IMG/VR virus record: IMGVR_UViG_3300027692_000001
Strand: one strand, 5' to 3'
Length of the DNA stretch: 64,000 nucleotides
From: a virus
Shown here: positions 1 through 64,000 of the stretch, in pieces
Layout of the letters: the number at the start of each line of letters is the position of its first letter
Position numbering within the stretch: the first letter of the stretch is position 1
Position numbers and translations under genes: made by a program
The notes under the pieces: generated by a model
Told to the model about the DNA's origin: nothing
The model's input: only the letters and a program-made list of their open reading frames with translations
The model's database searches: none

Positions 1-157
1 GACCCCGCCGACCGCGACTGGCCAGTCCGAGGGCTGACCAAGGTCGCACTATGAAGCGAAAGAGAGATGACCATGACCCCCACTACCGCGACACACCTGA
101 ACGCCCCAAGAGGGGGTCGCGCCATCTTCAATGGGTGCTGGCAAATGGGAGGCGGGA

Positions 158-511
158 GTGAGCACTGAGGCGTTGGGGGGCGCTGACGCTAGCAGCTCTA
201 GCGGTGACGCCCTCGGCAACATTGACATCTGTGAACGCTGTGGCCAAGAGAACGATTGTGCTTGTGGAGTTTGTTGGGCCTGCCACTCCAAGGCTGGGGC
301 CGATCGAGCTGCCGCCACCCCTGAGCCATCACCCCCTGATGGTTGGATCGACTACGACCCGGACGCGTACCACTACAAAGCCCCCGACACCTCCCACCCC
401 TACTACCACGTCGACAACCACCTCTTTAGTGACGACGCGGAGCGTGCAGAGCGCGAGTACCGCAAGCGTCGGAGAGCAAGCCTCCGACGCGACCTCGACC
501 AACACGCCTGA
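158..511 (+). CDS. hypothetical Cys-rich protein (CxxC...CxxC)
   Basis: GTG 158 overlaps the TGA of an upstream 37-aa micro-ORF (51-161). Third positions are strongly C/G-rich across 340-511. Motif ICERCGQENDCACGVCWAC. The ORF track lists it from ATG 131. Confidence 0.5.
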   Translation: MSTEALGGADASSSSGDALGNIDICERCGQENDCACGVCWACHSKAGADRAAATPEPSPPDGWIDYDPDAYHYKAPDTSHPYYHVDNHLFSDDAERAEREYRKRRRASLRRDLDQHA

Positions 512-752
512 CTGGAGCTGCATCCGAAATGCCGAAAGCCACGACGACTACAGCTCAGGGGGGGACGAACCATATGGGGGCGCGTACCAGTTCAGCGTCT
601 CGACCTGGCAGTCTCTCGGCTTCGCTGGCGTCCCTAACGAGGCGGCTCCGGTGACCCAGGACCAAGCCGCTCTGGCTCTGTACGCCTACGACCTGAGGGC
701 GTTCGGCAATCCATGGGAGGCGTGGCAGACAGCCCCGCTGTGTGGGCTATGA
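444..752 (+). CDS. Rpf-like / transglycosylase-like domain protein (start uncertain)
   Basis: C-terminal 80 aa (DWSCIRNAES..YGGAYQFSVSTWQSLG..APLCG) resemble the actinobacterial resuscitation-promoting-factor transglycosylase-like domain. The only in-frame start near the domain is GTG 444, and it has a poor SD. The domain begins exactly at nt 510. Confidence 0.55.
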   Translation: MQSASTASVGEQASDATSTNTPDWSCIRNAESHDDYSSGGDEPYGGAYQFSVSTWQSLGFAGVPNEAAPVTQDQAALALYAYDLRAFGNPWEAWQTAPLCGL

Positions 753-1240
753 GCGGTTGGGGCTTCTCGGTCATAGGCGACCCCGCGACTCAAGGTTCCA
801 AACGCGCATGGGTGAACCCAGCTAGTGGCCGCGCCCAGATGATCGAGCAGACCGCCCCGAAGATCAAGACGTGGCGCGGCGACATCAAAGACGCTGCCCC
901 CTCAGGGCCCTGCTTAGACGGCCCTGTGGCCATGCACGTCGTGTTCACCCTTCGCCGGCCTAAGAGCGCCCGTAAGACCGATCTGGCGCCCTGTAAGACG
1001 CCCGATTGCGACAAGCTCCTCAGAGGCCTGTTAGACCCGATCGTCCAGTGCGGGCTCTTGGCCGACGATGCTCGGGTGGTGGAGTTCACGCGGCTCGCGA
1101 AGGTGTGGAGTGGCTACGACCGCGACGCCCTCAACACTCCCGGCGTCTTGGTCGCCGCCGTCGAAATGGAGGGCAACTGGGGCATAGAGCTGTACGAGTT
1201 CGTGCTCGCTCTACGCCCATCGCAGCAACAAGTAAGCTAG
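749..1240 (+). CDS. rusA: RusA-like Holliday junction resolvase
   Basis: ATGA overlap with the upstream stop. GDPATQGSKR...PDCDKLLRGLLD...LLADDARVV fits the RusA endodeoxyribonuclease pattern (catalytic D-rich C-terminal half). Confidence 0.75.
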   Translation: MSGWGFSVIGDPATQGSKRAWVNPASGRAQMIEQTAPKIKTWRGDIKDAAPSGPCLDGPVAMHVVFTLRRPKSARKTDLAPCKTPDCDKLLRGLLDPIVQCGLLADDARVVEFTRLAKVWSGYDRDALNTPGVLVAAVEMEGNWGIELYEFVLALRPSQQQVS

Positions 1241-1264
1241 CTAAACCAACGAAAGGGAACGAAC

Positions 1265-1468
1265 ATGAAATTGTTTGAGTACGCAGTGTTCAAGGACGAG
1301 AAGAAGGACAAGGAAGGCAACGTCATCGACGGCGCGACGGTCCTGGTACCGCCCACGACCGTCCTGGCCAACGACGACAAGCAAGTAGGCATCCGCGCCG
1401 CGAAGGCGATCCCCGAAAAAGACATGGATGACTTGGATCGTATCCAGGTCGTGGTGCGCCCTTTCTGA
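1265..1468 (+). CDS. hypothetical protein
   Basis: ATG preceded by the GAAAGGGAAC SD-like motif. 67-aa ORF with good GC3. Confidence 0.6.
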   Translation: MKLFEYAVFKDEKKDKEGNVIDGATVLVPPTTVLANDDKQVGIRAAKAIPEKDMDDLDRIQVVVRPF

Positions 1469-1491
1469 GAGGGCTTCCCCCGCTGGCCAGC

Positions 1492-1689
1492 GTGGAGGAA
1501 GTGCAAGCGGCCCTCGGCGCGCCGTCACTCCAAGGAGTGAGACGTCAGTTCACCAGCGGACCCGTGCCTGACGCGGTCTACTCCGAAACCCTCTACGGGG
1601 CTATTCAGTCGCCCGCTTTTTACACCAACAGCGTTGCAACCACGTCGAACAGTTACAACCTCTCGGAGTTCGTCAACACCTCAAACTGA
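1492..1689 (+). CDS. hypothetical protein
   Basis: GTG-start ORF filling the gap in the same-strand array, with moderate GC3. No recognisable domain. Confidence 0.4.
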   Translation: MEEVQAALGAPSLQGVRRQFTSGPVPDAVYSETLYGAIQSPAFYTNSVATTSNSYNLSEFVNTSN

Positions 1690-1702
1690 AGGGAACACAC
1701 CA

Positions 1703-2158
1703 TTGGCACGCACCAAGAAGAACGTGGACGCCCCTCTCGGCCTCCACAACGGCCTACCCATCCAGCGCAAGCGCGTGAAGATAACGAACACTGGCGACGG
1801 CCTGTCCCAAGCAATGACCATCACCCCGGTCGACGTGAAGGATGGCTCGGAGCACTACATCTCCATGCGGATCAAGCACACGAGGACGTACTTCGACAAC
1901 GTGTTCAGCCAGGACGACCCGGACAACCTGATCGGCTTTGAGGAGATCCTTCAGTTCTCGGCCCAAGCCGCTGTCTTCGACGACCGCCCCGACGCGGCTG
2001 AGCAGGTCACCGCGATGGAGGAACGGCTCGAGGCCAAGGCCGCGAAGGAAGCCGCCGAGGCTGAGCGCAAGAAGCGCGAGGCAAAGGGTGAGTTCCAACT
2101 GATAAGGGGCGAGGGCGACGATGAGCCCGACGGCGAAGGTGGAGAGGACGACATCTAG
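1703..2158 (+). CDS. hypothetical protein, acidic C-terminus
   Basis: TTG 1703 lies 9 nt after GAAGGGAAC. The C-terminus is Glu/Asp-rich (EGDDEPDGEGGEDDI). The track ORF starts at 1634. Confidence 0.5.
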   Translation: MARTKKNVDAPLGLHNGLPIQRKRVKITNTGDGLSQAMTITPVDVKDGSEHYISMRIKHTRTYFDNVFSQDDPDNLIGFEEILQFSAQAAVFDDRPDAAEQVTAMEERLEAKAAKEAAEAERKKREAKGEFQLIRGEGDDEPDGEGGEDDI

Positions 2159-2160
2159 CC

Positions 2161-2481
2161 GTGGAGCGCCTCCTAGTCAAGCCTGACCACCTGCGGCTGC
2201 TTAGCTCGGCCTACGTCGGGTGGGATGACTGCGAGTTCGGTGCGCCGGCGATCAACTGCAAGCGCCCTTACGGTAACTCCAACGTCGTGGAGGACATGGC
2301 CAGGATCTTGGGGTTCCCCATTGACGAGGAAGGCGACGTCTCTCCCGATGACACGGCCGAGCTGATCGAGCTTCACCGCCAGACGGAGGAAGTGCTCCAG
2401 ATCATCCTCACGGCTCAGTCCTTTGACGTGCTGGGCGAGTACACAAGAGAGGCGGCGTGGCACCCGTGGCACAAGAGCTAG
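2161..2481 (+). CDS. hypothetical protein
   Basis: GTG start after a GAGGA. 106-aa ORF with coding-like GC3. Confidence 0.6.
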   Translation: MERLLVKPDHLRLLSSAYVGWDDCEFGAPAINCKRPYGNSNVVEDMARILGFPIDEEGDVSPDDTAELIELHRQTEEVLQIILTAQSFDVLGEYTREAAWHPWHKS

Positions 2482-2537
2482 GGTTGCCACGCGGCGCGGC
2501 TACCGCGCTTCGTCAAGCAAAACGCTCTCACACGGCC

Positions 2538-2717
2538 ATGAGACGCCACTCAGTCCGCGGCAACATCGAACCCGGCCCTGAGTACCTAGAGCACCGCAAG
2601 AGGTTCCTAGAGAGCCTGAGAGCCCTTAGCGGCCTCGGTGTGAAGCAGCAGGTGGTCGCCGACGAGTTAGGTGTGTCGCGGTCAGCGGTGAGCCAGTGGC
2701 TGGGGCAGGCATCGTGA
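2538..2717 (+). CDS. small helix-turn-helix protein
   Basis: QQVVADELGVSRSAVSQWLGQ is a classic HTH recognition segment. The start is ambiguous (ATG 2538, TTG 2484 or ATG 2457). Confidence 0.55.
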   Translation: MRRHSVRGNIEPGPEYLEHRKRFLESLRALSGLGVKQQVVADELGVSRSAVSQWLGQAS

Positions 2718-3004
2718 AGCGGGTCCAACTCAGCCGAGCAAAGAACTGGCGCAAGCCCGAGGGCTGCATCGTGGTCGCCCGCCCGAGCCGGTGGGGCAAC
2801 CCCTTCGTCCTCGGCCTAGCGGCGGTCATCCCTGGTGAGGTAGTTGACGTAGACCGACGCTTGGCTGTGGAGATGTACCGGTCCTGGCTTCGCCACAACA
2901 GACACCTTGACGTTACGCCGCTACGGGGTCACGACCTTGCTTGCTGGTGCCCCCTTGACCAGCCATGTCACGCCGACGTCCTCCTTGAATTGGCCAACTC
3001 GTGA
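2714..3004 (+). CDS. DUF4326-family protein
   Basis: GTGA overlap. RPSRWGNPF...LACWCPLDQPCHADVLLELAN matches the DUF4326 signature from memory. Confidence 0.7.
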   Translation: MKRVQLSRAKNWRKPEGCIVVARPSRWGNPFVLGLAAVIPGEVVDVDRRLAVEMYRSWLRHNRHLDVTPLRGHDLACWCPLDQPCHADVLLELANS

Positions 3005-3444
3005 GCCTGTTCAACCCGCTCGCCTACGACACGCGACCGATGGCCCCCGAGCCGGGACCACCTCGCAAGGACCGCGGTGAGCGCCTGTTCAGCACGGGCA
3101 CCGAGGCAGCCGACTGGGAACGGTTCTGGTGTGGCCAGTGCGCGCGTGACCACGAGATGCACGCCGAGCGTGGCCCAGGCTGCCTCATCTACGCCGACGA
3201 GATGTTCGACAACGCCGAGCGCTTTGAGATAGTCGATGGGAGCGCAGAGCGGGGCTACACGATCCCGAGCCAAGTGGTCTGCAACGCGTTCGTGCAGTGC
3301 AATGAGTGCGAGGACGACCCCGCGCTACGTGCGACCAGGGACGACCCCACGCGCCTGATTACTTGGCGACAGTTCGCCGCCGAGGCTCGCGCGTCGTGTG
3401 GCCCCTTCTCGGCCGTCATTCCTTTTGAGGAGCAGGCGTCGTGA
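3001..3444 (+). CDS. hypothetical Cys-rich protein
   Basis: GTGA overlap. 147-aa ORF with CGQC and CNEC pairs. Confidence 0.6.
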   Translation: MSLFNPLAYDTRPMAPEPGPPRKDRGERLFSTGTEAADWERFWCGQCARDHEMHAERGPGCLIYADEMFDNAERFEIVDGSAERGYTIPSQVVCNAFVQCNECEDDPALRATRDDPTRLITWRQFAAEARASCGPFSAVIPFEEQAS

Positions 3445-3938
3445 AGGCTCTCTCATTGTGGCAGCCGTGGGCCAGCCTCGTAGCCCTCAGTGTCAAGACG
3501 ATTGAGACGCGGCACTGGGAGACGAAGTACCGCGGCCCCCTAGCCATCCATGCTGCCAAGCGTCGGGCGCAGTTCGCCGACATGAAACAGGTGGTCGGTG
3601 ACCAGGTAGACGCTTGGGAGGCCTGGTACAAGGCTGGTTACGTGTCGGAGGACGGTGAGACGGACGACATGCCCTACGGCGCCGTCGTGGCTACCTGCGA
3701 GCTCCTGTACTGCGCCCCCGTCCTCATGCACTGCTCGTCCTCAGTGTGTGTCGTCCCAGAGAGTGACGGCCTGTGGCTCTACAACCCCGGCACTGGACGA
3801 GGGGCTGACATTGACAAGCAACGTCCCTTCGGAGACTTCACCCTTGGTCGGTACGCGTGGGTGCTGGGGAACATCAAGTTGGTTGACCCACCCGTGCCAG
3901 CGACCGGCCACCAAGGCCTATGGGAATGGGCCGCGTGA
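3441..3938 (+). CDS. ASCH (PUA-like) domain protein
   Basis: GTGA overlap. The N-terminus KALSLWQPWASLVALSVKTIETRHWETKYRGPLAIHAAK is typical of phage ASCH-domain proteins. Confidence 0.7.
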   Translation: MKALSLWQPWASLVALSVKTIETRHWETKYRGPLAIHAAKRRAQFADMKQVVGDQVDAWEAWYKAGYVSEDGETDDMPYGAVVATCELLYCAPVLMHCSSSVCVVPESDGLWLYNPGTGRGADIDKQRPFGDFTLGRYAWVLGNIKLVDPPVPATGHQGLWEWAA

Positions 3939-4129
3939 CCAAGCCAACCACCCTCTCGTTCACCGAAGCCGAGCAGGCCCGTATCTTCGAGGCCGCCCGT
4001 ATCCTGAACACCACCCAGGTCGAACTAATCAAGTGGGGCGCGCTCCAAGCCGCGGACGAGGTGATCGGCGTGAACAACGAGCTCGCCCAGGGTCGGTTGG
4101 GGGACGGGGTTAGGATCGCGGGGCAGTGA
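3935..4129 (+). CDS. ribbon-helix-helix-like small protein
   Basis: GTGA overlap at 3935 (alternative ATGs at 3920 and 3926). TTLSFTEAEQARIFEAARIL has a beta-strand plus helix pattern like the CopG/Arc fold. Confidence 0.5.
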   Translation: MTKPTTLSFTEAEQARIFEAARILNTTQVELIKWGALQAADEVIGVNNELAQGRLGDGVRIAGQ

Positions 4130-4386
4130 GCGCGCTGACCGATCGCGTACGTGCCCAGCAAGCGGGCGTACAGAGGCTGACCCCTGAGCAGATCAGAGAG
4201 GCCCTTGAGCGGCCGTTCAAGGAGCATGGCGACCACCCCTGGCACCAAATAGGGCGGTGCGTCTACTGCGGCCCCTGCGGCGTCAGGCTGTACCAAGGGA
4301 CGATGCCGCCCGACCATGAGGTCTACAAGCGGCCATACCAACCAACGGCCGCCGATGAGATGCTCAAGCGCTGGGGGAAGCTGTGA
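4126..4386 (+). CDS. hypothetical protein (CxxC pair)
   Basis: GTGA overlap. 86-aa ORF with CVYCGPC. Confidence 0.6.
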   Translation: MSALTDRVRAQQAGVQRLTPEQIREALERPFKEHGDHPWHQIGRCVYCGPCGVRLYQGTMPPDHEVYKRPYQPTAADEMLKRWGKL

Positions 4387-4487
4387 GGGCACTCAAGGAT
4401 CTGTGGGCCGACTCGCCCCCCCATGTGTTTATCATGGCCTTTGGTGTCGCCCTCGGGCTGGCCTTCGTGGTCAAGTGGTGCCTGTGA
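4383..4487 (+). CDS. possible 34-aa single-pass membrane peptide
   Basis: Not in the ORF track. GTGA overlaps at both ends (4383 and 4484). Sequence VRALKDLWADSPPHVFIMAFGVALGLAFVVKWCL. Confidence 0.35.
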   Translation: MRALKDLWADSPPHVFIMAFGVALGLAFVVKWCL

Positions 4488-5230
4488 GCAAGCGCACCGA
4501 CGACCTCGAGCGCCGCGTCAAGCGAGCCTGCGAGACGGCTGAACACCTCTTGGCACCCTGGGCCGGCAAAGGCACCCCTAGTGTCCTGTTCGAGTTCATG
4601 CGCCGCGGTGAGCAGCCCTTCGGAGCGGATGGGTATGCGTCGCGCTCAGCCCTGGACCCGAGCGGAGTGGGTGGCGGGAGCTCGGACATGACGAGCGTGG
4701 AGTCGGCCGCGAACAGTCGTATGCAGGATGTTTGCAAGCGCTGCGAGGGTTCGGGCAAGTTCCAAGGTCGCGCCAAGTGCAAGGCATGTGGAGGGAGTGG
4801 CAAGCGGTTCGCCGACCCGATAGGTGACGGGGTGACCGATGGGCTGCGCGAGCTGGGAGTAGCACTACGAGCCTTAGAAGTGGTGGGCGCAAAGATTGAC
4901 CTCGTGATGGGTTCAGCGGCCCGGTTCGCCGGCCGGCAGAGCACCCTTACAAACTGCGAAGTGCCGTCGTGCTCGGCCGCCATCTCAGGTGTGGGCAATG
5001 ACCGGAAGCGCTCGGGGTGCTGCCCTCGTTGCTTTTTACATCTGTCCACCTGGCGCTTGGTCCACCCGACCACCGGAGATCCCGGTGCCGACCGCCAAGC
5101 GTTCTACGCGTTCATGGCCGACTTCTTCCAACAGAAGGAGCTCAAGGCTCAGGCGCGCGCCGAGAAGGAGTCCCGCGAGATTGAGAGACTGCGCCGCAGA
5201 GGCGAGTTGCCGACAGCGAGGGCGCGATGA
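4484..5230 (+). CDS. hypothetical protein with DnaJ-type CxxCxGxG zinc-finger repeat
   Basis: GTG 4484 is coupled to the micro-ORF stop. It carries CKRCEGSGKFQGRAKCKACGGSGKR plus a second Cys cluster (CCPRC). The track ORF from 4316 would overlap two upstream genes. Confidence 0.6.
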   Translation: MSKRTDDLERRVKRACETAEHLLAPWAGKGTPSVLFEFMRRGEQPFGADGYASRSALDPSGVGGGSSDMTSVESAANSRMQDVCKRCEGSGKFQGRAKCKACGGSGKRFADPIGDGVTDGLRELGVALRALEVVGAKIDLVMGSAARFAGRQSTLTNCEVPSCSAAISGVGNDRKRSGCCPRCFLHLSTWRLVHPTTGDPGADRQAFYAFMADFFQQKELKAQARAEKESREIERLRRRGELPTARAR

Positions 5231-5535
5231 AAGAGCAGTATGACAACTTGATGGCATACTTCGATGGGGTACGGCCTGACCTCGCTGCCGACCCCATCGA
5301 GCGGGAAAGGGTGAGTCAAGCCCTGCGCCGCAATTTGAAGGCGTTTGACGATTTGGTGGAGGCGATCGACCAGGCCAAAGCCGATCCTCGTTGCTCGCGC
5401 ACTCTTGGTAGTCGCCCCGAGTGGATGAGCCCTGACCAGTACAGCCCTTGTCGGTGTCGGCGCCGTAAGGACCACGATGGGCCGCACGCTTGTGAGCATG
5501 AGTACTCAGAGCTAGTGGAGCTTTCTACCGCCTAG
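5227..5535 (+). CDS. hypothetical protein
   Basis: ATGA overlap. This 102-aa ORF is the last gene of the rightward array. Confidence 0.6.
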   Translation: MKEQYDNLMAYFDGVRPDLAADPIERERVSQALRRNLKAFDDLVEAIDQAKADPRCSRTLGSRPEWMSPDQYSPCRCRRRKDHDGPHACEHEYSELVELSTA

Positions 5536-5950
5536 CCCTCGTAACCGGGGTGAGGGGCCACCTGCTCAACCGTTCAACGTTTCGGGGAAGGTGGCCCGGC
5601 GGGAGTCCCCTTGCTTTTGGTGGAGACTTAGAGGCAGAGTCCTCCCCTACTTCTAGGAGAGAGCTTGCTTTTGGAGCCAGACTCCTCAGCTTCGCCCAAC
5701 ACGGTCGGGATATTGGCAGGTGGGCACCATGACTGGGCTCCCACCCGGACGCGCCTTGACTGGGAGGCCCCCTTACCATCGGGGTCAGGACCTGTGCGGC
5801 CTACTCGCCAGCGACTTTGAAGGGCTTCGCTGTTCCCTTGCGAACCCGTCTCGTGGGCTAGTGACGACTGTCTGCTACAGTGGCTCTCGGTTGTCGTGGT
5901 GACTACCATTGTGGCAGGTGCGGGCTGGTCACACGCGGACCAGCCCCCTG
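5536..5950 (-). ncRNA. copy A of an unclassified ~400-nt structured element (orientation inferred)
   Basis: 415-bp gap with no ORF conserved in frame. The reverse complement aligns with 59106-59532 at roughly 70 percent identity by eye, with blocks up to 17 nt (ccggacgcgccttgact). Hairpins are kept by compensatory changes. It begins with a perfect 9-bp stem (5922-5946) 4 nt after the ruvB-like stop. Confidence 0.5.
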
Positions 5951-7006
5951 CTACTCCCAAGACCTCACAAGGTCATAGCTAGGGCTGAGAGCCATACGGC
6001 CACGCGCCGTCCGGGTAATCAAGCCAGCGGCCACCATCGGCCCTTCCCTGCTCTCTAGAGCGCTTTGGTCGAGTCCCACGGCCTGACTGAGCGCTGAGAT
6101 GCCAATCGCCCGTCCTGCGAACACGGTGACCAGTGCGAGGATGATCCTTCGGTCTACCGCGTCCCACCCCGAGGGGTCGATGTCGAACGATTCCAAGGCC
6201 GCCGCGCAGTCTCCCGGTAGCACTGTCGATCGACCTTGGCAGGCCACCCAATCAAGGCACCGCTCCGACAGGTGGAGCGCGAGGCGCGGCGTGCCCTTGC
6301 ACCTCTCGGCGATGGTCGTTGGCTCAGTTGAGGCGAACACCACGCCCTTGCGTGTCCACGCGTTGGCTACAACCTGGGCCAGCTCGGCCACGCTGTAGCT
6401 CTCCATTGACAACTTGACGCCAAAGCGGGCCCTGAAGGGCTCTGGGAGCTGTCCAGGGGCCGTTGTAGCGGCCACACAGACGAAAAAGGGGAGATGTGCT
6501 ACGTGAGCCCTGGAATCGGCTCCTGAGCCCAACAGGAGGCTTACAGAGCGGTCCTCAAGGGCACCGTACAAAGTCTCCAAGACTGGCTTGGACGCGGCGT
6601 GTACTTCATCGATCAGCAGCACGTCGCCCACGGTGAGACGCAAGAGCACACCAATGAGGTCCTGGGGCCGGCGCAAGAGGGGGCCTTGGAGAACGTGCAG
6701 CTCCCCGCCGAACTCCTTCGCGATGACGTTGGCTATGGAGGTCTTGCCAAACCCGGGAGGCCCGTCGACCAATACGTGGGCCATGGGCACCCCACGCAAT
6801 ATTGACCCACGCATAACGGTTTTTAGTTGGGCCAGTAAGCTAGTTTGCCCGACCATTTCGCCCATAGTTTGAGGGCGGTTGAGGTTGGGCGGAGGTGGCA
6901 ATGGGAGGGCGGTAATATTATTCGGCGCCCCCGGAGCCTTCCTAGGTTCGGGCCTTTGGGCTCCGGTGTGCGCGTGGTGGGTAGCGCGTAGAGCCGCGCC
7001 GATCAT
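5951..7006 (-). CDS. ruvB: RuvB-like AAA+ Holliday junction branch-migration ATPase homolog
   Basis: Full-length collinear similarity to RuvB: Walker A GPPGFGKT, Walker B LLIDEVH, sensor ATT, RARFG, GTPRLA, and C-terminal winged helix ..GLITRTARGRMA. The start is set at ATG 7006 (ATGA overlap). The track start at 7267 would run through two upstream genes. Confidence 0.8.
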   Translation of the reverse strand: MIGAALRATHHAHTGAQRPEPRKAPGAPNNITALPLPPPPNLNRPQTMGEMVGQTSLLAQLKTVMRGSILRGVPMAHVLVDGPPGFGKTSIANVIAKEFGGELHVLQGPLLRRPQDLIGVLLRLTVGDVLLIDEVHAASKPVLETLYGALEDRSVSLLLGSGADSRAHVAHLPFFVCVAATTAPGQLPEPFRARFGVKLSMESYSVAELAQVVANAWTRKGVVFASTEPTTIAERCKGTPRLALHLSERCLDWVACQGRSTVLPGDCAAALESFDIDPSGWDAVDRRIILALVTVFAGRAIGISALSQAVGLDQSALESREGPMVAAGLITRTARGRMALSPSYDLVRSWE

Positions 7007-7080
7007 CGCGAGACCTTGCGCGGACGAAAGACGATGGCCCCGACGAGGACCGCGAACAGGATTAGGGCGCCGCCGGTCAT
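7003..7080 (-). CDS. possible 25-aa membrane micro-protein
   Basis: Not in the track. ATGA overlaps at both ends. Sequence MTGGALILFAVLVGAIVFRPRKVSR. Confidence 0.35.
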   Translation of the reverse strand: MTGGALILFAVLVGAIVFRPRKVSR

Positions 7081-7301
7081 AGCCCATAGCCCCAAGCGCT
7101 AAGCGGTTTGACCGGGCAGTCAGGCAGGGCCATGAACTCCTGCCAGTGGGTCTCGCAGTAGTGACCCGAGACGGTCTGCCGGCGAGTGCAGTCGGCGAAC
7201 TCACAACGGAGCTGCCAGTCAGAAGTCCAGCGTAGGGGCTTAGGCTCGGCGGGTATCGCGCCGCCATCGTCGGCCCAGGTGTGCTCTTGTAGTTCAGTCA
7301 T
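7077..7301 (-). CDS. hypothetical Cys/His-rich protein
   Basis: 74-aa ORF preceded by the leader CCCCTACGAAACGAGGACC. Has a CEFADC...HYCETH metal-binding-like pattern. Confidence 0.6.
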   Translation of the reverse strand: MTELQEHTWADDGGAIPAEPKPLRWTSDWQLRCEFADCTRRQTVSGHYCETHWQEFMALPDCPVKPLSAWGYGL

Positions 7302-7330
7302 CGGTCCTCGTTTCGTAGGGGTTTGGGGTA

Positions 7331-7377
7331 CAGCGCGCCTAGGCGCCGATCTGCGAGCGCACGCCTAGGCCGTACAG
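7331..7377 (-). promoter_or_regulatory. CCTAGG-centred palindromes / stem-loop between two leftward genes
   Basis: Perfect 12-bp palindrome GCGCCTAGGCGC plus a second CGCCTAGGCC. Together they can form a 9-bp stem. There is no U tract. Confidence 0.35.
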
Positions 7378-7707
7378 CTAGCCGAAGTTCGTAAAGTCAC
7401 CCTCCCCGCGGTAGCTGTGAGCGCGTGGCGCTGGTGCGACGGTTCCCTCTTCGGTCACTACTACGTCGGGCTCGCCGATGTAACTCTGAATGATGACCGC
7501 GTGTTCGCTAGTCCACCCGTCGACGATCTCGCTGATGTTCTCGCTGCTCTCGCTCAGCTCGAGTTCTGCCTCATCCTTTGGGTGGATGGGCTTGTCAAGT
7601 ACGGCGGCCGCTTCGTAACAAAAGCGCGCCGAGGTGGGCGCGTTGGCTAGGTCCATGTTGAAACATACGGGTACGGTTTCTAGGTCAAAGGTGCTGGTCT
7701 CGGCCAT
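7378..7707 (-). CDS. hypothetical acidic protein
   Basis: ATG 7707 is preceded by CCCCTACGAACGAAAGG (the shared leader/SD). 109 aa. The track start at 7791 lies upstream of that leader. Confidence 0.6.
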   Translation of the reverse strand: MAETSTFDLETVPVCFNMDLANAPTSARFCYEAAAVLDKPIHPKDEAELELSESSENISEIVDGWTSEHAVIIQSYIGEPDVVVTEEGTVAPAPRAHSYRGEGDFTNFG

Positions 7708-7736
7708 GGTGTGCCTTTCGTTCGTAGGGGTAAGGC

Positions 7737-7898
7737 TTAGTAACGGTCGGCGGCCGGCAACTTGGCCAGCTCGGCCCACCAGGGTAGGCAAACGTGGCCG
7801 AATAGGTGGTTCTGAAGTGCGCTAACAACCCGGCCGCAATGCTCGCACGTAAAGGCTTGGATTGCTAGGACTTGTCCGTGGTAGGTCTCGTTTGCCAT
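7737..7898 (-). CDS. 53-aa Ros/MucR-type C2H2 zinc-finger protein (candidate switch regulator)
   Basis: Not in the track (<60 aa). Sequence MANETYHGQVLAIQAFTCEHCGRVVSALQNHLFGHVCLPWWAELAKLPAADRY. The C-x2-C-x9-H-x3-H spacing equals the prokaryotic Ros/MucR finger. Its ATG lies 6 nt after a consensus -10, so it is leaderless. Confidence 0.5.
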   Translation of the reverse strand: MANETYHGQVLAIQAFTCEHCGRVVSALQNHLFGHVCLPWWAELAKLPAADRY

Positions 7899-7904
7899 AT
7901 CTCT

Positions 7905-7933
7905 ATTGTACGCTCGCTAGACGGAGATGTCAA
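7905..7933 (-). promoter_or_regulatory. consensus sigma-A/sigma-70 promoter (leaderless transcript)
   Basis: On the minus strand: TTGACA, 17 nt, TACAAT, then 6 nt to ATG 7898. Confidence 0.6.
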
Positions 7934-8409
7934 TAGATTGTGTGTACAGATAGGAAAGAGACATACGACGCCAGATACCGGGTACTTGATCAGCGACGAT
8001 GCGCACGCTAACCTCTCGGCCCTAGTAGTGACTGGTGCGCCTAGAAGGTCTTCGCGATCTCGGCCGCCATGGTTCTTTGCCTTGTATGCGCCTTACAGCA
8101 GCCACAGCGCTTGAAGGGGTTCACAGACGTGCAGCGCACCGGCTAGGCGAAGCGAAACAAAGCAAGACACCAGAACGAAGACGGCAAGCACCGAGAACAG
8201 GCAAAACAGACGGCGCGCTGGGCCGACGGGCCTGTGACGTGCAGGAACGCATCACAACGTGCTCGTCTCTCCGGTAGTTAGCACTCTCGGCCCATAAACA
8301 GGCCGTGACCAGCGCAAACGCCGATCGGTCGAGCCAGATTCCCTCCTCGGCGAGCAAAAAGGGCCCGTGCTAAGGCACCGACATCCCGTGACGTGTGCGG
8401 GGGCCTTTC

Positions 8410-8453
8410 GGTAATACCTTGACACGGTAATACCAACCCTGTACGGTAATACC
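8410..8453 (+). promoter_or_regulatory. rightward early promoter with three GGTAaTACC operators
   Basis: TTGACA (8419-8424), 17 nt, TACGGT (8442-8447), then 7 nt to ATG 8455. The 9-bp palindrome GGTAATACC occurs at 8410, 8426 and 8445, flanking the -35, in the spacer, and over the -10. Confidence 0.6.
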
Positions 8454-8454
8454 C

Positions 8455-8673
8455 ATGCCTGACCCCTGCGCCATCTGGGACTGCCCCGCCCCCGGCGAGT
8501 ACACCATCCAGTTCCGGGACGGCTACTGCCCGACGGTCTGCTCCGAGCATGAGGATGTCATCTGCGAAGTGGTCGGCCGGCACATCCAGCACGCCGCTCA
8601 GGACGACCCGATCCGAGACCACTGGCGACTGGAGGACGTTCGCCACATCCCGATCACTCGGGTCCAGGTATGA
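8455..8673 (+). CDS. hypothetical Cys-rich protein (first gene of rightward operon, leaderless)
   Basis: 72-aa ORF starting 7 nt after the -10. Five Cys residues in the first 40 aa. Confidence 0.6.
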   Translation: MPDPCAIWDCPAPGEYTIQFRDGYCPTVCSEHEDVICEVVGRHIQHAAQDDPIRDHWRLEDVRHIPITRVQV

Positions 8674-9023
8674 GGCAACCCGTCGTGACCCTGCGGATCG
8701 ACCCCGAGGTTTGGGACAAGGTGAAGGCGGCAGCGGCTGAGGTCGACAAGTCCACCAGTGAGTGGGTTCGTGACGCCTGTGTCTCCAGCCTGAGCCGGCG
8801 CACCCTGAACGCCTCCCCTCCGGTCCAGTCGGCTCCTGTGCGACCACAGCGGCCTCAGACGAGCCCTGGGAGGGCCAAGCCCTCCGTCCGACAGTCCGCC
8901 CCCGTCAAGGACGCAGAGGCCCGTCTAGCTGAGGTCCGCCGTGAGCCGTGCCGGCATCCGTCCAACCGTCGGATCGGCGACGGGTGTGGAATGTGCGGAG
9001 AGATCGTGAAGGGGGCCAAGTGA
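8670..9023 (+). CDS. ribbon-helix-helix DNA-binding protein
   Basis: ATGA overlap. VTLRIDPEVWDKVKAAAAEVDKSTSEWVRDACVSSL is a CopG/Arc-like RHH N-terminus. The C-terminal end has CGMC. Confidence 0.6.
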   Translation: MRQPVVTLRIDPEVWDKVKAAAAEVDKSTSEWVRDACVSSLSRRTLNASPPVQSAPVRPQRPQTSPGRAKPSVRQSAPVKDAEARLAEVRREPCRHPSNRRIGDGCGMCGEIVKGAK

Positions 9024-9202
9024 TGGCCTCCCCTCGCAGGGCTAAGGCCCGCAGAGATTTGTCCATGCCCGACCTGTCCCCCGCTGACCGGGAGGCCGTG
9101 GACCGCAGCATCGCTAGGTCCAAACCGACTGTGGCAGTCCCATCTCGAGTGGCTGGGGACAGGATGCCCGAAGTCACCCCTCGGTTCAAGGGGGCCAAGT
9201 GA
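9020..9202 (+). CDS. hypothetical protein
   Basis: GTGA overlap embedded in the repeated junction AAGGGGGCCAAGTGATGGCC. 60 aa. Confidence 0.5.
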   Translation: MMASPRRAKARRDLSMPDLSPADREAVDRSIARSKPTVAVPSRVAGDRMPEVTPRFKGAK

Positions 9203-9465
9203 TGGCCAAGCTCCGCATCGTTGGTGCCGGTACGGTCGGCTACGGGTACAAGGTCGAGATCGATGGCGTGGAGCGCCCCGATGTCTTGAGGTGCGTCGTC
9301 TCTTGGGATGCCCAGGACTTCTGTAGGGCCGACGTGAGCCTGGCCATAGACGACCTTGACGTTGTGGCGGAACTGCAAGAGGCCGAGGCTGCGGAGATGG
9401 CCAAGCGTGCCGACCTCGTGTTCCGACCGTTTGGCCGGCCTAAGCCCGAGGCCAACGATGCCTGA
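9199..9465 (+). CDS. hypothetical protein
   Basis: Second copy of the same junction cassette. 88-aa ORF. Confidence 0.6.
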   Translation: MMAKLRIVGAGTVGYGYKVEIDGVERPDVLRCVVSWDAQDFCRADVSLAIDDLDVVAELQEAEAAEMAKRADLVFRPFGRPKPEANDA

Positions 9466-9607
9466 AATCCTGAAGGCCCCCGTCTGGCTCGCTAAGCAGG
9501 GGTGGAGTGACGAGGAGTTCACGGAGATGAACGCGGCGTGGGTGAAGCACCAGGCGGAGCACCCCGACGAAGTTTTTGTTTGGCCCCCTATGCCCGAGGC
9601 GCAGTGA
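9458..9607 (+). CDS. hypothetical protein
   Basis: ATG 9458 overlaps the previous stop by 8 nt. 49 aa. The track start at 9356 would overlap heavily. Confidence 0.45.
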   Translation: MPEILKAPVWLAKQGWSDEEFTEMNAAWVKHQAEHPDEVFVWPPMPEAQ

Positions 9608-9903
9608 TGGCCGAGGCCTTCGTCAATCACAACCCTGACCCCCTCCTGCATCTCTGGGGCCGCACTGGTCCGCGAGGGCGGGAGATCGGTGGCTCAGTAG
9701 CTCTCTGCGGTGTCGTCGTGCGAGAGCGTCGGGGCGGGTTCGACCGAGAGCACCCCAAAGCCTGCCCGAACTGCCTCGAGGCCCTGGACGCTGGGTACAG
9801 CTATGAGGAGTACTCAGCCATCCGGGGACAGCGCACCAAGCAGCGCATGGAGTCGGGCGACTTCCGAGGGTTCGTTTGCCGGGAGGAGGACATCCGTGGT
9901 TAG
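9604..9903 (+). CDS. hypothetical protein
   Basis: GTGA overlap (CAGTGATGGCC). 99 aa with a CPNC motif. Confidence 0.55.
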   Translation: MMAEAFVNHNPDPLLHLWGRTGPRGREIGGSVALCGVVVRERRGGFDREHPKACPNCLEALDAGYSYEEYSAIRGQRTKQRMESGDFRGFVCREEDIRG

Positions 9904-10138
9904 CCGCATCTCCCACCTCACCTGTACCTCCTGCGGCACGGACCAACGCGTCAAGATCGAACAAACCGAGGGCGGCGAGCTCTGCTCCCCCTGTAACGCG
10001 TGCGGGGGCCGGGGCTTCGCTGCTTGGCCGAGGCTCGAGATGCCCACCGCGCCGGTCTTCGACTTCGCCGAGGTCCCCACCGAACGCCTCAACGAGTTCC
10101 TGCGGGCGGTCTTTGGGGAGTACAAGGACGACGAATGA
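9896..10138 (+). CDS. zinc-ribbon protein
   Basis: GTG lies 6 nt after GGGAGGAGGA. Has CTSC...CSPCNACGG. Confidence 0.55.
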   Translation: MVSRISHLTCTSCGTDQRVKIEQTEGGELCSPCNACGGRGFAAWPRLEMPTAPVFDFAEVPTERLNEFLRAVFGEYKDDE

Positions 10139-10422
10139 GCCAGGGCATCTATACTCCGTGCCTCCACGGCTTTGAGCCCAAGGTCTGCCCGACGTGCCAA
10201 GAGCCGATCCTCCGCTACCAGTCAGTAGCCGACGCCCGACGTTTGGCCAAGGCGCTTGAAGTAGTAGAGGCGGCGCGAGGCTTCAAGCAGGCCTGCGAGG
10301 ATTTCTGGCGCGGTATTGAACCGGGTGTCCGTGCCCACGCGGACGACCTCGCTGATATCGTCACCCGACGCCGAGATGCGATCTTCGCCGCTCTGGCTGC
10401 CTTCGATGAGGCCACCAAGTGA
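10135..10422 (+). CDS. hypothetical protein
   Basis: ATGA overlap. 95 aa with CPTC near the N-terminus. Confidence 0.6.
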   Translation: MSQGIYTPCLHGFEPKVCPTCQEPILRYQSVADARRLAKALEVVEAARGFKQACEDFWRGIEPGVRAHADDLADIVTRRRDAIFAALAAFDEATK

Positions 10423-10526
10423 CTGTCACCGTTGCCTTGATCCGCCTCGGCTGGGCGCTCCTGCTCGGCTACGGCGTCCTTTGGATGGTCCGCGACGAGT
10501 GGCGGATGGATAGGCGGGACCGGTGA
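10419..10526 (+). CDS. possible 35-aa membrane peptide
   Basis: Not in the track. GTGA overlaps at both ends. Sequence VTVTVALIRLGWALLLGYGVLWMVRDEW... Confidence 0.4.
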   Translation: MTVTVALIRLGWALLLGYGVLWMVRDEWRMDRRDR

Positions 10527-10750
10527 ACCCCGAGTCCGTGGAGGGCCTCCAAGCCAATCTCCAGCGCATTGAGATCGCCGCCATCCAGGGCGATGACGTG
10601 GTCATCCTTCACTTCCCTGACACCGTGACCCCCTTAGAGGCCGTTGAGTGGCGTGAGGTGTTCTCCCAGTTGACGGGGATCACCAACCGGGTCGTGGCCT
10701 TCGTCGGAGATGTCCGGGTCGAAGTCAAGCGCCCTGAGCCGGGGCAGTGA
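10523..10750 (+). CDS. hypothetical protein
   Basis: 75-aa ORF coupled by GTGA. Confidence 0.6.
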   Translation: MNPESVEGLQANLQRIEIAAIQGDDVVILHFPDTVTPLEAVEWREVFSQLTGITNRVVAFVGDVRVEVKRPEPGQ

Positions 10751-10784
10751 GGGTTTCTGCTGCTTCTCCTCGCGACCGCTACTG

Positions 10785-10817
10785 GAGCCGAGCAGCGTCA
10801 GGTAGCAGTCTCGGCTC
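10785..10817 (+). promoter_or_regulatory. intergenic stem-loop
   Basis: GAGCCGAG, 17 nt, CTCGGCTC (8-bp perfect stem) in the 77-nt gap. No U tract. Confidence 0.3.
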
Positions 10818-10827
10818 GGGGTACTGA

Positions 10828-11013
10828 GTGGCCCCTCACAAGCGCCGTCCCCGCTGTGCCATCTGCGGCGAGGACGACCCCGACCTCAAGCTCCACCGCC
10901 TCGTAGTCGTCGCTGACGGCAAGCTCAAGGTCCGCAGAAGGCTCTGTACCGGCTGCTTGGCGATCATCCTGGTTTCGATCGACAACACGGTTGGCCGCAA
11001 ACGACAAGGGTAG
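10828..11013 (+). CDS. hypothetical zinc-ribbon-like protein
   Basis: GTG-start 61-aa ORF with CAICG...CTGC. Confidence 0.5.
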   Translation: MAPHKRRPRCAICGEDDPDLKLHRLVVVADGKLKVRRRLCTGCLAIILVSIDNTVGRKRQG

Positions 11014-11022
11014 GTACTCACC

Positions 11023-11214
11023 ATGATCCTCGCCACGCTCACCGCCGCCAACTTGAGCCTCGCTCAGGTCTGCTTCCTCCTGGCTGCCTTCACCTGCGTC
11101 ATCGCCGCCATCCTCGGCCTCAGTACCTACGGTCGTGCCAACTTCTGGGCGACCGGGGTCCTCCTAGTGCTGGTCTTGTTCCTGGTCAGCGTCGGCCTAC
11201 TGTTCGCGTTCTGA
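11023..11214 (+). CDS. membrane protein (2 TM)
   Basis: 63 aa, almost entirely hydrophobic in two segments. Confidence 0.6.
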   Translation: MILATLTAANLSLAQVCFLLAAFTCVIAAILGLSTYGRANFWATGVLLVLVLFLVSVGLLFAF

Positions 11215-11221
11215 GGCTGAC

Positions 11222-11353
11222 GTGCTTCTTCTTTTCGTGCTCATCCTGCTCTTGGTCCTGTTCGGTGTCGGCTCCGTCGCCATCAGCCCCCTGCTGTGGA
11301 TCTTGGTCGTGATAGTCGCCGCTGTCATCATCTACAACCTGGTCCGAAGATAG
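11222..11353 (+). CDS. possible 43-aa membrane protein (2 TM)
   Basis: Not in the track. GTG start. Sequence VLLLFVLILLLVLFGVGSVAISPLLWILVVIVAAVIIYNLVRR. Confidence 0.45.
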   Translation: MLLLFVLILLLVLFGVGSVAISPLLWILVVIVAAVIIYNLVRR

Positions 11354-11363
11354 AAAGGTCGCC

Positions 11364-11582
11364 ATGATCCTGCCCGCCGTCCCCCAGTTCAACTCCCCCG
11401 ACGTCCCGGCCCCCCTCGACGCCAACCAGACTCAGTTCGTCGTGACCGAGGACGATGAGCACGAGCGCCAAGAAGCCGCCGCGAGCGCCATCGCCGCTTA
11501 TGTCGCGGGCGACCCTCCTGCCGGCATCTGGGCCGTCCAAGGCGACGGTGTCCTGAACTGGATACCCGCCAACCAAGTCTGA
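11364..11582 (+). CDS. hypothetical protein
   Basis: ATG after GAAAGG. 72 aa. Confidence 0.55.
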   Translation: MILPAVPQFNSPDVPAPLDANQTQFVVTEDDEHERQEAAASAIAAYVAGDPPAGIWAVQGDGVLNWIPANQV

Positions 11583-11587
11583 GATGC

Positions 11588-11617
11588 TTGACAGCCCGGC
11601 TGAGGCCGTGGCAAGAT
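11588..11617 (+). promoter_or_regulatory. putative promoter of the tRNA gene
   Basis: TTGACA, 18 nt, CAAGAT. The -10 ends 10 nt before the tRNA 5' end. Confidence 0.45.
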
Positions 11618-11627
11618 CACAGGTGAT

Positions 11628-11702
11628 AGCGGTGTGGAGTAGTGGCAACTCGTTGGGCTCATAACCCTGAGTCTCAGGTTCGATTCCTGGCCCCCGCCAC
11701 CA
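11628..11702 (+). tRNA. tRNA-Met(CAU), initiator-like, CCA encoded
   Basis: Hand-folded cloverleaf: D arm GAGU/ACUC, anticodon loop CUCAUAA (CAT at 11660-11662), GGG/CCC anticodon-stem triplet, T loop UUCGAUU, A1xC72 mismatch. It closely parallels E. coli tRNA-fMet. Imperfections are U6xC67 and one extra C after the T stem. Confidence 0.8.
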
Positions 11703-11912
11703 CAACAGAACCCCAATGAAGGCCCGTAGTACCCGTTGATGTTCCGAACCGTGGGAGTCCCGCCGAGGCCTCGTAGAGCCAATATGCGGGCCGGTTGCCT
11801 GAACCGTAAAGACGGCCGGTGAAGGATGGAGGGTGGGCCACCTGCTAAATGGGCTCGGCTTTGCCGGGTCGGCGGTGTCGGGGGGAAGCCCTACCCTTCC
11901 CCCCGCACAGCC

Positions 11913-12152
11913 TTACTTCGCCAGGCTCACCAGCGCCGTCACGAACAGCGCGCACCCCTGTAGCCCCAGCACCCACCCCACCACGCTCTTGTAGGCCGGG
12001 TTGCGCCACCAGGGCAGGAACAGAGCGGTGAGGCCCCAATATATAAAGGCCAACCAGTAGTGCCCAGCGGCGGCGGCCATGAAGCTGGCGAGGAACACCC
12101 CGAGCAGGAACAACGGGTAGAGCAGCACGAGAAGGCCGGCGTAGAGGATCAT
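11913..12152 (-). CDS. membrane protein (3 TM)
   Basis: 79-aa hydrophobic ORF with ATGA overlap to the upstream gene. Confidence 0.6.
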   Translation of the reverse strand: MILYAGLLVLLYPLFLLGVFLASFMAAAAGHYWLAFIYWGLTALFLPWWRNPAYKSVVGWVLGLQGCALFVTALVSLAK

Positions 12153-12502
12153 GGCTCACCCAGCGAGTTAGCGAGGATGGCTTGGCCGATCATGTCGGGT
12201 AGCCTCCCGCCTTCTGGCTCGCACCCCCAAGGGCACGGCATCCCTTCCACAGCCCCCCATAGCCGACAGACCGTGGGGCGCACGTCGTAGACGGTGCAAC
12301 GCCCATCCTTCAAGGCTGGGCAGTCAAAGTCCCCACCCAGGAGAATGGTGGTGACCGCCTCAGCGATAGGAGCTAGCTGTATACCCCTCGCGGCGAGCAG
12401 GGCTTTCTCTTGAGGACTGGCGTCGATGGGGCCGCAGGACTCAGCGCAGAGGCCCTTGCAGACCATTGGCGGGATCTTGGACCAAGCGACAGGCCCGCTC
12501 AT
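12149..12502 (-). CDS. YkgJ-family (CxxCxxCC-type) Cys-cluster protein
   Basis: ATGA start at 12502. CKGLCAESCG...CPALKDGRCTVYDVRPTVCRLWG resembles the UPF0153/YkgJ zinc/iron-chelating domain. Confidence 0.6.
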   Translation of the reverse strand: MSGPVAWSKIPPMVCKGLCAESCGPIDASPQEKALLAARGIQLAPIAEAVTTILLGGDFDCPALKDGRCTVYDVRPTVCRLWGAVEGMPCPWGCEPEGGRLPDMIGQAILANSLGEP

Positions 12503-13020
12503 TTCGCCACCTTCTTCGGCAGCTTCCACCCAGTCTCGCTCTTGATGGCCCCGCAGGTACACAGGGTCGCGAACTGCATCTTGCGCTGGCGGAACTCCTC
12601 GTGCTTGCACTTCTCAGGGTCCACCGGAGCCCCCGCTGCCTTCCTGAGCCGCTTTGCAACGGGCTCGCGCACAGGTCGGGGGATGTTCACCTCGGGCACT
12701 ATGGCTCGCGCGGTCTTAGCCACGGCCCTCCGGGGGAGCGGGTTGCTCATGTGCGACAGGGCGCTCCGCACGGCCATATGAACTTCGTGGGTGATCGCCT
12801 TGGTTGCCGCGGCGCGGACTGCATCCCAGGTCTCTTTGTCCATCGTGGCCGCGTAGCCCTCGCGCTGGGCATGGCTCAGAGGTTCGATGGTCCCCGAGGT
12901 AAGCGCGGTCAGGTAGTCGATGATGAGGCCTGACACCGTGGTCTCGGTCTTGCGTGCTATCTCGTCGGCCGCTTTCCACAGGTCGTCGGAGCAGCGGAAG
13001 TGGCGGTAGGGGGTGGGCAT
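12499..13020 (-). CDS. RHH-like DNA-binding protein
   Basis: The N-terminus YRHFRCSDDLWKAADEIARKTETTVSGLIIDYL has an RHH pattern. The C-terminus is basic. Confidence 0.55.
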   Translation of the reverse strand: MPTPYRHFRCSDDLWKAADEIARKTETTVSGLIIDYLTALTSGTIEPLSHAQREGYAATMDKETWDAVRAAATKAITHEVHMAVRSALSHMSNPLPRRAVAKTARAIVPEVNIPRPVREPVAKRLRKAAGAPVDPEKCKHEEFRQRKMQFATLCTCGAIKSETGWKLPKKVAK

Positions 13021-13343
13021 CAGTCGGCCGCTTCCAGGGCCTCAAGGGCGACCTCAAATGGGGTGTAGGCCACGCTCGCTAGGCCCGCGAGCACCTTGGC
13101 GGCATCAACGACTGCCAGCAGCAGCGCTAGGTCAGTAGGGGCGTGGGCGATCAGGTCCGCGTCGGGGCCTGGCGACTCCTCGTTTACCTGAGCAACCCAG
13201 ATTTCCTCGGAGTGGGAACCCAGACGTGCCATGATCTCGGTTCCGAATGGGCCTTCCGAACCCACCGGCTTTGTGGTCTCCCCCTGCCACCACGGACCTT
13301 GGGTGGCGTCGCTTATCCTCTGTTTGATGCTCTCAATGCTCAT
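13020..13343 (-). CDS. hypothetical protein (Ead/Ea22-like pattern)
   Basis: First gene of the leftward cassette, after the leader ACGAAAGGGAACCC. GPWW...DADLIAHAPTDLALLL recalls Ead/Ea22-like phage proteins. Confidence 0.55.
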   Translation of the reverse strand: MSIESIKQRISDATQGPWWQGETTKPVGSEGPFGTEIMARLGSHSEEIWVAQVNEESPGPDADLIAHAPTDLALLLAVVDAAKVLAGLASVAYTPFEVALEALEAAD

Positions 13344-13369
13344 GGGTTCCCTTTCGTAGTCGTGTTTAC

Positions 13370-13398
13370 ACGGTACGTCCGCTCGCAGCTTTTGTCAA
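13370..13398 (-). promoter_or_regulatory. consensus leftward promoter
   Basis: On the minus strand: TTGACA, 17 nt, TACCGT, followed by the leader GTAAACACGACTACGAAAGGGAACCC and the ATG. Confidence 0.55.
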
Positions 13399-13414
13399 CA
13401 CACCGGAGGACCGG

Positions 13415-13948
13415 ATGGGAACTGTGATGGTAGAGACGGTCGATGGACGCCGCATGAGGATCGAGAACGGCGTGGTGAAGTCGTGGGGCGACGGTGGGCC
13501 ACCGCGTTCGTTCGGGGTCGGCAACAAGTCCGCGGCCATCAGGCACGGTGCGTACTCCGACGCCATAGTCGCTGAGCACGCAACGCAGGTCATGGAGGAA
13601 CTCGTAGGTCTTTACCCCCAGGTCGCCTTCATGCCGGCGCGCGCGATCGAGCGGTACTGCTTGGCCGAGGCTCGGCTGGACATGATGTACGAGGCTATGT
13701 CGCAGAGCTTTGAACAGGTCGGCGTCTTGGAGACCATGAAGGAGACCCCTACCTTGATGGCCGAGATCGCCAAGTCGGAGCAGATCTCGCTCAACTACGC
13801 CAAGGAACTCGGCCTGACCGTTGCAGCCTGGGCCTCCATCGCCAAGAACATGGGCTTTGCCAGGCACTTCGGCAACGAGAACCTGGACAAGCTCACCAGT
13901 GACGGCCGGCGCATCCGCGAGGCCCAAGGTCGTCCGGTAGGTGAGTAG
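13415..13948 (+). CDS. terminase small subunit (positional)
   Basis: Immediately upstream of and overlapping terL. Good SD (GGAGGA). The RHGAYS motif is common in actinophage small terminases. Confidence 0.55.
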   Translation: MGTVMVETVDGRRMRIENGVVKSWGDGGPPRSFGVGNKSAAIRHGAYSDAIVAEHATQVMEELVGLYPQVAFMPARAIERYCLAEARLDMMYEAMSQSFEQVGVLETMKETPTLMAEIAKSEQISLNYAKELGLTVAAWASIAKNMGFARHFGNENLDKLTSDGRRIREAQGRPVGE

Positions 13949-15503
13949 CAAGGCGCTCGACAGGATGTGGGCCCTTCGTCTTGAGGACGGACGGTGCTGG
14001 GGCGAGGCTGCTGCCCCGTTCCAAGTCGAGGACGCCGAGGCGATCTTCTCGGACCAACGACCGAACTGGCACTTCCTCACGAGACCCCGTGGTGGCTCCA
14101 AGTCGACGGACATGGCGGCGATCGCCCTGTCCTGGTTGACCACCGACGCCCCCCCAATGTCCAACGGGCACGTCGTCGCTGCCTCGACCGATCAGGCCGC
14201 GATCGTCATCGACGCGGCTGCTGGGTTCGTAGCGCGCACCCCTGAGCTTGACGGCGCCGTCATCGTCGAGTCACAGAAGCTCCGCGCTCCCAACGGCGCG
14301 TGGGTAGAGGTCTTGGCCCAGTCCGACTCAGGGGCCTGGGGCCTCCGTGACGCCCACTTGTTAGTCGCTGACGAGTTCTGCCAGTGGCCCGAGACGCGGG
14401 GCGCTAAGCGAGTCTGGACGGCCCTCTACACAGCCGCTCCGAAGGTGCAGGGCTGCAAGCTGGTCATCCTGACCTCCGCGGGTGAGCCGTCGCACTGGTC
14501 CCACGAGATCTACGAGAAGTGCAAGGGCGACCCCCTCTGGCGCGTCTCCGAGGCTCCCGGCCCCGTCCCTTGGCTGGCCCCCGAGGAACTCGCCTCGCTC
14601 AAGTGGCAGCTCCGTCCCTCCGAGTACGAACGTCTAGTTCTCAACCTGTGGTCGGAGGACGAAGACAGGGCAGTCTCCGAAGAGGACTGGGACTTCGCCG
14701 CGCAGGAGTACAAGAGCCTCCTGCCTCGGCACGGCACGAACTACATAATGACCGTCGACCTCGGCATCCTGAACGACGCCACGGTTATGGTTGTGGCCCA
14801 CAAAGAACCCATTGACCCTCTTCACAGGCTCGGGCCGCAAAGGGTCGTGATCGACCACCTCGAGCGCTGGAAGGGCTCCAAGAAGGCCCCGATCCGAGTC
14901 TCTGCTGTAGAGGATTGGCTCGTGGAGCACTCGCCCGATTGGTTCCGCTGCCCTGTCTACGCCGACCCCTCTCAGTTCCGAGGCTCCATCCAGAACCTCA
15001 ACCTCCGCGGGGTGCGCGCCAAGGAGTGGAACTTCACCGCCACCTCTGTCGGCGAGGTCGCGACTGCTTTGGTCCAGACGTTCCGCAACCGCCAGATCTA
15101 CGTCCCGAACGACCCGCAACTGAAGGACGAGCTCCTGAAAGTCAGGCTGCGGGAAAGCTCCCCCGGTGTCACCCGCTTGGACCACGACCGCGGCGCGCAC
15201 GACGACCAAGCTGTAGCTATAGGGATGGCCTGCCGCATCCTCTTAGGTGACGGGACTGGGCTCGGACATAGCTGGCTGGACTACATGAAGACCAAACAGG
15301 CCGCCCAGGAGGCCAACCCGCAACCGCCCGCCCAGCGCCCATTGCCCTCTTTGATCGGCCAGGGGGCCTCGGTTATCCCAGCTCGCGCTTGCAAGCACCG
15401 TTACTGGCCTGATGGCCGCTGCGTCAACTGTGGGACCACTCACGAAGAGGTCATTGCCATGGAACACGAGAGGACCCTCAAACTGGCAGCGGCGGGACGG
15501 TAG
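13941..15503 (+). CDS. terminase large subunit
   Basis: 520 aa. P-loop-like RPRGGSKS, Walker B LLVADEF, C-terminal RNaseH-like nuclease segment (MTVDLG...HDD). Sits before the portal gene. Confidence 0.8.
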   Translation: MSSKALDRMWALRLEDGRCWGEAAAPFQVEDAEAIFSDQRPNWHFLTRPRGGSKSTDMAAIALSWLTTDAPPMSNGHVVAASTDQAAIVIDAAAGFVARTPELDGAVIVESQKLRAPNGAWVEVLAQSDSGAWGLRDAHLLVADEFCQWPETRGAKRVWTALYTAAPKVQGCKLVILTSAGEPSHWSHEIYEKCKGDPLWRVSEAPGPVPWLAPEELASLKWQLRPSEYERLVLNLWSEDEDRAVSEEDWDFAAQEYKSLLPRHGTNYIMTVDLGILNDATVMVVAHKEPIDPLHRLGPQRVVIDHLERWKGSKKAPIRVSAVEDWLVEHSPDWFRCPVYADPSQFRGSIQNLNLRGVRAKEWNFTATSVGEVATALVQTFRNRQIYVPNDPQLKDELLKVRLRESSPGVTRLDHDRGAHDDQAVAIGMACRILLGDGTGLGHSWLDYMKTKQAAQEANPQPPAQRPLPSLIGQGASVIPARACKHRYWPDGRCVNCGTTHEEVIAMEHERTLKLAAAGR

Positions 15504-17746
15504 TGGCGCTCAGTTTGCGCCGTCGGCGCGCGCTCAAGCCCGAGCCCATGGCCGACGACCTCGTTGTCCGTAAGGCCACTGAGGCGGTCGCTAAGGCCTT
15601 CCTGACCGGTAACGCGGCCAAGATGCCAGGGACCTCGTGGAGCAATCAAGGCACGATCAACAACGCCCTGTTGGCTCGGGTCACGCAGAACCTCGCATCC
15701 TCTTTCGGCCGCGCGCCCGAAGAGCTAGAGGCATCTCTAGCCGAGCACGGCCTGTCCTGGGGTCCCCCCTTCCCTCCTGGCAGGCCGCTCGACCCCTTCT
15801 GGGGCTACCGCCGTCCTCCGCGGACTTGGGACTACTCCGTCGGGGAGAACGTCCAGCTCACCCCGCGCTGGAACCGCATCTCCTTCGGCACGCTCAAGGC
15901 GATCATCGACTCGTACTATGCGGCGCAGATCGCGGTACGCCACCTCATCAACGACGTTCGCTCGCTGGACTACCAGTTCATCCCGCCGCAGAACGTCCTT
16001 GAGGACGCCACCGAGGACATCGCCAAGGCCGAGGAGTTCATGGCCTCCCCGGACAAGCGCCAGCCCTTCAGGACTTGGCTCGCGGAATGGCTACAGGATG
16101 TCCTCCGTTACGACGCCGGCTCGCTCTATATCCGCCGCAACGAGGCTGGGGACCCGATAGCCCTTGAAGTGATCTCGGGCGCGACCCTGATCCCCTTGGT
16201 GGACTTCTTCGGTCGGCCCCCCGCCGACGAGGACGACACCAACGCGACTCCCGAGGGTATCTGGGAAGGCGATACGGTCCCCGCCTTCGTGCAGATCATC
16301 GAAGGCCTGCCTTGGGTCTGGCTCACCGCCGACGACATCATCTACCAGCGGTTGAACCCTCTCCCCGAGAGCCAGTACGGCCTCGCCCCGATGGAAGCCG
16401 TGCTGATCCAGGCCAACACGGACATCCGCTTCCAGTGGCACTTCCTCCAGTACTTCACCGAAGGCACGATCCCCGCGGGCTTCATGGAGGCCCCGCCCGA
16501 CCTGTCCGACCCGATCCAGGTACAGGAGTGGCAGGAGACTTGGGACGCGGTGATGCTGGGCGACCAGTCCAAGCTCAACCAGATCCGCTGGGTCCCCGGT
16601 GGGGCGAAGTTCACCGAGATCAAGCCGACCGTCTTTGACAAGGAGTTCCCGCTCTACCTCATGCGCTGCACTGCGGCGGCCTTCGGAGTCACCGCCAACG
16701 ACTTGGGCTTCACCGAAGATGTCAACCGCGCCACTGGTGAGGTGCAGGTCGACGTGCAGTTCCGAGTCGGCACGCTCCCCGTGGTCCGCTTCGTCGAGGA
16801 CGTCATCAACCAGTTCCTCTTGGAGAACCTCAAGCTCCGGGCGCGCATCCAGTTCGACACTGGGCAAGGCACGCAGCACCGCCTCGAGGTGGCCCAGGCG
16901 AACGACCTCTACATCAAGAACGGGACCCTCTCCAACGACGAGGTGCGTATGACCCTCGGCAAGCGGATCAGCCGTGAAATCCCCTCCCCGCGCTTCGTAG
17001 ACAACACCCGCGGCGGCCCCATCCCCCTCTTGGCGATCCACTCCCTCGCTGGCAAGGTCGACCCCACAACTTATGGTCCTGCCCAAGAGCAGCAGTTCAT
17101 CGACCACCCATTCCTGTCTGCGCCTGGCACTTTGCCGGTCGTCGGCAGTCAGGACTACAAGGACGCGCAGAACTCGACGGCGCAGATGCAGACGAACATG
17201 GCGATCGAGAACGCCGACCCGCGCTCTGCCCAGCAGTTCCGCCCAGCGATGCAACCCCCGCCGATCACCAAGCCCGCGACAGGCGACGGCCCGACCCAGC
17301 CGAAGAACGCCCAGAAGGACGCCCTCGGCGAGGCCTACGAACTGATCGACGCCCTCTTGGACCGCATGGGCGTCTCCAAGGACGGGACCTCGATCGACAA
17401 CACCGGGGGACCGGGTGTCACGCGTGGGTTCTCCAACCCCACGACGGTCACTGGTGGCCTCATGGTGGACACCGGCATCCAAGGGGTCGACCTCCAAGGG
17501 CCGAAGCTCAAGAAGGACCCCGAGGACGACGACGAGGAAGTCGAGAAGTCCCTCGTGCTGCGCAAGTGGCGCGAGAACTCCCTGAACCGCGTCAAGAAGG
17601 GCCTCCCGCCCCGGCCCTTCCCTGACATGCCTTTTGAGTGGGCCAACCCCGTTTGGGAGCGCCTACAGAGCGCTAAGACGCGAGAGGAAGTGATCGCGGC
17701 CTTCTCGCACAGTGCGGGAAAAGTAGCGGCCCCGACGGGGGCCTGA
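15503..17746 (+). CDS. portal protein
   Basis: 747 aa, directly after terL. Portal-like core followed by a long low-complexity C-terminal extension. Confidence 0.8.
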   Translation: MALSLRRRRALKPEPMADDLVVRKATEAVAKAFLTGNAAKMPGTSWSNQGTINNALLARVTQNLASSFGRAPEELEASLAEHGLSWGPPFPPGRPLDPFWGYRRPPRTWDYSVGENVQLTPRWNRISFGTLKAIIDSYYAAQIAVRHLINDVRSLDYQFIPPQNVLEDATEDIAKAEEFMASPDKRQPFRTWLAEWLQDVLRYDAGSLYIRRNEAGDPIALEVISGATLIPLVDFFGRPPADEDDTNATPEGIWEGDTVPAFVQIIEGLPWVWLTADDIIYQRLNPLPESQYGLAPMEAVLIQANTDIRFQWHFLQYFTEGTIPAGFMEAPPDLSDPIQVQEWQETWDAVMLGDQSKLNQIRWVPGGAKFTEIKPTVFDKEFPLYLMRCTAAAFGVTANDLGFTEDVNRATGEVQVDVQFRVGTLPVVRFVEDVINQFLLENLKLRARIQFDTGQGTQHRLEVAQANDLYIKNGTLSNDEVRMTLGKRISREIPSPRFVDNTRGGPIPLLAIHSLAGKVDPTTYGPAQEQQFIDHPFLSAPGTLPVVGSQDYKDAQNSTAQMQTNMAIENADPRSAQQFRPAMQPPPITKPATGDGPTQPKNAQKDALGEAYELIDALLDRMGVSKDGTSIDNTGGPGVTRGFSNPTTVTGGLMVDTGIQGVDLQGPKLKKDPEDDDEEVEKSLVLRKWRENSLNRVKKGLPPRPFPDMPFEWANPVWERLQSAKTREEVIAAFSHSAGKVAAPTGA

Positions 17747-17769
17747 ACCGAGAGGCCGCAGGCATCCTC

Positions 17770-19530
17770 GTGCAAGCCGAGGACACTGGCCGTGTACTGT
17801 TGGTCCAGCGGTTGCCCGACAAGCACGACGAGGACGAAGCGTATGCCAGGTGGGAGTTCCCAGGAGGCCGGCTTGACGACTCCGACGCTTCCGTCTGGGC
17901 TGGCGCTGTCCGAGAGTTTGAGGAAGAAACTGGATGCCCTCTCCCTGCCAGCGTGGAGCCTTCCGGTGGATGGACCAGTGACGATGGAGTCTACGAGGGC
18001 TTTGTTCTTCAAGTGGCCCGAGAGTCAATGCTTGTACCGCACCCTCAACCCGACGAAATCTCCCGCGTCCAGTGGTGGGACCCCGCCGACCTAGACGACC
18101 CCCGCATCCGCGAGAAGGTTACTGAGCAGCTGGGCGACATCAAGCCCCTCCTGAAGTCGTTCCACCGCCACACCGACGCGATCCTGGCCCACTACACCCC
18201 CCTGATCCAAGACTCGATGGCCCAGATCATCGAAGGCGACACCGTCCGTCATGCGATCCGCGCCGCGTACACCTCGGTCCACAAGGCCACAGCGGGCACG
18301 CACAGCAAGCGATCGGGGATGGTGTCTCTTGATGTGCCCGCTGGCCTTATCCCCGTCATGGCGGGGGGAGTGCCAGATCAGCACATAACGGTCGTGTTCC
18401 TCGGGAGCGACGTGGGGGACGCCACGTTCGCCGCCGTGTGCGCCCTAGCGGAGACGGTCGCTGCGTCGGTCTCTGGTCCGGTGAGCGGCACTATCGGTGG
18501 TCTCGGGACCTTCCCTCCCTCGGAGAGCAGTGATTGGCTGGTGCCTGTCTGGGCTAAGCCTGAGATCGTTGGTATCGCCCAGTTGCGGGCCCCGTTTGAG
18601 CCGTGGAACGCCAGCCAGCACAAGGACTTCCACCCGCACATGACATTGGCGTACCTTGACCCTGACGAACCGCTCCCCGCTCCCGTGCCGCCTACTCCCG
18701 TGACGTTCACTCATCTTTCGGTTCACAGGGGCGACGAGGTAGTTCGGTTCCCGTTCGGCGGCGCTGTTAAGGCGATGACCCCGACCGCGCCGGGCTCGCA
18801 GAACACCCCGAAGTACCAGCGCCAGTTGCAAGCCCTGATCAGTTCTCCCCAAACCGTCATAGGCGCAGCAGGGGTAGGTGCCGGCGCTGCCCTGGCGGGA
18901 CCGGCCTTAGCAACCGCTGGCGGGGTGGGTAGCGCCGTCCTCGCCCTCTTGAACGCACAGTTAAAGCTAGGGGCGCTCACGGCCGTTCTGACGGCTCTGT
19001 ACGGCGATGCACTCCTTCAAGGCGCTTACGAGGCCTCACAGGCCTCTGGGAAGCCCCTACCGCCATTGGGGCTTCCCGAGGGCTACTGGGACCAGTGGGT
19101 GCCGGGGCACAACGACCTCGCCGCCCAGCTCCCCGGTGGCACGCTCCAAGAACTGCTCGCGGCCCAAGGCGTCACGATCCGAGGGATCTCTGAGACGCAG
19201 TTGAACCGTATCGCCGACGCCATTGCCGAGGCAGTGCGCGATGGAGTCCCAATGAAAACCACGGTCGTAAAGATCGAAGCCATCATTGGAGACGCCGCTC
19301 GAGCCCAACTGATTGCGTCCACCGAGTACGCGAGGGCTGTGACGGCGGCTAGGCGGGCGTTCTACCGTGCCAACCACATAGGCATGGTGGCCTGGATCGC
19401 CCACCCGGACGCGTGTGAACTGTGCAAAGAAAACGAGGCCGTGTCGCCTAGGGCACTTAGGGACTCGTGGCCGAACGGAGAGCCACCGGTCCACCCTGCT
19501 TGCCGGTGTGTTCTGGCGCCTGCTCCGTAG
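17770..19530 (+). CDS. Nudix hydrolase / 2H phosphoesterase (LigT-like) / MuF-like head morphogenesis fusion protein
   Basis: Nudix box ...GGRLDDSDASVWAGAVREFEEETG. Two HxTx motifs (HITV, HMTL) about 95 aa apart. The C-terminus ...AWIAHPDACELC...PPVHPACRCVLAP is typical of SPP1 gp7/MuF minor capsid proteins. Confidence 0.8.
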   Translation: MQAEDTGRVLLVQRLPDKHDEDEAYARWEFPGGRLDDSDASVWAGAVREFEEETGCPLPASVEPSGGWTSDDGVYEGFVLQVARESMLVPHPQPDEISRVQWWDPADLDDPRIREKVTEQLGDIKPLLKSFHRHTDAILAHYTPLIQDSMAQIIEGDTVRHAIRAAYTSVHKATAGTHSKRSGMVSLDVPAGLIPVMAGGVPDQHITVVFLGSDVGDATFAAVCALAETVAASVSGPVSGTIGGLGTFPPSESSDWLVPVWAKPEIVGIAQLRAPFEPWNASQHKDFHPHMTLAYLDPDEPLPAPVPPTPVTFTHLSVHRGDEVVRFPFGGAVKAMTPTAPGSQNTPKYQRQLQALISSPQTVIGAAGVGAGAALAGPALATAGGVGSAVLALLNAQLKLGALTAVLTALYGDALLQGAYEASQASGKPLPPLGLPEGYWDQWVPGHNDLAAQLPGGTLQELLAAQGVTIRGISETQLNRIADAIAEAVRDGVPMKTTVVKIEAIIGDAARAQLIASTEYARAVTAARRAFYRANHIGMVAWIAHPDACELCKENEAVSPRALRDSWPNGEPPVHPACRCVLAPAP

Positions 19531-19678
19531 CCTTCCTGAGCAACCTCAGGACGTACTCGGCGTCGTTGTAAGAGCCGAAGTGCCCGATGGTGGTCCAAGC
19601 GTCCTCAGGTTGCCACCGCATCAAGAGGTCGCGGCCGGTTCCGGCGACCGCTTCTAGGTCAAACTGGGGCTGGGTCAT
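19457..19678 (-). CDS. hypothetical protein
   Basis: 73-aa ORF abutting the upstream minus-strand gene. Its 3' end overlaps the MuF gene 3' end by 74 nt, so the true extent is uncertain. Confidence 0.4.
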   Translation of the reverse strand: MTQPQFDLEAVAGTGRDLLMRWQPEDAWTTIGHFGSYNDAEYVLRLLRKATEQAPEHTGKQGGPVALRSATSP

Positions 19679-20040
19679 CAGTCGTCGTCCCGAGGACCGC
19701 GCACGCGCTCGATGGTCACCCGGTACTCCCGGCCCTCTTGGACGTAGTTCATGGCCGCGGGGTTCTCGACGGTCAGGGTGAACTCGCCGGAAGGGCTCGC
19801 TTGGGCAAACTGTCGGTTCTCGTGCTCAGGGTCCGTCGAATAGACCGGGCTCATCTTCCAAACGGCCTGCGATGCCTTGGTCGTCTCCACCCGAGTATGG
19901 GTGGCTCCTTTGAGCCAGAAGGGAAGGTCCGCTGGATTGGCGATTGCCTGGGCCCCTTCCTCGTCAGGCTCGCAGGCGACGCGCATCCCATAGCTGCGCC
20001 TGGTCACTTCGTAGCATCTCATCTTGGCGACTACTGCCAT
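19678..20040 (-). CDS. hypothetical protein
   Basis: 120-aa ORF with an AGGAGG SD, opposite in strand to the late operon. Confidence 0.6.
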   Translation of the reverse strand: MAVVAKMRCYEVTRRSYGMRVACEPDEEGAQAIANPADLPFWLKGATHTRVETTKASQAVWKMSPVYSTDPEHENRQFAQASPSGEFTLTVENPAAMNYVQEGREYRVTIERVRGPRDDD

Positions 20041-20103
20041 TCCAACCTCCTAATGGTGGGTTTTGATACTTGCGGGCGGTAGTCTATACCTTAGGAGGTC
20101 CCA

Positions 20104-20460
20104 TTGCTGATCTGCCTCGATTTGGATGGGACGATCGGTGCGGCCCCTGAGTTTTACAAAGCGCTCATGGAGGGTCTACAGGCAGCTGGCTGCGAGGTCC
20201 ACATCCTCACCGGCTCCCCCGGTGTCGCCTCCCAAGAAGAACTCGACGCCAAGAAGGCCCAGCTGGACGCTCTTGGGGTTGGGGACTGCTACGACAAACT
20301 CGTGGTCGTCTCGGGCCCTGAGAAGGACGTGGCAACTGGGAAGGTCGCCTACATGGGCCACGTCGGGGCCACGGCCTTGGTGGACAACGAGAAGCGAAAT
20401 GTGAAGGCGGCGCGCAAGGGCGGCTTTCTGGCCTTACGACACCTAGAGCCGAAGCACTAA
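20104..20460 (+). CDS. HAD-superfamily phosphatase / nucleotidase-like protein
   Basis: TTG start after TAGGAGG. The N-terminal motif I is LICLDLDGTIG (DxDxT). Confidence 0.6.
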   Translation: MLICLDLDGTIGAAPEFYKALMEGLQAAGCEVHILTGSPGVASQEELDAKKAQLDALGVGDCYDKLVVVSGPEKDVATGKVAYMGHVGATALVDNEKRNVKAARKGGFLALRHLEPKH

Positions 20461-20492
20461 GGTCGTGTCAAGCTAGCTTACACGGAGGCCCC

Positions 20493-21146
20493 ATGCCCGA
20501 CATCGCCCTAGTGGTCATCACCGACGGTCGGCGGGAGTTCCTCCGTGAGACGATCGCCAGCCTCCGAGAAAACGCGGGGCCCTTTGAGGAAGGGTTCATC
20601 GTGGACGACTCGGGTGATGAGGAGTACGGCGAGTGGCTTGACAACGAGTACTTCCCTCGATTCAGGGTCCTGCATCACACGGAGCGCCGAGGTTGCAGTG
20701 CGGCGGTTCGCACTGGCTGGGAGCACGCCTCAGAGCATGAGTACATCTGGCACGCCGAGGACGACTTCATTTACAGACGGGTCGTTCCCTTGGGCCGCAT
20801 GGTGGCGATTCTGGATGACCATCCCTACCTCGCCCAGCTAGCCCTCAAGCGCGGTCCCCACGGCCCCGTCGAACTCGCCGTAGGCGACCTCATGGCGGTC
20901 GAACTGGACCGCTGGGAGGACCACGAGGGCTTCTGCGACACCGACCTGATCTTCACCTTCAACCCCTGCCTGATCCCCAGAGATGTCATAGCGGTAGCCC
21001 TGGCCGATCCGTCGCCCCGGACTGAGCCCAACGTCACGACCTCCCTCTTGGCGAAGGGCTACCGCTTTGGCTACCTCGGCCAAACGACCGATCCTCCGCG
21101 CGTCCACCACATCGGGGAGCGGCGTATGGAAGGCTGGCTGCCGTGA
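20493..21146 (+). CDS. glycosyltransferase (GT-A-like)
   Basis: The N-terminus IALVVITDGRREFLRETIASL and DDSGD acidic motif fit a GT2-like nucleotide-sugar transferase. Confidence 0.6.
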   Translation: MPDIALVVITDGRREFLRETIASLRENAGPFEEGFIVDDSGDEEYGEWLDNEYFPRFRVLHHTERRGCSAAVRTGWEHASEHEYIWHAEDDFIYRRVVPLGRMVAILDDHPYLAQLALKRGPHGPVELAVGDLMAVELDRWEDHEGFCDTDLIFTFNPCLIPRDVIAVALADPSPRTEPNVTTSLLAKGYRFGYLGQTTDPPRVHHIGERRMEGWLP

Positions 21147-21307
21147 TCAACCTTATGGCCCCCTTCTTCAGCAAGAGCCGCGGCGAGTGGGGGCAGATTG
21201 ACTGGACCTCTAGCGGCATTGCCGGGATGAACCTTTTGCTCGATCTCAACGCTGGGGTTGATCCTGGCGTGGCTATCAAGCGTTTTGAGGAACGGCGACC
21301 AGCGTGA
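21143..21307 (+). CDS. possible small protein
   Basis: Not in the track. 54 aa with GTGA overlaps at both ends. Confidence 0.35.
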   Translation: MINLMAPFFSKSRGEWGQIDWTSSGIAGMNLLLDLNAGVDPGVAIKRFEERRPA

Positions 21308-22008
21308 TCGCCGGCATCTGCCACGTCAAGAACGAGATCGACATCGTAGAGCTCGTGATCCGCCACACCCTCGCGGAAGGGGTGGACCACCTGTGGGTGC
21401 AGGATCACATGAGCACCGATGGGACCTGGGACCTGCTTCAGGAATACGCGAAGGAATATCCCATCACCCTTTTGCGCGATGAGATTCCAGTGTTCTACCA
21501 ACCGGAGAGGATGAACGCACTCGCTCGGATGGCCTATGTGAGTGGCGCAGAGTGGGTGCTGCCCTTTGATGCTGACGAGTTCTTCTACGCCCCCAGCGGG
21601 CGCACAGTGGCCGCAGAACTGGCTCTGGAGGACCTCTCGACGTTGAAGTTGTTCTGCCGGTCGTGGAGGTACCTCGACTTCAGTCGACGGGACGTGACTC
21701 CTCAGCGCTCCAAGGTTGTGTTCCGGGCAGCACCCGGGGCGCGACTCGTCGCTGGTAACCATGACGTGACCCTCCCCGATGGGACTGAGCATGTCTTGGA
21801 GGTCGCCCACTACCAGTACCGCTCCCTAGAGCAGTTCATCCGCAAGGTCCGCGGGCTTGAGGCCTACCAGTCCTTGTTCCCCACCCAGGGCCGCCCTCCC
21901 TGGCTCGACCTCACCGACGAGGAACTAGCCGTCGAGTGGGACAAACTGTGCGCCGTTGAAACCGTCGTAGACCCCATACCCCTCCGAGTCCCCGAGGATG
22001 CCCGTTGA
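21304..22008 (+). CDS. glycosyltransferase family 2-like protein
   Basis: ICHVKNEIDIVELVIRHTLAEGVDHLWVQDHMSTDGT...LPFDADEFF (DxD-like). Confidence 0.6.
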   Translation: MIAGICHVKNEIDIVELVIRHTLAEGVDHLWVQDHMSTDGTWDLLQEYAKEYPITLLRDEIPVFYQPERMNALARMAYVSGAEWVLPFDADEFFYAPSGRTVAAELALEDLSTLKLFCRSWRYLDFSRRDVTPQRSKVVFRAAPGARLVAGNHDVTLPDGTEHVLEVAHYQYRSLEQFIRKVRGLEAYQSLFPTQGRPPWLDLTDEELAVEWDKLCAVETVVDPIPLRVPEDAR

Positions 22009-22676
22009 ACGCAGTCGTCTACACCGCCATCACGGCGAACTACGACTCCCTGAAGCCTCACCCCGAGGTCCCTGGCGTCGACTTCGTGGCCTTCATGGAC
22101 GAGCCTGTAAGCGGCACCAACTGGGACGTGCGACAGATCGGGGAGTTCCCCGACGAGCACCCGCGCCTCACGGCGAAGGCGTACAAGCTGCTCCCCCACA
22201 TCTACCTCCCCGAGTACGAGTACAACGTCTGGCTGGACGCGGACTTCCAGATCACCTCCCCCACGTTCCCTGAGGAGGCCCTAGCTTGCGTTCAGGGGGC
22301 CGGTATCGCGATGTGGCCCCATACCCGCCACGACGACATCCGGGGCGAGCATGACGAGTCCGCGTGGCAGGCGAAGTACGTGGGCACGCAGATCTCCGAG
22401 CAGGTCGCCCACTACATTGCCGAGGGCATCCCTAAGCCCTCTGGGGTTTGGTGTACCGGCGTCCAGGCCCGCAAGACCCACGACCCCCAAGTTGTGAGGC
22501 TGCTCGAGATATGGATGTCGGAGAACCACCGCTGGAGCTATCAGGACCAGATCAGCTTCCCCTACGCGGTGTGGAAGACCGGAGTGGTCCCCGACCCTCT
22601 GCCTCCGCAGTGGACGGCGACCGACTGCCCGTGGTTTGACCTCCTGCCTCACAACCCGCACGCCCTAGTGCCGTGA
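22005..22676 (+). CDS. DUF616/TOD1-like glycosyltransferase
   Basis: VVYTAITANYDSLKP...WLDADFQI matches the DUF616 pattern from memory. Confidence 0.6.
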   Translation: MNAVVYTAITANYDSLKPHPEVPGVDFVAFMDEPVSGTNWDVRQIGEFPDEHPRLTAKAYKLLPHIYLPEYEYNVWLDADFQITSPTFPEEALACVQGAGIAMWPHTRHDDIRGEHDESAWQAKYVGTQISEQVAHYIAEGIPKPSGVWCTGVQARKTHDPQVVRLLEIWMSENHRWSYQDQISFPYAVWKTGVVPDPLPPQWTATDCPWFDLLPHNPHALVP

Positions 22677-23485
22677 TCGTCTTAGTCACAGGCGGCGGAG
22701 GGTTCATAGGGGCCTATGTGGAGGCAGCGCTCAAAGCCGAGGGCCATGAGCCAATCATCTTTGACCGGCCCAGCGATGTGCGCGAGACGCTTGACTTGGC
22801 TGCTGTGGGACCGGTTGACGCGGTGATCCACCTTGCAGGGAGGCTCGGGACCGCGGAACTGTTCGGCGGCTTCGACGAGGCTGTAGACGTGAACGTGAAG
22901 GGCACCCAGCGCGTCCTTGAGTACTGCCGCCAGGTGGGGGCCTCCTACGTCGGGATCACGATGCCAGAAGTTTGGGCGAACGTGTATCAGGCGACCAAGC
23001 GCTGCGCTCGTATTCTTGCAACGGCTTGGCACGAGTCCTACGGAGTGCCCGTAAGTCATGTCTGTGCCTTCAACGCCTTCGGGATCGGACAGAAGTACGG
23101 CCCCGGACATCCTCAGAAGATCATCCCCACCTTCGCCTCAAGAGCTTGGGCTGGGGAGCCGATAACGATCTGGGGGGATGGCACGCAAACGGTGGACCTC
23201 ATCTCGGCGACCGAGGTCGCCAAGGTCCTGGTGGCCGCTCTCGACTACGGAGGGGATCAGGTCTTCGACGCCGGCACTGGTGGAGAGTGGACCGTCAACG
23301 AGGTCGCCAAGTACGTCTTGGAAGTGACCGGCTCACCCTCCGAGATCGTCCACTACCCGATGCGTGAGGGGGAGCGCCCCCACACTCGTCTCAAGGCCTC
23401 GGGGGGAGGCTGGGACCTGCTCGGCTGGCACCCTGTCTTTGACCTCACCGAACTGGATGACACGATCCTGAGCTACCGGAGATAA
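22673..23485 (+). CDS. NAD-dependent epimerase/dehydratase (SDR)
   Basis: Rossmann motif VLVTGGGGFIGAYV and a YxxxK-type YQATK. Confidence 0.8.
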   Translation: MIVLVTGGGGFIGAYVEAALKAEGHEPIIFDRPSDVRETLDLAAVGPVDAVIHLAGRLGTAELFGGFDEAVDVNVKGTQRVLEYCRQVGASYVGITMPEVWANVYQATKRCARILATAWHESYGVPVSHVCAFNAFGIGQKYGPGHPQKIIPTFASRAWAGEPITIWGDGTQTVDLISATEVAKVLVAALDYGGDQVFDAGTGGEWTVNEVAKYVLEVTGSPSEIVHYPMREGERPHTRLKASGGGWDLLGWHPVFDLTELDDTILSYRR

Positions 23486-23487
23486 GC

Positions 23488-24111
23488 GTGGACCGCGCCC
23501 CTATCACGGTAATCACCGCATCCATCCCCGGCCGTGAGGAGTTGCTTGGTGCGACCCTCGCCAGCGTCTACAACCAGCGAACTCCGGTCGAAAGCCACTT
23601 GGTAATGGCCCAGACCATCACGCCGGGGATGCCTGGCCCCCAGCACTGCGCGATCCAGCAGGGCTACCTCCTGCCCGCGGTCCGCAGCGAGTTCACAATG
23701 AGGCTCGCGGACGACGACCAGTTGCTCCCTAACTACGTCGAGACGATGCTCCCGTACCTGGACCAGGCCGATGTGCTCTACGCGTGGGACGCCAACGGCA
23801 GTAGGCCCCGCGTGAACTGCAACGACTGGGGTCACTCGCGCGTACTCTCAACTCTTGAGAGTTCCAACTGGATAGACGGCTCGGCAGTCCTGATGCGTAC
23901 AGAGATCCTCCGGTCCTTCGGAGGCTGGCCCACTGAATGGGAGGGAGCTGGGTTGTTCCAGGGCGGCCACTTCGCTGGGTATCAGAGTGGGTACGACGAC
24001 CAGACCGTGTTCTACTGCATGGCTAAGGCCGGCGCTCGGTTCCTCTGCGTGGAGCAAGAACTCTGGGCCTACGGGACTGGCCCCTGGAGCCGGCTCAGCA
24101 CTGGAGGTTGA
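23488..24111 (+). CDS. glycosyltransferase family 2
   Basis: ITVITASIPGREELLGATLASVYNQ and LADDDQL (DxD). Confidence 0.65.
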   Translation: MDRAPITVITASIPGREELLGATLASVYNQRTPVESHLVMAQTITPGMPGPQHCAIQQGYLLPAVRSEFTMRLADDDQLLPNYVETMLPYLDQADVLYAWDANGSRPRVNCNDWGHSRVLSTLESSNWIDGSAVLMRTEILRSFGGWPTEWEGAGLFQGGHFAGYQSGYDDQTVFYCMAKAGARFLCVEQELWAYGTGPWSRLSTGG

Positions 24112-24112
24112 C

Positions 24113-24748
24113 GTGCCCGCCGTCGGCATCCTCATCCCTGCGATGCGCGCCCACAAGATCCCCGCGCTGATCGACAATATCGAAGCTGTCACCCCCGCCA
24201 AGCACAAGGTCTACTGGGCCGCCGCCCTAGACAGTGAGTGCGCTGGGGTCCTCAAAGCCCTCAAGCAGGAGGTCTTGCTTGACAAGGGAGGGTCCTGGCC
24301 GGTCAGGATCAATGCCCTCTACAAAATGAGCAAAGAGCCCTACGTCTTCCTCGGCGCCGACGACCTCCTGTACCACCCCGAGTGGTACGAGCGGGCCCTT
24401 GAGTGCATGGAGAGGGTCGAGAACTGCGGTGTCGTATCGGTCAACGACCTGAACAACCCCTACGGCACCTCATCGCTCATCTCACGGGAGTACATCAAGA
24501 CCTTCGGCGGGACGATGGACGGCAGCGGCCCGATCATCCACCCCGGCTACCACCACAACTGGTGCGACACCGAACTGCGTCAAACAGGTGAACACCGCGG
24601 GCGGTGGGTCTACTGCGAGCACTCCATCGTGGAACACATACACCACGACAATAAGAAGGCCCCTTACGACGAGGTGTACGCCCTCGGGGACAAGCACCTC
24701 GCGGAAGACGTTGAGTTGTTCTTCTCCCGCCACCCGCTGTGGGCGTGA
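24113..24748 (+). CDS. glycosyltransferase-like protein
   Basis: GTG 2 nt after the previous stop. VGILIPAMR...FLGADDLLY has a GT-A-like layout. Confidence 0.5.
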   Translation: MPAVGILIPAMRAHKIPALIDNIEAVTPAKHKVYWAAALDSECAGVLKALKQEVLLDKGGSWPVRINALYKMSKEPYVFLGADDLLYHPEWYERALECMERVENCGVVSVNDLNNPYGTSSLISREYIKTFGGTMDGSGPIIHPGYHHNWCDTELRQTGEHRGRWVYCEHSIVEHIHHDNKKAPYDEVYALGDKHLAEDVELFFSRHPLWA

Positions 24749-25362
24749 GTGTCCCCGCGTTCGTCATTGTCAGAGACAGGCTCACCGACCTCAAGGCCCT
24801 CGTTGAGTGGCTAGAGCGCGCAGGGCACGACCGGATCACCTTTTTAGACAACGACTCGACCTGGCCTCCGCTGCTCGAGTACCTCGAAAAGACCCCGCAC
24901 AAGGTCATCTACTTCGGGCAGAACATGGGCCCTCACGTCCTGTGGGACTGGGACGTGCCCGACGAGTACTTCATCTACACCGACCCTGACGTGGTACCCC
25001 ACGAGGACTGCCCCCTCGACGCGGTGGACCACCTCCGCTGGCTCTTGGACAACCATGACGTGCCCAAGGCTGGGCTGGGGCTGCACATCGACGACGTAGT
25101 GCCGACCCCGCAACTGCGATGGGAGTGGGAGCTCCACCATGAACACCGCTGGCGCGGGGATTGCTACGACTCACCCGTAGACACGACGTTCGCCCTGTAC
25201 CGCCCCAGCTCTCCGCGCTCGCTCATCGCAGTCCGTTCCGCCTTCCCGTATGAGGTGCGCCACATGCCCTGGTACCGCCGCAACGACCTGACGGAGGAAG
25301 ATGTCCACTACTTCTCTCGGGCGTCTGGTGCGTCAACCTGGAAGCCGCAGATAGGACGATGA
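24745..25362 (+). CDS. hypothetical protein of the glycosylation island
   Basis: GTGA overlap. AFVIVRDRL...ITFLDNDST...YTDPDVVP has a GT-like acidic-motif pattern. Confidence 0.5.
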   Translation: MSVPAFVIVRDRLTDLKALVEWLERAGHDRITFLDNDSTWPPLLEYLEKTPHKVIYFGQNMGPHVLWDWDVPDEYFIYTDPDVVPHEDCPLDAVDHLRWLLDNHDVPKAGLGLHIDDVVPTPQLRWEWELHHEHRWRGDCYDSPVDTTFALYRPSSPRSLIAVRSAFPYEVRHMPWYRRNDLTEEDVHYFSRASGASTWKPQIGR

Positions 25363-26213
25363 GGGCCCTAGTCACTGGGCACGCGGGGTTTGTGGGGAGG
25401 AACTTCGCCAAGAGGCTCATCTCCGATGGTTGGGAGGTCACAGGGGTTGACCTGCGACCAAGCGACACTGGGAGATCGGTGCAAGCCGACTGCCGGGACT
25501 TCTTCACCGTCAGCGACGGGTATGACCTCCTAGTTCACTGCGCCGCCGTCATAGGCAGCCGGCAGGAGCGCGACGAGAACCCGCTGCTCGTGTACGAAGA
25601 CCTCTCGATCGACCAGCAAGCCATCGCTTGGTGCCACGAGACGGGGACACCGCTGTTCTACTTCTCTTCCTCGGCTGCTTACCCGACAGATCTAACGGGC
25701 CCTTTCAAGGAGTGGGTCCTTGCGCCCGAGCACATCTGGGCACCGGACGCTGCCTATGGGTTCATCAAGCTCGTTGGGGAGCGCCAGTGCCGGGAGCTAC
25801 GGAAGCTTGGAGGGACCGTCTACATCGTTCGCCCCTTCTCTGGCTACGGTGCAGACCAGTCCTTGGACTACCCCTTCCCCTCGATCCTGAAGCGGGCCGT
25901 GGCTAAGGAAGATCCTCTGACCGTGTGGAGCGACGTCGAGCGCGATTTCATCCACATCGACGACGTAGTGAGCGCGTGCCTGACGATGGTCGACAAGGCC
26001 ATCTTCGGGCCGGTGAACATCGGCTCAGGTATCCCGACCAAGATGACCGAGCTCGCGCGGTTGGCGGCGCAAACGGTGGGTTACGACCCAGAGATCAGAG
26101 TGCTGGGCAAGTCGGTCGGCCCCGACCACCGCTTTGCCGACACGGCCAAGATGCAGGAGTTCTACGAACCAACGATCTCGCTCACTGAGGGCGTCCGAAT
26201 GAGTGTGGGATAA
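25359..26213 (+). CDS. NAD-dependent epimerase/dehydratase (SDR), second copy
   Basis: ALVTGHAGFVGRNF Rossmann motif and YGFIK (YxxxK). Confidence 0.8.
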   Translation: MRALVTGHAGFVGRNFAKRLISDGWEVTGVDLRPSDTGRSVQADCRDFFTVSDGYDLLVHCAAVIGSRQERDENPLLVYEDLSIDQQAIAWCHETGTPLFYFSSSAAYPTDLTGPFKEWVLAPEHIWAPDAAYGFIKLVGERQCRELRKLGGTVYIVRPFSGYGADQSLDYPFPSILKRAVAKEDPLTVWSDVERDFIHIDDVVSACLTMVDKAIFGPVNIGSGIPTKMTELARLAAQTVGYDPEIRVLGKSVGPDHRFADTAKMQEFYEPTISLTEGVRMSVG

Positions 26214-26223
26214 GGAGGGACCT

Positions 26224-26838
26224 ATGTGCGTCACTTGCGGTTGTGGGTCCCCCTTTGACGGGAACGGGGACGGGCGGAACATCACCATGGGCCGGCTCTT
26301 GTCGGCTGCCGACGCGGCTGGGATACCCATCGAACAGGCGGCTAAGAACGTCATGGCCACGGTCCTGATGCGCGTCAACAAGGAAGCTGGCACTGACCTC
26401 GCTGCCTGTCGCGTTGTCAAGGCGTCCGAGGAACGCCGCTACACCTTGGGTGTGGCTTATCCCGCCATGAAGGCCGACGTTTCCCGTGCCGCGGACGGCA
26501 AGAGGGACTTCGTTTCCCCCGAGGTGCTTGAAAAGACCGCTTGGAGTTGGATGGCCAAGCATCGCGACATCAACCTGTTCCACCGCAGTGACGAAGCCTC
26601 GACCGGTCATGGGACTGTCGTTGAGAGCTACATCTACCGTGGGCCGGACTGGGTACAAGACAGTCCCGTTGACGGCAAGCCCTACGTTGTCAAGGCGGGG
26701 GACTGGTGTCTGGCGTGTGTTTGGGATGAGTTCGGCTGGGCGCTTGTGAAAGCTGGCCTAGTCAATGGCTGGTCCCCTGAGGGCACTGCCCGTCGCTCCA
26801 TTCCAAGTCCCGAGCGGCTAGCGCTTCTAAGGAGCTGA
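26224..26838 (+). CDS. XkdF-like putative prohead serine protease
   Basis: ATG after AAGGAGGGA. RYTLGVAYPA...DFVSPEVLEKTAWSWM...INLFH...GDWCLACVWDE...GWSPEG resembles the PBSX XkdF family. Confidence 0.6.
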   Translation: MCVTCGCGSPFDGNGDGRNITMGRLLSAADAAGIPIEQAAKNVMATVLMRVNKEAGTDLAACRVVKASEERRYTLGVAYPAMKADVSRAADGKRDFVSPEVLEKTAWSWMAKHRDINLFHRSDEASTGHGTVVESYIYRGPDWVQDSPVDGKPYVVKAGDWCLACVWDEFGWALVKAGLVNGWSPEGTARRSIPSPERLALLRS

Positions 26839-26839
26839 T

Positions 26840-28618
26840 ATGGAAACTGCAATCACCGAACTGGAAGAGCTAGGGGCCGAGAAGGTCAGTGGAGTGGGGA
26901 GCCCTGCCAATGGCACGCCCTGGCTCCTGCTCAAGTCCACCGACGTCGAGGCCGACCCGAACTCGCCGCACACGTCATCCCCTGAGGCTGATGCTCAGGA
27001 AGCGGAGATGACCAAAGCGGAGGCCGATGAGATCGAGGCTCTGCTCACCAAGGCCGAGAGCGCTGGCTTCTGCTACGTGGACGACTGCGAAGTATGCAAG
27101 GACCACTTCGGCCCACTCCACGACGAACTGCTCAAGCGCAAGCTGAGGATGAAGGACCGTCGAGCGCTACCCAAGGGCGACTTCGCCGTGCCCGCCAAGG
27201 CACCTGCGAGCGGCAGCTACCCGATCAACGACGAGAGCCATGCTCGCAACGCCCTGTCTCGAGCCTCTGGTAAGCCCGTAGAGGCTCAGGTGCGCGCCGC
27301 GGTCCACCGGAAGTACCCGAACATCGGTGCCGAGAAGGAGCGCCTTGAGAAGTCCCCTGGCGTGCCTGACGAGTCGGTCCAGGCGCCCAAGGAGAAGGGC
27401 CACCTCGCCACAGGGCAGTCCGGTCTCGCTGGCCCTGTCACTGCGGGCCATGTCCGACCCGACAACAGCCCGTCTTATGAGGTCGGTGGCAAGACCCCCT
27501 ACATCATCCCCGACGAGGCCAAGGTGACGAACAACCCTCCCTTTGAGCGCCGCCCCCGTCAGGAAGCAATGCCTCAGGGTTCCGAGGACATGGGCAAGGA
27601 GTCTTGGGAGATCGAGGTCGTGGACAAGCAGAACTGGGTCAGTCTCGACAACAACCCCGCTATGGCCTCTGAGATGCCCCAGGAGCCTTCGGTCCAGTCT
27701 GCTAACGCAACAGTGCTCGACCGGATCGTCTGCGCCTACGTGGCCCTCAAAGAGGCAATGGCGGCACAGAAGGCTGACCCCGACGGGATGACCGATCCCC
27801 TCGATGCTCAGGTGTGGGCGCACCTCGAAGACGTGTGCGCCACTCTGAAGAACGCTCTCATTGACCAAGCCCTGGACAGCGTTGGCATAGACGCCGCTCT
27901 GCTCAAGGCCGAGAACCTCCTCACCAAACTTGGTGGGGCCGACACAACCGCCGGCAACGGCGCCCGAACCTCCGAGGAGGAGAACATTATGACCACCGTC
28001 ACCAAGGAGGATCTCACCGCACTTGTAAGTGAGACCGCTGGTGCTGCTGCTGTCGCGGCTGTCAAAGAAGCGCTGAAGGCTGAGCGCAAGGCCGAAAAGG
28101 CCAAGATGAAGGGCAAGATGAAGGGCAAGAAGCCGCCTTTCATGCCAGCCGAGAAGAATGCCAACAACGGCGGGGATATTACCCGTGAGCAGGAAGAGGC
28201 TGGCGTCAAGGGCGAGAACAAGGCCAACGATGTGAACTCAGTTGGTGGCCCAGTCGACAGCCAATATGTCAACAAGGAAAAGACAGGTAAGAAAGACAAG
28301 GCGATCAAGCAGCTCGTGGAGGCCCAGGCCGCAGAACTCGGCGAGGTCAAAGGGTTGCTTGAGAAGATGTCGAAGCGTCCCCGTTCTGGGGGCCCGTTCC
28401 TCGGAGTAGCCGCTAGCGGGGCCTTCCCGGCCGCCGAAGGGCGACACAGCGAGAGCGTGGCCAAGAGTGCAGAGGATGCCGAACTCGAGCCTCTCCTGAA
28501 GGAGATCGAGCAGATGGGAGGCAAGCCGGGGTGGGACAACGCCCAGCGGTACGCCGACCTTCAACAGCAAGCCACCCTTATTCGGCTTCGCAACGCTCGT
28601 CTCAACAGCCTGCTCTGA
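26840..28618 (+). CDS. scaffolding-like protein
   Basis: 592 aa, charged, coiled-coil-rich, between the protease and the capsid gene. Contains a YPINDESHARNALSRA motif seen in phage head-assembly proteins. Confidence 0.5.
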   Translation: METAITELEELGAEKVSGVGSPANGTPWLLLKSTDVEADPNSPHTSSPEADAQEAEMTKAEADEIEALLTKAESAGFCYVDDCEVCKDHFGPLHDELLKRKLRMKDRRALPKGDFAVPAKAPASGSYPINDESHARNALSRASGKPVEAQVRAAVHRKYPNIGAEKERLEKSPGVPDESVQAPKEKGHLATGQSGLAGPVTAGHVRPDNSPSYEVGGKTPYIIPDEAKVTNNPPFERRPRQEAMPQGSEDMGKESWEIEVVDKQNWVSLDNNPAMASEMPQEPSVQSANATVLDRIVCAYVALKEAMAAQKADPDGMTDPLDAQVWAHLEDVCATLKNALIDQALDSVGIDAALLKAENLLTKLGGADTTAGNGARTSEEENIMTTVTKEDLTALVSETAGAAAVAAVKEALKAERKAEKAKMKGKMKGKKPPFMPAEKNANNGGDITREQEEAGVKGENKANDVNSVGGPVDSQYVNKEKTGKKDKAIKQLVEAQAAELGEVKGLLEKMSKRPRSGGPFLGVAASGAFPAAEGRHSESVAKSAEDAELEPLLKEIEQMGGKPGWDNAQRYADLQQQATLIRLRNARLNSLL

Positions 28619-28685
28619 TCCGTCCCATAAATCAGCACCAACGCGACCGGCTTAGGTCGTCGCGCCCCAGAACGAAGGAGAACCA

Positions 28686-30185
28686 ATGCCTCCCGGTGCA
28701 ACTGCCGACATCGAACTCCTAACTAAGGAGACGATGGAAATCTTCAAGAAGGCCCAGACCACGGGCCTTTACGCCTCTACGGGTATCCAGGGCGTAGACC
28801 TCTCAGGGCTTGTCAGCCTTGTCCCGGTCAACGTGCCGGCCCGTAATAACACGAGCGCCTTCCCTCGCGTCATTGCTGGCGAAGGCTCCCAGACTGCCAC
28901 TTGGCGGTCGCTGCTCAACGTCAACAGCTCGCAGACCGACGCCGCGGTAGGCATCGACTACGCAGGCTCGCTGACGATCCTCGACGAGCAGGACTGCTTC
29001 GCGACCTACAAGGTCCTCGCGAAGGCCAACCGCGTCACCCTTGACGCTGTGGCGTTCGCCCGGAACTACGCCGATGCTCTTGCCGTTGCCGAGCTCCAGA
29101 CGCTGAACCAACTGTTCATCGCCCAGGATCTCTACATCATCAACGGGCAGAACTGGGCGCTCGGTACCCCGGCTGGCCCTCTCACTCTGACCCCGGCAGC
29201 CACAGGCGGTTCGATCGCCTCGGGCACCGTCGTTTACGTGTCGGTCGCAGCGAAGTCCGGTGCCAACTACTTCGTCAACAACGGCAACTCGCCGGCTCTG
29301 ACGGGGCACACCACGGTTGGTACGACGAGTTCCACCAATACCCTCACGGCCTCCATCCCGGCAGTCAAGGGCGCGGTGGCCTACGACTGGTATGTCGGGA
29401 CTTCCGCGGCGCAGTACTACTACACGACCACGACCGTCGCCCAGGCGACCTTCACGAGCGTGTATACCGCTGCCCAAGCCCCCCCGACGACCCTGCCGTT
29501 GTTCACCACTCTGGCGAACCCTCCGTCGACGGCCCCCACGGCCGACACGAGCTACAACGCGGCCAACTGGTACAACGGGATCATCGCCTCCACCTTGGGC
29601 GACTACGGCTCACTCGGGCCCGTAACGCCTGGGACTGGAACGGCCACAGGGGCCATCTTCATCGACAATGGTGGCAATGCCCCGAACCTCTCGGGCGGCG
29701 GCATCGACATCTTGGACACCATCAACGACAAGATCTGGGCGAGCGTCCAGCTCTCGCCGACGGCCTACATGATGAACTCGCTCCAGGGCGACGAAATCTC
29801 CAAGGCCATCTTGGCGTCGAGCTCCGCGACCACGTTCCTGCCTCCCACGGATGCCGACGCTAGGACGAACCTGGCGGGCGGCGGCTACATCGGGCGGTAC
29901 ATCAACCGTGCTGCGGGAGGTGTTCCCGTCGCGATCGAGATCCACCCGAGGATGGCACCGGGGACGATCTTCGCAAGGTGCGACCGGGTGCCGTTCCCGG
30001 GGAGCAATATCGGGAGCGTGTTTGAGGTCAGGGCGCAATACGACACAATGCGCTTTGACTACTCTGCCAACATGACCCAGAACAGCCTCGGCGGCGGCCC
30101 CAGGTACGATTTTGAGATCAGAAGCAACGAAGTGCTGGTCAACCGTGCCCCGGTGGCCCAGGCCGTCGCCTGCAACATCGCCTAA
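28686..30185 (+). CDS. major capsid protein with Thr/Ser/Ala-rich insertion
   Basis: 499 aa with a strong SD (GAAGGAGAA), sited after the scaffold gene. There is an insertion of about 130 aa (nt ~29160-29560) rich in T/S/A. Confidence 0.65.
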   Translation: MPPGATADIELLTKETMEIFKKAQTTGLYASTGIQGVDLSGLVSLVPVNVPARNNTSAFPRVIAGEGSQTATWRSLLNVNSSQTDAAVGIDYAGSLTILDEQDCFATYKVLAKANRVTLDAVAFARNYADALAVAELQTLNQLFIAQDLYIINGQNWALGTPAGPLTLTPAATGGSIASGTVVYVSVAAKSGANYFVNNGNSPALTGHTTVGTTSSTNTLTASIPAVKGAVAYDWYVGTSAAQYYYTTTTVAQATFTSVYTAAQAPPTTLPLFTTLANPPSTAPTADTSYNAANWYNGIIASTLGDYGSLGPVTPGTGTATGAIFIDNGGNAPNLSGGGIDILDTINDKIWASVQLSPTAYMMNSLQGDEISKAILASSSATTFLPPTDADARTNLAGGGYIGRYINRAAGGVPVAIEIHPRMAPGTIFARCDRVPFPGSNIGSVFEVRAQYDTMRFDYSANMTQNSLGGGPRYDFEIRSNEVLVNRAPVAQAVACNIA

Positions 30186-30227
30186 TCGCACTTGCGAAGT
30201 CGGTGATACTGTTATAAACTCTGGTAC

Positions 30228-31034
30228 ATGAAGACATGTGCCGAGTGCCACACTCCCAAACCGCTTGATGATTTCAAGCGTCACGCAGCCTCACCCGACG
30301 GCCACACCTACATCTGCAAGGACTGTTTGCGTGGCCGTCGGGAGTCGCTGTCCCACCTCACCCCAGAAGAACGCCGACAGCGGCGCAGCGAGACCTTCAA
30401 GAAGCGTTATGCGTCCGACCCGGAGTTTCGGGACAGGCTTAGGGGCCATCGGCGTAAGTCCAACTATGGTGTGCCGCCCGAGGTCTACCAGGCCCTCCTA
30501 GACCGGCAGGGCGGGGACTGTGCCATTTGCCACCAGCCAACTGAGAACGGATTCGGCCAGCGTGGTTTTCATCTTGACCACGACCATGAGACCGGGCAGA
30601 TCCGAGGTCTTCTGTGTCTCGGTTGCAACACGGGGCTAGGAGGGTTCGCCGACGATCCCGTCCGACTCCGCTCAGCCATCCGCTATCTGGCAGCCGTCCG
30701 TGAGCCGTTGGTGGTTAAACGAGCGTCTCCTAAAGTCCGTGCCCAATGCGGCACTGTTAGCGGCTACATGCGTCATCGTCGGCTGAACGAAGAGAAGTGT
30801 GACGCGTGCCGAGAAGCCTGGTCTAAGTACAACTCCAGCAAGGCATGGGAACGTCGCAAAGCCCCTGAGGACCTAAAGCGCCGTAAGGTAGCCGTGTGCG
30901 GGACGAGCAGCGGCTATACGGCCCATTTCAACCGAGGCGAGCCGGTGTGTGACGCTTGCCGCGCAGCCCGTGCCGTCTATCAGAAAGATCGCAAGGCAAA
31001 GAAGCAGCCTCTCCCCAGCCCCTCCGTTCCCTAG
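30228..31034 (+). CDS. HNH / endonuclease VII-type nuclease with duplicated Cys motif
   Basis: GGDCAICHQ...FHLDHDHETGQIRGLLCLGCNTGLG is the recombination endonuclease VII HNH core. Two C-terminal CGT.SGY..H....E..CDACR repeats. An AT-rich patch lies upstream (30205-30220). Confidence 0.8.
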   Translation: MKTCAECHTPKPLDDFKRHAASPDGHTYICKDCLRGRRESLSHLTPEERRQRRSETFKKRYASDPEFRDRLRGHRRKSNYGVPPEVYQALLDRQGGDCAICHQPTENGFGQRGFHLDHDHETGQIRGLLCLGCNTGLGGFADDPVRLRSAIRYLAAVREPLVVKRASPKVRAQCGTVSGYMRHRRLNEEKCDACREAWSKYNSSKAWERRKAPEDLKRRKVAVCGTSSGYTAHFNRGEPVCDACRAARAVYQKDRKAKKQPLPSPSVP

Positions 31035-31070
31035 GTGCGCTGGGGGGAGGCCCAAACAAAGGGAACGAAC

Positions 31071-31367
31071 ATGCAGATTTACCACGTCGAAGAAAAACCC
31101 CACAACCGCTTCGTCCTAGACCCTGACCTCGGCCAGGTCATGCGCCGAGAGATGGTGATGAAAGCCTCCTCCGTCGAAAAGATCGACCGCGGCGGCAAGG
31201 TCTTCGAGCTTCTGCCCGACGGCACCTTTGACGTCGATCAGGAGACCGCCCGCTACCTGCTCTCCCGCCCCGGTTGGCACGAGGGCGACAACCCCTTCTA
31301 CGCCGACGTTGAGATCGAGCCCGCGCGCCCCCCCAAGCTGTCAAAGGCCGGCGCACGCGCGTCGTAA
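31071..31367 (+). CDS. hypothetical protein
   Basis: ATG after CAAAGGGAACGAAC, nearly identical to the SD region at 1250. 98 aa. Confidence 0.55.
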   Translation: MQIYHVEEKPHNRFVLDPDLGQVMRREMVMKASSVEKIDRGGKVFELLPDGTFDVDQETARYLLSRPGWHEGDNPFYADVEIEPARPPKLSKAGARAS

Positions 31368-31375
31368 CCTGAGCC

Positions 31376-31825
31376 ATGTCCCTCGAAAAACGATTGGAGA
31401 AAGTAATGACCGCTCTTGACGACCTCAACCAGGCAGTGGCCGCCGTCAGCACGACCACCTCGTCCCTCAGCACCGCCGTAGCTGGGCTCATCGCCGAACT
31501 GCTTCAAAGCGGCGGCACCTCAGCCGAGATCGAAGCAGCCACGGCCCAGGTCCAAGGGGTCAACACGACCCTGACCAACCTGCTCGGCACCATCCCCCCT
31601 CCTCCCTCAAGCCCTCAAGCCTTCGACCCGGCGAGCAACCTGGCTCTCTACAGCTACCTCGGGGCCCCTCCCGTCCCATCGGACTGGACGGCCGTCACCG
31701 ATGTCACCGGTACAGGCGGCGAGACCCTCTACACCTTCTCGGGCGACACCGCAGGCGCGGCTCCGACTGGAGCACAAGCTGGCGTGTGGGTGCCCTACAC
31801 GGGCGCTCTCACCACCGTCGCCTAG
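31376..31825 (+). CDS. hypothetical coiled-coil/Pro-rich protein
   Basis: 149-aa ORF with good GC3. Confidence 0.55.
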   Translation: MSLEKRLEKVMTALDDLNQAVAAVSTTTSSLSTAVAGLIAELLQSGGTSAEIEAATAQVQGVNTTLTNLLGTIPPPPSSPQAFDPASNLALYSYLGAPPVPSDWTAVTDVTGTGGETLYTFSGDTAGAAPTGAQAGVWVPYTGALTTVA

Positions 31826-32359
31826 TTGAGGGTTGTCGTACCGTTCGTCGACCTTCACCCCAAGACTCGGGAGTCGGTAGCCCTCTACGCCCCCACCGCC
31901 GAGCTCATAGAACTCTCTCGGGCCGACGACGCCTACTACAAGGTGCTCGCCGGCCTGTGGGAGGGGGGCGACACTTTCTTGGTGATCGAACAGGACAATG
32001 AGGTCCATGCGACCGTAGTACCCGAGTCCGAGGCCTGTCCTGAACCCTGGTGTGTATGGCCATACCCCGGCCCCGCTGGTGCCACTGGAGACTGTCTCAC
32101 CTACTACTCCCTCGGCTGTACGAAGTTCTCCGCTGACCTGTTAGCCAAGGCCCCTACGTTGATGGCCGACCTTCCCTCCCACGACTGGCGAAGGCTGGAC
32201 GCCCTAATGCTCCCCCTGCTCCGCGAAGCCGTCGGAGAACCCCACTGGCACATCCCCCCGGTCAACCATCACCATGTGCGACCATGGGTGCTGCAACGCC
32301 GCTGCGACTGCGGTGGCATCCTTGAAGAAGGGACGACATCATGCCTTTCCCCCTGTTGA
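31826..32359 (+). CDS. conserved protein, paralog 1 (possible GT-A-like transferase)
   Basis: Shares FLVIE(Q/E)D, ACPEPWC, LGCT(K/R)FS, DW(R/K)RLD and HHH blocks with 33335-33826. Confidence 0.6.
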   Translation: MRVVVPFVDLHPKTRESVALYAPTAELIELSRADDAYYKVLAGLWEGGDTFLVIEQDNEVHATVVPESEACPEPWCVWPYPGPAGATGDCLTYYSLGCTKFSADLLAKAPTLMADLPSHDWRRLDALMLPLLREAVGEPHWHIPPVNHHHVRPWVLQRRCDCGGILEEGTTSCLSPC

Positions 32360-32541
32360 AAATCGATGGGTCCTCTCCGGACGCCTTCATTTACCTTGAC
32401 GGAGTTCCACAGACCCATTTCACGTCCCTTCACCTTGAGCTTCTGCCTTCGATAGCTGGCGAGCCCCGCGGAAAGGTGACGGCTACCTTCCTGGCACGAG
32501 TTGACGTGACCGACCTACCAGTTGTCGTACAGGAGGCCTAG
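32341..32541 (+). CDS. hypothetical protein
   Basis: 66-aa ORF overlapping the previous gene by 19 nt. Confidence 0.45.
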   Translation: MPFPLLKIDGSSPDAFIYLDGVPQTHFTSLHLELLPSIAGEPRGKVTATFLARVDVTDLPVVVQEA

Positions 32542-32565
32542 CCGCGCGCCACAGAGGCGCTGTGA

Positions 32566-32593
32566 TTGCGGGGAGTGTTGCCCTAGCTATAGT
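32566..32593 (+). promoter_or_regulatory. possible internal promoter
   Basis: TTGCGG, 16 nt, TATAGT in a 160-nt low-coding stretch inside the late region. Confidence 0.35.
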
Positions 32594-32704
32594 GGGGGTC
32601 GTCGGTTAGATCCCGCCGAGGGTGCCATGGTGCGCAGGGAGATCCTGCGACAGGGTTTGATAATGTCCCGTCATGAAACAGCACCCCTCGACTTAGGAGG
32701 CTTG

Positions 32705-32887
32705 ATGACCACTACAGATACCCAGCCATTGACCGAGCAACCCCGACGCTGGCGTTGTGGGTGGTGCGGCACGGAAGGGGTAGCCCCGTCTCAGTACGAA
32801 GCGCAGATGGCGTCGATCAAGCATGTTGAGGACGCGCGCCACATCGAGCTAGGGCACCCCACGCTGCCCGTGGACTATGTGCGCTGA
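32705..32887 (+). CDS. hypothetical zinc-ribbon-like protein
   Basis: ATG after TAGGAGG. 60 aa with WRCGWCG. Confidence 0.45.
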   Translation: MTTTDTQPLTEQPRRWRCGWCGTEGVAPSQYEAQMASIKHVEDARHIELGHPTLPVDYVR

Positions 32888-33335
32888 CCCGAATTGCGGA
32901 TTTGACTACCGCCCCGAGGACATGATCGGCGAGGACGACCTCACCCCTGAGGAGCGTGCTGCGTTTGACGAGCGCGTCCTGTTTTACCGCAACCTGGAAT
33001 ATGTAGGCGGGAAGCACGCACCCTGGGAGTTCATCCCCTTTGCCTGCATCAGGACCCAGATGGCTCGCCACCTCCGAGGCCTCTACGACTGGTGGTACCT
33101 CATAGGGCGTCGCTCGAATTTAGGTATCACCATCATCACCGAAGTTCGCGACGTGGCCTACGGGCCCGAGGAGGTCCCGACACGGGAGCCGGGGTATGTC
33201 CTCCTGGCTTCCTGCCACGGCCATGCCCCCAAGTCTGGTGGCAAGCCCAGGTTCCCGTTCCCGGGTACCAACTGGTCGGACTCCGACATCGTGACGTACC
33301 CTGCGCTTCAGGAGTTCATTCTCGCTCCCGCCTGA
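32877..33335 (+). CDS. hypothetical protein
   Basis: 152-aa ORF with good GC3. Confidence 0.55.
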   Translation: MCADPNCGFDYRPEDMIGEDDLTPEERAAFDERVLFYRNLEYVGGKHAPWEFIPFACIRTQMARHLRGLYDWWYLIGRRSNLGITIITEVRDVAYGPEEVPTREPGYVLLASCHGHAPKSGGKPRFPFPGTNWSDSDIVTYPALQEFILAPA

Positions 33336-33826
33336 TGAGGGTCGTCTGCTGCTACGTCGAGGGCAAACTCCACCCCCTTACCTTGGCGGCGCTCAAAGAA
33401 CATGCCCCCGACGCCGACCTTGTAGACCTCGGCAAAGCGTGGGACGCTTACTACCTCTTCTTGGCTCAGCTTTGGGAAGAGGGCGAGGGCTTTCTGGTAA
33501 TCGAAGAGGACATTGAGGTCCACGCTGAGGTTCTCCCTCAGCTTGAGGCGTGCCCTGAACCGTGGTGCCTCTTCGCGTTCCCTGGTGCCGGTGGCGCTCT
33601 GCTCTCTGGCTCCCTCGGCTGCACCCGCTTCTCCACCGAACTCCTTGCTGCCCACCCCGACCTCATGGCCAAGCTCCCCGTGCGCGACTGGAAGCGCCTC
33701 GACTCCGAGATCCTTCCTGCTCTTACGAAGCTCGGCTACACCCAACACGTCCACGAACCCCCCGTCCCCCATCACCACTACCGTCCCGAGAGGCGGCTGT
33801 GTGACTGCGGAGCGACAGAGCACTAG
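33335..33826 (+). CDS. conserved protein, paralog 2 (possible GT-A-like transferase)
   Basis: The ATG shares one base with the upstream TGA. Collinear with 31826-32359 along its full length. Confidence 0.6.
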   Translation: MRVVCCYVEGKLHPLTLAALKEHAPDADLVDLGKAWDAYYLFLAQLWEEGEGFLVIEEDIEVHAEVLPQLEACPEPWCLFAFPGAGGALLSGSLGCTRFSTELLAAHPDLMAKLPVRDWKRLDSEILPALTKLGYTQHVHEPPVPHHHYRPERRLCDCGATEH

Positions 33827-33834
33827 GAGCGGCC

Positions 33835-34152
33835 ATGGCCTTCCCCACGCAGTTCACCCTTCTGTCCTCCACGACGGCAGCCTCTACTACAGGGTCTGCC
33901 AACTTTGCTGCGATCGCTACCAAGTGGGCTGTGGGCATCATCCTGACCGCGACGAACCCTCAGACGCCGAACCCTCCGGTTCCCTCCCTCACCTTTACCT
34001 GTTCATCCGACAACACGAACTTCGCCGCAGTTACCCCAGCCGCCCAGCGTGGTGGGTGGTACACCTTTGACGTGCCGGCCCAGTACATCACTGTCCAGGT
34101 AGCCAACAACACAGGCACCCTTGTTCTCGTCGCCGTGGCAGAGAGCACCTAA
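33835..34152 (+). CDS. hypothetical head-associated protein
   Basis: 105 aa with beta-rich, T/A-rich composition. Positional call only. Confidence 0.5.
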   Translation: MAFPTQFTLLSSTTAASTTGSANFAAIATKWAVGIILTATNPQTPNPPVPSLTFTCSSDNTNFAAVTPAAQRGGWYTFDVPAQYITVQVANNTGTLVLVAVAEST

Positions 34153-34299
34153 GTGACCCGAGCCGAGAGGCGTCGCCTCCTGCGCGAACTGGGGGTCCCC
34201 AGCAAGAAGATGAAGCGCCGCCGGCCCGTGAACCCCGCGGTCCAAGAGGCTTTCCGCCAAGCAGTGCGCGACCGCGCCGCTACCTTGGAGAAGGCGTGA
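34153..34299 (+). CDS. possible 48-aa basic protein
   Basis: Not in the track. GTG directly after the TAA. The end forms a GTGA overlap with the next gene. Confidence 0.4.
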   Translation: MTRAERRRLLRELGVPSKKMKRRRPVNPAVQEAFRQAVRDRAATLEKA

Positions 34300-35291
34300 C
34301 CTTCGTCCCCACCCCTTTCGCGACTCCGGTCATCGCACCACGTACCGCGACCCAAGCTCGCGCCTATTCGTACATCTCCGTCTCGCAGTACCGCTTCGCC
34401 CCGACCTCAGTAGGGACTCAGGGTCTTGTCCCGAAGTCCACACAGCCCCAGGTGGACTCCGCAGGCTCTCTGGCTATGGTTATTGCTGAAGCTTCGCAGT
34501 GGATGGACACGCACTGCTTCCACCGCAACGACGGGAACTTCGCGGCGACGATCACCAACGAACAGATGTGGGTCAAGGTCAAGCCCAACCAGTCCGCGGT
34601 CCTGATCTGCAACTTCAAGCCGATCCTTGAGGTCGTAGGACTTGCCCTGGGCCCTGCCCCCGGCCAGCTCCAGAACATCAGCGCGAACACCGCTGCCCTC
34701 TTGGTGATCGGTGAGAACACCATCACCCTTCCCGGCGTCTTCGTCTCGGGGACCACGACCATTGGCAACACCGTCCTGTTCAATGGCTTCCCCTCGTACA
34801 ACGGTGGGATGCTCGCGGTGTACGACTACATCTCGGGGTACGCGCACACGACCTTGGCTGCCAGTTGCACCGCAGGGCAGACCTCGATCACGCTGAACCC
34901 CCCTACTCCCGGTGGAACGGCTCTCTACGGTATCTACGCCGGCACAGCGCTCAAGATCAAGGACGAGGCCAGTACTGAGACTGTCGTGGCCTCTGCGGCC
35001 CCCACAGGGCTCACAGTGAGCCTCTCAAGCCCTCTGGTGAACAACCACACGGTCCCGAACTACCCCGACTACATCCCGGTGACGGCTCTGCCTGGTGACC
35101 TTGAGCGCGCGTGCATCCACCTGACCAACGTTCTCTTGAAGGCGCAGGGAATGAGGGCGCAGATGCCCGCGAGCATCGGGTCAGCTACTCCCGCCACGCG
35201 GCAGGGCTTGGCTCGAGCCGGTGCCCTTGCAGACTATGACGTCGCCTGCCGGCTCTTGCACCCATACGTCACCAGTTTCCTGCACTCTTGA
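34296..35291 (+). CDS. head-tail adaptor/connector protein (extended)
   Basis: The N-terminal third (..SLAMVIAEASQWMDTHCFH..) resembles gp6-like head-tail connectors, and the position fits. Confidence 0.55.
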   Translation: MTFVPTPFATPVIAPRTATQARAYSYISVSQYRFAPTSVGTQGLVPKSTQPQVDSAGSLAMVIAEASQWMDTHCFHRNDGNFAATITNEQMWVKVKPNQSAVLICNFKPILEVVGLALGPAPGQLQNISANTAALLVIGENTITLPGVFVSGTTTIGNTVLFNGFPSYNGGMLAVYDYISGYAHTTLAASCTAGQTSITLNPPTPGGTALYGIYAGTALKIKDEASTETVVASAAPTGLTVSLSSPLVNNHTVPNYPDYIPVTALPGDLERACIHLTNVLLKAQGMRAQMPASIGSATPATRQGLARAGALADYDVACRLLHPYVTSFLHS

Positions 35292-35812
35292 CCAGAGCAG
35301 CGGTACGTTCTGCGGCGCAGAGCTTCTTCCAAGGCCTCAACCTCCCCACGGTCGGCACGGTCTTCTCGGCCCGGGCTTATGTCCACGGCGAGGACTACGA
35401 ACAGAACGCCGCCCTTCAGTACACCCAGTCCCTTGACGGCTCTGGTGCTGTTCTCGTAGTCAACATCCCCTCGGAGAAGCGCCAGCGTCGCGCCATGACC
35501 GGACGGGGAGGAGTCAACGACTCGTGCATCTACCGCATCGCCCTTGAGGTCTACCTCGCCAACCTTGAGGGTGCCCCGGTCGATGCCCAGAACGACTACG
35601 ACGCCATCATCGACGAGATCATCCTCCAGATCAGGGGTAACCCGAACCTCGGCAACGCTATAGCTGTCTGGTCGGCGGGCGAGTTCAACTACGGCGTCGA
35701 GCACGAGCAGTCCGAGCCTTGGACGGAGGAAGATGGCACGACGGTCTTCATCACTGGTGTCGTGCGCTTTGAAGCGTGGGACTGGCAGGCGGGACCTGCC
35801 GGCTCAGTCTGA
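35288..35812 (+). CDS. head-tail joining / head closure protein (positional)
   Basis: TTGA overlap. 174 aa between the adaptor and tail genes. Confidence 0.5.
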   Translation: MTRAAVRSAAQSFFQGLNLPTVGTVFSARAYVHGEDYEQNAALQYTQSLDGSGAVLVVNIPSEKRQRRAMTGRGGVNDSCIYRIALEVYLANLEGAPVDAQNDYDAIIDEIILQIRGNPNLGNAIAVWSAGEFNYGVEHEQSEPWTEEDGTTVFITGVVRFEAWDWQAGPAGSV

Positions 35813-35823
35813 AAGGAACCAAC

Positions 35824-36078
35824 GTGCCTAAAAAGAACTTCTACAACTCCGACAGCCGCACCCTGACCTGGCCCTATCTCGTCCACCCCGAGACCCTCAC
35901 CACGCTTCGACTGGAGCCAGGCGAGGTCGTGGAGAACCTGTTCGTCCCGGCGTACTTCAAGGACCCGTTCCTGCTCGTGGTCGGTGCCGTTGAGAAGCAG
36001 GCCCCCGACGAAGTGCCGACCTTCGTTCCCAACCCCCCCGCCGAGGATTCCCCGGCCGAACCCTCAAAGGAGGGCTGA
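35824..36078 (+). CDS. hypothetical tail-proximal protein
   Basis: GTG after GAAAGGAACC. 84 aa. Confidence 0.5.
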   Translation: MPKKNFYNSDSRTLTWPYLVHPETLTTLRLEPGEVVENLFVPAYFKDPFLLVVGAVEKQAPDEVPTFVPNPPAEDSPAEPSKEG

Positions 36079-36081
36079 GTT

Positions 36082-37281
36082 ATGCCGAACCCTTATGGAC
36101 AGGCTTATGCCGTCGCGCAATCCCAGATGGGCCTCGCTATCGAGGCCACCAAGGGAACCGCCCAGGCCCCTGTGTACTGGATACCTTACCGCGCGCCCAA
36201 GTATGTCCCCACTCGTATGTTCTTGCCCGATGAAACCCTTCAGGGTTCGATGGTCTCGGTCTACGGCCTGACCCCTGGTATGCGCTACGACTCACATGGG
36301 TGGGACTCGTACCCGTACCTCGACACGTTCCCGATCCTGGTTGCCGCCGAGCTGGGTAGTTCGGACACGTTGACGGCGGCTCCTGGGAACACCACTCTGT
36401 CCTCGTCAGCCGCCGCGGGTGCTACCACCATCGTCACGGCGGCGTCGATTGCAGCGAACAGCTTCATCACCCTAGGCTCCGCATCCCTTGGGACTCTTGA
36501 GTCGCACTACACCACGGCCGTGGCGGGCTCCTACACCATCACCCTGGCGACTCCTCTGGCCTTCGCCCACACCAGCGGCGCAGCGGTCACGGGGCTGACC
36601 AAGCACTCCTTCTCTTTGCTCAACAACAGCGCCACCGTGGGCAACCAACCTCCCTCATTGACCCTCACAGACTTCGATGGTGAGGAGTGGCGGCAGCTCA
36701 CCGCTGGGCAGATGGACAAGCTCAGCATCACCGGCAACGCGACCGCTCTGGTGAACTACACGACGGACTTCTACTGCAACCCGTCGATCACCCCCTCCAC
36801 CCCTAGCCCGTCGTACTCCACCGTGACCCCGGTTCCCTCTTGGACGACAGGTCTTGTGATCTCGGGGACGGCCTACACGGACGTCGAGGAGTGGGCCGTG
36901 GACATGAGCCGTGGGACCAAGCCGATCCCCGCCGTCACCGGGACCCTGGAGTACTTTGAGTACTTCGCCGGCCCCTTGACCGTCGGTGGCAAGACGACAG
37001 TGGTCGAAACCTCGGGCGCTACCGAACTCACGCAGTACCAGAACGGCACGGACAACACCTTCGACTTCTACGTGAACGACGTGACGACTGGCGACATCAT
37101 GCGTATCCACTCGTCCTCGGTCATTTACAAAACTGGTGAACTGGTCAGGTCTAAGGAGTACGTTGAGGCCGAGCTGACCTTCGACTTCCTGCCCACTGCG
37201 ACCGACGCTCAGGCTGGGGGCGTGTCGCCCATTATCATCCAGTTCGGCAACAATGTGACTACGGCGTACTACACCGACTAA
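36082..37281 (+). CDS. major tail protein
   Basis: 399 aa, immediately upstream of the chaperone pair and tape measure. T/S/A-rich beta composition. Confidence 0.65.
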   Translation: MPNPYGQAYAVAQSQMGLAIEATKGTAQAPVYWIPYRAPKYVPTRMFLPDETLQGSMVSVYGLTPGMRYDSHGWDSYPYLDTFPILVAAELGSSDTLTAAPGNTTLSSSAAAGATTIVTAASIAANSFITLGSASLGTLESHYTTAVAGSYTITLATPLAFAHTSGAAVTGLTKHSFSLLNNSATVGNQPPSLTLTDFDGEEWRQLTAGQMDKLSITGNATALVNYTTDFYCNPSITPSTPSPSYSTVTPVPSWTTGLVISGTAYTDVEEWAVDMSRGTKPIPAVTGTLEYFEYFAGPLTVGGKTTVVETSGATELTQYQNGTDNTFDFYVNDVTTGDIMRIHSSSVIYKTGELVRSKEYVEAELTFDFLPTATDAQAGGVSPIIIQFGNNVTTAYYTD

Positions 37282-37308
37282 TACAACCCAAGGGAACAGG
37301 GGAACAAA

Positions 37309-37698
37309 TTGCAAATCGACATTCCGGGTGGCACTGCCACCCTGCGCGACACCCTCACCATCCGAGAGCGCCGCGCGATCCAACGCATCGCTCTCGACGC
37401 GATGGGCCTAGCCAACCAGCTCACGAGCGACTCGGTAGCCCTCCAGCCCAAGGACGCCGAGCTCCTGATGACCACGCAGGACAAGATGGCCGACGCCACC
37501 CTCGTCGCTTACCTTCAGGCGTGGTCCCTCGACAAGCCGCTCCCCACGCTTGACACCATCGACGAGATGGACGGCGACGTGTACGACGCGATCACCGCGG
37601 CGATCGAGAAGAAGGGGGGAGTGGCAGGCGTCGACACCTCGCCCAATAAGAACAAGGAGAGCCCTACCAGCGACTCGCCCGTTTCCGTTGGCACCTAG
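37309..37698 (+). CDS. tail assembly chaperone (G-like)
   Basis: TTG start after AAGGGAACAGGGGAAC. 129 aa, sited before the tape measure. Confidence 0.6.
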   Translation: MQIDIPGGTATLRDTLTIRERRAIQRIALDAMGLANQLTSDSVALQPKDAELLMTTQDKMADATLVAYLQAWSLDKPLPTLDTIDEMDGDVYDAITAAIEKKGGVAGVDTSPNKNKESPTSDSPVSVGT

Positions 37699-37901
37699 AA
37701 GGGCGAGCCCACCCCGACGCTCCGATTGATTACGACCTCGCAGATCGATACCGAGAGCACAGGTACCGAGTCTTGTACCCCGGCCTTACCCACGAGCAGT
37801 TCCTAGATGAGCCTTCTGACACGGTGGACTGGGCTCTGGCCTTTGCAGGCATGGAGGCGAAGATGGAAGCCGACGCGATTGAGAAGGCCAAGAAGAAGTG
37901 A
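37309..37901 (+). CDS. tail assembly chaperone G-T fusion via -1 frameshift (inferred)
   Basis: The -1 frame is open from 37650 to TGA 37899-37901 and has no start codon of its own. It encodes ..YRVLYPGLTHEQFLDEPSDTVDWAL.. The shift must occur within 37650-37696. Confidence 0.45.
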
Positions 37902-38362
37902 CCGCCGATGTCAAGGCTTGCGTAGCTGGTCTAGAGCGCCTCTCCAAGGACATGAACCACACCATGTTCCGCATCACAGGCAAGGCCCTTGACATCGTGC
38001 AGGCAGGGGGCCGCTCCTTCGCTCCCATCGGCACCCCAGGTAACACGACAGCCCCCCCAGGCACCCTGAAGGAGTCCATCCTTACTCAGGGCCCTCGGGG
38101 GGCTGATGGTTTGTTTACGGGCGAAGTGGGGCCGACGACGGTGTACGGTCGGCAAAGAGAGCTCGGTGGGCATATCTTTCCTAAGCGCGCCAAGGCCCTC
38201 CGGTTCGTGAAGTTCGGTGATGTCGTCTACACGATGCACGTCTACCAGAAGCCCGAGCCTTACATGAAGCCTGGACGAACGGCGTCCCTCAGGCCCATCA
38301 GGGACATGGCAGTGGAGCAGGTGTCAAAGACGATCGCTGGGAGTACCGAGAGTGAGGTCTAG
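37898..38362 (+). CDS. HK97 gp10-family tail component
   Basis: GTGA overlap. ...GHIFPKRAKALRFVKFGDVVYTMHVYQKPEPYMKPG matches the HK97 gp10 family pattern. Confidence 0.6.
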   Translation: MTADVKACVAGLERLSKDMNHTMFRITGKALDIVQAGGRSFAPIGTPGNTTAPPGTLKESILTQGPRGADGLFTGEVGPTTVYGRQRELGGHIFPKRAKALRFVKFGDVVYTMHVYQKPEPYMKPGRTASLRPIRDMAVEQVSKTIAGSTESEV

Positions 38363-38372
38363 GAGGTGAGCG

Positions 38373-41300
38373 ATGTCTGAGGCATATTTGGAACCCGTAA
38401 TAGTGCGGGTGGTCGGGGACATAAAGGACCTCCTTGCCAAAATCAAGGAGGCTCAGTCCCTTCTCGAGGACTTCTCCAAGACCGTCTCGACCGCTCACCT
38501 CTCGGCCGACTACAAACTTGTCACCAAGGCCGTAACTGAGGCTGACGCCGAGCTAAAGGGCTTTGCCAAGCAGGTCTTTGATGCCCACCTCGGGGCTACC
38601 TCAGGGCCTCTCCAGGGTGCTCTCACGGCTGCTGACACTGAGCTTGCCAAGTGGGGTTCCAAGGTCACCAAGACCCAACTCGGGGCAAACTCCGCGGTCC
38701 TCCAGAAGGACCTCCTGAAGATCAACGCGGAGCTTGCGAAGTGGGGCAGCAAGGTCACCAAGACCCAACTGAGCGCTGACCAGAAGCTTCTCCTAGCCCA
38801 GCTTGCCAAGACCCAGACAGAGCTATCCGCTCTCGCGAAGAAGGTAACGGCACTCCCAGTCACAGCGAATACAAAGGCTGCCCTAGCCTCCGCTACCGCT
38901 GCCCAGCAGGCGATCGACCGCATGAAGGCCGACATCAAAGTCGGTACCGATATCAACACTGCTGGGGCACTAGCCAAGATCGCAATTCTCGACACTGCCA
39001 TCAAGGGGTTGAACGACGCGCTTGGTGGCGGCGGGGGGGGCGGTGCCAAGTCCACGGCGAGCCTTCTAACCGCCTTAGGTCTCGGTGGCATGTTCGGTCT
39101 AGCTCATGCTGGTTCGGCGGCTGGGCTCGCCGGGTTTGGTCCCGAACGGCTCATCACTACCATCCTTGGCATCCTCGGCTTCACTGGGGCCGCGGCAGCG
39201 GGCGGGTCCCTCTTGGGGCTGGCCGCTCTCACGACTAGCGGTGTTGGGCTTGGCACCGACACTGCTGGGATCGGGCAGGCCGTTGGGGACATCACTCAGC
39301 TCTACCAAGCGACGAACAACCTCAATCAAATGGTTGCCGAGTACGGTCCCAACAGCAGCGAGGCGGCCGCAGCACAGAAGGAATACAACAACACGCTCGC
39401 AGGAATGCCTGCCGTGGCCCGCGGGGCCCTCAAAGCTGCGACCAGCGCGGTGGAGTCGTGGACCCCCGTCTTCGACAAGTACACCGGGCCTGCCGAGAAG
39501 ATCGCCGCAGAGATGATCGCCCAGTTTGTCCCCGTCGCCGAGAAGCTCTTGCCCGAGATTGGTTCGGCTGCCACCAAGAACATGCGCATCATCCAGAAGG
39601 CGCTCCAGCCCTTCCTCACATGGCTTGACAGCAGCAAGCCTGGGGGTGGCCTGACTGTTCTGACGGAGATCGAGAACACCTTCTCGCAGCATCTCCCGAA
39701 TGCGATGAAGGCATTGACCGGCGCTCTCCAGGCCTTGTTCGAGGTGACGGCGAAGCTCGATCCCCAAACTGGGAAGATAACTAATTGGCTTGCTAACTTC
39801 TTCACGTCGATCACCACCCCAACTCCTCCACCGAAACCCACATGGCATCCGGGCGAGTCGATGAAGGCTTATGCCAATGCCATGAAGGTGTGGGAAACCG
39901 AGGTCGCTAACGACCAGTACGGCTTGTCAAACAAGGCTTCCTCGCAAATCGACAAGTGGGTTGCCGATTGGCATGTTTTGGTGGACTTCTTCAAAGCACT
40001 TTTCAAGGCAGCCGCGGCGATTAGTGCCGCCTCGGCTGGTACCGGCGAGTCGATCTTCACCACCTTGACGTCGATGCTGAACAACTTCACGAAATGGGCT
40101 AGATCAAAGACGGGGTTCGCTGAACTGAACACGTTGATGACGGCCCACAAGAAGCAACTTGACGCGATCCTTGAGTTGCTCGGATCTCTCATCGGTGCCT
40201 TTGGCAAGTTGGAACTGACCATTTCCCCCACGATCGTCAACGGCGCGACGGCTGTAATCAAGGCCCTTGACGCATTGTTCCACTCCAAGCTCACGATAGC
40301 GACCGGCTTCACTGACTTCATCAAGACGCTGACCAATCTTGCGACTCACCCACCGAACCTCTCTGATGTAACGAAACTCTTTGGTTCCCTCGTTAGTTTC
40401 CTGACGGACATTCCTTCCAAGATCAAGGGCCTCACCGTGGGGGAGATGACGGCTTCGCTGGGAGGCATAGCTCTTCTCGCGTCGCGTATCCCTATCCTGA
40501 AGCACTCGATCCAGGCGATCCTCGGCATCTTCACTGGGAAGGTCACCTCCCTCAAGGACTTCTGGAATGCCTTGACCGGCAAGGGTTCGGGTCTTAGCGC
40601 GTCCGCTACCCAACTCAGCGCTTCCGCCAAAGCTCTCACAGAGGCCGCAGCGGCATTGAAGGAGTCGGCCGGCACGCACGTACCCAGTGGCCCTGGCGGC
40701 GGTGGTGATGCTACAACCACTGCGGAACAGGACGCCGAGAAAGGTTGGTTCGCAGCGTGGCTAGGTAAGACAACGCTCGGCAGGGTCGTCTTGACGGTCG
40801 CTCAGGCAGACATCACAGCGGCCGCCACTCGTATGGCTGTGTCAGCACTCTCGATAGCAGCGCCAGCCGCTTACTTCTATGGTCTGGTCAAACTCTCCGA
40901 GTACGTGGGATCAGGACCCCGGCCTTCCCTGACTGGCAAAGCGAACAAGGCCAGCGAGGCTCAACTCGTGGACTACCTCAACATGATCGCCGAGGGCATC
41001 TGGACGGGCGTCGCCGCCGACAAAGCGGGTTGGCAGGAACTGACAGCCGGCGAGAAGACCCTCGTCAACAAGGCTGTTGCTCTGGAAGGGGACATCAACA
41101 TCCTCCTGGCTTCCAGCAGGGCAATGCTCGCGGGCAAGGCGTCTCCCTATAGTTCCGCCCAGCGTGACAAGGCCGAGGCCGCTCTCGGGCTGACGGGGAT
41201 CAACCTCAAGGACATCTCCACGAAGCTGTTGGAGGCCCTGATAGCGGGCACGTTTGGAGATGTGGTCGGTGGCAAGGGCAGCGCGCAGGCCAAGAGCATT

Positions 41301-41789
41301 GGTGAGCAGATCATCGCTGGCCTAACCAAGGGGCTCCAGGGCAAGCCCGAGACGACGGCCTTCAAGAACCTGATAAAGGAGATCAACTCGATCTTCGGTA
41401 TCTCGTCCCCGTCCAAGGTCTTCATCGCTATGGGCATGGCGAACATGCAGGGCCTCGCCAAGGGCACCACCGACAGCGCCTCACTGGTCATGGCAGCATA
41501 CGCCTCGGTGGTCAACAAGACCCTCGCCTCCCTCACCGCTGACATCCCGCGTTTCAGAGCCACTGGCTCGGCTCTCACGCAGAGCCTCTTTGCCGGCGCA
41601 GGGTCCCTCCCTGCCTTCCACGGCGCAGGTGCCGGTGGTGGCAATATCGAGATCACGTCCCACATCACCTTCCAGATCACCGGTATGCCCGACATGACGC
41701 ATGGTTCCACCTTCAGCCGCCAGCTCAAGAGCGCTCTGGACGAGCACGACCGCAAGTTGATGCAAGCCATCCGCGCTGGTAGGTCGTAA
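38373..41789 (+). CDS. tape measure protein
   Basis: 1138 aa, helical and Ala/Leu/Lys-rich, with Gly-rich TM-like central segments and an internal 26-aa duplication (LAKWGSKVTKTQL.. x2). Confidence 0.85.
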   Translation: MSEAYLEPVIVRVVGDIKDLLAKIKEAQSLLEDFSKTVSTAHLSADYKLVTKAVTEADAELKGFAKQVFDAHLGATSGPLQGALTAADTELAKWGSKVTKTQLGANSAVLQKDLLKINAELAKWGSKVTKTQLSADQKLLLAQLAKTQTELSALAKKVTALPVTANTKAALASATAAQQAIDRMKADIKVGTDINTAGALAKIAILDTAIKGLNDALGGGGGGGAKSTASLLTALGLGGMFGLAHAGSAAGLAGFGPERLITTILGILGFTGAAAAGGSLLGLAALTTSGVGLGTDTAGIGQAVGDITQLYQATNNLNQMVAEYGPNSSEAAAAQKEYNNTLAGMPAVARGALKAATSAVESWTPVFDKYTGPAEKIAAEMIAQFVPVAEKLLPEIGSAATKNMRIIQKALQPFLTWLDSSKPGGGLTVLTEIENTFSQHLPNAMKALTGALQALFEVTAKLDPQTGKITNWLANFFTSITTPTPPPKPTWHPGESMKAYANAMKVWETEVANDQYGLSNKASSQIDKWVADWHVLVDFFKALFKAAAAISAASAGTGESIFTTLTSMLNNFTKWARSKTGFAELNTLMTAHKKQLDAILELLGSLIGAFGKLELTISPTIVNGATAVIKALDALFHSKLTIATGFTDFIKTLTNLATHPPNLSDVTKLFGSLVSFLTDIPSKIKGLTVGEMTASLGGIALLASRIPILKHSIQAILGIFTGKVTSLKDFWNALTGKGSGLSASATQLSASAKALTEAAAALKESAGTHVPSGPGGGGDATTTAEQDAEKGWFAAWLGKTTLGRVVLTVAQADITAAATRMAVSALSIAAPAAYFYGLVKLSEYVGSGPRPSLTGKANKASEAQLVDYLNMIAEGIWTGVAADKAGWQELTAGEKTLVNKAVALEGDINILLASSRAMLAGKASPYSSAQRDKAEAALGLTGINLKDISTKLLEALIAGTFGDVVGGKGSAQAKSIGEQIIAGLTKGLQGKPETTAFKNLIKEINSIFGISSPSKVFIAMGMANMQGLAKGTTDSASLVMAAYASVVNKTLASLTADIPRFRATGSALTQSLFAGAGSLPAFHGAGAGGGNIEITSHITFQITGMPDMTHGSTFSRQLKSALDEHDRKLMQAIRAGRS

Positions 41790-43189
41790 TGGCTACCGCC
41801 CCCTCGGTCCCTACCTTGACAGCTCCGGCTAACGGCGCCTACATCGACTTCTCTGAGACCCCCGCGTTCGCGGCGACTTACAACTCGACCGACGGCGCAG
41901 ACCAGAACGCTTTCGCCTTCCGTCTCAGGACACTCCCGATCGGCAACACCCCAGGCTCCGCGTACCAGTACTGGAACGGCAGCACCATGGTCGACACGAT
42001 CCAGTGGGTCTCGGTCACGACTGTGCCTGGAGGGTCCTTCGGCTCGACCGTCGCACCTGTCATGTACGCGGGTTACTCCTACGCGTGGTCCTTCGCCTCT
42101 CAGGAGGCCTCTGGAAGCCTCCAGGGGGCCTTTGCGACGGACTTCACGATGAACTGCTCGGTTGCCCCCATAGTGACGGTGAACACGCCTACAGGCACCA
42201 TTACGACGTCCCTCCCAGCGATCACTTGGACCGACTCGCTCGCTCTCTACGCCGTGCAGACGTACTACCAAGTCATCGTGGAGACGGGGAGCTTCTCGAC
42301 TACCCCCGGCTCGGGTACTCAGATTTGGAACTCGGGGGTCGTGGCTTCCTCCGCGTTGACCGCGACCATGGGTTCTCCCGTACCCGGTGGGGCGAGCACG
42401 CGAGCCTTCGTGCAGATCACTCAGACCGGTGGGCAAGTCTCAGCGTGGGCCTACACGTCCTTCACGGGCCCCTCTGGTGTCCCCTCCGCCCCGACAGTGA
42501 GCGCGGCGACAGGGACCGACGGGGTTACCGGGTGCCCCCTGATCGCCGTCACGATCACAGGCTCGAGCGCGGGCACCGCAGTGGTCACGCGCTCCGATGG
42601 GCTCTACGTCCGAGGCGCTTCCCCGACGAACCCCGCGACCTACGGGGGGTCATCTCTCGTCGTCAACGACTATGAGGCCGTCCCAACAGTTGCGTATACA
42701 TACTCCGTGCAGATCACCGCGTCGACCAAGACCTCCAACGCAGGCACCTCGGGTTCGGTGACCCTCACGACTACGAACTGGTGGGAGTTCAACCCTGTCG
42801 CAGTGGCCACCGCGATCAATGCCCAGTTCATAGATTGGTCGCCAACGCAGGTCGAACAGAGCACCGGGCATCCGGTCATGGGACAGAACGTGATGAACGT
42901 GGTCGCTAGCACGGTGCTCAACCAGGACTTCACGGGTACCGCCGAGCTCTTCACCGCAGCGGTCTACACGGGGTTCCAAGCTTTGCTCTCTTCGGGGGCC
43001 ATCGTGTTCATCTCAAGCCCCTGGGGCCCGACGGACACTGGGTACTTCCGCATCGGTATCCCCAGTGGTGGCCTGTCCACGGGTACTGGGTCCACAGTCA
43101 AAACGACGAAGCTCATGCCATCTACTGCCGCTGGCCCGCACAGGACCGTCGATGTCCTTGCGGTGGCCGCCCCCAGACCAACCGTCTGA
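41789..43189 (+). CDS. minor tail protein (distal tail, Dit-like by position)
   Basis: 466 aa directly after the tape measure. Repeated Ig/FN3-like beta segments. Confidence 0.6.
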   Translation: MATAPSVPTLTAPANGAYIDFSETPAFAATYNSTDGADQNAFAFRLRTLPIGNTPGSAYQYWNGSTMVDTIQWVSVTTVPGGSFGSTVAPVMYAGYSYAWSFASQEASGSLQGAFATDFTMNCSVAPIVTVNTPTGTITTSLPAITWTDSLALYAVQTYYQVIVETGSFSTTPGSGTQIWNSGVVASSALTATMGSPVPGGASTRAFVQITQTGGQVSAWAYTSFTGPSGVPSAPTVSAATGTDGVTGCPLIAVTITGSSAGTAVVTRSDGLYVRGASPTNPATYGGSSLVVNDYEAVPTVAYTYSVQITASTKTSNAGTSGSVTLTTTNWWEFNPVAVATAINAQFIDWSPTQVEQSTGHPVMGQNVMNVVASTVLNQDFTGTAELFTAAVYTGFQALLSSGAIVFISSPWGPTDTGYFRIGIPSGGLSTGTGSTVKTTKLMPSTAAGPHRTVDVLAVAAPRPTV

Positions 43190-45369
43190 TGCCCACCGTA
43201 AATCCTGCCGACGCGCTGATCGACAACCTCAGGTTCGGGGCCACGCTTGTCGTGACCCAACTGACTGTCTACCAGAACGGCATCCCGACGGAATATGTGG
43301 TCCCTGTTTCGACGATGGACATCACAGTCGATCGCAACGCGGCGCAAAGGCGTTCAGGCAGCATCACGGCCGAGATCACCCCGACAGCACCGCCCCCCGC
43401 CCTACTGCCTACGGGGCCGTCCTCTGCGCTGTCTCCGTTCGGCAACGAGGTCTTCATCCAGACCGGCATCGCCGCCCAGCAAGGGGCGCTCTACGCTGCG
43501 GCCCCCCTCGGGGCGACTTCGGTCGAAGTGTACAATCCCGAACAAATCGTGGTCGGCTCCATGATCTCGTTCCCCGGCGACGGCGCGCAGTACTCAGTCA
43601 CCGCGGTCACAGGGTCAAACACTCCCTTCACTCTCCAACTGGGAACACCGTTGCTAGTTGCCGAGGCCGCAGGGACCCCCGTGAACCACAACCCGCAGTG
43701 GGTACCCATTGGGCTGTTTGAGATCGCCACTACGACCGTGGACGACACCTCCTTGGACTTGGTGACGACCCTCCAGGTCTACGACCGCTCGTGGGTCATC
43801 TCCCAGCGTCAGTTCATTCAGGCGTACATCTTCCCGATGACTGCTTCTGGGAACTTCGTGGACGAGATGGTGTTCCTGCTCAACTTCGTGTGGGGTACCA
43901 ACCAGGCTACGGGCACTCCGATCCCCGAGTCCCCCCCCCTCAATTTCAACATCGTCCCGACCTCCTTGAGCGTGCCAGCCGCGACCTACGACCAAGGTTC
44001 TGATCCTTGGCAGGCGGCGATGGACATGGCCGAGTGCGTGGGGTATGAGCTGTACTTCGATGTCTATGGCAATGTCGTAGGCCACCCGATCCCGAACCCC
44101 TTCAACCGTCCTGTGACCTGGAACTTCACTGACCAACCGGACAATATCTACGGGACTGGGGGGTCAGGCTCAGGTGGAGGCTCATCGACCCTCCTCGGCT
44201 CGGTGTACTCGACTCCGACCGCAGTGCAGAACCAAATGACCCGCGACGGGATCTACAACGACGTCTACATCACCGGAGTAGGAACGTCCAACGCTCCATA
44301 CTCGACGACGGGTAGTGACGCTCCTGTCCTAGCCGAGGCTGCTGATGTCAGTCCTGCGACAACGAGCCCCACGTCGATCTACGGCCCGATGGGGGATATC
44401 CCTGAGTTCGTTTCGTCCAACCTCGTGAGTAGCGGTGGACAGGCCTTGCAGATGGCAAAGAGCGAGCTCCTGCTCACCCTGTCTGCCTCTTGGACCATCA
44501 CCCTCACGATCGCCCCGAACCCGATCTTCGATATCGACGACGTTGTTACTGTCACCCACGCGCGCGTCGGACTAGCCAACGTCCCGATGGTCATCGACAC
44601 GATCGACTATATGGTCAGCTATGGCGACCTCTGCACGATCACAGGCCGCGTCCTTCAGGCCGGCACGCAGACGGGGACGGTCGCGTGGAAGGCTTACCAA
44701 GACGGCAGCGCCAACAACCAAGGCCTGAGCCTCACCGGCATCGTGGACAGCGTTCAGTCCCCTGCCTATGGGACCAACTCTGCTTTCGCCCAAGCGGCCC
44801 AGAGCGTCTACACCGGCTCGTACTTACAAGGGCCCTACGGAGACACCAACGCTCAGGGCGCTGCTACTGGGTCTGCCTTCTCGGCTGAGGCAATCATTGA
44901 GTGGCCCTTCATCGAACCGACTCTTCCGATCACGGGCATTGCGCTCACTCGGATAGAGCCAGGCGGTAACCAGTGGTCGATAGGTCTGAGCGCGAACACG
45001 GCTTTCATCGAGTACAAGTGGACCGACTCAACAGGGACGGTCAATACCTTCACCGGGACCAACACGATCGCCCCCTTGACGGCTTACTGGGTGCAGCTTG
45101 CTTGGGACGGCTCAACGCTCTACGGCTTCGTGAACGGGGTTCTCGACCTGTCCACAGCGATGACCTCAGTGATGACCCCCTCCGCGAACGGTGCCCTCCG
45201 CATAATCGGCAGTTCGGCGATGGGGGACATTACGGTAGACGAGGTGAGGATCTCCGATGTAGCTAGGAACACCTCTGGGTATACCCCGGCGACCGCCCCC
45301 TTCACCTCGGATGCCAACACAGGCGCCCTGTACCACCTGGACGCCGGGTTCATCACGGAAACGATATGA
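43189..45369 (+). CDS. minor tail protein with C-terminal LamG/concanavalin-like domain
   Basis: 726 aa. C-terminal ...WDGSTLYGFVNGVL...ALRIIGSS..GDITVDEVRISD is lectin/LamG-like. Confidence 0.6.
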   Translation: MPTVNPADALIDNLRFGATLVVTQLTVYQNGIPTEYVVPVSTMDITVDRNAAQRRSGSITAEITPTAPPPALLPTGPSSALSPFGNEVFIQTGIAAQQGALYAAAPLGATSVEVYNPEQIVVGSMISFPGDGAQYSVTAVTGSNTPFTLQLGTPLLVAEAAGTPVNHNPQWVPIGLFEIATTTVDDTSLDLVTTLQVYDRSWVISQRQFIQAYIFPMTASGNFVDEMVFLLNFVWGTNQATGTPIPESPPLNFNIVPTSLSVPAATYDQGSDPWQAAMDMAECVGYELYFDVYGNVVGHPIPNPFNRPVTWNFTDQPDNIYGTGGSGSGGGSSTLLGSVYSTPTAVQNQMTRDGIYNDVYITGVGTSNAPYSTTGSDAPVLAEAADVSPATTSPTSIYGPMGDIPEFVSSNLVSSGGQALQMAKSELLLTLSASWTITLTIAPNPIFDIDDVVTVTHARVGLANVPMVIDTIDYMVSYGDLCTITGRVLQAGTQTGTVAWKAYQDGSANNQGLSLTGIVDSVQSPAYGTNSAFAQAAQSVYTGSYLQGPYGDTNAQGAATGSAFSAEAIIEWPFIEPTLPITGIALTRIEPGGNQWSIGLSANTAFIEYKWTDSTGTVNTFTGTNTIAPLTAYWVQLAWDGSTLYGFVNGVLDLSTAMTSVMTPSANGALRIIGSSAMGDITVDEVRISDVARNTSGYTPATAPFTSDANTGALYHLDAGFITETI

Positions 45370-47312
45370 CCCGCCCCGCTGCCCCTGGAAGCCCTCACAG
45401 CCTCTCACAGGCCCTTCGTAGAGGGCTCTCCGCTAAGCCCTTCAACCAGGACACGATCCAGTGGGGCATCGTTGCCGCAGTTCACGGGTCCACAAGCACC
45501 ATGCTCAGTATGGCCGCTTCGGAAGGCGACACCACGATCTATACAGCGGGTCCGGCAGTCGTGAACGACCTCTTGGTGATCGGGAATGTCACCACCACTG
45601 TCCAACCTCGCGTTAAATCAGTCACGGGCACTGGGCCCTACACGGTCATGCTCTGGCAGCCCCTCACGATGGCCTACACGACTGGGACCTCGGTAACTGC
45701 TCTACCGACCATCGACGTGTACCTGAACGGCGCGCAGAACCCCACCCCTGCTTCATCTTTGACTTGGGGGATAGGGGTCGCTTATGGGACCACTCCCCCT
45801 GCGGTCGGAAGTGTGATCCCTCTGTTCCGAGGTATTGGAGGGCTCAAGTCGGATCGTTTCGCCCTCAGCCCCGGGGGGGATTGGATCATCACTGGTGATG
45901 GACCACCCACGAGCCCACCGCCAAACGGAACTGTTGGAGTTCTTTACCTCGACATCCTCAACGGTGGCATTTACCAATGGACCAACCCATTCCCCGCCTC
46001 CCCAGGCAGCGAGGCATGGGTACAGGTGGGTGGCTTCGACCCCCTGGCAACCTATTCGGGGATCTCAGTTCAACAGGGTGCGAACTCGTTGGTCTACGTG
46101 GAGGCCGTCGGGGCTGGCGGCGCCGTGTCCGCCTTTTGGGTGCAGGCCAACGGCACTCCTGGCGCCAACCTTGAGATCCTAAGCGGGGCCTTCAATGCCC
46201 TATGGGGCTGGGGACAGGACGGCGGGTACATCTTGCCAGCCGCCGATAATCTCCCGTCCTACGGTTCGACCGTCTATTCCTCGGCGAGCGCCCCCGTGTC
46301 TGGTGCCTTTGGTTCCGACGGTGATTGGTGTCTTTCCGAGGACGGGAACATCTACTACAACGACTCTGGGGTCTGGGTTCTCTACGGCGCGGGGTCTTCG
46401 GCTTGGGCGACTGGGACCGTAACGTCGGTCACCTACGGCAACCCGAGCACGATCAGCACCGCCTCCGACACCGATGTCCCGACGATCGCCTCCTACATCC
46501 CCTACGTCGATGACGTTGCGTTGATCGGAGTAGGGACGGGCTACGGGACCTCTGGGTTGGTCGGGGTGGGCGCGATCGTTTCAGCCGGGGGTGCCACGGT
46601 CGGGCCAGGGCAGTACAACCTCACGGCTCCTCCTGGGACCACCGCGATATCGGTCACGCTCATTGGGGGGGCGGGCGACACTACCTACGGAGGTTTCGGG
46701 AGCCTCATAGTCGGCACATACCCGATGACGGGTGGACAGGGGTGTCAGATCAACGTGGGAGCGCAGGGTGGTGGTAGCGGAACTGGGGGCGGCGGCGATG
46801 CTGGCGCGAATGGCTCGCCTGGAGGTGCCGCGACCGATCTCCGTGTGGGCGGGACGGGACTGTCTGACCGCGTTCTAGTCGCAGCAGGTGGTGGCGGGGA
46901 AGGGTACGGGGCTGGTGCGACATATGGTGGCGGTGGCACTGGCGGCGGTACGACAGGAGGCTCCGGTGCTGAGGGCAGCATCGGAGGGGCCGGTCCTGGC
47001 ACAGGGGGCACACCGAGCGGTGGAGGCACGGGCGGTGCCGGATTTGGTGGCAGCAGCAGTGGTACGGGTGGGACTTCAGGTGCCGGTGGTGACGGTGGCG
47101 GTGGTGCGGGCTTCAGTCAATGCGGCGGTGGCGGCGGTGGGGATGGCCTCTACGGCGGTGGCGGTGGCGGTGGCGGTTATGAGGTCGGTGGTTCGGGTGG
47201 TGGTGGTGGTGGTGGTGGCTCTGACTACATAAGCGGCTCAGCGACCGTTACCACTCACACTCCCGGCTACGAGGCTGGTGACGGTTCGGCGACCTACGCC
47301 TGGATCATTTAG
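45366..47312 (+). CDS. glycine-rich minor tail protein
   Basis: 648 aa. The C-terminal ~160 aa is nearly pure Gly with G/S/T/A, as in actinophage glycine-rich tail proteins. Confidence 0.6.
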   Translation: MTRPAAPGSPHSLSQALRRGLSAKPFNQDTIQWGIVAAVHGSTSTMLSMAASEGDTTIYTAGPAVVNDLLVIGNVTTTVQPRVKSVTGTGPYTVMLWQPLTMAYTTGTSVTALPTIDVYLNGAQNPTPASSLTWGIGVAYGTTPPAVGSVIPLFRGIGGLKSDRFALSPGGDWIITGDGPPTSPPPNGTVGVLYLDILNGGIYQWTNPFPASPGSEAWVQVGGFDPLATYSGISVQQGANSLVYVEAVGAGGAVSAFWVQANGTPGANLEILSGAFNALWGWGQDGGYILPAADNLPSYGSTVYSSASAPVSGAFGSDGDWCLSEDGNIYYNDSGVWVLYGAGSSAWATGTVTSVTYGNPSTISTASDTDVPTIASYIPYVDDVALIGVGTGYGTSGLVGVGAIVSAGGATVGPGQYNLTAPPGTTAISVTLIGGAGDTTYGGFGSLIVGTYPMTGGQGCQINVGAQGGGSGTGGGGDAGANGSPGGAATDLRVGGTGLSDRVLVAAGGGGEGYGAGATYGGGGTGGGTTGGSGAEGSIGGAGPGTGGTPSGGGTGGAGFGGSSSGTGGTSGAGGDGGGGAGFSQCGGGGGGDGLYGGGGGGGGYEVGGSGGGGGGGGSDYISGSATVTTHTPGYEAGDGSATYAWII

Positions 47313-47320
47313 GAGGGGCG

Positions 47321-48115
47321 ATGACATCACCTGCGCTTACAACTTGCTACGACGCGGTGGCGATCGACACGATCCCTGGCACACCCAAGGCGTTGCTCGG
47401 CTACGTCGACGTGTGGGACGAGCAGACCGGGCGCTCCAACTATCAGTCCATGCGCGAGCGCTGGCCGGAAGCCATTGTCGTGCCCATCACTGTGGGGGGG
47501 TCCCACGCTCTCACCTACGACGGGCGTCGCCCGATCATGGTCGACATGGAGACGGGCGACCTCACCCCGGCTGAAGCGGCGCAGTGGTGCTACGAAGAGC
47601 TCCAACTCGGAGCGCCGTCGTGGGGGGAGGTCATCCCTTGGTTCGGAGCCTGGTGGAACGGGGTGCCAGACCTTGCAATGCCCCCTCCTCCTTGGCCGCA
47701 GCTACCTACCCCAGTCGGGCACCAGTACGAGCGCGTTGGCCCACCTCCGGGGCACTACGACATGTCGGTGGTCCTGACCTCATGGCTACTGGCGCCGTCC
47801 CCGCCTACTCCCTACTGCCAGTCCTCTAACGGGCTGGCGATGCAAGACGCACTGGTCGCGGTCGGCCTGCGAATGGGCGAGCCACCGCCCCCTCAACCAA
47901 AGGAGACTGAAGCCATGTTCGTTCGTAACCCTGGCCCTGCTGCGGTAGATGGCCTCCCAGAGGGGGCTATATGCCTCTGTAGTCCCGCAGGAGCCGTGAA
48001 CCTAGGAACCGACTGGGCCACGATCGTCGACGACTACCAAGCTGCCAACGTGCCTCTCATACTCCACCAGGACGCTGGCCTTCTGGCCCGTTTCACGAAG
48101 ATCGCTCTCCACTAA
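47321..48115 (+). CDS. hypothetical protein (weak candidate cell-wall hydrolase)
   Basis: 264 aa, upstream of two membrane proteins. Faint resemblance to the Rv2525c/DUF1906 glycoside-hydrolase-like fold (..IMVDMETGDLTPAEAAQW..). Confidence 0.4.
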   Translation: MTSPALTTCYDAVAIDTIPGTPKALLGYVDVWDEQTGRSNYQSMRERWPEAIVVPITVGGSHALTYDGRRPIMVDMETGDLTPAEAAQWCYEELQLGAPSWGEVIPWFGAWWNGVPDLAMPPPPWPQLPTPVGHQYERVGPPPGHYDMSVVLTSWLLAPSPPTPYCQSSNGLAMQDALVAVGLRMGEPPPPQPKETEAMFVRNPGPAAVDGLPEGAICLCSPAGAVNLGTDWATIVDDYQAANVPLILHQDAGLLARFTKIALH

Positions 48116-48118
48116 GGC

Positions 48119-48724
48119 GTGCCGGTGTTCTTTGCGGCGACCGTCCCAGCCTCGCAAGCGGTCCAGCAGGCGACCAGCGCATCGGACCTCCACTTCTATG
48201 TGACCACGGTCCTCATCGCCGTGGGGGTGGGCGTAGTGGGCTGGCTCTTGCGTCGGGTGATCCGCGAGAACGACAACGCCATAACGACCCTTGGCACGGA
48301 CATAAAGGAGACCAACGACAAGCTCGATGCCACCAACGGCAGGCTTAGCGATGTCGCGACGGCCGTCGCAAGGCTCGCCGGCACGATCGAAGGCGCTGAA
48401 CGTGCCAACGTGAAGGAACGCCAACGCGTGCAGCAGCGCGAGCCCAATACCGTAGCCGAGGTGGCACAAGCCAAGGTGTACGCCGAGCAGGCTGCGGCTA
48501 CCGCTGCGGAAACGAACACCAAACTGGACAACATCCATGTGCTGGTGAACTCCAACCTGACCGCCTCGAAGCAGGCCGAATTGGACGCCACCCGGCGCGA
48601 GCTTCTGCTGCTCAAGGCCGTACCGTTGCCTGACGAAGAGGCCTTGGCTGCCACGAAGCTAGCGGAGGCCCGTATCGCTGAACTTGAGGCTCAACTCGCC
48701 GACCGAAAGGGAAATCAACCATGA
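48119..48724 (+). CDS. membrane-anchored coiled-coil protein
   Basis: One N-terminal TM (VTTVLIAVGVGVVGWLL) followed by a long heptad-like helix. Confidence 0.5.
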   Translation: MPVFFAATVPASQAVQQATSASDLHFYVTTVLIAVGVGVVGWLLRRVIRENDNAITTLGTDIKETNDKLDATNGRLSDVATAVARLAGTIEGAERANVKERQRVQQREPNTVAEVAQAKVYAEQAAATAAETNTKLDNIHVLVNSNLTASKQAELDATRRELLLLKAVPLPDEEALAATKLAEARIAELEAQLADRKGNQP

Positions 48725-48927
48725 CACCCACGCCCCCTACCCCCCCGACTCCTACACCCGCGCAGCCCTCATGGGTCAAAGGCATATCCAAGTTCCTCGC
48801 AGCCCTGACAGGCGCGGCCGGTGAAGCTGTGGCCGCGGGCCTAATCAACGGCACCGACGCCAAATGGGCTGAGATCGCAATCGGCGTTGTCACCGCTGCC
48901 GTGGTTTATTTAGTCCCGAGTAGCTAG
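48721..48927 (+). CDS. holin-like small membrane protein
   Basis: 68 aa. Pro/Thr N-terminus followed by two Ala/Gly-rich hydrophobic segments. Confidence 0.4.
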   Translation: MTPTPPTPPTPTPAQPSWVKGISKFLAALTGAAGEAVAAGLINGTDAKWAEIAIGVVTAAVVYLVPSS

Positions 48928-50108
48928 TGAAGGTCGCTGCTCTAGCGGTCGCGGCTGGCCTTGTAGTAGGTGGGGTGACCACGACTGGCTACTACGCGAT
49001 GGCCCCAGGGACAGAACTGCGCGTCACCTGCCCCACCCACCTTGGAGAGGTCACACCCGGAAGTGCCTACCTGTTGGCCTGTACGCCCTCAGGAGCTACG
49101 ACCACTACCCTAGGCACCACGACTACGACCGTGCCCTCTACGACGACTACAGAGGCCTCTCCGACAACCACTACCCCCTCCCAGGTGGGCTACTTGACCC
49201 CTCCCGCGTCGCTGATGCCGGACAGTATCTTCAACCAACCAGTCACAGGCTGGTCCGTAGCGTCTGACTCGGCCCAGCTCGTCGGTGACTTCGTGGGAGG
49301 ACCAGGGGCGTACATCCCTGCCGGGGGTTATGTGAACAACTACGGCAATGTCGGAGTCTCCACGCAACCCGGCTACTGGGTCCCGACTGACCAACCTGAC
49401 GTCTCGTTCTCACAGACCCCGAGCTCGGCTGGTTGTAGCGCAGGGCCGTTCGTCGGCACCACCCCCGGATATGTCCCCACCGAGGTCCCCATCCCATCGT
49501 TTGCCGCACTGAACGGCTCGGGTGACAATCCTCTCGATGTCTGGAGTGCCAACAGTCTCGTGGAGATATGGCAGGCCAACCAGCTCAGCTCGACGTCTTG
49601 GGAGGGCTGCTACGGGGGCTCCGGCGCCATGAGTACCTTCACGGGCATCTTCGCCAACAACAGGGGCCGCTCGGCGACGAGCATCTCGGAGATCGCCACG
49701 ATGGTCACCGAAGCTGACGTTGCCTCGGGTTCGATCAATCACGCCCTGTCGATCAACATCACCGACTGCAACGGCTGGATATTGCCAGCGACCCGCGGTG
49801 ACTGTGGCAACGACCCCGGCGAGCCGGCTGAGGGTCAGTGGTTCCGCTTCGCTCCCGGTACTGTCTGCTCTCCTTCTCAGTGCAGCACGCCCTATGCCCG
49901 CATGGTCTTCAACGCCATCTCCAAATACGGCATGGTCGTCATGGACCAGAGCGGCGCCTACCAGATCAACCAGGAAGCACAGGCCGACTGGGCCAACGAA
50001 GGCGAACCCGGTACTGACCCGATCACTAAGTCATGGGACGGCCAGCAGGAGTACACCGTCATTGCCAACCTCCCTTGGTCTGATCTTCAAGTGCTCAATT
50101 ACCCGTGA
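48927..50108 (+). CDS. secreted or membrane-anchored protein with Thr-rich linker
   Basis: N-terminal signal/anchor (MKVAALAVAAGLVVGGV), TTTT linkers, and a Cys-containing C-terminal domain of unknown function. Confidence 0.55.
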   Translation: MKVAALAVAAGLVVGGVTTTGYYAMAPGTELRVTCPTHLGEVTPGSAYLLACTPSGATTTTLGTTTTTVPSTTTTEASPTTTTPSQVGYLTPPASLMPDSIFNQPVTGWSVASDSAQLVGDFVGGPGAYIPAGGYVNNYGNVGVSTQPGYWVPTDQPDVSFSQTPSSAGCSAGPFVGTTPGYVPTEVPIPSFAALNGSGDNPLDVWSANSLVEIWQANQLSSTSWEGCYGGSGAMSTFTGIFANNRGRSATSISEIATMVTEADVASGSINHALSINITDCNGWILPATRGDCGNDPGEPAEGQWFRFAPGTVCSPSQCSTPYARMVFNAISKYGMVVMDQSGAYQINQEAQADWANEGEPGTDPITKSWDGQQEYTVIANLPWSDLQVLNYP

Positions 50109-50121
50109 AAGGACCCGTCCC

Positions 50122-51033
50122 ATGACCATGCTCCTAGAGCCCCCTGTACGGCACTGGGCGTGCCCCTCCTGCCAAATGGAGGCCGAGACGATCACGCCGG
50201 GGGTGCGTATGCACCCCTGCCGCGGGTTGAACGGCCTGACCGTCTCGATGGTTGAGGTACCCAAGGCTGGGACGATGCCCCACGCGCGGCACCGAGTCCT
50301 TGAACGTCAGGACTACTGCGCCGACGTCGACCGAGTTATGTCTGTGCTGACCGACTACCCCGACGGGCGTAACGACTGCACGGTTTACCCGATCACGGCC
50401 CGCTTTGATGTGAGTGCCCTCACGCCTGGGCACAACGCTTCCACTGTCGGGGGGAGCATCACGGTCACGCCGGGGACGGCAGGGGTGGGGGTCGCGAACT
50501 TCCGTAGGCCAGTGATCCACGACCCGATCACGGCCCGCATGTACGAGCTCGCTCGGCGAAGTGGGGCGCGCATGGCATGGAGCGCCTCGGGTGCTTTCGC
50601 CTACGCGATGCTCCAGCTTGCTTCCAAGGCAGGGCAGAACCTCTCCTCGGACACGTACAAGACCGCCCTCTACACCTCAAGCGCCACGCCCGATAAGACA
50701 GTGACGACCGCGGCCCTCACCGAGTACAACGGCGCTGCGAGCCAATGGGTGACAGGTAATGAGGTTTCCAGCACCAACTACACCGCGGGTGGGACAGCAG
50801 TCACACCGATCTCGCTCAGCCAGACAACCAACGTCGTCACTTTCACTTCAAGTGGCTCCCCAAGTTGGTCCCTCGTCACCTTCACTACATATGGCTGCTT
50901 GGTCTACGACTCCCAAAGCGGGCAGAGCAACGTCGGTTTGTGCTTCAACTATTTCGGTGGCATACAGGAGGTCACCGTGGGGAACTTCGCGATTAGCTGG
51001 AACGCCAGTGGCATCCTGACGATAACGACCTGA
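50122..51033 (+). CDS. minor tail / fibre-associated protein
   Basis: ATG 50122 (the track ORF starts far upstream inside the previous gene). The C-terminal half is T/S/N-rich beta, typical of actinophage minor tail proteins. Confidence 0.5.
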   Translation: MTMLLEPPVRHWACPSCQMEAETITPGVRMHPCRGLNGLTVSMVEVPKAGTMPHARHRVLERQDYCADVDRVMSVLTDYPDGRNDCTVYPITARFDVSALTPGHNASTVGGSITVTPGTAGVGVANFRRPVIHDPITARMYELARRSGARMAWSASGAFAYAMLQLASKAGQNLSSDTYKTALYTSSATPDKTVTTAALTEYNGAASQWVTGNEVSSTNYTAGGTAVTPISLSQTTNVVTFTSSGSPSWSLVTFTTYGCLVYDSQSGQSNVGLCFNYFGGIQEVTVGNFAISWNASGILTITT

Positions 51034-51878
51034 TGGAACTCAGGTATAACAACCAGGCTGGCACCCTCGGGTCGTTGCCCCTCACTTCTGGTGGCACGAC
51101 GATCACCTTTGCGGTCGCGCCCAACTTCGCCACGCTGACTACCGGGCAGTTCATCAAGCTCGTCCTAGACGCAGGGCAAAGCACGTTTGAGATCGTTTAC
51201 CTGACCGCGTACACAGTGGCAGCGACCACTGGGACCATCACGCGTGCGGCGGAGGACTCGACGCTCTGGCCCGCGGTAGCCCACACCTCCACGAGTGGGC
51301 CAAGCGGCGGAGCCGCGACGTGGGCGTGCGTGCCGACTGCAACAGGACAGGATTACCCTGGCGAGTTCCTTATCGCCAGTCAGGTGTTGGCAAGTCCCGC
51401 AGCGTCGGTCACTTTCAGCAGTATTCCCAGCACCTACAACCACTTGCGGTTGGTCGCGGTAGGGCGATCCTCGGATGCCGTGGAAGCTGACGTCGTCTAC
51501 TTACAGTTCAACGCCGACACCGCAGCCCACTACGACACGGCCCTATTTTATCCCAGCTCCAACACCTCAGCCTCCTTTGAGGTCGAGTACGGCATAGACC
51601 AAATATGGGCCTCCGATTTCCCGGGGACCAGCGCCACGGCCAATCTTCCCGGCATGTGCATAATGGATATCCCCGCGTATGCCGGCACCACGTTTGAGAA
51701 GTTTGTCCAGATGGCAGCGGGGTACATGGACGCCGTGGCAGGGAGTTCCCCCACGAATGTGTGGGCGGCTTTCGGTGTGTGGCGCTCGACCGCTGCGATA
51801 AATGCCATCAAACTGTTCCTGGCTAGCGGGGACAACTTCGTGACTGGCTCCTCGTTCTACCTGTACGGCGTCACCTAA
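51033..51878 (+). CDS. minor tail protein
   Basis: 281 aa with ATGA overlap. Positional call. Confidence 0.5.
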   Translation: MELRYNNQAGTLGSLPLTSGGTTITFAVAPNFATLTTGQFIKLVLDAGQSTFEIVYLTAYTVAATTGTITRAAEDSTLWPAVAHTSTSGPSGGAATWACVPTATGQDYPGEFLIASQVLASPAASVTFSSIPSTYNHLRLVAVGRSSDAVEADVVYLQFNADTAAHYDTALFYPSSNTSASFEVEYGIDQIWASDFPGTSATANLPGMCIMDIPAYAGTTFEKFVQMAAGYMDAVAGSSPTNVWAAFGVWRSTAAINAIKLFLASGDNFVTGSSFYLYGVT

Positions 51879-52871
51879 ATGACCAGTAGCGCGGGCTATG
51901 GCTACGGCGGAGCCGCCTATGGGACGGTGCGCTACGGCGTTCCTTACATTCCCCCAGTTTCAGGTGTTACCGCTACAGCAGGTGTCGCGCAGGTCACGGT
52001 CACCGCCTACGGCGCGACGGTAAGTGAGACCGTCACTGCTGGCCTAGCCGCCGTCACGGTTGCAGCGCAGCAACCCACCGCTAAGGTCACGGCACCAGCG
52101 GGGCTCGCCGCGGTCACCGTCGCAGCTCTCAATGCCGAAGGTGTTGCCAACGCAGCGCCCGCGGGCACCGCTCAGGTCTCGGGCACTGCCTATAACCCGA
52201 CCGTCACCGTCACCGCGACTGCTGGCGTAGCTGCTGTTTCCGTAGCGGCCAACGGCCCTACTCCTGTAGCAACAGTCGTTCCCTCCGTTGCCCCCGTTGT
52301 CGTCACCGCAGAGGCCCCTACAGTCTCCGTACAAGCCCCAGCAGGGCTCGCGGGGGTTACAGCTGCCGCGTGTGGTCCGACGGCCTCTGGGGCCGCTGTA
52401 GCGGGCGTGGCAAACGTCTCAGCTACAGCCGAGAGCCCGACCTCGGGGCTCACTGTTCCCGCGGGGTTGGCCCCGGTCACCGTCGAGGCTTACAACGCGA
52501 CGGGGATCATCTCGACCACCGTCATCGCGTACCCAGGTGTGGCGCAGGTCTCGGTTACTGCTTACGGCGCGCTGCCCGCGGTCTCGGCTCTCCCGAGCAC
52601 CGCCCAGACCACCGTCGAAGCCTTCACTGCCGCCTGTGGTGTCGTTGCCGTACCTCAGACCGCGCAGGTTGTGGTCGGGGCACTCAACCCTGGCATCCGT
52701 CCCACCCAAGGGGTCGCTTACGGGTACATCGTGGCGAGCTCGGCCCTCGGCTCTCTCGTGGCGGCTAGCGCGAGCGGGGACATCCTTGCTACCTCAGCCT
52801 CAGGGTCCTTAGCGGCCGACGTCGCGAGCGGGGACCTCCTAGCATCTTTGGCAACAGGGACCATCACCTAA
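51879..52871 (+). CDS. fibre-like protein with ~19-20-aa periodic repeats
   Basis: About a dozen degenerate units of the type TAxAGxAxVTVxAxxPT. Confidence 0.55.
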   Translation: MTSSAGYGYGGAAYGTVRYGVPYIPPVSGVTATAGVAQVTVTAYGATVSETVTAGLAAVTVAAQQPTAKVTAPAGLAAVTVAALNAEGVANAAPAGTAQVSGTAYNPTVTVTATAGVAAVSVAANGPTPVATVVPSVAPVVVTAEAPTVSVQAPAGLAGVTAAACGPTASGAAVAGVANVSATAESPTSGLTVPAGLAPVTVEAYNATGIISTTVIAYPGVAQVSVTAYGALPAVSALPSTAQTTVEAFTAACGVVAVPQTAQVVVGALNPGIRPTQGVAYGYIVASSALGSLVAASASGDILATSASGSLAADVASGDLLASLATGTIT

Positions 52872-52879
52872 GGAGCGCC

Positions 52880-53218
52880 ATGCAACTCGTCTTACCAACG
52901 CCGCTCTACGAAGGGACGGCTGTGACTCTGGTGGAAACCTTCGCCGTTCCTCCGGTGCCTTACACGGGCCAGCCCCAGAGCGAGTGGACGCCGACGGACC
53001 CGACCGTTGTGACCCTTACCTTCATTGCTGGCGAGGGTGCAGCCCCTGAGACGTGGACTTATCTTGGGACCGGGAGCATCAACAAGGTGGCAACCGGGGT
53101 CTACAGCGCCGAACTCCCCACGACCGCCGTTGGGACTTGGCAGGTCAAATGGGTCGGGACGGGTTCCTGCGCCGCCGTTGATGTTGGAGGGTTCCCGGTC
53201 ACAGCTACGCCCTTCTAG
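52880..53218 (+). CDS. hypothetical protein (last late gene)
   Basis: 112-aa ORF followed by two terminators. Confidence 0.55.
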   Translation: MQLVLPTPLYEGTAVTLVETFAVPPVPYTGQPQSEWTPTDPTVVTLTFIAGEGAAPETWTYLGTGSINKVATGVYSAELPTTAVGTWQVKWVGTGSCAAVDVGGFPVTATPF

Positions 53219-53225
53219 TTGCGAG

Positions 53226-53247
53226 AACCCCCGCTAGTGCGGGGGCC
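53226..53247 (+). terminator. stem-loop terminator candidate
   Basis: CCCCCGC-tagt-GCGGGGG, 8 nt after the last late-gene stop. Confidence 0.55.
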
Positions 53248-53251
53248 TCGC

Positions 53252-53283
53252 CCATGCCATACCATGCCGAACCCCACCATGCC
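53252..53283. repeat. three direct CCATGCC repeats (possible integrase arm-type sites)
   Basis: CCATGCC at 53252, 53262 and 53277, in the ORF-free region next to int. Confidence 0.3.
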
Positions 53284-53344
53284 CCACCCCACCTAACCGT
53301 AGCCAACCACACCACACCTCGGGTAGAACCTGGGATCTTGCATC

Positions 53345-53377
53345 GGGCCTCGTTCCTTCGGGAGCGGGGCCTTTTTT
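53345..53377 (+). terminator. rho-independent terminator
   Basis: GGCCTCG...CGGGGCC stem followed by TTTTTT. Confidence 0.7.
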
Positions 53378-53392
53378 CATTTAACCACTGGC

Positions 53393-54184
53393 TCAGCCCG
53401 CCTTCAATGCCCTGATGGCCGTCCGCGCGGCCATCTGGTCCCACCCCGCGTAAATGGCAGTCGTCGCGGGTGAGGCGTGGCCGAGAACTTCTTGGACCAA
53501 GCGCAGATCATGGGTCTGCGCGTACAAGCGCGTGGCACTCCAGTGCCTTAACCGGTGGGCACCACCGAGGATGCCCAGCTTGTGCATCAACCCCCCGATC
53601 GCATGGCTCACGGCCCCCGCGCTCATCCCCCCGAACACGAATTCACCGGAGGGCTCTGGAAGCCTCGCTAAGGCTGCCAACACGTCGGGGTGGGCTGGTA
53701 TCGCGCGCTCGCGGTTGCCCTTGCCTACGACCCGCAGGAGGCCCTCGGTCAGCAGCACGTCCTCAACGCGGAGGCTGGCCACTTCGCAGCACCTCAGGCC
53801 GGCGAGACTCGCGAGCAAGATCATCGCGCGCTGCTTGGAGTTCGCCCCGTCCAACAGCCGCGTCAGTTCCTTGTCGGTGACGGGCCGGGGGAGGCGACGA
53901 CGGAGCTTCGGGGGGCGGATGCGCGCGGTGGGGTCGGACGAGAGAAGCCCCTCGCCCTGCGCCCAGCGGAAGAAGCAGCCCAAGTGGCTGAGCCACACGG
54001 CGCGTGATTTGCTCGAAAGTTCTCTCCCGTCCAGCCAGTCCTCCACCTGCTCGCGGGTGCAGTCGAAGCCGACCTGCTCGGCGAACATCAGGAGGGAGCG
54101 GCGGCGTTTGTCGATCGTCAGGACCGCCAGCCCCCGACGTTCTTGGGCTCGGGTCCACTTGCGTACCAAGTCTGTGTCCTTCAT
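53393..54184 (-). CDS. int: tyrosine integrase (XerC/D-like, short form)
   Basis: 263 aa. SAM-like N-domain plus catalytic residues in order: AGLR, KGNRER, HRLRH, LGH, and Y in TTAIY. Confidence 0.9.
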   Translation of the reverse strand: MKDTDLVRKWTRAQERRGLAVLTIDKRRRSLLMFAEQVGFDCTREQVEDWLDGRELSSKSRAVWLSHLGCFFRWAQGEGLLSSDPTARIRPPKLRRRLPRPVTDKELTRLLDGANSKQRAMILLASLAGLRCCEVASLRVEDVLLTEGLLRVVGKGNRERAIPAHPDVLAALARLPEPSGEFVFGGMSAGAVSHAIGGLMHKLGILGGAHRLRHWSATRLYAQTHDLRLVQEVLGHASPATTAIYAGWDQMAARTAIRALKAG

Positions 54185-54215
54185 CGTGTCTCCGTTCGTA
54201 GGGGGTTGTGCTTAC

Positions 54216-54244
54216 ACCATAGGCCCACCCGTGCGACCTGTCAA
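54216..54244 (-). promoter_or_regulatory. consensus promoter for int
   Basis: On the minus strand: TTGACA, 17 nt, TATGGT, then the leader GTAAGCACAACCCCCTACGAACGGAGACACG and the ATG. Confidence 0.55.
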
Positions 54245-54330
54245 CATGGAACTGCCCCCGGCCGTGCGATGGCGGGGGCAGTTCTGGGTCCCCTACGAGA
54301 AGGACGCACTCCCACCGTAGCAGGCTTCGC

Positions 54331-54358
54331 TTGACTGTCACACGGCTGGGTGTAAGCT
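54331..54358 (+). promoter_or_regulatory. rightward early promoter with GCTAGC-centred palindrome
   Basis: TTGACT, 16 nt, TAAGCT. The -10 lies inside GTGTAAGCTAGCTTTACAAC, which is identical to the site at 60882. Confidence 0.55.
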
Positions 54359-54392
54359 AGCTTTACAACACCCCTACGGACAGGAGACTGCA

Positions 54393-54848
54393 ATGTCAGA
54401 CACCGTAACACTCACGACTGAGGAGCGCCAAGAGCAGTGGCTCAAGGGCCTCCGCGAGATAGTCGAGTTCCTCCACAACCACCCCGAGGCCATCAACACC
54501 TACTCCTCCCTGCGAGTCCCAATGGGCGTCGACAGCACCGAGGACCTCATCGACCGGGCAACTGCCATTGGTGGTAAGTGGGACAAGGAGGAGGGCGAGG
54601 AGTACTTTCACCTCGTCAAGCACTTCGGCGAGCACCAAGTCAGGCTCATGGTCAAGCGGGACCAGGTGTGCGAGCGCGTCCTGATCGGCAACGAGACGGT
54701 TGAGGTCCCCGACCCCAACGCGCCCAAGGTCACGATCACCCAGCCCGTGTACGAGTGGCGCTGCCCTGACTCGCTGCTGGCCCTCGCTGAACCCTCGCCC
54801 TCCGAGATCGTGCCCCCGACCGACGACGATGATATTGAGCCGTTTTGA
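54393..54848 (+). CDS. hypothetical protein with SSB-like acidic C-terminal tip
   Basis: 151 aa ending ...PPTDDDDIEPF (compare SSB tails DDDIPF and DDEPPF). The body does not look like an OB fold. Confidence 0.6.
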   Translation: MSDTVTLTTEERQEQWLKGLREIVEFLHNHPEAINTYSSLRVPMGVDSTEDLIDRATAIGGKWDKEEGEEYFHLVKHFGEHQVRLMVKRDQVCERVLIGNETVEVPDPNAPKVTITQPVYEWRCPDSLLALAEPSPSEIVPPTDDDDIEPF

Positions 54849-55546
54849 CTCGGCCCGCACCAAAGGCGTCCGACAAGGACCTGGCGGAGAACGCCCACAA
54901 GTACCGCGACCCCCGCACAGGTGACCTCCTCATCTCCGTGACCCGCGTGGTCGGCTCCTACGACGACGGTGACAAGCTAGGGGCCGGCGCGGGAGCAGCC
55001 GTCAAGCTGACCAAGGAGGGCAAGAACTACCGCGAGGTGTGGAACGCGAAGCGCGACCTCGGCTCCCGCGTCCACAAGCACGCCGCTGACTGGGCGCAAG
55101 GCAAGACCGTGGACGTCCTCGACACCGACGGGCCCTACCTAGATGCGATCCTCGCCTTCTGCCAGTCGGTTAGACCTGAGTGGATCGCCGTGGAGCGCGC
55201 TGTCGTGTCCTCTCTCGGATATGGCGGTCGTTTTGATGCTGTGGCCGAGATCGGGGGCGTGTCTACCCTCCTTGATTTCAAGACGGGTCGCGCCTGGTTG
55301 CTTGAGTTGTCGATGCAGCTCAGCGCGTACAGGTTCGCAGATGGGATGGTGGTCTACAACGCCGAGGGCAAGGCCGTCATGGTAGAGCCCATGCCCCATG
55401 TGGAACGCTGTGCTGGACTGTACCTCGACGAGACTGGCACCGCCAAGATGGTTGAGGTCGACGCCGACGAGGCTGCCTTCGGTGCCTTCTGTCACCAGCT
55501 ATCGGTGGTGCAGTGGGCCAATGCTACGAAGGCGAGGAAGCCATGA
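54845..55546 (+). CDS. PD-(D/E)XK exonuclease (RecB/YqaJ-like)
   Basis: TTGA overlap. GRFDAVAEIGGVSTLLDFKTG gives the D...D-x-K nuclease motif. Paired with the annealase gene. Confidence 0.65.
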   Translation: MTRPAPKASDKDLAENAHKYRDPRTGDLLISVTRVVGSYDDGDKLGAGAGAAVKLTKEGKNYREVWNAKRDLGSRVHKHAADWAQGKTVDVLDTDGPYLDAILAFCQSVRPEWIAVERAVVSSLGYGGRFDAVAEIGGVSTLLDFKTGRAWLLELSMQLSAYRFADGMVVYNAEGKAVMVEPMPHVERCAGLYLDETGTAKMVEVDADEAAFGAFCHQLSVVQWANATKARKP

Positions 55547-56253
55547 CCCTCCTGCCTCCAGACGCGGTGTTCGTCCCCCTACCCACAGAGGACCGCTTGG
55601 CGAAGCTGCGCGAGCCCTTCCCCGAGGAAACCGTCGGCAAGCTCCCGGCCACCGAGAAGCGCCCCATTGAGCTGGACTACGTGGGCCACGCAGCCGTCAC
55701 TGACCGCCTCCTGAGCGTTGACCCCCTCTGGTCGTGGGAGCCCCTTGTGGTGGACGCCCTCGGGATGCCCGTCTACGACGAGTACAAAGGGTTGTGGATC
55801 AAGCTCACCATCTGCGGGGTCACTCGCCTGGGCTACGGCGACGGCCCCGACCCCAAGCAGCGGATCTCCGACGCGATACGAAACGGGGCAATGCGCTTCG
55901 GCGTGGCCCTCTACCTTTGGGGCAAAGATGAACTCGAGTCGCTGATCGGCAACGAGACGGTCGCTGCTTCTCGGAAGCGCCGGCCCCCGCGAAGCTCGAC
56001 CCCCGTCCCGCGCGAATCTTCCTCAGCCCCGCCTCGTGCGGGCGGGGAACCCAACCGTATGCCCGCCACCGACCGCAACCGCCTGAAGGCCTACCTCGCG
56101 AGGCTCAAGCCGCCCGTCACAGACGAGGAAGCCATCGTGACGTGGTTGAGTGCCCTCAACGCCCTATCGGGGCGCCCTGAGCCACTGAGGCACCTTAGCG
56201 ACCTCTCCGCGGCCGAAGGGGCGGCGATCTTGGTTGAGTTGGAGATCACATGA
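55543..56253 (+). CDS. Rad52-family single-strand annealing protein (Sak-like)
   Basis: ATGA overlap. ..LDYVGHAAVTDRL...GLWIKLTICGVTRLGYGDG...SDAIRNGAMRFGVALYLW fits Rad52/Sak-type SSAPs. Confidence 0.6.
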   Translation: MTLLPPDAVFVPLPTEDRLAKLREPFPEETVGKLPATEKRPIELDYVGHAAVTDRLLSVDPLWSWEPLVVDALGMPVYDEYKGLWIKLTICGVTRLGYGDGPDPKQRISDAIRNGAMRFGVALYLWGKDELESLIGNETVAASRKRRPPRSSTPVPRESSSAPPRAGGEPNRMPATDRNRLKAYLARLKPPVTDEEAIVTWLSALNALSGRPEPLRHLSDLSAAEGAAILVELEIT

Positions 56254-56324
56254 ACTGGCGCCTGTGGATCGCCATCCTCGTTGCCTTCATCGCCGGCCAG
56301 GTCGTCGGGGGGTGGCTCCGGTGA
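56250..56324 (+). CDS. possible 24-aa membrane peptide
   Basis: Not in the track. ATGA and GTGA overlaps. Sequence MNWRLWIAILVAFIAGQVVGGWLR. Confidence 0.35.
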   Translation: MNWRLWIAILVAFIAGQVVGGWLR

Positions 56325-56596
56325 AGACCGCCATTACTCACGAGGTCGCGTTTCGCCTTGATCCCGGCGAGGGTGACGTTGTGCGCTCTCGTGGGACTGG
56401 CTGGGTGCGTCTAACGAATGTGACCATCTCCCTGCGCCCTGACGGGACGACCCGCGTCTGGGCGGCTGGGGACTACTGCCGCAAGGACGGCACGCCCGAC
56501 AAACGTCGCGGTGGCCCGACCCTCGTGTCTGTGGACCTCCCCGACCCCAAAGAATGGATCGCGTGGGCCTGGGCTGCCGTGGGGCCGAAGCTATGA
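56321..56596 (+). CDS. hypothetical protein
   Basis: GTGA overlap. 91 aa. Confidence 0.55.
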   Translation: MKTAITHEVAFRLDPGEGDVVRSRGTGWVRLTNVTISLRPDGTTRVWAAGDYCRKDGTPDKRRGGPTLVSVDLPDPKEWIAWAWAAVGPKL

Positions 56597-56751
56597 GCCG
56601 CCCATCCCAACCCATCTGGCAGGACCCCAAGGACTTGCGCTGTGAGTCCTGCGGTGCTCCTGCCGAGGTCGTTCTTGACGATGGCGGGCTGTGGTGCATC
56701 AACTGCGACGTGGCTGCGCGGGAGGCGGGCTACGACAACGACCCCGCCTAG
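56593..56751 (+). CDS. zinc-ribbon protein
   Basis: ATGA overlap. 52 aa with CESCG...CINC. Confidence 0.5.
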   Translation: MSRPSQPIWQDPKDLRCESCGAPAEVVLDDGGLWCINCDVAAREAGYDNDPA

Positions 56752-56839
56752 CCGAGGACGAGCTTGAGGAAATCGACGGGCTGCTCTACGCCCGCCGCAA
56801 AACATCCGCAACAACCTGAACCCAAGAAAGGAACCACCT

Positions 56840-57988
56840 GTGGCACGCAAAGTCGAAAGGCTCACCGAAGAGCAGGAGCGCTACATGCCCGTGTTCCGGG
56901 ACGAGTGGATACGGCGCGGCTTGGCAACCGGGCCATGTGATCGTGCGGTAATCGAAGCTGCCGTGAAGAAGATGTACCGAGGTGCAGGCAAGAAGGAGCC
57001 TGGGATAATCATCTGGGTCGAGTCGCCGCTAGGCGGATGTTTGGCCGCTGGGTTGCTTAGCAACCCATCCGTGGGGACCTCCGTGGGGGACTCCGTGGGG
57101 GCCTCCGTGCGGGCCTCCGTGTGGACCTCCGGGGGGGACTCCGTGGGGGACTCCGTGTGGGACTCCGTGTGGACCTCCGTGCGGGCCTCCGTGGGGGACT
57201 CCGTGCGGGCCTCCGTGTGGACCTCCGTGCGGGACTCCGTGTGGGACTCCGTGTGGACCTCCGTGCGGGACTCCGTGGGGGACTCCGTGTGGACCTCCGG
57301 GGGGGACTCCGTGGGGGACCAAATCTACCGTGCTTGCTATGGCCAGCATGACGCGAACTGGGTTGCCTGGGCGCGGTTCCTTCAGGATGTCGGCGCGAAC
57401 GTTGGGAGCTCGGACCATGAACTCTGGTTGCGGGCTATGGATGAGATGACGGACACGAGCTGGTGGTGGCCGTTCGAGAAAGCCGTCATTCTCAGCGAAC
57501 GCCCCCTCACTCTTACCCGCGACGCCCAGGGCCGGCTCCACTCGACGACGGGCCAAGCAATCGGCTACAGCGACGGGTGGGGAGTCTGGGCCGTCCATGG
57601 CGTGCGCGTCCCGCAATGGGTCGTCGAGCAACCCGAACTCATTACGCCTGAGAAAATCCTCGCCGAACAGAACCAGGAAATCCGACGGGTAATGGTCGAA
57701 CAAATGCCGGGTGGCTGGCAACACTTCGTCGATATGGCGAAGCTCAAACTCATCGACGAGTGCCCCGACCCAGGGAACCCTCCCTATATGGTCAGGCTCT
57801 ACTCTCTTCCGGCCGCTCTAGGCAGCCACAAGCTCATTATCGTCAACAACGCCACCATCGAGCGTGACGGCTCGCGGCGTTCTTACGGCATCACCGTCAG
57901 CGCAAACTGCAAGACCGCCATGGAGGGCGCCAGTTCCACCTTCGGCCTCTCTGTCGATCAGTACAAAGAGTTAGCCCGGGCAACCTAG
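56840..57988 (+). CDS. protein with SVxx tetrapeptide tandem-repeat array and conserved C-terminal domain
   Basis: GTG after GAAAGGAACC. About 21 consecutive 4-aa units ([16 protein letters not shown]) followed by a ~220-aa globular domain. Confidence 0.65.
57066..57319 (+). repeat. 12-bp coding tandem repeat (tccgtgggggac-type)
   Basis: About 21 in-frame 12-nt units with point variation. They generate spurious repeat ORFs in other frames and on the other strand. Confidence 0.85.
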
Positions 57989-58013
57989 CCCGCAAATGAT
58001 AGAAAGGAACGCA

Positions 58014-58430
58014 ATGACACTCACACTCGCAATGGCCGAACAGACCACCGGAATAGAGGTGCTGGATTACCTCGACAGGCAAGCCGAAGTTCCCATCCTG
58101 ACCGGCATACAGCGTCAAGGCGACGTAATCGTCATCCCCCAGCGCCCGGGCCTTGTCTCAGGCGCCAAGCTAATCACCGACGCAACCCCGGTGGTCCGCG
58201 GCGAGAACGGCGGCAATACTCACGCTCTCGTAGCCGACGGCCCGTGCACCTGGGCAGCTCGTGAGCGCGTTAGTGCAACCGAACCGGACCTCGGCACGCT
58301 CACCGTCCCTGAAGGTTCGGGAGCGTTCCTCGCCCATCCAGAGCATGGCTTCTTGGGTATCGGCCCGGGCCAGTACATCATCCGTCGCCAGGTCGAGGAA
58401 GCCGATAGAGCTCGGCTCGTCGCCGACTGA
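58014..58430 (+). CDS. hypothetical protein
   Basis: ATG after GAAAGGAAC. 138 aa. Confidence 0.55.
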   Translation: MTLTLAMAEQTTGIEVLDYLDRQAEVPILTGIQRQGDVIVIPQRPGLVSGAKLITDATPVVRGENGGNTHALVADGPCTWAARERVSATEPDLGTLTVPEGSGAFLAHPEHGFLGIGPGQYIIRRQVEEADRARLVAD

Positions 58431-58447
58431 ACAGCGCCGCCAACGAA

Positions 58448-58543
58448 ATGGACCGCTGCGGCGGCGTTAGCGTCCCGTCTCGCACCGCCTTGGTCAAGCG
58501 CATCGACGCCTTCCTCAAAGCGACTGTGAGGGACCACGCGTGA
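58448..58543 (+). CDS. possible 31-aa protein
   Basis: Not in the track. The end forms a GTGA overlap with the next ORF. Confidence 0.3.
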   Translation: MDRCGGVSVPSRTALVKRIDAFLKATVRDHA

Positions 58544-58716
58544 CCCTCTCCATCTCCCCCACCCGCTCAGGGCTCACCACCACGATTGTCTGCCTGAAGT
58601 GCGAGCACTTCGCCGACGAGCCCCAGCCAGCGTGGATCGACACGAATGGCGACGTCTACTTCCAGGGCGAGTCATGGGAGGACTTGGTGTTCTTCGGGGA
58701 GCGCCACCGAGAATGA
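58540..58716 (+). CDS. possible 58-aa protein
   Basis: Not in the track. GTGA at the start and ATGA at the end. Good GC3. Confidence 0.45.
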   Translation: MTLSISPTRSGLTTTIVCLKCEHFADEPQPAWIDTNGDVYFQGESWEDLVFFGERHRE

Positions 58717-59105
58717 CCAGCGCCGATGCCACCCGGAAGAAGGAACCGACCAGGGCCAGAGACAGAGCCTTCGCGCGTGGCGAAGCACTGGCGCGGCTCG
58801 CAGCCCGGTACCCCGACGAGTTTGAGGCTCTTTACGCTGAGGAGCGGCAGCGCCTTGGGCTGCCTCCGGTTGACCGCGACGCCCGGAACTTTGTCGACGC
58901 GCAACTCCTACGTCTCGTCCGCGCTGACCCCTCTCCCGGCCTAGAGGCGGCGGCGCTCGCTACGGGGCTCTCCACGGAGGGCGCTCGTCAGGGGCTGATG
59001 CGACTGGTCGCGGCCGGGAGCCTCCGTATCGTGCCCACTGCCAAGAGCGGAAGGAGTGGGAGGAAGCGTACGACCTACGCCGTAACGCAGAGAGCCGGTC
59101 CTTGA
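58713..59105 (+). CDS. winged-helix (MarR-like) DNA-binding protein
   Basis: ATGA-coupled start (the track start at 58599 overlaps the upstream ORF). C-terminal ..LSTEGARQGLMRLVAAGSLRIV.. is a wHTH-like segment. Confidence 0.55.
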   Translation: MTSADATRKKEPTRARDRAFARGEALARLAARYPDEFEALYAEERQRLGLPPVDRDARNFVDAQLLRLVRADPSPGLEAAALATGLSTEGARQGLMRLVAAGSLRIVPTAKSGRSGRKRTTYAVTQRAGP

Positions 59106-59532
59106 CAGGGCCGGCTCTATCTGGTTACGCTTGGTTCGCTGACAACCAAGAGCCACCCTAGCACAGACGGGTCGTTTAGTCCACGAGACGGATTCACACG
59201 GAGCGCCGGGCCCGTCAGCCGGCGGCGAGTTGGGAGCACAGACCCTGATCCCGATGGCAAGGGAAGCCCTCAAGTCAAGGCGCGTCCGGTGCGAGGCCCA
59301 GTCAGCAGCTTCCCTACCAACATCCCGACCGTGTGGTGACGCTGACGACTTGGCTCCAAAAGCGAAAACCTCTCCTAACACTAGGGGAGGGTTCTGCCTC
59401 TAACTCTCACCAAAAGCGATCAGGGAGAACCGAAGCAACCACCTCTTAGGTGTAGCATCGCCAACCACCAAAAAGAAGCGGACCTGAGGCTTCCCCACCC
59501 CAGGCCCGCCCTAGACAGAGGAGGCATCCCTC
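59106..59532 (+). ncRNA. copy B of the unclassified ~400-nt structured element
   Basis: 427-bp ORF-poor gap. Collinear with the reverse complement of 5536-5950. An 8-bp stem (59091-59118) encloses the upstream stop codon. Contains TTGACA, 18 nt, TACGCT at 59102-59131. Confidence 0.5.
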
Positions 59533-59880
59533 TTGACAGCGACTTTACCATTACCACTCGCATTGCCCCCCAAACGCGAGCGCCCTGGTATCCCCCCCGA
59601 CTTCGTTCCTTCCAGAGACAGCCTCTTGTGGGCCGCTGGGCGCGGGTACGACCGCCTCGACCTGGACTACGAGAACGAGCAGTTCGTCCTCTACCACCTC
59701 GGTCACGCGACCAAGTGGAAAAGCTGGGACCTCGCGTGGCGGAGCTGGATCGCGCGCTCAGCCCACGACAAGGCTTCGGCCCTGAACGTGGGGCGTCCTT
59801 CGTCGGGCCTTGTCCCCTCCCGGCCTGCTCAGGTCGATGGCCGCGGCTTCCTCAGGAGAGATGATGTCCCCGAAGCCTGA
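59533..59880 (+). CDS. hypothetical Trp-rich protein
   Basis: TTG lies 7 nt after GAGGAGG. 115 aa. Confidence 0.55.
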   Translation: MTATLPLPLALPPKRERPGIPPDFVPSRDSLLWAAGRGYDRLDLDYENEQFVLYHLGHATKWKSWDLAWRSWIARSAHDKASALNVGRPSSGLVPSRPAQVDGRGFLRRDDVPEA

Positions 59881-60199
59881 GCGCGACTTTGAGGTCTCCG
59901 TCACCTGGGAGCAGGCCGACGACCGCGCCTTCCTGTTCTACGCCCGCTCCCGCTTCATGGCCACCCGCTCCGAGGCCCACGCGGTCCACATGGAGGAACT
60001 GAACTTCAACGGCTACCTCGACCCGGCCCGCGAGGACATCCGCAACGTCGCGATTGAGAAGCGCTACCGCGGGCGGCAGATCGACTGCTCCGACACCCCC
60101 TGCTCTCCTGAGCGCAACCAGCACTGGCTAGGAGAGGTACGGAAGAAGGTGTTGTCATGCACGGGACCGCTCGCGAACGCACTGAAGACGACACTGTGA
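59861..60199 (+). CDS. hypothetical protein
   Basis: ATG after CAGGAGAG. 112 aa. Confidence 0.5.
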   Translation: MMSPKPERDFEVSVTWEQADDRAFLFYARSRFMATRSEAHAVHMEELNFNGYLDPAREDIRNVAIEKRYRGRQIDCSDTPCSPERNQHWLGEVRKKVLSCTGPLANALKTTL

Positions 60200-60354
60200 G
60201 CCGCGGGTGTACCTTCTGCACCCACGTCGGCCAGCGCTGTCCTGACTGCGTGGCCTACCTCCAAGCGGAACTGATGGCACCGAGCCCCTTCCGCCCGACT
60301 CCCCTCACCTTGGCAGCGCTACTCCACAAGCGCCGCCCGCGCGTGCGGGGATGA
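60196..60354 (+). CDS. small Cys-rich protein
   Basis: GTGA overlap. 52 aa with CTFC...CPDC. Confidence 0.45.
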   Translation: MSRGCTFCTHVGQRCPDCVAYLQAELMAPSPFRPTPLTLAALLHKRRPRVRG

Positions 60355-60542
60355 CCACCGCCGACGAGAACCGCCGCAGAGGCTCCATGGCCGTCTGGCT
60401 CCCTAAGGAGCTCGTTGAACGCTTAGGGGTGGTGGCCGACGAACGGATGATCTCGCGCACGATCCTGACCCGCCGCCTGCTTGAGGAGGCCCTTGACCGC
60501 CTTCTTCCTGCCGGCGACTTCCTGTTCAAGCCGAAGCCGTGA
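60351..60542 (+). CDS. ribbon-helix-helix protein
   Basis: ATGA overlap. GSMAVWLPKELVERLGVVADERMISRTILTRRLLEEAL has an Arc/MetJ-like RHH pattern. Confidence 0.6.
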   Translation: MTTADENRRRGSMAVWLPKELVERLGVVADERMISRTILTRRLLEEALDRLLPAGDFLFKPKP

Positions 60543-60874
60543 AGCGCTCACCCCTTCGGCGGATCTCGGAGAAGCGCAAGGCGCAGCTCCCAGCGCGCCG
60601 CAAGTGCGTCCAGGTGGTGCTTGAGAGGGACAAGGTGTGCCAGTTTCAGCCGCGCCTTGAGGCCTACTGGCGCGAGAACGGCCTGGACGCGTACAAGCAG
60701 CTTGTGGCGGGCCTCCCCCTCCATGACTGCTGGGGCCCTCTGGACGTGCATGAACCGGGCCACCGCTCGCAGGGGGCTGATCCAACCGACCCCGCGGCAT
60801 GTGTTCTCGTTTGCAGGGGGCATCACGACTTCCTGCACTCCCGACCTCTGATCGCTAAAGCCTTGACTCTCTGA
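60539..60874 (+). CDS. HNH endonuclease
   Basis: GTGA overlap. ...[32 protein letters not shown] fits the HNH (H-N/H-H) core of phage gp74-like nucleases. Confidence 0.6.
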
Positions 60875-60890
60875 CGCCGAAGTGTAAGCT
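60863..60890 (+). promoter_or_regulatory. early promoter with GCTAGC-centred palindrome (second copy)
   Basis: TTGACT, 16 nt, TAAGCT within GTGTAAGCTAGCTTTACAAC, followed by the leader CCCCTACGAAACGAGGACC and ATG 60922. Confidence 0.55.
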
Positions 60891-60921
60891 AGCTTTACAA
60901 CCCCTACGAAACGAGGACCCC

Positions 60922-61596
60922 ATGACTGTCACCGAGACAAAGGCCCCACCCTTCGGGGTGGAGCACGTCAAGGTCGTGTGCCGCGACATCCTTCTCCCGC
61001 CAGATACCGACCCAGAGGTTTTGCTCTGGGGCTTCCGCCTGAACGGCTTGGACATGGTTTCAAGCCATGAGTACCGCTGGCCGTTCCCTGGCCGCTGGGC
61101 CGAGGCTACAGGGCCGTTTACCGAAGGTGGGGACGGGTGCCCTACCGCCGAGGGCGATGGACTATGCGTGGCGAAGACAATTGAGGGCTCGCAGTCTGGC
61201 AACGGTCGGTTCGGAAAATCTCTCGGGCTGCTTATTGCTTACCTGCCTGGCGACCTGTTGGCTGAGTCGAGTCACAAGCTGAGGGTCAAGAAGGCATGGG
61301 TAGCGGATGTGTTCGATCCAGTACGGGCATTGCTCCTGTCCAGGGCCAACCTGTCCAGGGCCAACCTGTCCGGGGCCGACCTGTACGGGGCCGACCTGTA
61401 CGGGGCCGACCTGTACAGGGCCAACCTGTCCGGGGCCAACCTGTCCGGGGCCAACCTGTCCAGGGCCAACCTGTCCGGGGCCGACCTGTCCGGGGCCAAC
61501 CTGTCCGGGGCCAACCTGTCCGGGGCCACTTACAGCCAGGGCACTCTCTGGCCCGCGAACTTCGATTTCTCAAGCAAAGGGGCGGTGAAGATATGA
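60922..61596 (+). CDS. pentapeptide-repeat protein
   Basis: The C-terminal half is about 13 consecutive A(N/D)L(S/Y)(G/R) pentapeptides. The N-terminal ~135 aa is unique. Confidence 0.8.
61336..61530 (+). repeat. 15-bp coding tandem repeat (gccaacctgtccggg-type)
   Basis: Near-identical 15-nt units encoding the pentapeptide repeats. They give long spurious ORFs in all other frames. Confidence 0.85.
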
Positions 61597-61748
61597 CCGC
61601 CGCCGAACTCACCCTCCACCTGCCAATCTGGCTCCCCTTCGCCTTCCTGACCCCCGCAGCCTTCTGGGCCGGCTACCCCCTCTATATCCGCCCCCACGTC
61701 GTCCACTGGCGCAAGAGGCGCAGGAACGCGCGGAGGTTGGGGATATGA
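61593..61748 (+). CDS. small membrane protein
   Basis: ATGA overlap. 51 aa with a hydrophobic core and an Arg-rich tail. Confidence 0.5.
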
Positions 61749-62077
61749 GCGACGTCATGCTTGCCCTCGTTATGACGAGCTGCCAGCCCGTCGTTAGGGC
61801 CGAAGACAGCCTGGAAGATCGGTTCCGGGCCGCCATGAAGGAAGCCTCCAACCACTGGATGGTGCTGGACCGGGACGTGCAGTTCCGAGGTGCCATCGGT
61901 GCCGTGTACTCTGCGGCATCCGAACCCGAGAAGGCGCGGATCGACGTGGAACTAAAAGCGATGAAGGCCTTGAACGCCCTGCTAAGCGGCGTCCCCATCA
62001 ACTTTGACGCGCTAGAACTCCCCCCTGATGAGGAGCGGCTCGGCCTAATCAGGATGTGGCAGGAGGTGATCGCATGA
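61745..62077 (+). CDS. hypothetical protein
   Basis: ATGA overlap. 110 aa. Confidence 0.55.
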   Translation: MSDVMLALVMTSCQPVVRAEDSLEDRFRAAMKEASNHWMVLDRDVQFRGAIGAVYSAASEPEKARIDVELKAMKALNALLSGVPINFDALELPPDEERLGLIRMWQEVIA

Positions 62078-62994
62078 TCCGTCGCCCGTCTCGCGGTGTC
62101 ACCTCCATCGAGGTTCTGACCCTGCTAGCCCTGATCGCGGTCGTGGTGGTCATCATCGTTATCGCCTTCGGCGGCACCTCCTGGGCCGGTGGCCTGTCGC
62201 ACCAGCCATGCCCAACGACCGTCCCGACCACCCTGGTCCTGACCACTACGACGGAGGTATCAACATCAACCTCGACTACAACTCCAAGTACAACACTTGG
62301 CGTGTCCCCTACGACGGTTGCTATGACGAGTACGACTTCGCCCCCAGTCGCGCCACCACCCACGAACTTCCCTCTGTATCCGCCTCCTGTGACGACGACG
62401 CTCGGCCCGACGGTTACGATCCCTCGACTGGTGACCACGACCTCACAGAGCCCCACAAGCACCTCTCAGACAACGTTAGGGACGACCACGACGCTGGCCC
62501 TCACTACGACCGTGGCCCCGACGACAACGATCACCGAGAGAGGGGTGCCCACAACGCAACCACGCAGCCAGACGTCGCTGTCCCCTCTCTCGGCCTCCAC
62601 CACAACGACTGTGGGAAAGCAGGGTATGAAATACCCCCCGATCCCACACCCCACCACAACCGCGGCTCCGTCGCCTACCACGACGACGGCTCCCAAGCCG
62701 GTAGGGAGTGCAACGACCCAGGGGCCTCCGGCTACCCGGCCCCTGGTAACCACCACCACTCGGCCGGAAGTCACGACTCTCGGACCAAAGCCGCAGGTCA
62801 CGACCACAACGGTGCCCGTAATTCCAAATACGCATTACGCATCGACCACCACCACGACGGTCCCTGTGGCCGCGGTACTCGCGTACACCGGCAGTGACTC
62901 AACCGAGATCGCAAGCTGGGGCGTGGCCCTCGTCCTTGTCGGCATGTTCTTGGTGGTGCTCAGCGCTGGACGTAGGGGGAGGCACGCGCGGTGA
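62074..62994 (+). CDS. Thr/Pro-rich surface protein with prepilin-like N-terminus and LAxTG sorting signal
   Basis: ATGA overlap. N-terminus MIRRPSRG/VTSIEVLTLLALIAVVVV (G, then E at +5, then hydrophobic). About 230 aa of mucin-like T/P/S. C-terminus LAYTG + hydrophobic + RRGRHAR. Confidence 0.65.
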   Translation: MIRRPSRGVTSIEVLTLLALIAVVVVIIVIAFGGTSWAGGLSHQPCPTTVPTTLVLTTTTEVSTSTSTTTPSTTLGVSPTTVAMTSTTSPPVAPPPTNFPLYPPPVTTTLGPTVTIPRLVTTTSQSPTSTSQTTLGTTTTLALTTTVAPTTTITERGVPTTQPRSQTSLSPLSASTTTTVGKQGMKYPPIPHPTTTAAPSPTTTTAPKPVGSATTQGPPATRPLVTTTTRPEVTTLGPKPQVTTTTVPVIPNTHYASTTTTTVPVAAVLAYTGSDSTEIASWGVALVLVGMFLVVLSAGRRGRHAR

Positions 62995-63311
62995 TCTGCG
63001 ACGCGAAGATCCGTCCGTTCACGGACGACACCGAACTCACCTGCGAGTGCCCCCACGTTGACGAGTTGGACGGGTCGTCTGAGCACCACTCAACCCTGCG
63101 GGACTACGCGTTCCCCGGTTCAGCGACGACGATCTACGCGTTCCCCGGTTCAGCGACGACGATCTACTGGGCCGAGGACGACCGCCGTAATTTTCGCGGC
63201 GAGTACCCAGGCCGATGCGACGCAGCTACGCCCACTTGGCCTGACGGTTTGCCGGGGGAGACTCGCCCCTGTGTGCTGCCGGCTGGTCATCGAGGGGGGC
63301 ACGCGCGATGA
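62991..63311 (+). CDS. hypothetical protein with internal 10-aa duplication
   Basis: GTGA overlap. YAFPGSATTI occurs twice in tandem. Confidence 0.55.
   Translation: MICDAKIRPFTDDTELTCECPHVDELDGSSEHHSTLRDYAFPGSATTIYAFPGSATTIYWAEDDRRNFRGEYPGRCDAATPTWPDGLPGETRPCVLPAGHRGGHAR
63104..63163 (+). repeat. perfect 30-bp tandem duplication
   Basis: ctacgcgttccccggttcagcgacgacgat occurs twice, back to back. Confidence 0.9.
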
Positions 63312-63580
63312 GCAATCTCGGGAAAGTTCGGGTGGTTGACTTCCTGGGTCGTGCTCGCTACGTTGATCCGTTCGTAAAGATCGAGGACATTGGGAAGCAG
63401 CCCGACGCTATTGAGCTAGCGGCTCAGGCCTTGGAGTGGACGGCGGTCATGGAGGCCCTGGTAGTGATCCACGGCAAGCACCGCGCTGCCAAGAGGCTGG
63501 CCGAGATGGGATGCCCGATCCGGTTCCACGGGGAGGACACGGTTATCGTCCGGGGGCGTAGGGGGAGGCACGCGCGGTGA
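63308..63580 (+). CDS. hypothetical protein
   Basis: ATGA overlap. 90 aa, ending GRRGRHAR like 62074-62994. Confidence 0.55.
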   Translation: MSNLGKVRVVDFLGRARYVDPFVKIEDIGKQPDAIELAAQALEWTAVMEALVVIHGKHRAAKRLAEMGCPIRFHGEDTVIVRGRRGRHAR

Positions 63581-64000
63581 GCGCCGATCCGATTGGTATG
63601 TGGGTGGGTACCACGGACGCCTACGACACGGTGGACTGCTGTCACCTCCCACGCGTCCCTGAACCTGGCGAGGGGATCACCTACATCTGCCCCCGAGGTC
63701 ACCGCTGGGAGTTCCGTCCGAACCCAGCCCCGAGGAGCTTCATGGCCGAACTTACGACCGTTCGGTACGCGCACGGTCAACCGGTCGGGCGTTGGGCCAC
63801 CCTTGACCGCTGGCGGCGTTCCCTGCCCTTGTGTTGGTGGTTGCTCTACGACGCCTTGGTCGGGGTCGCCCTCCTCTTGGCTTGGTGGCACCCTTGGGCC
63901 GCCCTCATTGTTGGAATCCCGTGGCTGGGCATAGCGGCGTTCATCGACCTGATTGAGTACATGGTGAAGTCGGGTCGGGCTAGCGAGCGAGGAAGCGACC
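63577..64000 (+). CDS. hypothetical membrane protein (3' partial at window edge)
   Basis: GTGA overlap. The frame stays open to the end of the window. CCH..CPRGH motif followed by hydrophobic segments. Confidence 0.5.
   Translation, partial: MSADPIGMWVGTTDAYDTVDCCHLPRVPEPGEGITYICPRGHRWEFRPNPAPRSFMAELTTVRYAHGQPVGRWATLDRWRRSLPLCWWLLYDALVGVALLLAWWHPWAALIVGIPWLGIAAFIDLIEYMVKSGRASERGSD

Follow-up and report, generated by a model that had tools for sequence, protein, structure and literature searches.

The nutL/nutR sites of phage lambda and the putL/putR sites of HK022 are 30-75 nt long and lie just downstream of early promoters, ahead of the terminators that they override. Intrinsic terminators, in turn, include U-tract-poor 'I-shaped' hairpins, which are common in Actinobacteria. 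Two further systems come from mycobacteriophages: MPME1 and MPME2 are two related mobile elements of ~440 bp (PMC3029335), and YrlA-like (Y-RNA-like, Rfam RF02553) RNAs are carried as accessory non-coding RNA cargo (Chen et al. 2014, PMC4201824). Here we describe two diverged copies, A and B, of a ~340-base non-coding cassette within the genome of one temperate soil phage, and compare them with these systems. The window, that is, the whole stretch of DNA analyzed (64,000 nt, IMG/VR record IMGVR_UViG_3300027692_000001), represents almost all of a circular ~65.1-kb (~65,130 bp) temperate siphovirus-like phage that is present at 100% identity in several soil metagenomes, among them the samples of ENA ERZ27313991 and JGI 3300001593. 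Contigs identical to the window hold identical cassette copies, so there is no variation among them.

On the circular map, A and B lie in inverted orientation and bracket an ~11.3-kb plus-strand early block, which extends from 59.5 kb via the map origin to 5.5 kb. Copy A lies on the minus strand behind a gene for a RuvB-like ATPase, and B on the plus strand behind ORF168, each copy being oriented as its gene; the proteins that flank A are unrelated to those that flank B. Because ORF102 is convergent with the RuvB-like gene, A sits between two gene ends. The surrounding features are as follows:

5951..7267, minus strand: RuvB-like AAA+ ATPase gene, upstream of A (Pfam; public gene call of 351 aa, 5951-7006).
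5227..5535, plus strand: ORF102, convergent with the RuvB-like gene.
5555..5597, plus strand: backbone hairpin behind ORF102, outside the repeat, common to the relatives L145, L146 and L147.
58599..59105, plus strand: ORF168, upstream of B, with an HTH-like C-terminus (public call of 130 aa, 58713-59105).
59533..59880, plus strand: ORF115, downstream of B.
59476..59511, minus strand: 15-bp terminator-like hairpin followed by CTTCTTTTTGG, in the unique flank between core B and ORF115 (-28.3 kcal/mol, z -3.9).

The original prediction had aligned the reverse complement of 5536-5950 collinearly with 59106-59532. The collinear relationship is borne out by three methods: blastn aligns 5613-5895, reverse-complemented, with 59,1xx-59,4xx at 76.1% identity over 289 nt (E 9e-44, 51 mismatches, 12 gap openings), the MAFFT alignment has a mean column identity of 76%, and an nhmmer profile finds exactly two copies in the window, at 5604-5899 (-) and 59137-59425 (+). 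The exact sequence blocks quoted in that prediction are present. Its coordinates were overextended: the homologous unit is shorter, spanning about 5604-5951 in A and 59087-59425 in B, and the segments 5536-5603 and 59426-59532 are unique flank outside the repeat. In both copies a 15-bp GC stem-loop, located at the upstream gene's stop codon, precedes a core of ~296 nt:

5604..5899, minus strand: core of cassette A, ~296 nt, non-coding (nhmmer, blastn against B, flat GC frame plot).
59137..59425, plus strand: core of cassette B, ~289 nt, non-coding (nhmmer, blastn, GC frame plot).

Although the two cores have diverged by 24% and the phage genome is compact, they have kept nearly the same length (296 and 289 nt). 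Conservation seemed significantly block-wise on the MAFFT alignment, and this effect was gone with an optimized pairwise alignment, on which substitutions are not significantly clustered (variance p 0.37; the longest identical run is 15, against an expected 16); differential constraint across the core is therefore not shown. Such an about even spread of differences would suit a neutral relic, in which a non-functional spacer or a piece of a decayed gene, duplicated long ago or acquired twice by recombination, drifts apart and only the terminator hairpin is functional. We regard this as distinctly unlikely: tailed-phage genomes are densely packed and normally lose useless DNA, and near-equal lengths with only short indels after 24% divergence also argue against it.

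Neither copy encodes protein. The GC frame plot is flat over both regions, all frames align equally weakly in a six-frame comparison of A and B, with stops in every frame of B, and the chance ORFs in both copies have no PHROG match (E<=1). The indels, of 1, 2 and 4 nt, are not multiples of three. A protein-coding gene is rejected on these grounds, and the reported absence of a conserved reading frame holds. With no protein similarity in any frame, the cassette is not a recognizable pseudogene, which counts further against decay of a former gene. The template/variable (TR/VR) pair of a diversity-generating retroelement is likewise ruled out by the substitutions: 32 are transitions and 23 transversions, a symmetric spectrum in which A-sites are not enriched.

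The strongest inverted repeat of the cassette is the stem-loop at its 5' end:

5914..5951, minus strand: 5' stem-loop of cassette A, 15 bp, GC-rich, from the TAG stop of the RuvB-like gene (dG -26.2 kcal/mol, z -3.3).
59087..59123, plus strand: 5' stem-loop of cassette B, 15 bp (dG -25.5 sense, -21.7 antisense, z -5.5).

In B, the stem-loop overlaps ORF168 in its final 6 codons and its TGA stop. The copies have 14 stem-loop pairs in common, with three changed on both sides, one changed on one side and none broken, an outcome with P~2e-4 under random substitution. The stem-loop is under pairing selection. B has a single U.G pair that can form on the plus strand only, and through it the sense strand gains 3.8 kcal/mol in stability over the antisense. 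This stem-loop does not appear among the three stems listed in the original prediction. Both cassettes show the stable GC-rich stem-loop directly behind a gene by which intrinsic terminators are recognized; neither has a U-tract on its 3' side, the downstream sequence being GCCACAAUGG in A and UUACGCUUGG in B, and a terminator scan did not report these hairpins. Most probably the stem-loop works as RNA, either as a factor-independent terminator or as a hairpin that would protect the 3' end of the upstream message. Its GGCUGGUCCG resembles the 5' end of vertebrate Y RNAs, which we take to be a coincidence.

The original prediction had gone further, describing the twin elements as an unclassified large structured RNA whose differences preserve hairpins. 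The elements are indeed twin, ORF-free and unclassified; the structure of the core stays within shuffled and simulated nulls. We compared the core, as two sequences only, with column-shuffled nulls and with nulls from simulated neutral substitution at fixed or random sites. Relative to column shuffles, RNAalifold gives z -0.65 (sense) and -1.69 (antisense), or -1.3 and -1.4 with a better alignment. It reports 7 'compensatory' pairs on the sense strand versus 6.1+/-2.1 in column-shuffled alignments, and 12 versus 8.5+/-2.5 on the antisense strand; on the second, better alignment an excess over column shuffles was again absent. Shuffled alignments thus give as many compensatory pairs, and the preservation of hairpins does not exceed chance. 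Simulated substitutions at the same positions preserve structure as well as the real ones do (p 0.11-0.66), and folding of single copies yields z-scores of +0.17 and -0.84. For the two copies, consensus energy, base-pair-probability overlap and compensatory counts all fall within the nulls.

The three individual stems that had been proposed fare no better. The first (5867-5881 / 59155-59172) and the third (5810-5831 / 59204-59224) do form a hairpin in each copy, with 3' arms that are out of alignment register, and the second (5719-5745 / 59288-59318) is in B a bulge-interrupted 3+3 bp helix whose 3' arm aligns to a different segment of A. Co-located hairpins of >=5 bp number 9 on the sense strand versus 4.4+/-1.9 expected (p~0.03, uncorrected, as one of four tests, with several of the counted hairpins overlapping); the antisense strand has 5, with 3.9 expected (p 0.35). 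A further hint of the sense strand comes from two short hairpins, UAGYCC...GGRUUC and YCCC...GGGR, in which the only stem differences are paired, each being a change from C-G to U-A. We conclude that a large structured RNA is not demonstrated for the core and cannot be shown from two copies, and that an RNA role is plausible, given the sense-strand excess of hairpins, G.U pairs confined to the sense strand, and the YrlA-like RNA that a sister phage has in the corresponding slot (see below). At 63% GC, two copies with 76% identity will always contain several hairpins seemingly kept by different sequences, and explicit null models alone told the one truly selected hairpin from the others.

The core contains discrete features, and one promoter-like site lies at its upstream edge in B:

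5633..5662, minus strand: conserved 8-9 bp hairpin CUCUCCUA/UAGGGGAG in A (-12.1 kcal/mol).
59368..59397, plus strand: conserved hairpin of the CUCUCCUA/UAGGGGAG type in B (-14.6 kcal/mol, z -3.4).
5610..5674, minus strand: internal direct repeat CCAAAAGCAAG, two units, in A, 54 nt from start to start, flanking the conserved hairpin.
59356..59419, plus strand: internal direct repeat CCAAAAGCGA, two units, in B, with the same 54-nt spacing.
59102..59131, plus strand: promoter-like TTGACA-N18-TACGCT, in B only, within or just behind the B stem-loop.

In A as in B, the sense strand alone allows a U.G pair in the conserved hairpin, whose loop differs between the copies (GAAG vs ACAC). Both repeat units of B differ from those of A at one and the same position (A to G); retention of the two-unit repeat in both copies, at identical spacing, is a further point against neutral decay. 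Transcription from the promoter-like site would begin with the first bases of core B; the site is absent from a stricter consensus scan, and A has no recognizable promoter and no counterpart of the site. According to the terminator scan, neither copy has a hairpin with a U-tract on its sense strand. A search for trans targets in the rest of the genome returned only chance-level matches of 15 nt or less.

These features could also be read at the level of DNA, as a boundary or regulatory module in which a terminator hairpin is combined with protein-binding sites or promoters that insulate transcription units; the two CCAAAAGC(A/G)A motifs, with a spacing of 54 bp or about 5 helical turns, would then be putative sites for a phage protein. 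This would account for the position of the copies on either side of the early block, for stem-loops exactly at stop codons, and for an internal repeat that is equally spaced in both copies and whose two units change together, and it could draw on the promoter-like site in B. It could also draw on the antisense strand, where the conserved hairpin is followed by GCTTTTGG, and on the strong hairpin with a T-run beside B on the minus strand. However, a terminator/promoter module of about 300 bp would be a long one, A has not kept the promoter-like site, and the hairpin preceding GCTTTTGG has a C.A mismatch on its would-be terminator strand. Moreover, apart from the one two-unit repeat, neither palindromic operators nor multi-copy iterons were found, and no DNA-binding protein is tied to both copies. 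We therefore consider a purely DNA-level module unlikely.

Comparison with related phages shows that the repeat is accessory cargo and that each copy is a discrete accessory cassette. It is missing in every relative recovered, from slot A in L136-L138, L140 and L145-L147 and from slot B in L149. In L147, whose RuvB gene is 86% identical at the nucleotide level, slot A is filled by unrelated sequence with an 86-aa ORF, and in L136, L137, L138 and L140 the RuvB gene directly adjoins the next gene. In L149, ORF168 is 83% identical in nucleotides up to 59076, from where the sequence runs straight into a WhiB gene. In the sister phages L145 and L146 the backbone, with ORF102 and the hairpin behind it, is retained as far as window position 5606, beyond which a YrlA-like RNA replaces the cassette. 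This RNA, which lies between the ORF102 hairpin and the RuvB-like gene, has tRNA-like T and D arms; in L145 it scores 44.7 bits against RF02553 (E 6e-9), short of the gathering score of 69, and its gene is on the strand opposite to the RuvB-like gene. The 5' boundary of the cassette is sharp, at most about 15 nt from the end of homology to relatives. In the relatives, the slot always holds other sequence or has a different neighbor; none of them offers an empty site that is otherwise identical.

The presence of one cassette at two unrelated loci of the same genome, its absence from the orthologous sites of every recovered relative, and the sharp 5' boundary raise the question of whether it is a selfish, non-autonomous mobile DNA cassette (MITE/MPME-like, gene-less) that was copied to two gene-end sites. 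The core would then have no RNA function, in keeping with its lack of a significant structure signal, and the stem-loop would serve mobilization or be tolerated because it terminates transcription. The size and 76% identity recall MPME1/MPME2 (PMC3029335). Nevertheless, there are no terminal inverted repeats joining the ends of either cassette, the 5' hairpin being the sole strong inverted repeat, no recognizable target-site duplication, and no transposase or mobilizing gene within or beside either copy. The copies are 24% diverged and only two in number, indicating no recent mobile activity, and mosaic recombination among phages would also yield presence and absence without transposition. On balance, we judge such mobility rather unlikely.

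Searches for further members of the family gave the same count of two. No known RNA family was recognized, in keeping with the label 'unclassified' in the original prediction: with Rfam 15, which covers RNase P, tmRNA, SRP and 6S RNA, group I/II introns, GOLLD, ROOL, HEARO, riboswitches and ribozymes, neither locus matches a family at the gathering score, and at E<=10 there is only sub-20-bit noise. YrlA and other bacterial Y-RNA-like RNAs are marked by a tRNA-like module (T-arm GGUUCGA, D-arm) that a Ro60-binding stem closes, and they are encoded beside a Ro60 (TROVE) gene. There is no RF02553 match in A or B at E<=10, and ARAGORN finds nothing there. The only Rfam match in the whole window is a tRNA-Met (11629-11698), which ARAGORN likewise reports as its only hit (at 11629), and no Ro60/TROVE gene occurs among the about 35 window ORFs scanned against Pfam or PHROGs. 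Nor did the homologs that nhmmer or BLASTN had been expected to supply emerge from the collections searched. Blastn against GenBank phages and PLSDB plasmids gave no homolog of the element, and scans with exact or degenerate blocks found no other copy in about 3 million viral contigs of IMG/VR, which again speaks against a mobile cassette. In GTDB genomes the block scan gave 50 matches, all confined to the seed, and in JGI metagenomes 5 chance matches. The nhmmer profile found no homolog in 80 DUF6745-anchored viral loci, in contigs anchored on the RuvB-like gene, ORF102 or ORF168, or in 119 motif-anchored loci. With no Rfam match and no homolog elsewhere, family status is without independent support. 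The lack of homologs and the missing structure signal in the core are both also compatible with a neutral relic.

We tentatively favor, at somewhat less than even confidence, an accessory, moron-like cassette in which a terminator-type hairpin is followed by a sense-strand non-coding RNA. A and B would be diverged paralogs of one such ~340 bp cassette that landed at the 3' ends of two unrelated genes. The ~296-nt core most likely specifies the RNA on its sense strand; its transcription, the strand and any RNA function are inferred. The RNA may be a read-through or processing product of the upstream transcript; for B, the TTGACA-N18-TACGCT site is an alternative start. The Y-RNA-like gene that occupies this slot in the sister phage leads us to favor, by analogy, a trans-acting accessory RNA, perhaps in host RNA metabolism or defense, over a cis regulator. 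It is conceivable, if doubtful, that the elements represent an undescribed class of ~300-nt phage non-coding RNA, serving as a cargo alternative to Y-RNA or tRNA-like RNA, for example in host RNA repair or decay or in anti-defense. If the core is an RNA, this orphan of ~300 nt would join a very small set from actinobacterial phages, and it would suggest that non-coding RNA cargo, here in alternation with a Y-RNA-like gene in one slot, is swapped among soil phages much as protein-coding morons are. At present, the cassette is a well-delimited candidate, and it carries a caution about hairpins read from two copies.

How, then, does the cassette relate to known systems? Like lambda nut and HK022 put, it occurs as two diverged non-coding copies in opposite orientation, each in the local sense of transcription. 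In contrast to those sites, each element, at ~300 nt, comes after a terminator-like hairpin where a gene ends, and no gene follows A on its strand. The size of ~300 nt, this position and the convergent gene that A faces do not fit an antitermination RNA of the nut/put type. With intrinsic terminators the cassettes share a 15-bp GC-rich hairpin at the stop codon, whose pairing is kept by compensatory changes; they differ in that their stem-loops lack a U-tract and in that the conserved core of 296 nt has no counterpart in a simple terminator. GOLLD, ROOL and HEARO/omega RNA, all of which are in Rfam, are similarly long, ORF-free conserved regions of phage DNA, sometimes near tRNA genes, whereas the twin elements are smaller than GOLLD or ROOL, match no covariance model, have no demonstrable conserved architecture and have no adjacent gene of the IscB/TnpB type.

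The MPMEs too are short, are of two related types at scattered sites in actinophage genomes, and are present or absent between close relatives. Inverted repeats mark their left and right ends, and a small ORF has been described in them; the twin elements have neither and show no sequence similarity to any GenBank phage. With the YrlA-like cargo of mycobacteriophages, finally, the elements have in common that a non-coding cassette occupies a variable intergenic slot in a temperate, actinophage-like genome; they are about three times longer and carry no YrlA or tRNA signal at E<=10.

The reverse complement of the intergenic gap at 5.5-5.95 kb is homologous to the gap at 59.1-59.5 kb. The two copies are collinear, with a mean column identity of 76% in the MAFFT alignment, and blastn matches them at 76.1% over 289 nt (51 mismatches, 12 gap openings, E 9e-44), in agreement with the original prediction of twin elements, whose quoted exact blocks are present in both. 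Searching the window with a profile of the pair yields these two copies and no other, at 5604-5899 (-) and 59137-59425 (+). The homology stands, and the ends first assigned to it do not: the homologous unit spans approximately 5604-5951 (copy A) and 59087-59425 (copy B), and the remainder of both gaps is unique. Each copy consists of a stem-loop at the upstream gene's stop codon followed by a core of ~296 nt.

Both regions are non-coding, as had been claimed: the three codon-position GC curves merge over 5500-5950 and 59110-59530 and separate clearly in the flanking genes, indels between A and B are 1, 2 and 4 nt long, the six frames are interrupted by stops and all align to the same poor degree, and chance ORFs in the two copies have no PHROG family match. 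The elements also remain unclassified, with no Rfam match in either copy at the gathering score or at E<=10. A DGR-type pair was ruled out by the symmetric A/B mismatch spectrum.

The window belongs to a tailed phage, encoding a portal protein, a MuF-like protein, a tape-measure-sized ORF of 1138 aa, a tyrosine integrase, a RecE/RecT-like exonuclease and annealing-protein pair and a DUF6745 protein; it has no close relative among GenBank phages. A lookup with ORF102 and ORF168, which flank A and B, retrieved a 65,271-bp ENA contig (ERZ27313991 k141_1344615; L141/L269) that matches the window exactly. The coordinate offsets between them give a circular (or terminally redundant) map of ~65,130 bp with a 141-bp assembly overlap, of which the window is a rotated copy and thus a near-complete genome. 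There is no third copy in the 1.1 kb that the window lacks (nhmmer on L141 gave copy A only). Contigs that are shorter but 100% identical to the window come from at least four further assemblies of soil metagenomes (L142-L144, L270); in these data the phage is thus widespread and clonal.

Two genes converge on copy A:

5227-5535 (+), ORF102, coupled translationally to the preceding gene
5951-7267 (-), RuvB-like AAA+ gene

Copy B is located inside the plus-strand early gene array, flanked by ORF168 and ORF115. Each copy has the orientation of the gene immediately upstream, and the proteins flanking A are unrelated to those flanking B. Just upstream of ORF115, at 59466-59515 (-), there is also a strong 15-bp hairpin (dG -28.3, z -3.9) followed by CTTCTTTTTGG; it looks like a canonical terminator on a strand with no predicted gene nearby, and could either terminate an antisense RNA or keep antisense transcription out of cassette B.

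The clearest structure is the stem-loop with which each copy begins:

5914-5951, stem-loop A, 15 bp, GC-rich, -26.2 kcal/mol, z -3.3 against dinucleotide shuffles
59087-59123, stem-loop B, 15 bp, GC-rich, -25.5 kcal/mol, z -5.5 against dinucleotide shuffles

Stem-loop A begins at the TAG of the RuvB-like gene, while the 5' arm of stem-loop B is formed by the last six codons of ORF168, with the TGA in the loop. The predicted helices have 14 pairs in common, of which 10 are identical, three carry two-sided changes (G-C to A-U twice, U-A to C-G once), one carries a one-sided change (U-A to U.G) and none is broken; only 2 of 10,000 random placements of the same seven stem substitutions kept all pairs. 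Owing to the U.G pair, the sense strand of stem-loop B folds 3.8 kcal/mol better than its complement. Neither stem-loop is followed by a U-tract; hairpin terminators of this kind are frequent in Actinobacteria. The pattern of substitutions is that of a selected hairpin, predicted to be of the intrinsic-terminator or 3'-end-protecting type. It was absent from the stems originally listed, and is the only structure that our analysis supports.

The core, in contrast to the stem-loop, has no demonstrable conserved fold. Single copies do not fold better than shuffles (z +0.17 and -0.84). For the sense strand of the pair RNAalifold returns -52.3 kcal/mol with 7 'compensatory' pairs, and for the antisense strand -67.1 kcal/mol with 12; the corresponding values are -48.9±5.2 with 6.1±2.1 pairs and -57.9±5.5 with 8.5±2.5 pairs when alignment columns are shuffled within conservation classes (z -0.65 sense, -1.69 antisense; -1.3 and -1.4 for an optimised alignment including the stem-loop). 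In neutral simulations, where one copy was evolved into the other with indels and substitution spectrum kept, pair-probability overlap and consensus energy were no better in the real sequence when the observed sites were used (p 0.11-0.66), and randomised sites gave a weak trend (p 0.04-0.19). The three stems said to be preserved through sequence differences do not hold up in the alignment: stems 1 and 3 are present in each copy, but the 3' arms do not fall at aligned positions, and stem 2 is in B a 3+3 bp helix with a bulge, whose 3' arm is aligned to a different segment of A. At 63% GC, each copy can form 36-38 hairpins with stems of 4 bp or longer; co-located pairs of them number 20, where 19.4 are expected. 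For hairpins of at least 5 bp the sense strand has 9 co-located against 4.4±1.9 expected (p 0.03, in one of four tests and with several overlapping), and the antisense strand shows no excess (p 0.35). Two short conserved hairpins, UAGYCC-ACGAGAC-GGRUUC and YCCC-GAUGGYAA-GGGR, have stem differences only at paired positions; they are suggestive, in a number that the null predicts. Block-like conservation, significant on the MAFFT alignment, disappeared with a better one (74.6% identity, variance p 0.37), and therefore no differential constraint is demonstrated along the core. A large structured RNA is possible, but the evidence first cited does not support it, as the core fold lies within the nulls. 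That the core is instead a neutral relic beside a hairpin that alone is functional seems improbable.

Some features of the core are retained at the level of short motifs. In A as in B, two units of a direct repeat, set exactly 54 nt apart, lie on either side of a conserved hairpin of 8-9 bp (CUCUCCUA/UAGGGGAG); this hairpin has a U.G pair when read on the sense strand, and its loop is GAAG in one copy and ACAC in the other. The repeat units, CCAAAAGCAAG twice in A and CCAAAAGCGA twice in B, are identical within a copy and differ at the same position between copies; such a concerted difference could reflect a common binding partner. The motif pair resembles a putative pair of binding sites, and on the circular map the inverted copies bracket an 11.3-kb early block, both of which would fit a DNA-level boundary or binding module, a reading we consider unlikely. 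Copy B also has a promoter-like TTGACA-N18-TACGCT with a predicted transcription start at the first core bases, for which A has no counterpart. No complementarity of 16 nt or more was found between the element and the rest of the genome.

Comparison with relatives, whose contigs were obtained through homologues of the flanking proteins, shows where the element is missing. At slot A, in L136/L137 the RuvB gene (73% nt identical) directly abuts a homologue of the window gene at 4316-5230, and RuvB is likewise followed without a gap in L138 and L140. The L147 RuvB gene shows 86% nt identity, and its similarity ends at window position 5967; next come an unrelated stretch with an 86-aa ORF and then the hairpin found behind ORF102 in the backbone. 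L145/L146 share the backbone (ORF102 remnant plus hairpin) up to window position 5606, and the ~170 nt between this point and RuvB match Rfam YrlA (RF02553, E 6e-9; the 44.7 bits fall short of the gathering score, 69):

L145 1684-1796 (+), YrlA-like (Y-RNA-like, tRNA-mimic) RNA, RF02553
L146 732-844 (+), YrlA-like (Y-RNA-like, tRNA-mimic) RNA, RF02553

These RNAs have clear tRNA-like T- and D-arms, draw no tRNA call from ARAGORN, and occupy exactly the place of cassette A, with the ORF102 hairpin on one side and the RuvB-like gene on the other. At slot B, the ORF168 homologue of L149 shows 83% nt identity as far as window position 59076; past that point its final codons differ, and a WhiB gene follows directly. 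The L145-L147 and L149 comparisons place the end of the relatives' homology within ~15 nt of the start of A/B homology, and at 5606 on A's other side. By these alignments A and B are discrete, accessory cassettes that provide the upstream gene's last few codons and stop, and slot A is a site of cargo turnover, occupied in a sister phage by a small RNA gene. Presence and absence among relatives, together with an MPME-like size and two-type pattern (PMC3029335), could indicate a selfish mobile DNA cassette; this is doubtful, however, given that the cassettes lack terminal inverted repeats and a mobilising gene and that there are only two copies, both old.

Further homologues were not found by blastn against 50,697 GenBank phage records and PLSDB plasmids, by exact and degenerate scans of IMG/VR with the longest shared blocks, or by profile searches of 80 viral loci anchored on the neighbouring DUF6745 gene, of the relatives' contigs and of 119 loci anchored on the internal repeat; the block scans of GTDB genomes and JGI metagenomes gave only chance matches limited to the seed. 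These scans rely on exact words or synteny, and diverged homologues could escape them. The 17-mer AGTCAAGGCGCGTCCGG occurs twice in direct orientation, 406 nt apart, in one contig of an unrelated planctomycete, a Phycisphaeraceae MAG (L043, 5541-5557 and 5947-5963); blastn shows no extended similarity to the element, and this is probably an unrelated local repeat.

Several other features of the genome were observed. A 586-aa protein adjoining the portal gene (17770-19530, +) combines NUDIX, 2'-5' RNA ligase/2H-phosphoesterase-like and C-terminal phage Mu F-like domains; it is unusual for a head-morphogenesis protein to be fused to such enzymatic domains. In the relative L136, a gene for an RLIG1-type RNA ligase is found close to the RuvB-like gene, and RNA-metabolism cargo appears recurrent in this phage group. 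The ~750-nt gap without a called gene at 7708-8454, between minus-strand genes (the last at 7378-7707) and the plus-strand array from 8455, looks like a divergent control region. Genes at 4000-10500, including the well-supported RuvB-like gene, score poorly under a codon model trained on long structural genes, which suggests different codon usage around cassette A and possibly recently acquired modules. Blastn self-matches reveal tandem-like internal repeats, 85-92% identical, in the DUF6745 gene (57068-57319) and a pentapeptide-repeat gene (61335-61528). A 44-bp segment of ORF102 (5366-5409) is inverted in L145 (1430-1473, 98% identical), where ORF102 is only 62 aa long: a small inversion or rearrangement within the gene.

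The cassette's exact extent, its accessory nature and the selected stop-codon stem-loop are solid. The best-supported account, which we hold tentatively, is an accessory, moron-like non-coding cassette: the terminator-type stem-loop would close the upstream gene, and the ~296-nt segment after it would most likely yield a sense-strand RNA, produced by 3' extension or by processing or, in B, alternatively from its own promoter. We favour an RNA because the element is non-coding with its length retained in a compact genome, because the G.U pairs and the hairpin excess are sense-only, because both loci are oriented with the upstream gene, and because an RNA gene fills the same slot in a sister phage; it stays a candidate because of the lack of a significant fold, of a promoter in A and of homologues. 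Rather than a demonstrably new RNA class, the cassette is an orphan example of the non-coding cargo carried in phage genomes.

Follow-up and report, generated by a model that had tools for sequence, protein, structure and literature searches.

The capsid and tail tube of cluster O mycobacteriophages have been reported to be glycosylated (PMC4351075; PMC11600133), and a cassette of an O-methyltransferase gene and three glycosyltransferase (GT) genes is located in the interval from the portal gene to the protease gene of these phages (PMC4351075). The Corndog cassette comprises the O-methyltransferase gp35 and the glycosyltransferases gp36-38. In cluster F, the GT-A transferases gp108-110 of Che8 were reported to glycosylate capsid and tail-tube subunits (PMC12363180, PMC11256854). 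In mycobacteriophages, capsid and tail-tube subunits have been reported to carry their glycans C-terminally; in Corndog these two subunits end in ...GS and ...DS. Among eukaryotic viruses, PBCV-1 encodes A64R, which glycosylates its capsid protein, together with GMD/GMER, and mimivirus carries a fibril glycosylation cluster that includes L138.

The locus described here lies in a 64,000-nt stretch of DNA (the window) from an uncultivated phage of actinobacterial type. Like the Corndog cassette, it occupies the slot between a portal/head-morphogenesis gene and the prohead protease gene, is co-directional with the head genes, and combines several small GT-A transferases with sugar tailoring. In Corndog, three transferases are accompanied by a methyltransferase, whereas the island pairs six transferases with two SDR nucleotide-sugar enzymes; the phages also differ in capsid type and host group, and glycosylation, demonstrated in Corndog, is predicted here. 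Che8 likewise uses phage-encoded GT-A transferases, but its genes are at the right genome end rather than in the head operon and are not accompanied by nucleotide-sugar-modifying enzymes. No homology was detected between the island enzymes and Che8 gp108-110 or, by sequence or profile, Corndog gp36-38. Giant viruses share with the island the combination of nucleotide-sugar tailoring SDRs with several GT-A transferases, which there glycosylate virion proteins, although their capsids are unrelated and the likeness is at the fold level only (11-25% identity); g8 structurally resembles mimivirus L138 and CroV/Fadolivirus proteins (TMq 0.67-0.78). The island is most likely a larger version of the system proven in a few mycobacteriophages.

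Organization of the island and its flanks

The region 20104-26213 contains nine well-supported co-directional genes (Table 1): six encode GT-A-type glycosyltransferases, two encode members of the extended SDR epimerase/dehydratase family and one encodes a small HAD-like protein. Its limits coincide exactly with gene ends, the start of g1 and the stop of g9, also in the independent ENA gene calls. TerL, portal and NUDIX-2H-MuF fusion genes are located upstream, and S78_2 protease, scaffold and major capsid protein (MCP) genes downstream, which confirms the preliminary description of a block of sugar genes between MuF and the protease/scaffold/capsid genes. The capsid protein shares 38-39% identity with the proteins annotated as MCP in Arthrobacter phages Mufasa8 and Sonali.

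Table 1. Features of the island and neighboring genes
Feature	Position	Strand	Description	Evidence
NUDIX + 2H/LigT-like + MuF fusion	17770..19530	+	head morphogenesis; upstream flank, outside island	PHROG and Pfam matches
Two small genes	19457..20040	-	73 and 120 aa; break the operon between MuF and g1, outside island	ORF list, ENA gene calls, phrog_6978 7.6e-10
g1	20104..20460	+	small cap-less HAD-like phosphatase, 118 aa; conserved backbone gene outside inserted cassette	HAD motifs, weak PDB matches
g2	20493..21146	+	GT2-family GT-A glycosyltransferase, 217 aa; DDSG at 38, EDD at 89	Glycos_transf_2 (PF00535) 48 bits, 1.4e-12; phrog_3047
Spacer	21147..21303	.	variable spacer / tailoring slot	holds doubtful 54-aa ORF (21143-21307)
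g3	21304..22008	+	Glyco_tranf_2_4 / GT92-like GT-A glycosyltransferase, 234 aa; DADE at 89	PF13704 58 bits, 1.7e-15
g4	22005..22676	+	TOD1/MUCI70 glycosyltransferase-like protein, 223 aa; DAD at 78	TOD1/MUCI70, formerly DUF616 (PF04765) 46.5 bits, 3.9e-12; phrog_26101
g5	22673..23485	+	short extended-SDR epimerase/dehydratase-family enzyme, 270 aa; TGGGGFIG at 6, YQATK at 105	Epimerase (PF01370) 105 bits, 7e-30; phrog_540 7e-44
g6	23488..24111	+	GT-A-like glycosyltransferase, 207 aa; DDD at 75	phrog_14775 glycosyltransferase 5.7e-6; weak PF00535
g7	24113..24748	+	GT-like protein, 211 aa; ADD at 82	phrog_14945 glycosyltransferase 1.2e-8
g8	24745..25362	+	divergent GT-A glycosyltransferase, 205 aa; DNDS at 35, DPD at 80; cassette-family marker	AlphaFold (AF2), Foldseek
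g9	25359..26213	+	extended-SDR, GDP-L-fucose-synthase-like, 284 aa; TGHAGFVG at 6, YGFIK at 133	Epimerase (PF01370) 122 bits, 3e-35; NCBIfam Fcl 1.4e-22
Prohead protease	26224..26838	+	Peptidase_S78_2; downstream flank	
Scaffold-like protein	26840..28618	+	592 aa	position; conserved in relatives
Major capsid protein	28686..30185	+	499 aa; Ser/Thr-rich central domain, candidate glycan acceptor	match to Arthrobacter phage MCPs; alignment
p177	31826..32359	+	minimal GT-A-like protein, probable additional glycosyltransferase; outside island interval	AF2 pLDDT 90.7
p163	33335..33826	+	p177 paralog	53% identity
Probable major tail protein	36082..37281	+	399 aa; Ser/Thr-rich, second candidate acceptor	phrog_290 4e-16; synteny with Mufasa8

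Four-nucleotide overlaps join g2 to the 54-aa ORF, this ORF to g3, g3 to g4, g4 to g5, g7 to g8 and g8 to g9, while only 1-2 nt lie between g5 and g6 and between g6 and g7; the gap between g1 and g2 is 32 nt and that between g9 and the protease gene is 10 nt. No sigma-70-like promoters were found in 17500-31500, and terminator-like sites in this interval were fewer than expected from shuffled sequence. The island genes are translationally coupled within the late operon TerL-portal-MuF...protease-scaffold-MCP. The coupling and contiguity described earlier therefore hold, whereas the number of genes is nine instead of ten, the 54-aa ORF being rejected as a gene because it is unrelated in one island-bearing relative (L084) and absent in another (L104). 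The flanks of the spacer that holds it are 98% identical to those in L084, the center is unrelated, and GC3 is low. The equivalent slot in a more distant cassette, L117, is occupied by genes for a hexapeptide acyltransferase and an FkbM methyltransferase; such differing tailoring genes are as expected of a diversifying glycan locus.

The HAD-like assignment of g1 is consistent with motifs I-IV, which were invariant across seven homologs, and with weak PDB matches, mostly to HAD-superfamily phosphatases; no match was found in Pfam or NCBIfam. Its inclusion in the island did not stand, since g1 adjoins the protease gene in island-free relatives and is, from sequence comparison, a conserved phage backbone gene. 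Because g1 is kept beside the protease gene in relatives without any glycosyltransferase, the inserted island is g2-g9 (20493-26213), eight sugar-handling genes.

Glycosyltransferases and SDR enzymes

Classification by Pfam, PHROG, NCBIfam, PDB and AlphaFold/Foldseek gave the functions proposed earlier. At least four glycosyltransferases and two further GT-like proteins had been expected, and all six are GT-A-type by Pfam, PHROG, AlphaFold fold or an acidic DxD-type motif, which is located at residues 75-91 in each of the six. The scores of g2, g3 and g4 exceed the Pfam gathering scores, and phage homologs of g4 carry a glycosyltransferase annotation. The g6 homolog in L117 scores 1.9e-5 against PF00535. 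The sequence of g7 had no match in Pfam or PDB, and in other phages g7 is conserved alongside g8. The g8 model (pLDDT 94.7) has a GT-A fold, and Foldseek matched it to GT-A enzymes in PDB (7e-6) and to viral GT2-like proteins including mimivirus L138; at least 410 g8 homologs were found, a few of them annotated as GT2.

Both predicted SDR epimerase/dehydratases, g5 and g9, likewise match Pfam Epimerase above the gathering score. The top PDB matches of g5, which is atypically short for an SDR, are UDP-Glc 4-epimerase, UXS and dTDP-Glc 4,6-dehydratase. The g9 protein, with 481 relatives in IMG/VR, aligns over its full length with the Fcl structure 7ll6, yet it scores only 80 bits against the 500-bit cutoff of NCBIfam Fcl, and Ala replaces the catalytic Cys of Fcl. 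Two nucleotide-sugar-type SDRs together with six glycosyltransferases fit a multi-step glycan with at least one tailored sugar. The enzyme set thus agrees with the deoxy- or epimerized sugar proposed in the preliminary description, while the low Fcl score and Ala substitution of g9 and the shortness of g5 do not allow a specific sugar to be assigned.

Conservation and recurrence in other phages

The island is common to at least two other metagenomic phages, L084 and L104, the latter with identical architecture, and is polymorphic for presence/absence, being missing from close relatives. The dN/dS values of the eight island genes relative to L084 were 0.085-0.33 (0.085 for g5 and 0.22 for g3), similar to those of structural genes (0.08-0.21), indicating that all eight are under purifying selection.

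True homologs of g2, g3, g6, g7 and g8 (28-53% identity) were found, in unchanged order, within structural operons of uncultivated phages in IMG/VR (L117, L123, L126, L133) and Logan (L105, L106, L109). In the four IMG/VR loci the order g2-g3-g6-g7-g8 is kept at 28-50% identity, and the g2 homologs (44-50% identity) stand first in the cassettes. Unlike the island, these cassettes may be at other positions, MCP-to-tail-tube or protease-to-MCP, and have other tailoring enzymes: GT1 is present in L105, L122, L131 and L132, and a single SDR in many cassettes. Several unrelated phages, all uncultivated, also have homologs of g8 and of the SDRs in other combinations within their structural operons. 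The g8 homologs occupy three positions in structural modules of unrelated phages, always co-directionally: portal-to-protease (L105), protease-to-MCP (L122, L131, L132) and MCP-to-tail-tube (L106, L109, L112-120, L123-129, L133). Structural genes were recognizable near g8 homologs in about 24 of 79 loci with a limited structural query set, and the detected cassette partners were on one strand in all 52 loci. The cassette core is widespread in uncultivated phages, and the cassette is not unique to this phage.

Proposed function and alternatives

We consider it moderately probable that g2-g9 constitute a glycan-assembly line that is co-expressed with the head proteins and decorates virion proteins of the phage itself. 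From host NDP-hexoses, the cytoplasmic SDRs g5 and g9 would make one or two tailored donors (4-epimer, 4-keto-derived or 6-deoxy sugars), and the soluble GT-A transferases g2, g3, g4, g6, g7 and g8 would add sugars stepwise to form a hetero-oligosaccharide on Ser/Thr of structural proteins, the probable acceptors being the capsid protein, the major tail protein or both. Because the island is missing from close relatives, the glycan may not be needed for assembly but form an accessory coat on the surface, with a role in shielding, stability or adhesion. No island protein had hydrophobic segments exceeding those of the soluble proteins encoded on either side, and no flippase, polymerase or polyprenyl-phosphate transferase was found in the cassette; the system is therefore considered soluble and cytoplasmic.

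The comparative context, namely the cluster O slot and the recurrence in structural operons, favors by analogy the virion-linked role suggested in the preliminary description. Position alone is weak evidence, because accessory genes in general tend to land in late operons. No distinguishing acceptor feature and no island-specific extension or insertion was found when capsid and tail proteins of island-bearing and island-free relatives were compared, and this, together with the lack of homology to the Che8 and Corndog enzymes, counts against that role. The capsid protein here ends in ...CNIA, which has no Ser/Thr. Soluble GT-A enzymes can also use lipid-linked wall polymers, a further point against.

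Alternatively, the target during infection might be a glycopolymer of the host cell envelope (wall teichoic acid, arabinogalactan, capsule or surface glycoprotein), whose modification could block superinfection or re-adsorption of progeny to debris, much as with prophage TarP or serotype conversion of the Gtr type. Structures matched by the g8 fold include prophage TarP, heparosan synthase and hyaluronan synthase, one g8 homolog in a bacterial genome is near polysaccharide genes (Bac_transf, GT1, GT2), and combinations of SDR and GT genes are typical of polysaccharide loci. We nevertheless regard this as rather unlikely: the cassette encodes no membrane protein or components of a membrane pathway, a search of the window's larger ORFs gave no integrase, so that lysogenic conversion is unlikely, the island is tied to the late head genes and is not an autonomous moron, and the phage homologs are within structural modules wherever the context is recognizable.

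Less likely still is that the cassette targets a non-virion phage or host cytoplasmic protein, small molecule or metabolite, or is a selfish accessory block that plays no part in the particle. Its dispensability in close relatives, the failure of the capsid/tail comparison to reveal an acceptor and the presence of SunS-type peptide S-glycosyltransferases among the g8 fold matches are compatible with this explanation, but purifying selection on all eight genes and the repeated, independent placement within structural operons of unrelated phages argue against it. Hypermodification of phage DNA (glycosylated hydroxymethylated bases protecting against restriction), a target also raised in the preliminary description, is highly improbable: phage glycosyltransferases are well known in such a role (bioRxiv 10.1101/2023.12.21.572611) and in Cellulophaga phages several g4 homologs adjoin DNA methyltransferases, but the larger ORFs of the window include no DNA-base-modifying enzyme (dNMP hydroxymethylase, TET/JBP-like dioxygenase or DNA methyltransferase), the cassette is in the head operon and not beside replication genes, and six transferases and two SDRs are excessive for known DNA glycosylation.

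Additional GT-A-like genes

For decoration of the virion, p177 and p163 may assist, possibly as priming enzymes. The leading PDB fold matches of p177 are the capsid-glycosylating A64R of PBCV-1, which is the best, and STIV A197, and a p177-like gene is often located immediately upstream of g8-type cassettes in other phages. Both p177 and p163 are located downstream of the capsid gene.

Extent of the island and gene order

The preliminary description had placed a translationally coupled block of ten glycosylation genes inside the head-assembly operon. The coordinates proposed for this block coincide with gene boundaries, adjoining genes overlap by 4 nt or leave gaps of 1-2 nt, and the order of the MuF gene, g1, g2-g9 and the protease gene in the window agrees with a location in the late head operon. 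In this order g1 is a HAD-like gene, g2, g3, g4, g6, g7 and g8 are glycosyltransferase genes, and g5 and g9 encode SDR enzymes. The enzyme functions also held, save for a correction to the HAD gene, with the glycosyltransferases and SDR enzymes backed by Pfam, PHROG, sequence motifs and the predicted fold of g8. The count of ten genes was not retained, because the 54-aa ORF between g2 and g3 is no conserved gene when compared with two other island-bearing metagenomic phages, L084 and L104. At this junction L084 and the window are 98% identical in the flanks and unrelated in the centre, and L104 lacks the ORF, its g3 coming straight after g2. The junction of g2 and g3 is a variable slot.

The claim of a HAD phosphatase within the island stood in part. 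In seven homologs of g1, residues D6, D8, G9, T10, K80, D94 and N95 (HAD motifs I-IV) were invariant, and position 36 was Thr or Ser, followed by an invariant G37. No Pfam or NCBIfam match was found for g1 and its best profile-to-PDB match reached only E = 0.09, the weak PDB matches being mostly to HAD-superfamily phosphatases. Because of the invariant motifs and these weak matches, the label "HAD-like" is reasonable. Since island-free relatives (L087, L089, L091, L095/96, L099 and L110) keep g1 between MuF and the protease with no glycosyltransferases there, g1 is a backbone gene, and the insertion proper is g2-g9, located exactly at the g1/protease junction.

Table. Features of the window and of related phage sequences
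Sequence	Feature	Coordinates	Strand
Window	RusA	713-1240	
Window	RuvB-like ATPase	5951-7267	-
Window	tRNA-Met	11629-11698	
Window	TerL	13941-15503	+
Window	Portal	15503-17746	+
Window	Motif copy, portal aa 650-666	~17450-17500	
Window	NUDIX-2H-MuF fusion, head morphogenesis	17770-19530	+
Window	Two genes, 73 and 120 aa	19457-20040	-
Window	Reported block	20104-26213	+
Window	g1, HAD-like	20104-20460	+
Window	Island, g2-g9	20493-26213	+
Window	g2-g3 junction	21147-21303	
Window	S78_2 prohead protease	26224-26838	+
Window	Scaffold-like protein, 592 aa	after protease	+
Window	Major capsid protein (MCP), 499 aa	28686-30185	+
Window	Motif copy, MCP aa 25-41	~28758-28808	
Window	Endonuclease VII/WhiB fusion	30228-31034	+
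Window	Connector genes, 399-aa tail protein, tape measure protein	after MCP	+
Window	Small ORF	31376-31825	
Window	p177, 177 aa	31826-32359	
Window	Small ORF	32522-32887	
Window	p163, 163 aa	33335-33826	
Window	Small ORF	33835-34152	
Window	Exonuclease and single-strand annealing protein	54845-56253	
Window	DUF6745 protein	56840-57988	
Window	Pentapeptide-repeat protein	60922-61596	
L084	103-aa ORF between g5 and g6	2723-3034	+
L084	193-aa ORF between g7 and g8	4295-4876	-
L085	g1-to-protease slot cargo	4826-7384	
L085	Head-tail extras	14084-16424	
L117	g2-g3 slot	5484-7029	

The head operon is broken between MuF and g1 by two reverse-strand genes, the second of which matches phrog_6978 (function unknown); in L104 another reverse gene, of 213 aa, sits between g1 and g2. 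The MuF protein carries NUDIX and 2H/LigT-like phosphoesterase domains at its N-terminus. This fusion may act as an effector packaged in the capsid, degrading nucleotide signals for instance, and the HAD-like backbone gene g1 might partner the adjoining MuF fusion rather than the glycosylation genes.

Glycosyltransferases

Pfam matches above the curated cutoffs were obtained for g2 (Glycos_transf_2, PF00535), g3 (Glyco_tranf_2_4, PF13704) and g4 (TOD1/MUCI70, DUF616; PF04765). Matches of g6 and g8 fell under the Pfam cutoff, that of g8 being to GT2, and g7 had no Pfam match; PHROG glycosyltransferase families matched both g6 and g7. An acidic motif of the DxD type, which binds metal or nucleotide, was located within residues 75-91 of all six transferases (g2 EDD89, g3 DADE89, g4 DAD78, g6 DDD75, g7 ADD82 and g8 DPD80), and D80 and D82 of g8 were invariant across 59 homologs.

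PDB sequence and profile searches gave no significant match for the g8 family, for g7 or for the family of p177, a small protein encoded downstream of the MCP gene; structure prediction was therefore needed for g8 and p177. The g8 model, built from the 59-homolog alignment (pLDDT 94.7), matched GT-A enzymes including B4GALNT1, heparosan synthase, SunS, KfiA, TarP and SpsA and, among viral proteins, GT2-like proteins including mimivirus L138. By its predicted fold, g8 is thus a GT-A transferase.

p177 and its paralog p163 (53% identical) lie outside the reported block, and their family had no Pfam or PHROG match. The p177 model (pLDDT 90.7) showed a GT-A fold, with PBCV-1 A64R and STIV A197 as the best PDB fold matches, at modest TM-scores of ~0.43. 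A64R glycosylates the capsid protein of PBCV-1. Because the p177/p163 family is predicted to have a GT-A fold, the phage probably encodes eight GT-A-type proteins inside its structural gene block.

Between the capsid and adaptor genes lie three further small ORFs that even L084 and L104, with MCPs 94% identical to that of the window, lack; the first and third of them are rich in Ser/Thr or Pro. These ORFs are variable cargo of the head-tail region, and a decoration protein could be among them.

SDR enzymes and the sugar donor

Both g5 and g9 belong to the NAD-dependent epimerase/dehydratase family (PF01370) above the curated Pfam cutoff. The TGxxGxxG NAD(P)-binding motif and the YxxxK catalytic dyad were found in g5 as TGGGGFIG at 6 and YQATK at 105, and g9 carries TGHAGFVG at 6 and YGFIK at 133.

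A full-length alignment of g9 with GDP-L-fucose synthases (7ll6) was obtained; its score as an Fcl/GMER equivalog was 80.5 bits against a cutoff of 500. At the GSSCIYP motif of 7ll6, g9 reads SSSAAYP, replacing Cys by Ala; in E. coli GMER a Cys/His pair is catalytic in epimerisation. It is possible that g9 is a plain 4-reductase or epimerase, not a 3,5-epimerase/reductase. g5 scored 70.7 bits against 365 as an RmlB equivalog (dTDP-glucose 4,6-dehydratase) and 57 bits against 262 as a GalE equivalog (UDP-glucose 4-epimerase). It is unusually short (270 aa), lacks ~20 residues located after the catalytic Ser/Thr strand in its best PDB match, and is the most constrained gene of the island (dN/dS 0.085).

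The assignment of an exact reaction to g5 or g9 was rejected as over-interpretation. A non-standard sugar, such as a deoxy- or epimerised hexose, had been proposed; of this proposal a tailored NDP-hexose was kept, and a specific sugar was not assignable, the equivalog scores lying far below their cutoffs. The evidence reaches a tailored NDP-hexose and no further. The sugar precursors are presumably supplied by the host, because the scan of ORFs revealed no nucleotidyltransferase.

The island in close relatives

The same island was found at the same place in L084 (IMG/VR 3300037852_000049) and L104 (ENA ERZ28533575), with island proteins 72-94% identical to those of the window. In comparison with L084, the island genes had dN/dS values of 0.085-0.33 and structural genes values of 0.08-0.21. 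The island was considered as compositionally foreign and this was rejected, its GC and GC3 being indistinguishable from those of flanking genes; it is therefore not a recent foreign acquisition.

A survey of phages with 59-77% MCP identity distinguished three states. No glycosyltransferase was present in the available sequence of L090, L092, L093, L095/96, L100 and L110, nor in the cultured phages Mufasa8 and Sonali. The p177 family, which thus also occurs in relatives without the island, was found alone, in one or two copies downstream of the MCP gene, in L087, L089, L098 and L099, and together with an SDR in L085/86. Only the window, L084 and L104 had both the p177 family and the large island.

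L084, which of the island-bearing relatives is the closest, has two extra ORFs within its island, one of 103 aa and one of 193 aa with a GNAT-like motif and a PDB acetyltransferase match (E = 0.0035). In L085 (72% MCP identity) ~3 kb of cargo that could not be annotated (286, 455 and 107 aa) fills the g1-to-protease slot, and the head-tail genes include a p177-like gene, an SDR of full length (326 aa) and an unknown protein of 287 aa.

Homologous cassettes in unrelated phages

At least 410 homologs of g8 were found, and IMG/VR contained 368 stretches that matched it. Structural genes were recognised at ~24 of the 79 fetched loci, and at every one of these the g8 homolog was inside the structural module; the detected partners were all co-directional in 52 of 52 loci. 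In phages with differing portal, protease and MCP types, the cassette occupied three positions: portal-to-protease (L105), protease-to-MCP (L122, L131 and L132) and MCP-to-tail-tube (L106, L109, L112-120, L123-129 and L133). In these other phages a p177-like gene was usually directly upstream of g8-type cassettes.

Homologs of g2, g3, g6, g7 and g8 (28-50% identity) recur in the same order in L117, L123, L126/127 and L133, with a p177-like gene upstream of the run in L117, L123 and L133 and after g8 in L126/127; genes for a hexapeptide acyltransferase and an FkbM-type methyltransferase occupy the g2-g3 slot of L117. Because of this recurrent order, the island looks like a conserved five-transferase core with an inserted g4 (TOD1-type glycosyltransferase) and g5 (SDR) and an appended g9 (SDR). 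A constant core with varying tailoring enzymes is what one would expect of a surface glycan locus that diversifies, and the island apparently belongs to a widespread and uncharacterised family of cassettes.

One reading, offered tentatively, is that a widespread, modular family of virion-glycan cassettes has moved between the structural operons of unrelated uncultivated phages and builds complex, strain-variable heteroglycans on the particles. The core would comprise p177-like, g2, g3, g6, g7 and g8 genes, and SDRs, the TOD1-type glycosyltransferase, acyltransferase, methyltransferase and GT1 would be swappable tailoring enzymes, with several lineages, probably actinobacterial phages, making their own tailored sugar donors. 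If true, bacterial viruses would have an equivalent of the glycosylation machinery of giant viruses, and phage particle glycosylation would be far commoner and more elaborate than the few mycobacteriophage cases suggest.

Target of the glycosyltransferases

To our knowledge, phage particle glycosylation has been shown only in a few mycobacteriophages, using two to four enzymes. The window resembles two of these phages, Che8 and Corndog, in that its glycosyltransferases (six GT-A enzymes in the late head operon) would also be expressed with virion genes. In Corndog (cluster O), gp35-38 lie between portal gp34 and protease gp39 (PMC4351075), and this layout was confirmed (TylF-like gp35, gp36, GT2_2-like gp37 and GT25-like gp38); in the window, too, the portal gene precedes the cassette and the prohead protease gene follows it. 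Homology to Che8 gp108-110 and Corndog gp36-38 was not detected, the best blastp match having E 0.004 over 42 aa and hhalign probabilities being 0.2-2%, and the likeness is one of analogy and shared fold. From the documented positional precedent and the recurrent structural-module context, we infer with moderate confidence that the enzymes glycosylate the virion, which is the best-supported mechanism.

Capsid and tail proteins were colinear with those of island-free relatives, and no island-specific acceptor, such as a C-terminal extension or Ser/Thr insertion, was found in them. The Ser/Thr-rich central MCP domain is common to island-bearing and island-free phages. In virion glycosylation of the Che8/Corndog type, capsid and tail-tube subunits are reported to carry O-glycans on their C-terminal residues, and the subunits of Corndog terminate in GS and DS. 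In the window, the MCP ends in CNIA, without a hydroxyl residue, and the tail protein in TTAYYTD. No acceptor could be named from this comparison.

The late-operon position is suggestive of a virion target and not decisive, and wall polymers can likewise be the substrate of a soluble GT-A enzyme, TarP being an example. Against lysogenic conversion of the Gtr or TarP type, the island proteins are free of transmembrane-like and of conspicuous hydrophobic segments, the larger ORFs of the window yielded no integrase, and the island is without its own promoter or terminator (no promoter-like site was found, and terminator-like sites were fewer than in shuffled sequence). Glycosylation of phage DNA has little support: a scan of ~30 of the larger ORFs for a partner enzyme that makes hydroxymethyl-pyrimidine (a dNMP hydroxymethylase, or TET together with a methyltransferase) gave none. 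The ORFs scanned include the RuvB-like protein, RusA, exonuclease and annealing protein, pentapeptide protein and DUF6745 protein.

With respect to virion glycosylation, the island is a larger, chemically richer variant of the actinophage theme. A cassette of eight enzymes that tailors its own sugar nucleotides, taken with its homologs in many uncultivated phages, would make complex, diversifying glycan coats a trait that phages of the environment commonly carry as an accessory. Stability and adhesion of the particle, its recognition by hosts or predators, and evasion of antibodies in phage therapy could all be affected by these coats. The cassette would also be a source of compact, soluble glycosyltransferases and of minimal SDRs for use in glyco-engineering.

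Host and other features

Neither megablast of the island, run on 50,697 phage records, nor tblastn of g7 gave a match, so that there is no close relative in culture; metagenomic phage contigs of ~65 kb match the window (e.g. ENA ERZ27313991 k141_1344615). The nearest cultured phages are the Arthrobacter phages Mufasa8 and Sonali (38-39% MCP identity), and a contig binned with a Ferrimicrobium MAG carries an MCP 64% identical to that of the window; the host is therefore probably an actinobacterium. The gene that directly follows the capsid gene joins an Endonuclease VII domain to two WhiB-like segments, and the WhiB-like part supports an actinobacterial host.

A 438-aa reverse ORF considered as an integrase was rejected as RuvB-like. 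A 17-residue motif (including TGIQGVDL, 70% identity) is common to the C-terminal region of the portal and the N-terminal region of the MCP. Several residues of the MCP copy are invariant across relatives, and the motif may be a protease or docking signal.

Follow-up and report, generated by a model that had tools for sequence, protein, structure and literature searches.

Location and extent of the repeated element

The window analysed here, a 64,000-nt stretch of viral DNA (IMG/VR record IMGVR_UViG_3300027692_000001), carries two inverted copies of an element that lies in an early replication and recombination region. Copy B spans 59087-59431 (+), from hairpin H1 through hairpin Hj, and copy A spans 5952-5604 (-). 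Both were recovered by nhmmer with a three-copy HMM (E 3e-102 and 6e-106, respectively), the extent of copy B being based also on alignments A5 and A7. The copies are on opposite strands, separated by 11 kb, and a profile HMM identified them as the sole two in the window. Copy B is preceded by a 130-aa gene (58713-59105, +) and followed by a replication initiator-domain gene (59533-59880, +). Copy A lies at the end of an operon that closes with a ruvB homolog (probably 5951-6937, -) and faces a convergent gene (5227-5535).

The repeat claimed in a preliminary description of this DNA was confirmed: 59141-59418 (+) and 5895-5613 (-) align locally over 291 columns at 77% identity (blastn E 1e-43). 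A third copy, copy C, was retrieved using a spurious open reading frame over copy A as protein query, and is found at 6307-6660 of L013, a separate contig of a temperate phage; a profile version of that protein search returned no further copies. Pairwise identities among the three copies are 67-80% (23-33% divergence), with copy A 76-80% and copy B 70-72% identical to copy C. The known tally is thus three copies in two temperate actinophage genomes, with a conserved part of about 345 nt; an Arthrobacter- or Nocardioides-like actinobacterium is the probable host. All three are co-oriented with local genes (in the window, B on the plus strand and A on the minus strand), which upholds the earlier assignment of the functional strand as plus at copy B and minus at copy A.

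No similarity to the element was found by blastn in 50,697 phage records, and no homologs in IMG/VR scans with DNA patterns and protein seeds or in scans of GTDB genomes. Metagenome scans also returned no homologs; since that collection evidently lacks the JGI contig L010, in which copy B is present, these negative results are weak. Pattern matches in L001, L011 and L012 showed no homology beyond the pattern blocks and were set aside as chance, as was a marginal nhmmer match at 20171-20235 of L002 (E 0.1).

The element is non-coding. Copies A and B differ by 16 indels in their 291 aligned columns, and mismatch rates at the three codon positions (0.21, 0.12 and 0.18) show no codon periodicity. 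The GC content of third codon positions (GC3) is 0.59-0.61 in the element versus 0.70-0.86 in neighbouring genes, and the conserved nucleotides fall in different frames in different copies (LPYQHPDRG versus PPANIPTVL).

A strand-specific fold maintained by compensatory change

Nine hairpins or helices are conserved across the three copies. Double compensatory changes occur in 10 of the 25 core pairs, compared with 0-2 when pairing partners were slid, a level reached by 0 of 500 shuffles, and 91.7% of cells are paired versus 34-51% with partners slid; these counts come from three sequences, below the reach of formal significance, and the helices were drawn from the same sequences. Column-shuffle z-scores from alifold were -5.4 (sense) and -3.7 (antisense) for the full element and -2.8 versus -1.5 for the core, sense being the strand that runs in the direction of the flanking genes. 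The corresponding scores for copies A and B only were not significant, and the structural claim is therefore made only after the finding of copy C. The sense strand also holds 12 G·U cells, with interior wobbles kept in all three copies, and the hairpins of the opposite strand would contain interior C.A mismatches.

Because compensating mutations have kept the hairpins, sequence comparison indicates that the element is a genuine folded RNA or single-stranded DNA. Its loops ACGAGAC, GAUGGYAA and GUCAAGGCGCGUCCGG are invariant, and invariant loops and compensatory stems in copies that have diverged by 23-33% imply purifying selection. The description of the repeat as highly structured is consequently upheld, now with covariation across three copies, and its proposed nature as a functional module, as opposed to the outcome of random duplication, is supported for both copies in the window.

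Hairpin Ha (59178-59194, +; copy A 5859-5843) bears the invariant loop ACGAGAC, and three of its five pairs show double compensatory changes. It is followed by Hc (59204-59224, +), which reads CGCCGG/CCGGCG in copy B, CAGCGA/TCGCTG in copy A (5832-5809) and CGGTGA/TCACCG in copy C; four of its six positions covary once the indel of copy B is correctly placed. An extended stem formed by Hi and Hf (59260-59315, +; copy A 5773-5718) surrounds the invariant 16-nt loop GTCAAGGCGCGTCCGG, with double changes in four of six pairs of Hf and an A-U, G.U and G-C series at one pair of Hi. This stem and a small hairpin, Hd (59249-59264, +), are mutually exclusive. RNAalifold also predicts a long-range helix of GAGCCA (59150-59155, +) with TGGCTC (59351-59356) in copy B, equivalent to 5886-5881 with 5679-5674 in copy A; this helix is invariant in all three copies and therefore has no covariation support.

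The 3' part (59356-59419, +) is lower in GC (0.52-0.58 versus 0.63 overall) and combines hairpins Hh and Hj with direct repeats. In copy B, the repeat CCAAAAGCGA occurs at 59356-59365 and 59410-59419, on either side of Hh (59369-59390), and its second occurrence is the loop of Hj (59404-59427). Copy A carries CCAAAAGCAAG twice (5674-5664 and 5620-5610) and copy C carries CCAAAGCGAA twice. These 10-11-nt repeats are 54-56 nt apart, with a degenerate third in copy B, and are identical within one copy and different between copies, a concerted change of the kind that would be expected of iteron-like protein sites. Beyond the conserved part, each copy in the window is followed by a GC hairpin of its own to which no strand is assigned. 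The hairpin distal to copy B (59476-59511) is terminator-like on the minus strand, where CTTTTTGG comes after it. It shares no homology with its counterpart beyond copy A (GGGCCACCT/AGGTGGCCC, 5555-5597), which lies between copy A and the convergent gene.

Hairpin H1 at the stop codons of upstream genes

In copy B, H1 (59088-59124, +) is composed of an outer stem CAG/CTG and an inner stem of AGAGCCGG(TCC) (59091-59101) with (GGG)CCGGCTCT (59108-59118). The last codons of the 130-aa gene lie in its 5' arm, and its loop contains the stop codon of that gene (TGA, 59103-59105) together with TTGACA. In copy A, H1 (5914-5951, -) starts at the ruvB stop codon and has an outer stem GCAGG/CCTGC and an inner stem of GGGCTGGTC (5946-5938) with GACCAGCCC (5930-5922), the stem beginning 4 nt past the TAG (5953-5951). 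The first stems and stop-codon positions reported previously for both copies are exact. Copy C has a homologous H1 (L013 6308-6346), and compensatory changes are seen in H1 among the three copies. No U tract follows H1 in A, B or C, in agreement with the earlier statement for the first two, and terminator scans list nothing there on the sense strand. An intrinsic terminator consists of a GC hairpin and then a U tract on the transcribed strand, and H1 lacks the second part; it may act as a terminator without a U tract.

The promoter-like sequence TTGACA-18-TACGCT is present in H1 of copy B at 59102-59131 (+), as described, but it was not called by a consensus promoter scan, in which no promoter passes for the element. 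The equivalent position in copy C reads TTGACT-18-CAAGAT, so that TTGAC in the H1 loop is common to B and C; copy A has no -35 hexamer, and the earlier remark that it lacks an equivalent motif holds. On the opposite strand, a candidate internal promoter with a conserved CTTGACT was rejected by eye, its distance to any -10-like hexamer being 12-13 nt.

The downstream gene and its synteny

Replication initiators of actinophages have a DnaT-like C-terminal domain, and the gene directly downstream of copy B encodes this domain by itself. It matches the 'replication initiation protein' gp46 of Gordonia phage Schmidt (tblastn E 4e-7). The assignment to DnaT is weak: the Pfam match has an E value of 0.049, and a profile of the initiator C-terminal domain gave no DnaT match in the PDB. 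The genes that follow copies B and C are mutually homologous and also match the initiator C-terminal domain and primosomal PHROGs. The downstream protein does not have the origin-binding N-terminal domain borne by its relatives.

The recurring neighbour of the element is therefore the downstream initiator-domain gene at copies B and C, and not at copy A, where no initiator gene lies alongside. Gene order in related phages adds to this pattern. In Arthrobacter phages Zucker and BrayBeast, an initiator of full length (about 270 aa) comes next after a methyltransferase gene; in L013, the methylase gene is followed by a 461-nt gap that holds the element and then by a gene for the C-terminal domain only. 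Copy C thus occupies the slot of the initiator N-terminal domain in related phages.

A candidate replication-initiation signal

We tentatively interpret the element as a cis-acting, strand-specific structured signal for replication initiation, i.e., a structure- or RNA-based origin or a primosome assembly site, and give this reading a probability of about 0.4. Early transcription would pass through the element in the sense direction, and the transcript, or the displaced sense strand of an R-loop (which has the identical sequence), would fold into the conserved hairpins. Phage proteins could then recognise the ACGAGAC, GAUGGYAA and GUCAAGGCGCGUCCGG loops and the paired 10-11-nt repeats, the obvious candidate binder being the DnaT-like C-domain protein of the directly downstream gene. 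Binding would recruit the host helicase or primosome, and the two copies on opposite strands might serve two directions. We infer transcription, protein binding and the role in replication alike from sequence and gene order. Against an origin role stand the small number of short repeats (only 2-3), the lack of a clear AT-rich unwinding region and the absence of DnaA boxes; GC skew tracks gene orientation and gives no origin signal. With respect to iteron origins, the two 10-11-nt repeats fall in the lowest-GC part of the element, and an initiator-domain gene adjoins copies B and C but not A.

A more specific version of this proposal, which we regard as distinctly improbable, holds that the folded element replaced the origin-binding N-terminal domain of the initiator, itself marks the origin as sense transcript or displaced strand, and is read by the DnaT-like protein, the two copies launching two forks. 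If true, it would be a lytic origin specified by structure or RNA, of a kind undescribed for tailed phages. The position of the element is unusual, since in gene order it substitutes for the origin-recognition half of an initiator and is also duplicated on the opposite strand. The concrete hypothesis that follows is that some temperate actinophages specify the initiation of replication by means of a folded single strand or RNA in place of a DNA-binding domain. To our knowledge, few large structured non-coding elements have been described in actinobacterial phages, and if the structure holds, the element would represent a new family of this kind (about 345 nt and at least 8 helices), strand-specific in its fold.

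Several known systems share features with the element. Primosome assembly signals (the phiX174 n' site, ColE1 pas, and ssiA and ssiB of RSF1010) and R-loop origins (ColE1 RNA II, T4 oriF and oriG) offer the parallels of strand-specific hairpins with recognised loops, copies on opposite strands, a link to DnaT/PriA-type proteins and transcription that creates the active form or exposes it. Strand-specific hairpins with compensatory change, as sought in such ssi signals, are found in the element. However, known ssi signals measure about 40-120 nt, far from the roughly 345 nt and at least 8 helices seen here, and no partner of PriA type or primase was identified; helicase or loader homologs were found neither in the window nor in L013.

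Duplicated phage origins and enhancers (oriL and oriR of SPP1, ori and crr of P4, the lambda ori inside gene O) likewise place one copy at or inside an initiator gene and a second kilobases away, and contain short repeats, which in those systems are bound by the initiator. They are, however, double-stranded iteron arrays in which compensatory base-pair changes are not known, whereas the element is a predicted folded single strand with 2-3 repeats. The nutL and nutR sites of lambda and putL and putR of HK022, about 20-70 nt long and located just downstream of early promoters, permit read-through of terminators; they too are pairs of homologous, opposite copies, each co-oriented with its own operon, and act as folded RNA. 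Copy A, in contrast, comes last in its operon, where antitermination would serve no purpose.

A further precedent comes from the RNA-based prophage origins of the cluster A mycobacteriophages Alma, LadyBird and RedRock, which are 400-500 bp in length, non-coding and express RNA (Wetzel et al. 2020, PMC7157519). As in those origins, the element belongs to actinobacteriophages, has no open reading frame of its own, is suggested to work by way of an RNA product and has no RepA-type origin-binding protein attached. The mycobacteriophage origins nevertheless adjoin parABS in phages that have no integrase and replicate the prophage like a plasmid (PMC7157519), whereas a tyrosine integrase gene is present here (53393-54184 in the window, and also in L013). 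They also differ from the element in that the latter occurs as two inverted copies, has no sequence similarity to deposited phages and has a replication function proposed from sequence. By analogy with the RNA-based mycobacteriophage origins, such elements are potential compact replicon parts for Actinobacteria.

Alternative explanations

The element could instead be a trans-acting or autonomous structured non-coding RNA, made from a putative weak promoter within H1 or processed from early transcripts, that sequesters a host factor or acts in anti-defence or immunity and is unrelated to replication initiation. A strand-biased conserved structure with invariant loops would suit such an RNA, as would the TTGAC that, in B and C, stands in the H1 loop 18 nt ahead of a -10-like hexamer, the GC hairpin after each copy and the varied gene contexts (ruvB, methylase and the 130-aa gene). 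We consider it unlikely, given that no promoter passes the consensus scan and copy A has no -35, that the sense strand has no U-tract terminator and that the repeats have no complement elsewhere in the phage. Nor does it match any Rfam family: in Rfam 15, the whole window yielded only a tRNA-Met at the gathering threshold, and permissive scans of A, B and C gave chance matches (E 0.6-9), with bit scores far below cut-offs.

The position of copies B and C directly upstream of homologous genes raises the question of whether the element is a cis-regulatory leader RNA of the initiator-domain gene (a sensor, or an attenuator of either translation or transcription), with copy A an orphan or retired duplicate. 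In copy C, hairpin Hj has as its 3' arm an SD-like GGGGG located 4-8 nt ahead of ATG 6662, an arrangement that suits a translational leader equally well. In copy B, however, the downstream start codon comes about 100 nt after the conserved part, with a GAGGAGG of its own, and copy A, which has no downstream gene in the sense direction, is closer to copy C than copy B is. The length of 345 nt is also large for a leader, and no riboswitch or leader family was matched. As a whole, this explanation appears quite unlikely.

The preliminary description had instead tied the element to upstream genes for DNA transactions, as a long structured 3' UTR or processed RNA produced by read-through from ruvB or a winged-helix gene. 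It is true that a co-oriented gene ends where copies A and B begin, each copy starting at its stop codon or inside it, that the first stems of both are not followed by U tracts, and that copy C, too, runs in the direction of its upstream gene. The RuvB assignment for the gene ending at 5951 is secure (Pfam RuvB_N 3.6e-43, with the AAA_lid_4 and RuvB_C domains); its frame is open to 7267, and relatives measure about 300-355 aa. The gene ending at 59105 is real and overlaps the preceding gene at an ATGA, but its winged helix is unproven. The 130-aa protein has no Pfam or PHROG match, and its AlphaFold model has a pLDDT of 50, with only the C-terminal helix-helix-strand-strand order compatible with a winged helix; model confidence was too low for a fold search.

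In relatives, the orthologs of the two upstream genes are not accompanied by the element. It is absent after ruvB in 10 of 10 loci with ruvB relatives (L002-L007, L013 and L016-L018), and in three of these (L004, L005 and L006) the ruvB stop is convergent, at a distance of about 10-60 nt, with a homolog of the window gene at 4316-5230. For the 130-aa gene the sole relative is in L008 (84% identity), where a WhiB gene comes directly after it, and nucleotide homology with L008 stops at 59076. Copy C follows a C5 DNA methylase gene, from which it is set apart by a 108-nt spacer with a separate hairpin, and the three upstream genes are mutually unrelated. A positional association with ruvB-like or winged-helix genes elsewhere, whose absence the preliminary description had itself counted as decisive, was not found, and the 3' UTR proposal consequently fails. 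We take it to be largely refuted and very unlikely. The element is probably part of the machinery that starts DNA replication rather than part of its upstream genes.

Selfish or decaying sequence, either a non-autonomous mobile element or eroded coding sequence of an initiator N-terminal domain with hairpins that are at most terminators, is in our view highly doubtful. Absence from the orthologous sites of the closest relatives does suggest gain and loss as a module, although the 'empty' site of L004 and L005 also lacks the gene at 5227-5535, so that clean excision does not account for the difference. Terminal inverted repeats and target duplications of the kind seen in MITE, IS or MPME-type elements are both absent; the sole candidate, the 8-nt repeat CTTGACAG at 59101 and 59532, is at chance level and absent from copy A. 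Near-identical copies typical of MITEs are likewise lacking at 67-80% identity, and the diverged copies keep their invariant loops and compensatory stems. The element sits where the N-terminal coding region would be, but a decayed domain was rejected because translated similarity to the initiator N-terminal domains of Schmidt, Kithara, Zucker, BrayBeast or L002 was not detected. On the opposite strand, hairpins with GCTTTTGG units could terminate the plus-strand operon ending at 5535. Such a terminator array was discarded as plausible for copy A only, both neighbour genes of copy B being on the plus strand, and the interior C.A mismatches of opposite-strand hairpins also count against it.

A split gene or intron comprising the 130-aa gene, the element and the initiator C-terminal domain was rejected as well. 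In L008 the ortholog stops where the 130-aa gene does and has WhiB after it, ruvB and the methylase gene of copy C are complete and not gene halves, and no group I (Intron_gpI) or group II core was matched in Rfam even at E <= 10. Finally, a small protein-coding gene, represented by a 110-aa frame at 5628-5960 (-) and the 137-aa frame P0018 over copy C, is extremely unlikely: these two are in the same frame with 52% identity over 83 aa, but stop codons interrupt that frame in copy B, the 16 indels between A and B shift the frame, the conserved nucleotides fall in different frames, and the sequence shows neither raised GC3 nor a Pfam domain.

Three copies of a new element

What the repeat represents is established: a conserved non-coding element that folds, with a bias to one strand. 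It is new, lies in the early replication/recombination region and does not depend on the genes upstream of it. The two window copies align locally (59141-59418 on the + strand against 5895-5613 on the - strand) at 77% identity over 291 columns with 16 small indels. Blastn of the pair (E = 1e-43) and a profile search of the window, which recovered exactly two copies, B at 59087-59431 (+) and A at 5952-5604 (-), agree with the alignment that the repeat exists. The sequence details of the preliminary description were borne out: both copies open with the stems reported, the TGA lies inside the loop of the opening stem of B and the TAG 4 nt before that of A, neither stem is followed by a U tract, and TTGACA-18-TACGCT is present at 59102-59131 in copy B.

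Copy C was reached by protein search. A spurious 110-aa ORF over copy A, used as query, retrieved P0018, a spurious 137-aa ORF on a 16.7-kb contig (L013) of a different temperate phage, where the element occupies 6307-6660 (+; nhmmer E = 1e-112, three-copy model). Scans of public collections with DNA patterns and blastn against known phages returned no homologue beyond chance matches, and no Rfam family matches any of the copies. The copies, three in two uncultured phages, make up a new family for which no relatives are known. Identity is 76-80% between A and C and 67-72% between B and either of these. Since A is nearer to C than either is to B, A and B are either old paralogs or separate acquisitions and not a recent duplication.

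The window is almost all of a contig of 65,271 bp (ENA ERZ27313991 k141_1344615) that is 100% identical to it and joins position 64000 to position 1 through 1,130 nt outside the window. A JGI soil metagenome contig is likewise 100% identical, so the same phage is present there. The genome is temperate and actinophage-like (63% GC). It encodes a tyrosine integrase (53393-54184, -), its structural module spans about 13.9-52 kb, and the sole nucleotide similarity to deposited phages is in the portal gene of Arthrobacter phages (~72-76% over ~200 nt). A tRNA-Met (CAT) at 11629-11698 is the only Rfam or ARAGORN match in the window.

A conserved, strand-biased fold

Copies A and B alone gave no significant structure signal. 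With three copies, RNAalifold column-shuffle z-scores for the full element were -5.4 on the sense strand, which is co-oriented with the flanking genes (0/150 shuffles as low), and -3.7 on the other strand; for the core they were -2.8 (0/150) versus -1.5 (13/150). Nine helices, drawn from these same sequences, only three in number, are canonical at equivalent positions in every copy: H1 outer, H1 inner, a long-range GAGCCA/UGGCUC helix, Ha, Hc, Hd (alternatively Hi), Hf, Hh and Hj. The long-range helix is uninformative because it is invariant. Covariation was assessed in four core helices (25 pairs) on a MAFFT alignment not fitted to the structure. Paired cells amounted to 91.7%, as against 34-51% when partners were slid by 1-3 columns, and 10 of the 25 pairs had changed on both sides, as against 0-2 when slid and 4.0 +/- 1.5 in shuffles, none of 500 reaching the observed value. 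Replacing Hi by Hd left this picture unchanged. Compensation is seen in Ha (AGUCC/GGAUU, AGCCC/GGGUU, GGCCU/AGGCC), which closes an invariant ACGAGAC loop, in Hc (CGCCGG/CCGGCG, CAGCGA/UCGCUG, CGGUGA/UCACCG), and in Hf (CCUC/GAGG, CUCCCA/UGGGAG, CUCUCG/CGAGAG), with an invariant GUCAAGGCGCGUCCGG loop. The sense strand has 12 G.U cells, among them interior wobbles of Hh and Hj that are kept in all copies and where the other strand would have C.A mismatches; the count of zero A.C cells holds by construction, because the helices were trimmed to canonical pairs. The earlier interpretation is supported in part, namely in that the element is a functional module which is structured and runs in the direction of its neighbouring genes.

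GC is lowest in the 3' part of the element (0.52-0.58), which carries two direct repeats of 10-11 nt spaced 54-56 nt (CCAAAAGCGA twice in B, CCAAAAGCAAG twice in A, CCAAAGCGAA twice in C). The repeats are identical within a copy and different between copies, a concerted change that would be expected for the sites of one co-evolving binder. On the opposite strand the direct repeats are GCTTTTGG runs after hairpins, terminator-like; those of copy A face the + operon ending at 5535, and those of copy B have + strand genes on both sides.

A possible element of replication initiation

Directly 3' of copies B and C lie homologous genes (59533-59880, 115 aa; L013 6662-6955, 97 aa) whose products resemble the replication initiators of actinophages in their C-terminal domain. 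The 'replication initiation protein' gp46 of Gordonia phage Schmidt matched both in tblastn (E = 4e-7 for the B gene, 2e-9 for the C gene). The gene after C further matched the 'RepA-like replication initiator' gp70 of Curtobacterium phage Kithara (E = 1e-12), the PHROG 'primosomal protein' and 'replication initiation protein' families (E ~3e-4) and a 228-aa protein upstream of DnaB in the related contig L002 (56% identity, E = 5e-25); the gene after B matched Pfam DnaT weakly (E = 0.049). All initiator relatives have an extra N-terminal domain of ~125-170 aa, which the genes after B and C lack. In Arthrobacter phages Zucker and BrayBeast a methyltransferase gene is followed by a full-length initiator (and, in BrayBeast, by a helicase loader), while L013 has a methylase, a 461-nt gap with the element and the C-domain-only gene; the element therefore sits in place of the region coding for the N-terminal domain. 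Compared in all frames with the N-terminal domains of the initiator relatives, it shows no resemblance to them.

Single-strand initiation signals (ssi/pas), the R-loop origins of ColE1 and T4, and duplicated origins such as oriL/oriR of SPP1 provide precedents for the mechanism we prefer, with a probability of about 0.4 and from sequence comparison, namely that the element serves to initiate replication by way of its structure or its RNA. Transcribed in the sense direction, it would yield either an RNA that folds or an R-loop in which the displaced strand, identical in sequence, folds alike. Phage proteins would read the invariant loops and the repeats, the chief reader being the adjacent initiator C-domain protein, itself without an origin-binding domain, and the copies on opposite strands could serve one direction each. 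A further precedent comes from mycobacteriophages, which have RNA-based prophage origins that are non-coding and 400-500 bp long (PMC7157519). However, no initiator gene adjoins copy A, a clear unwinding region is absent, no helicase or loader was found in the window or in L013, and the DnaT link is weak.

Foremost among the alternatives, and unlikely, is an autonomous non-coding RNA. TTGAC in the H1 loop, followed by a -10-like hexamer at a distance of 18 nt, is common to B and C and absent from A, and in a promoter scan no candidate passed. Somewhat less likely again is a leader for the initiator gene. In copy C the downstream gene has an SD-like GGGGG, which makes up the 3' arm of Hj.

Independence from upstream genes

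It had also been suggested that the element is a 3' UTR of upstream DNA-transaction genes, which we consider improbable. Pfam confirms the RuvB homolog upstream of A. The gene ending at 59105 is 58713-59105 (+, 130 aa). Its winged-helix nature is unproven: the protein has no family match, and in a low-confidence AlphaFold model (pLDDT 50) the order of secondary structures alone fits a winged helix. A longer ORF from 58599 overlaps a real gene at 58540-58716, which joins the 130-aa gene at an ATGA junction. RuvB relatives were found at 54-96% identity, and an element homologue is absent 3' of ruvB in ten loci (L002-L007, L013, L016-L018). In L007 RuvB is 96% identical and homology ends at the stop codon. 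In L004, L005 and L006 ruvB ends ~10-60 nt from a convergent homolog of window gene 4316-5230, so that the window has ~745 extra nt, which relative to L004/L005 consist of gene 5227-5535 and copy A. The sole relative of the 130-aa gene (L008, 84% identity) has a WhiB gene directly 3', its nucleotide homology stopping at window 59076, just short of H1, and the gene upstream of copy C, beyond a 108-nt spacer with its own hairpin, is that of a C5 DNA methylase. The genes upstream of A, B and C are thus unrelated, and the element has been gained or lost independently of them; the proposed link to ruvB and the winged-helix gene fails, no positional association with them being seen in the loci compared.

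A selfish or decaying sequence is equally improbable. That the element is a protein-coding gene is scarcely credible, given that A-B indels break the frame 16 times, copy B has stops in all frames and ORFs over the element have a GC3 of 0.59-0.62 versus 0.70-0.86 in neighbouring genes; A/B mismatch rates per codon position are 0.21, 0.12 and 0.18, and the frame of conserved nucleotides differs between copies.

Other features of the loci

The 102-aa gene and copy A (5227-5535 plus 5536-5956) form a mosaic block; the element was not inserted cleanly on its own. The ruvB homolog of L013 (14224-15187, -) is split in two ORFs by a 52-nt gap, one carrying the P-loop domain and the other those of the lid and winged helix, either through a frameshift or assembly error or as a real split. 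The contig L016, which carries another ruvB relative, has gene-free gaps of 290 nt (1062-1352) and 624 nt (1653-2277) 3' of ruvB, neither homologous to the element, which might hold another non-coding element.

At the head of the short minus-strand operon ending in ruvB and copy A is a TTGACA-17-TACAAT sequence (7905-7933, -) that agrees with the consensus at 11 of 12 positions. The strongest terminator-like hairpin of the last 20 kb (59476-59511, -; 15 pairs, then CTTTTTGG) lies between two + genes, with no evident minus-strand transcript that it could stop. The 20-nt near-palindrome GTGTAAGCTAGCTTTACAAC occurs three times (54330-54372, 60862-60904 and 20464-20483 (-); 0 expected by chance), two copies being 13 nt downstream of CTTGACT; these sites resemble operators of a repressor that overlap early promoters of this temperate phage. 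Tandem repeats of 12 nt lie within a DUF6745 gene (Pfam; 57020-57367), those of 15 nt at 61320-61573 correspond to a pentapeptide-repeat protein (Pfam), and 30 nt are perfectly duplicated in tandem at 63104-63163. A 39-nt repeat occurs at 62968, 63285 and 63554; each time a gene starts shortly downstream of it, and it may be a sequence associated with starts.
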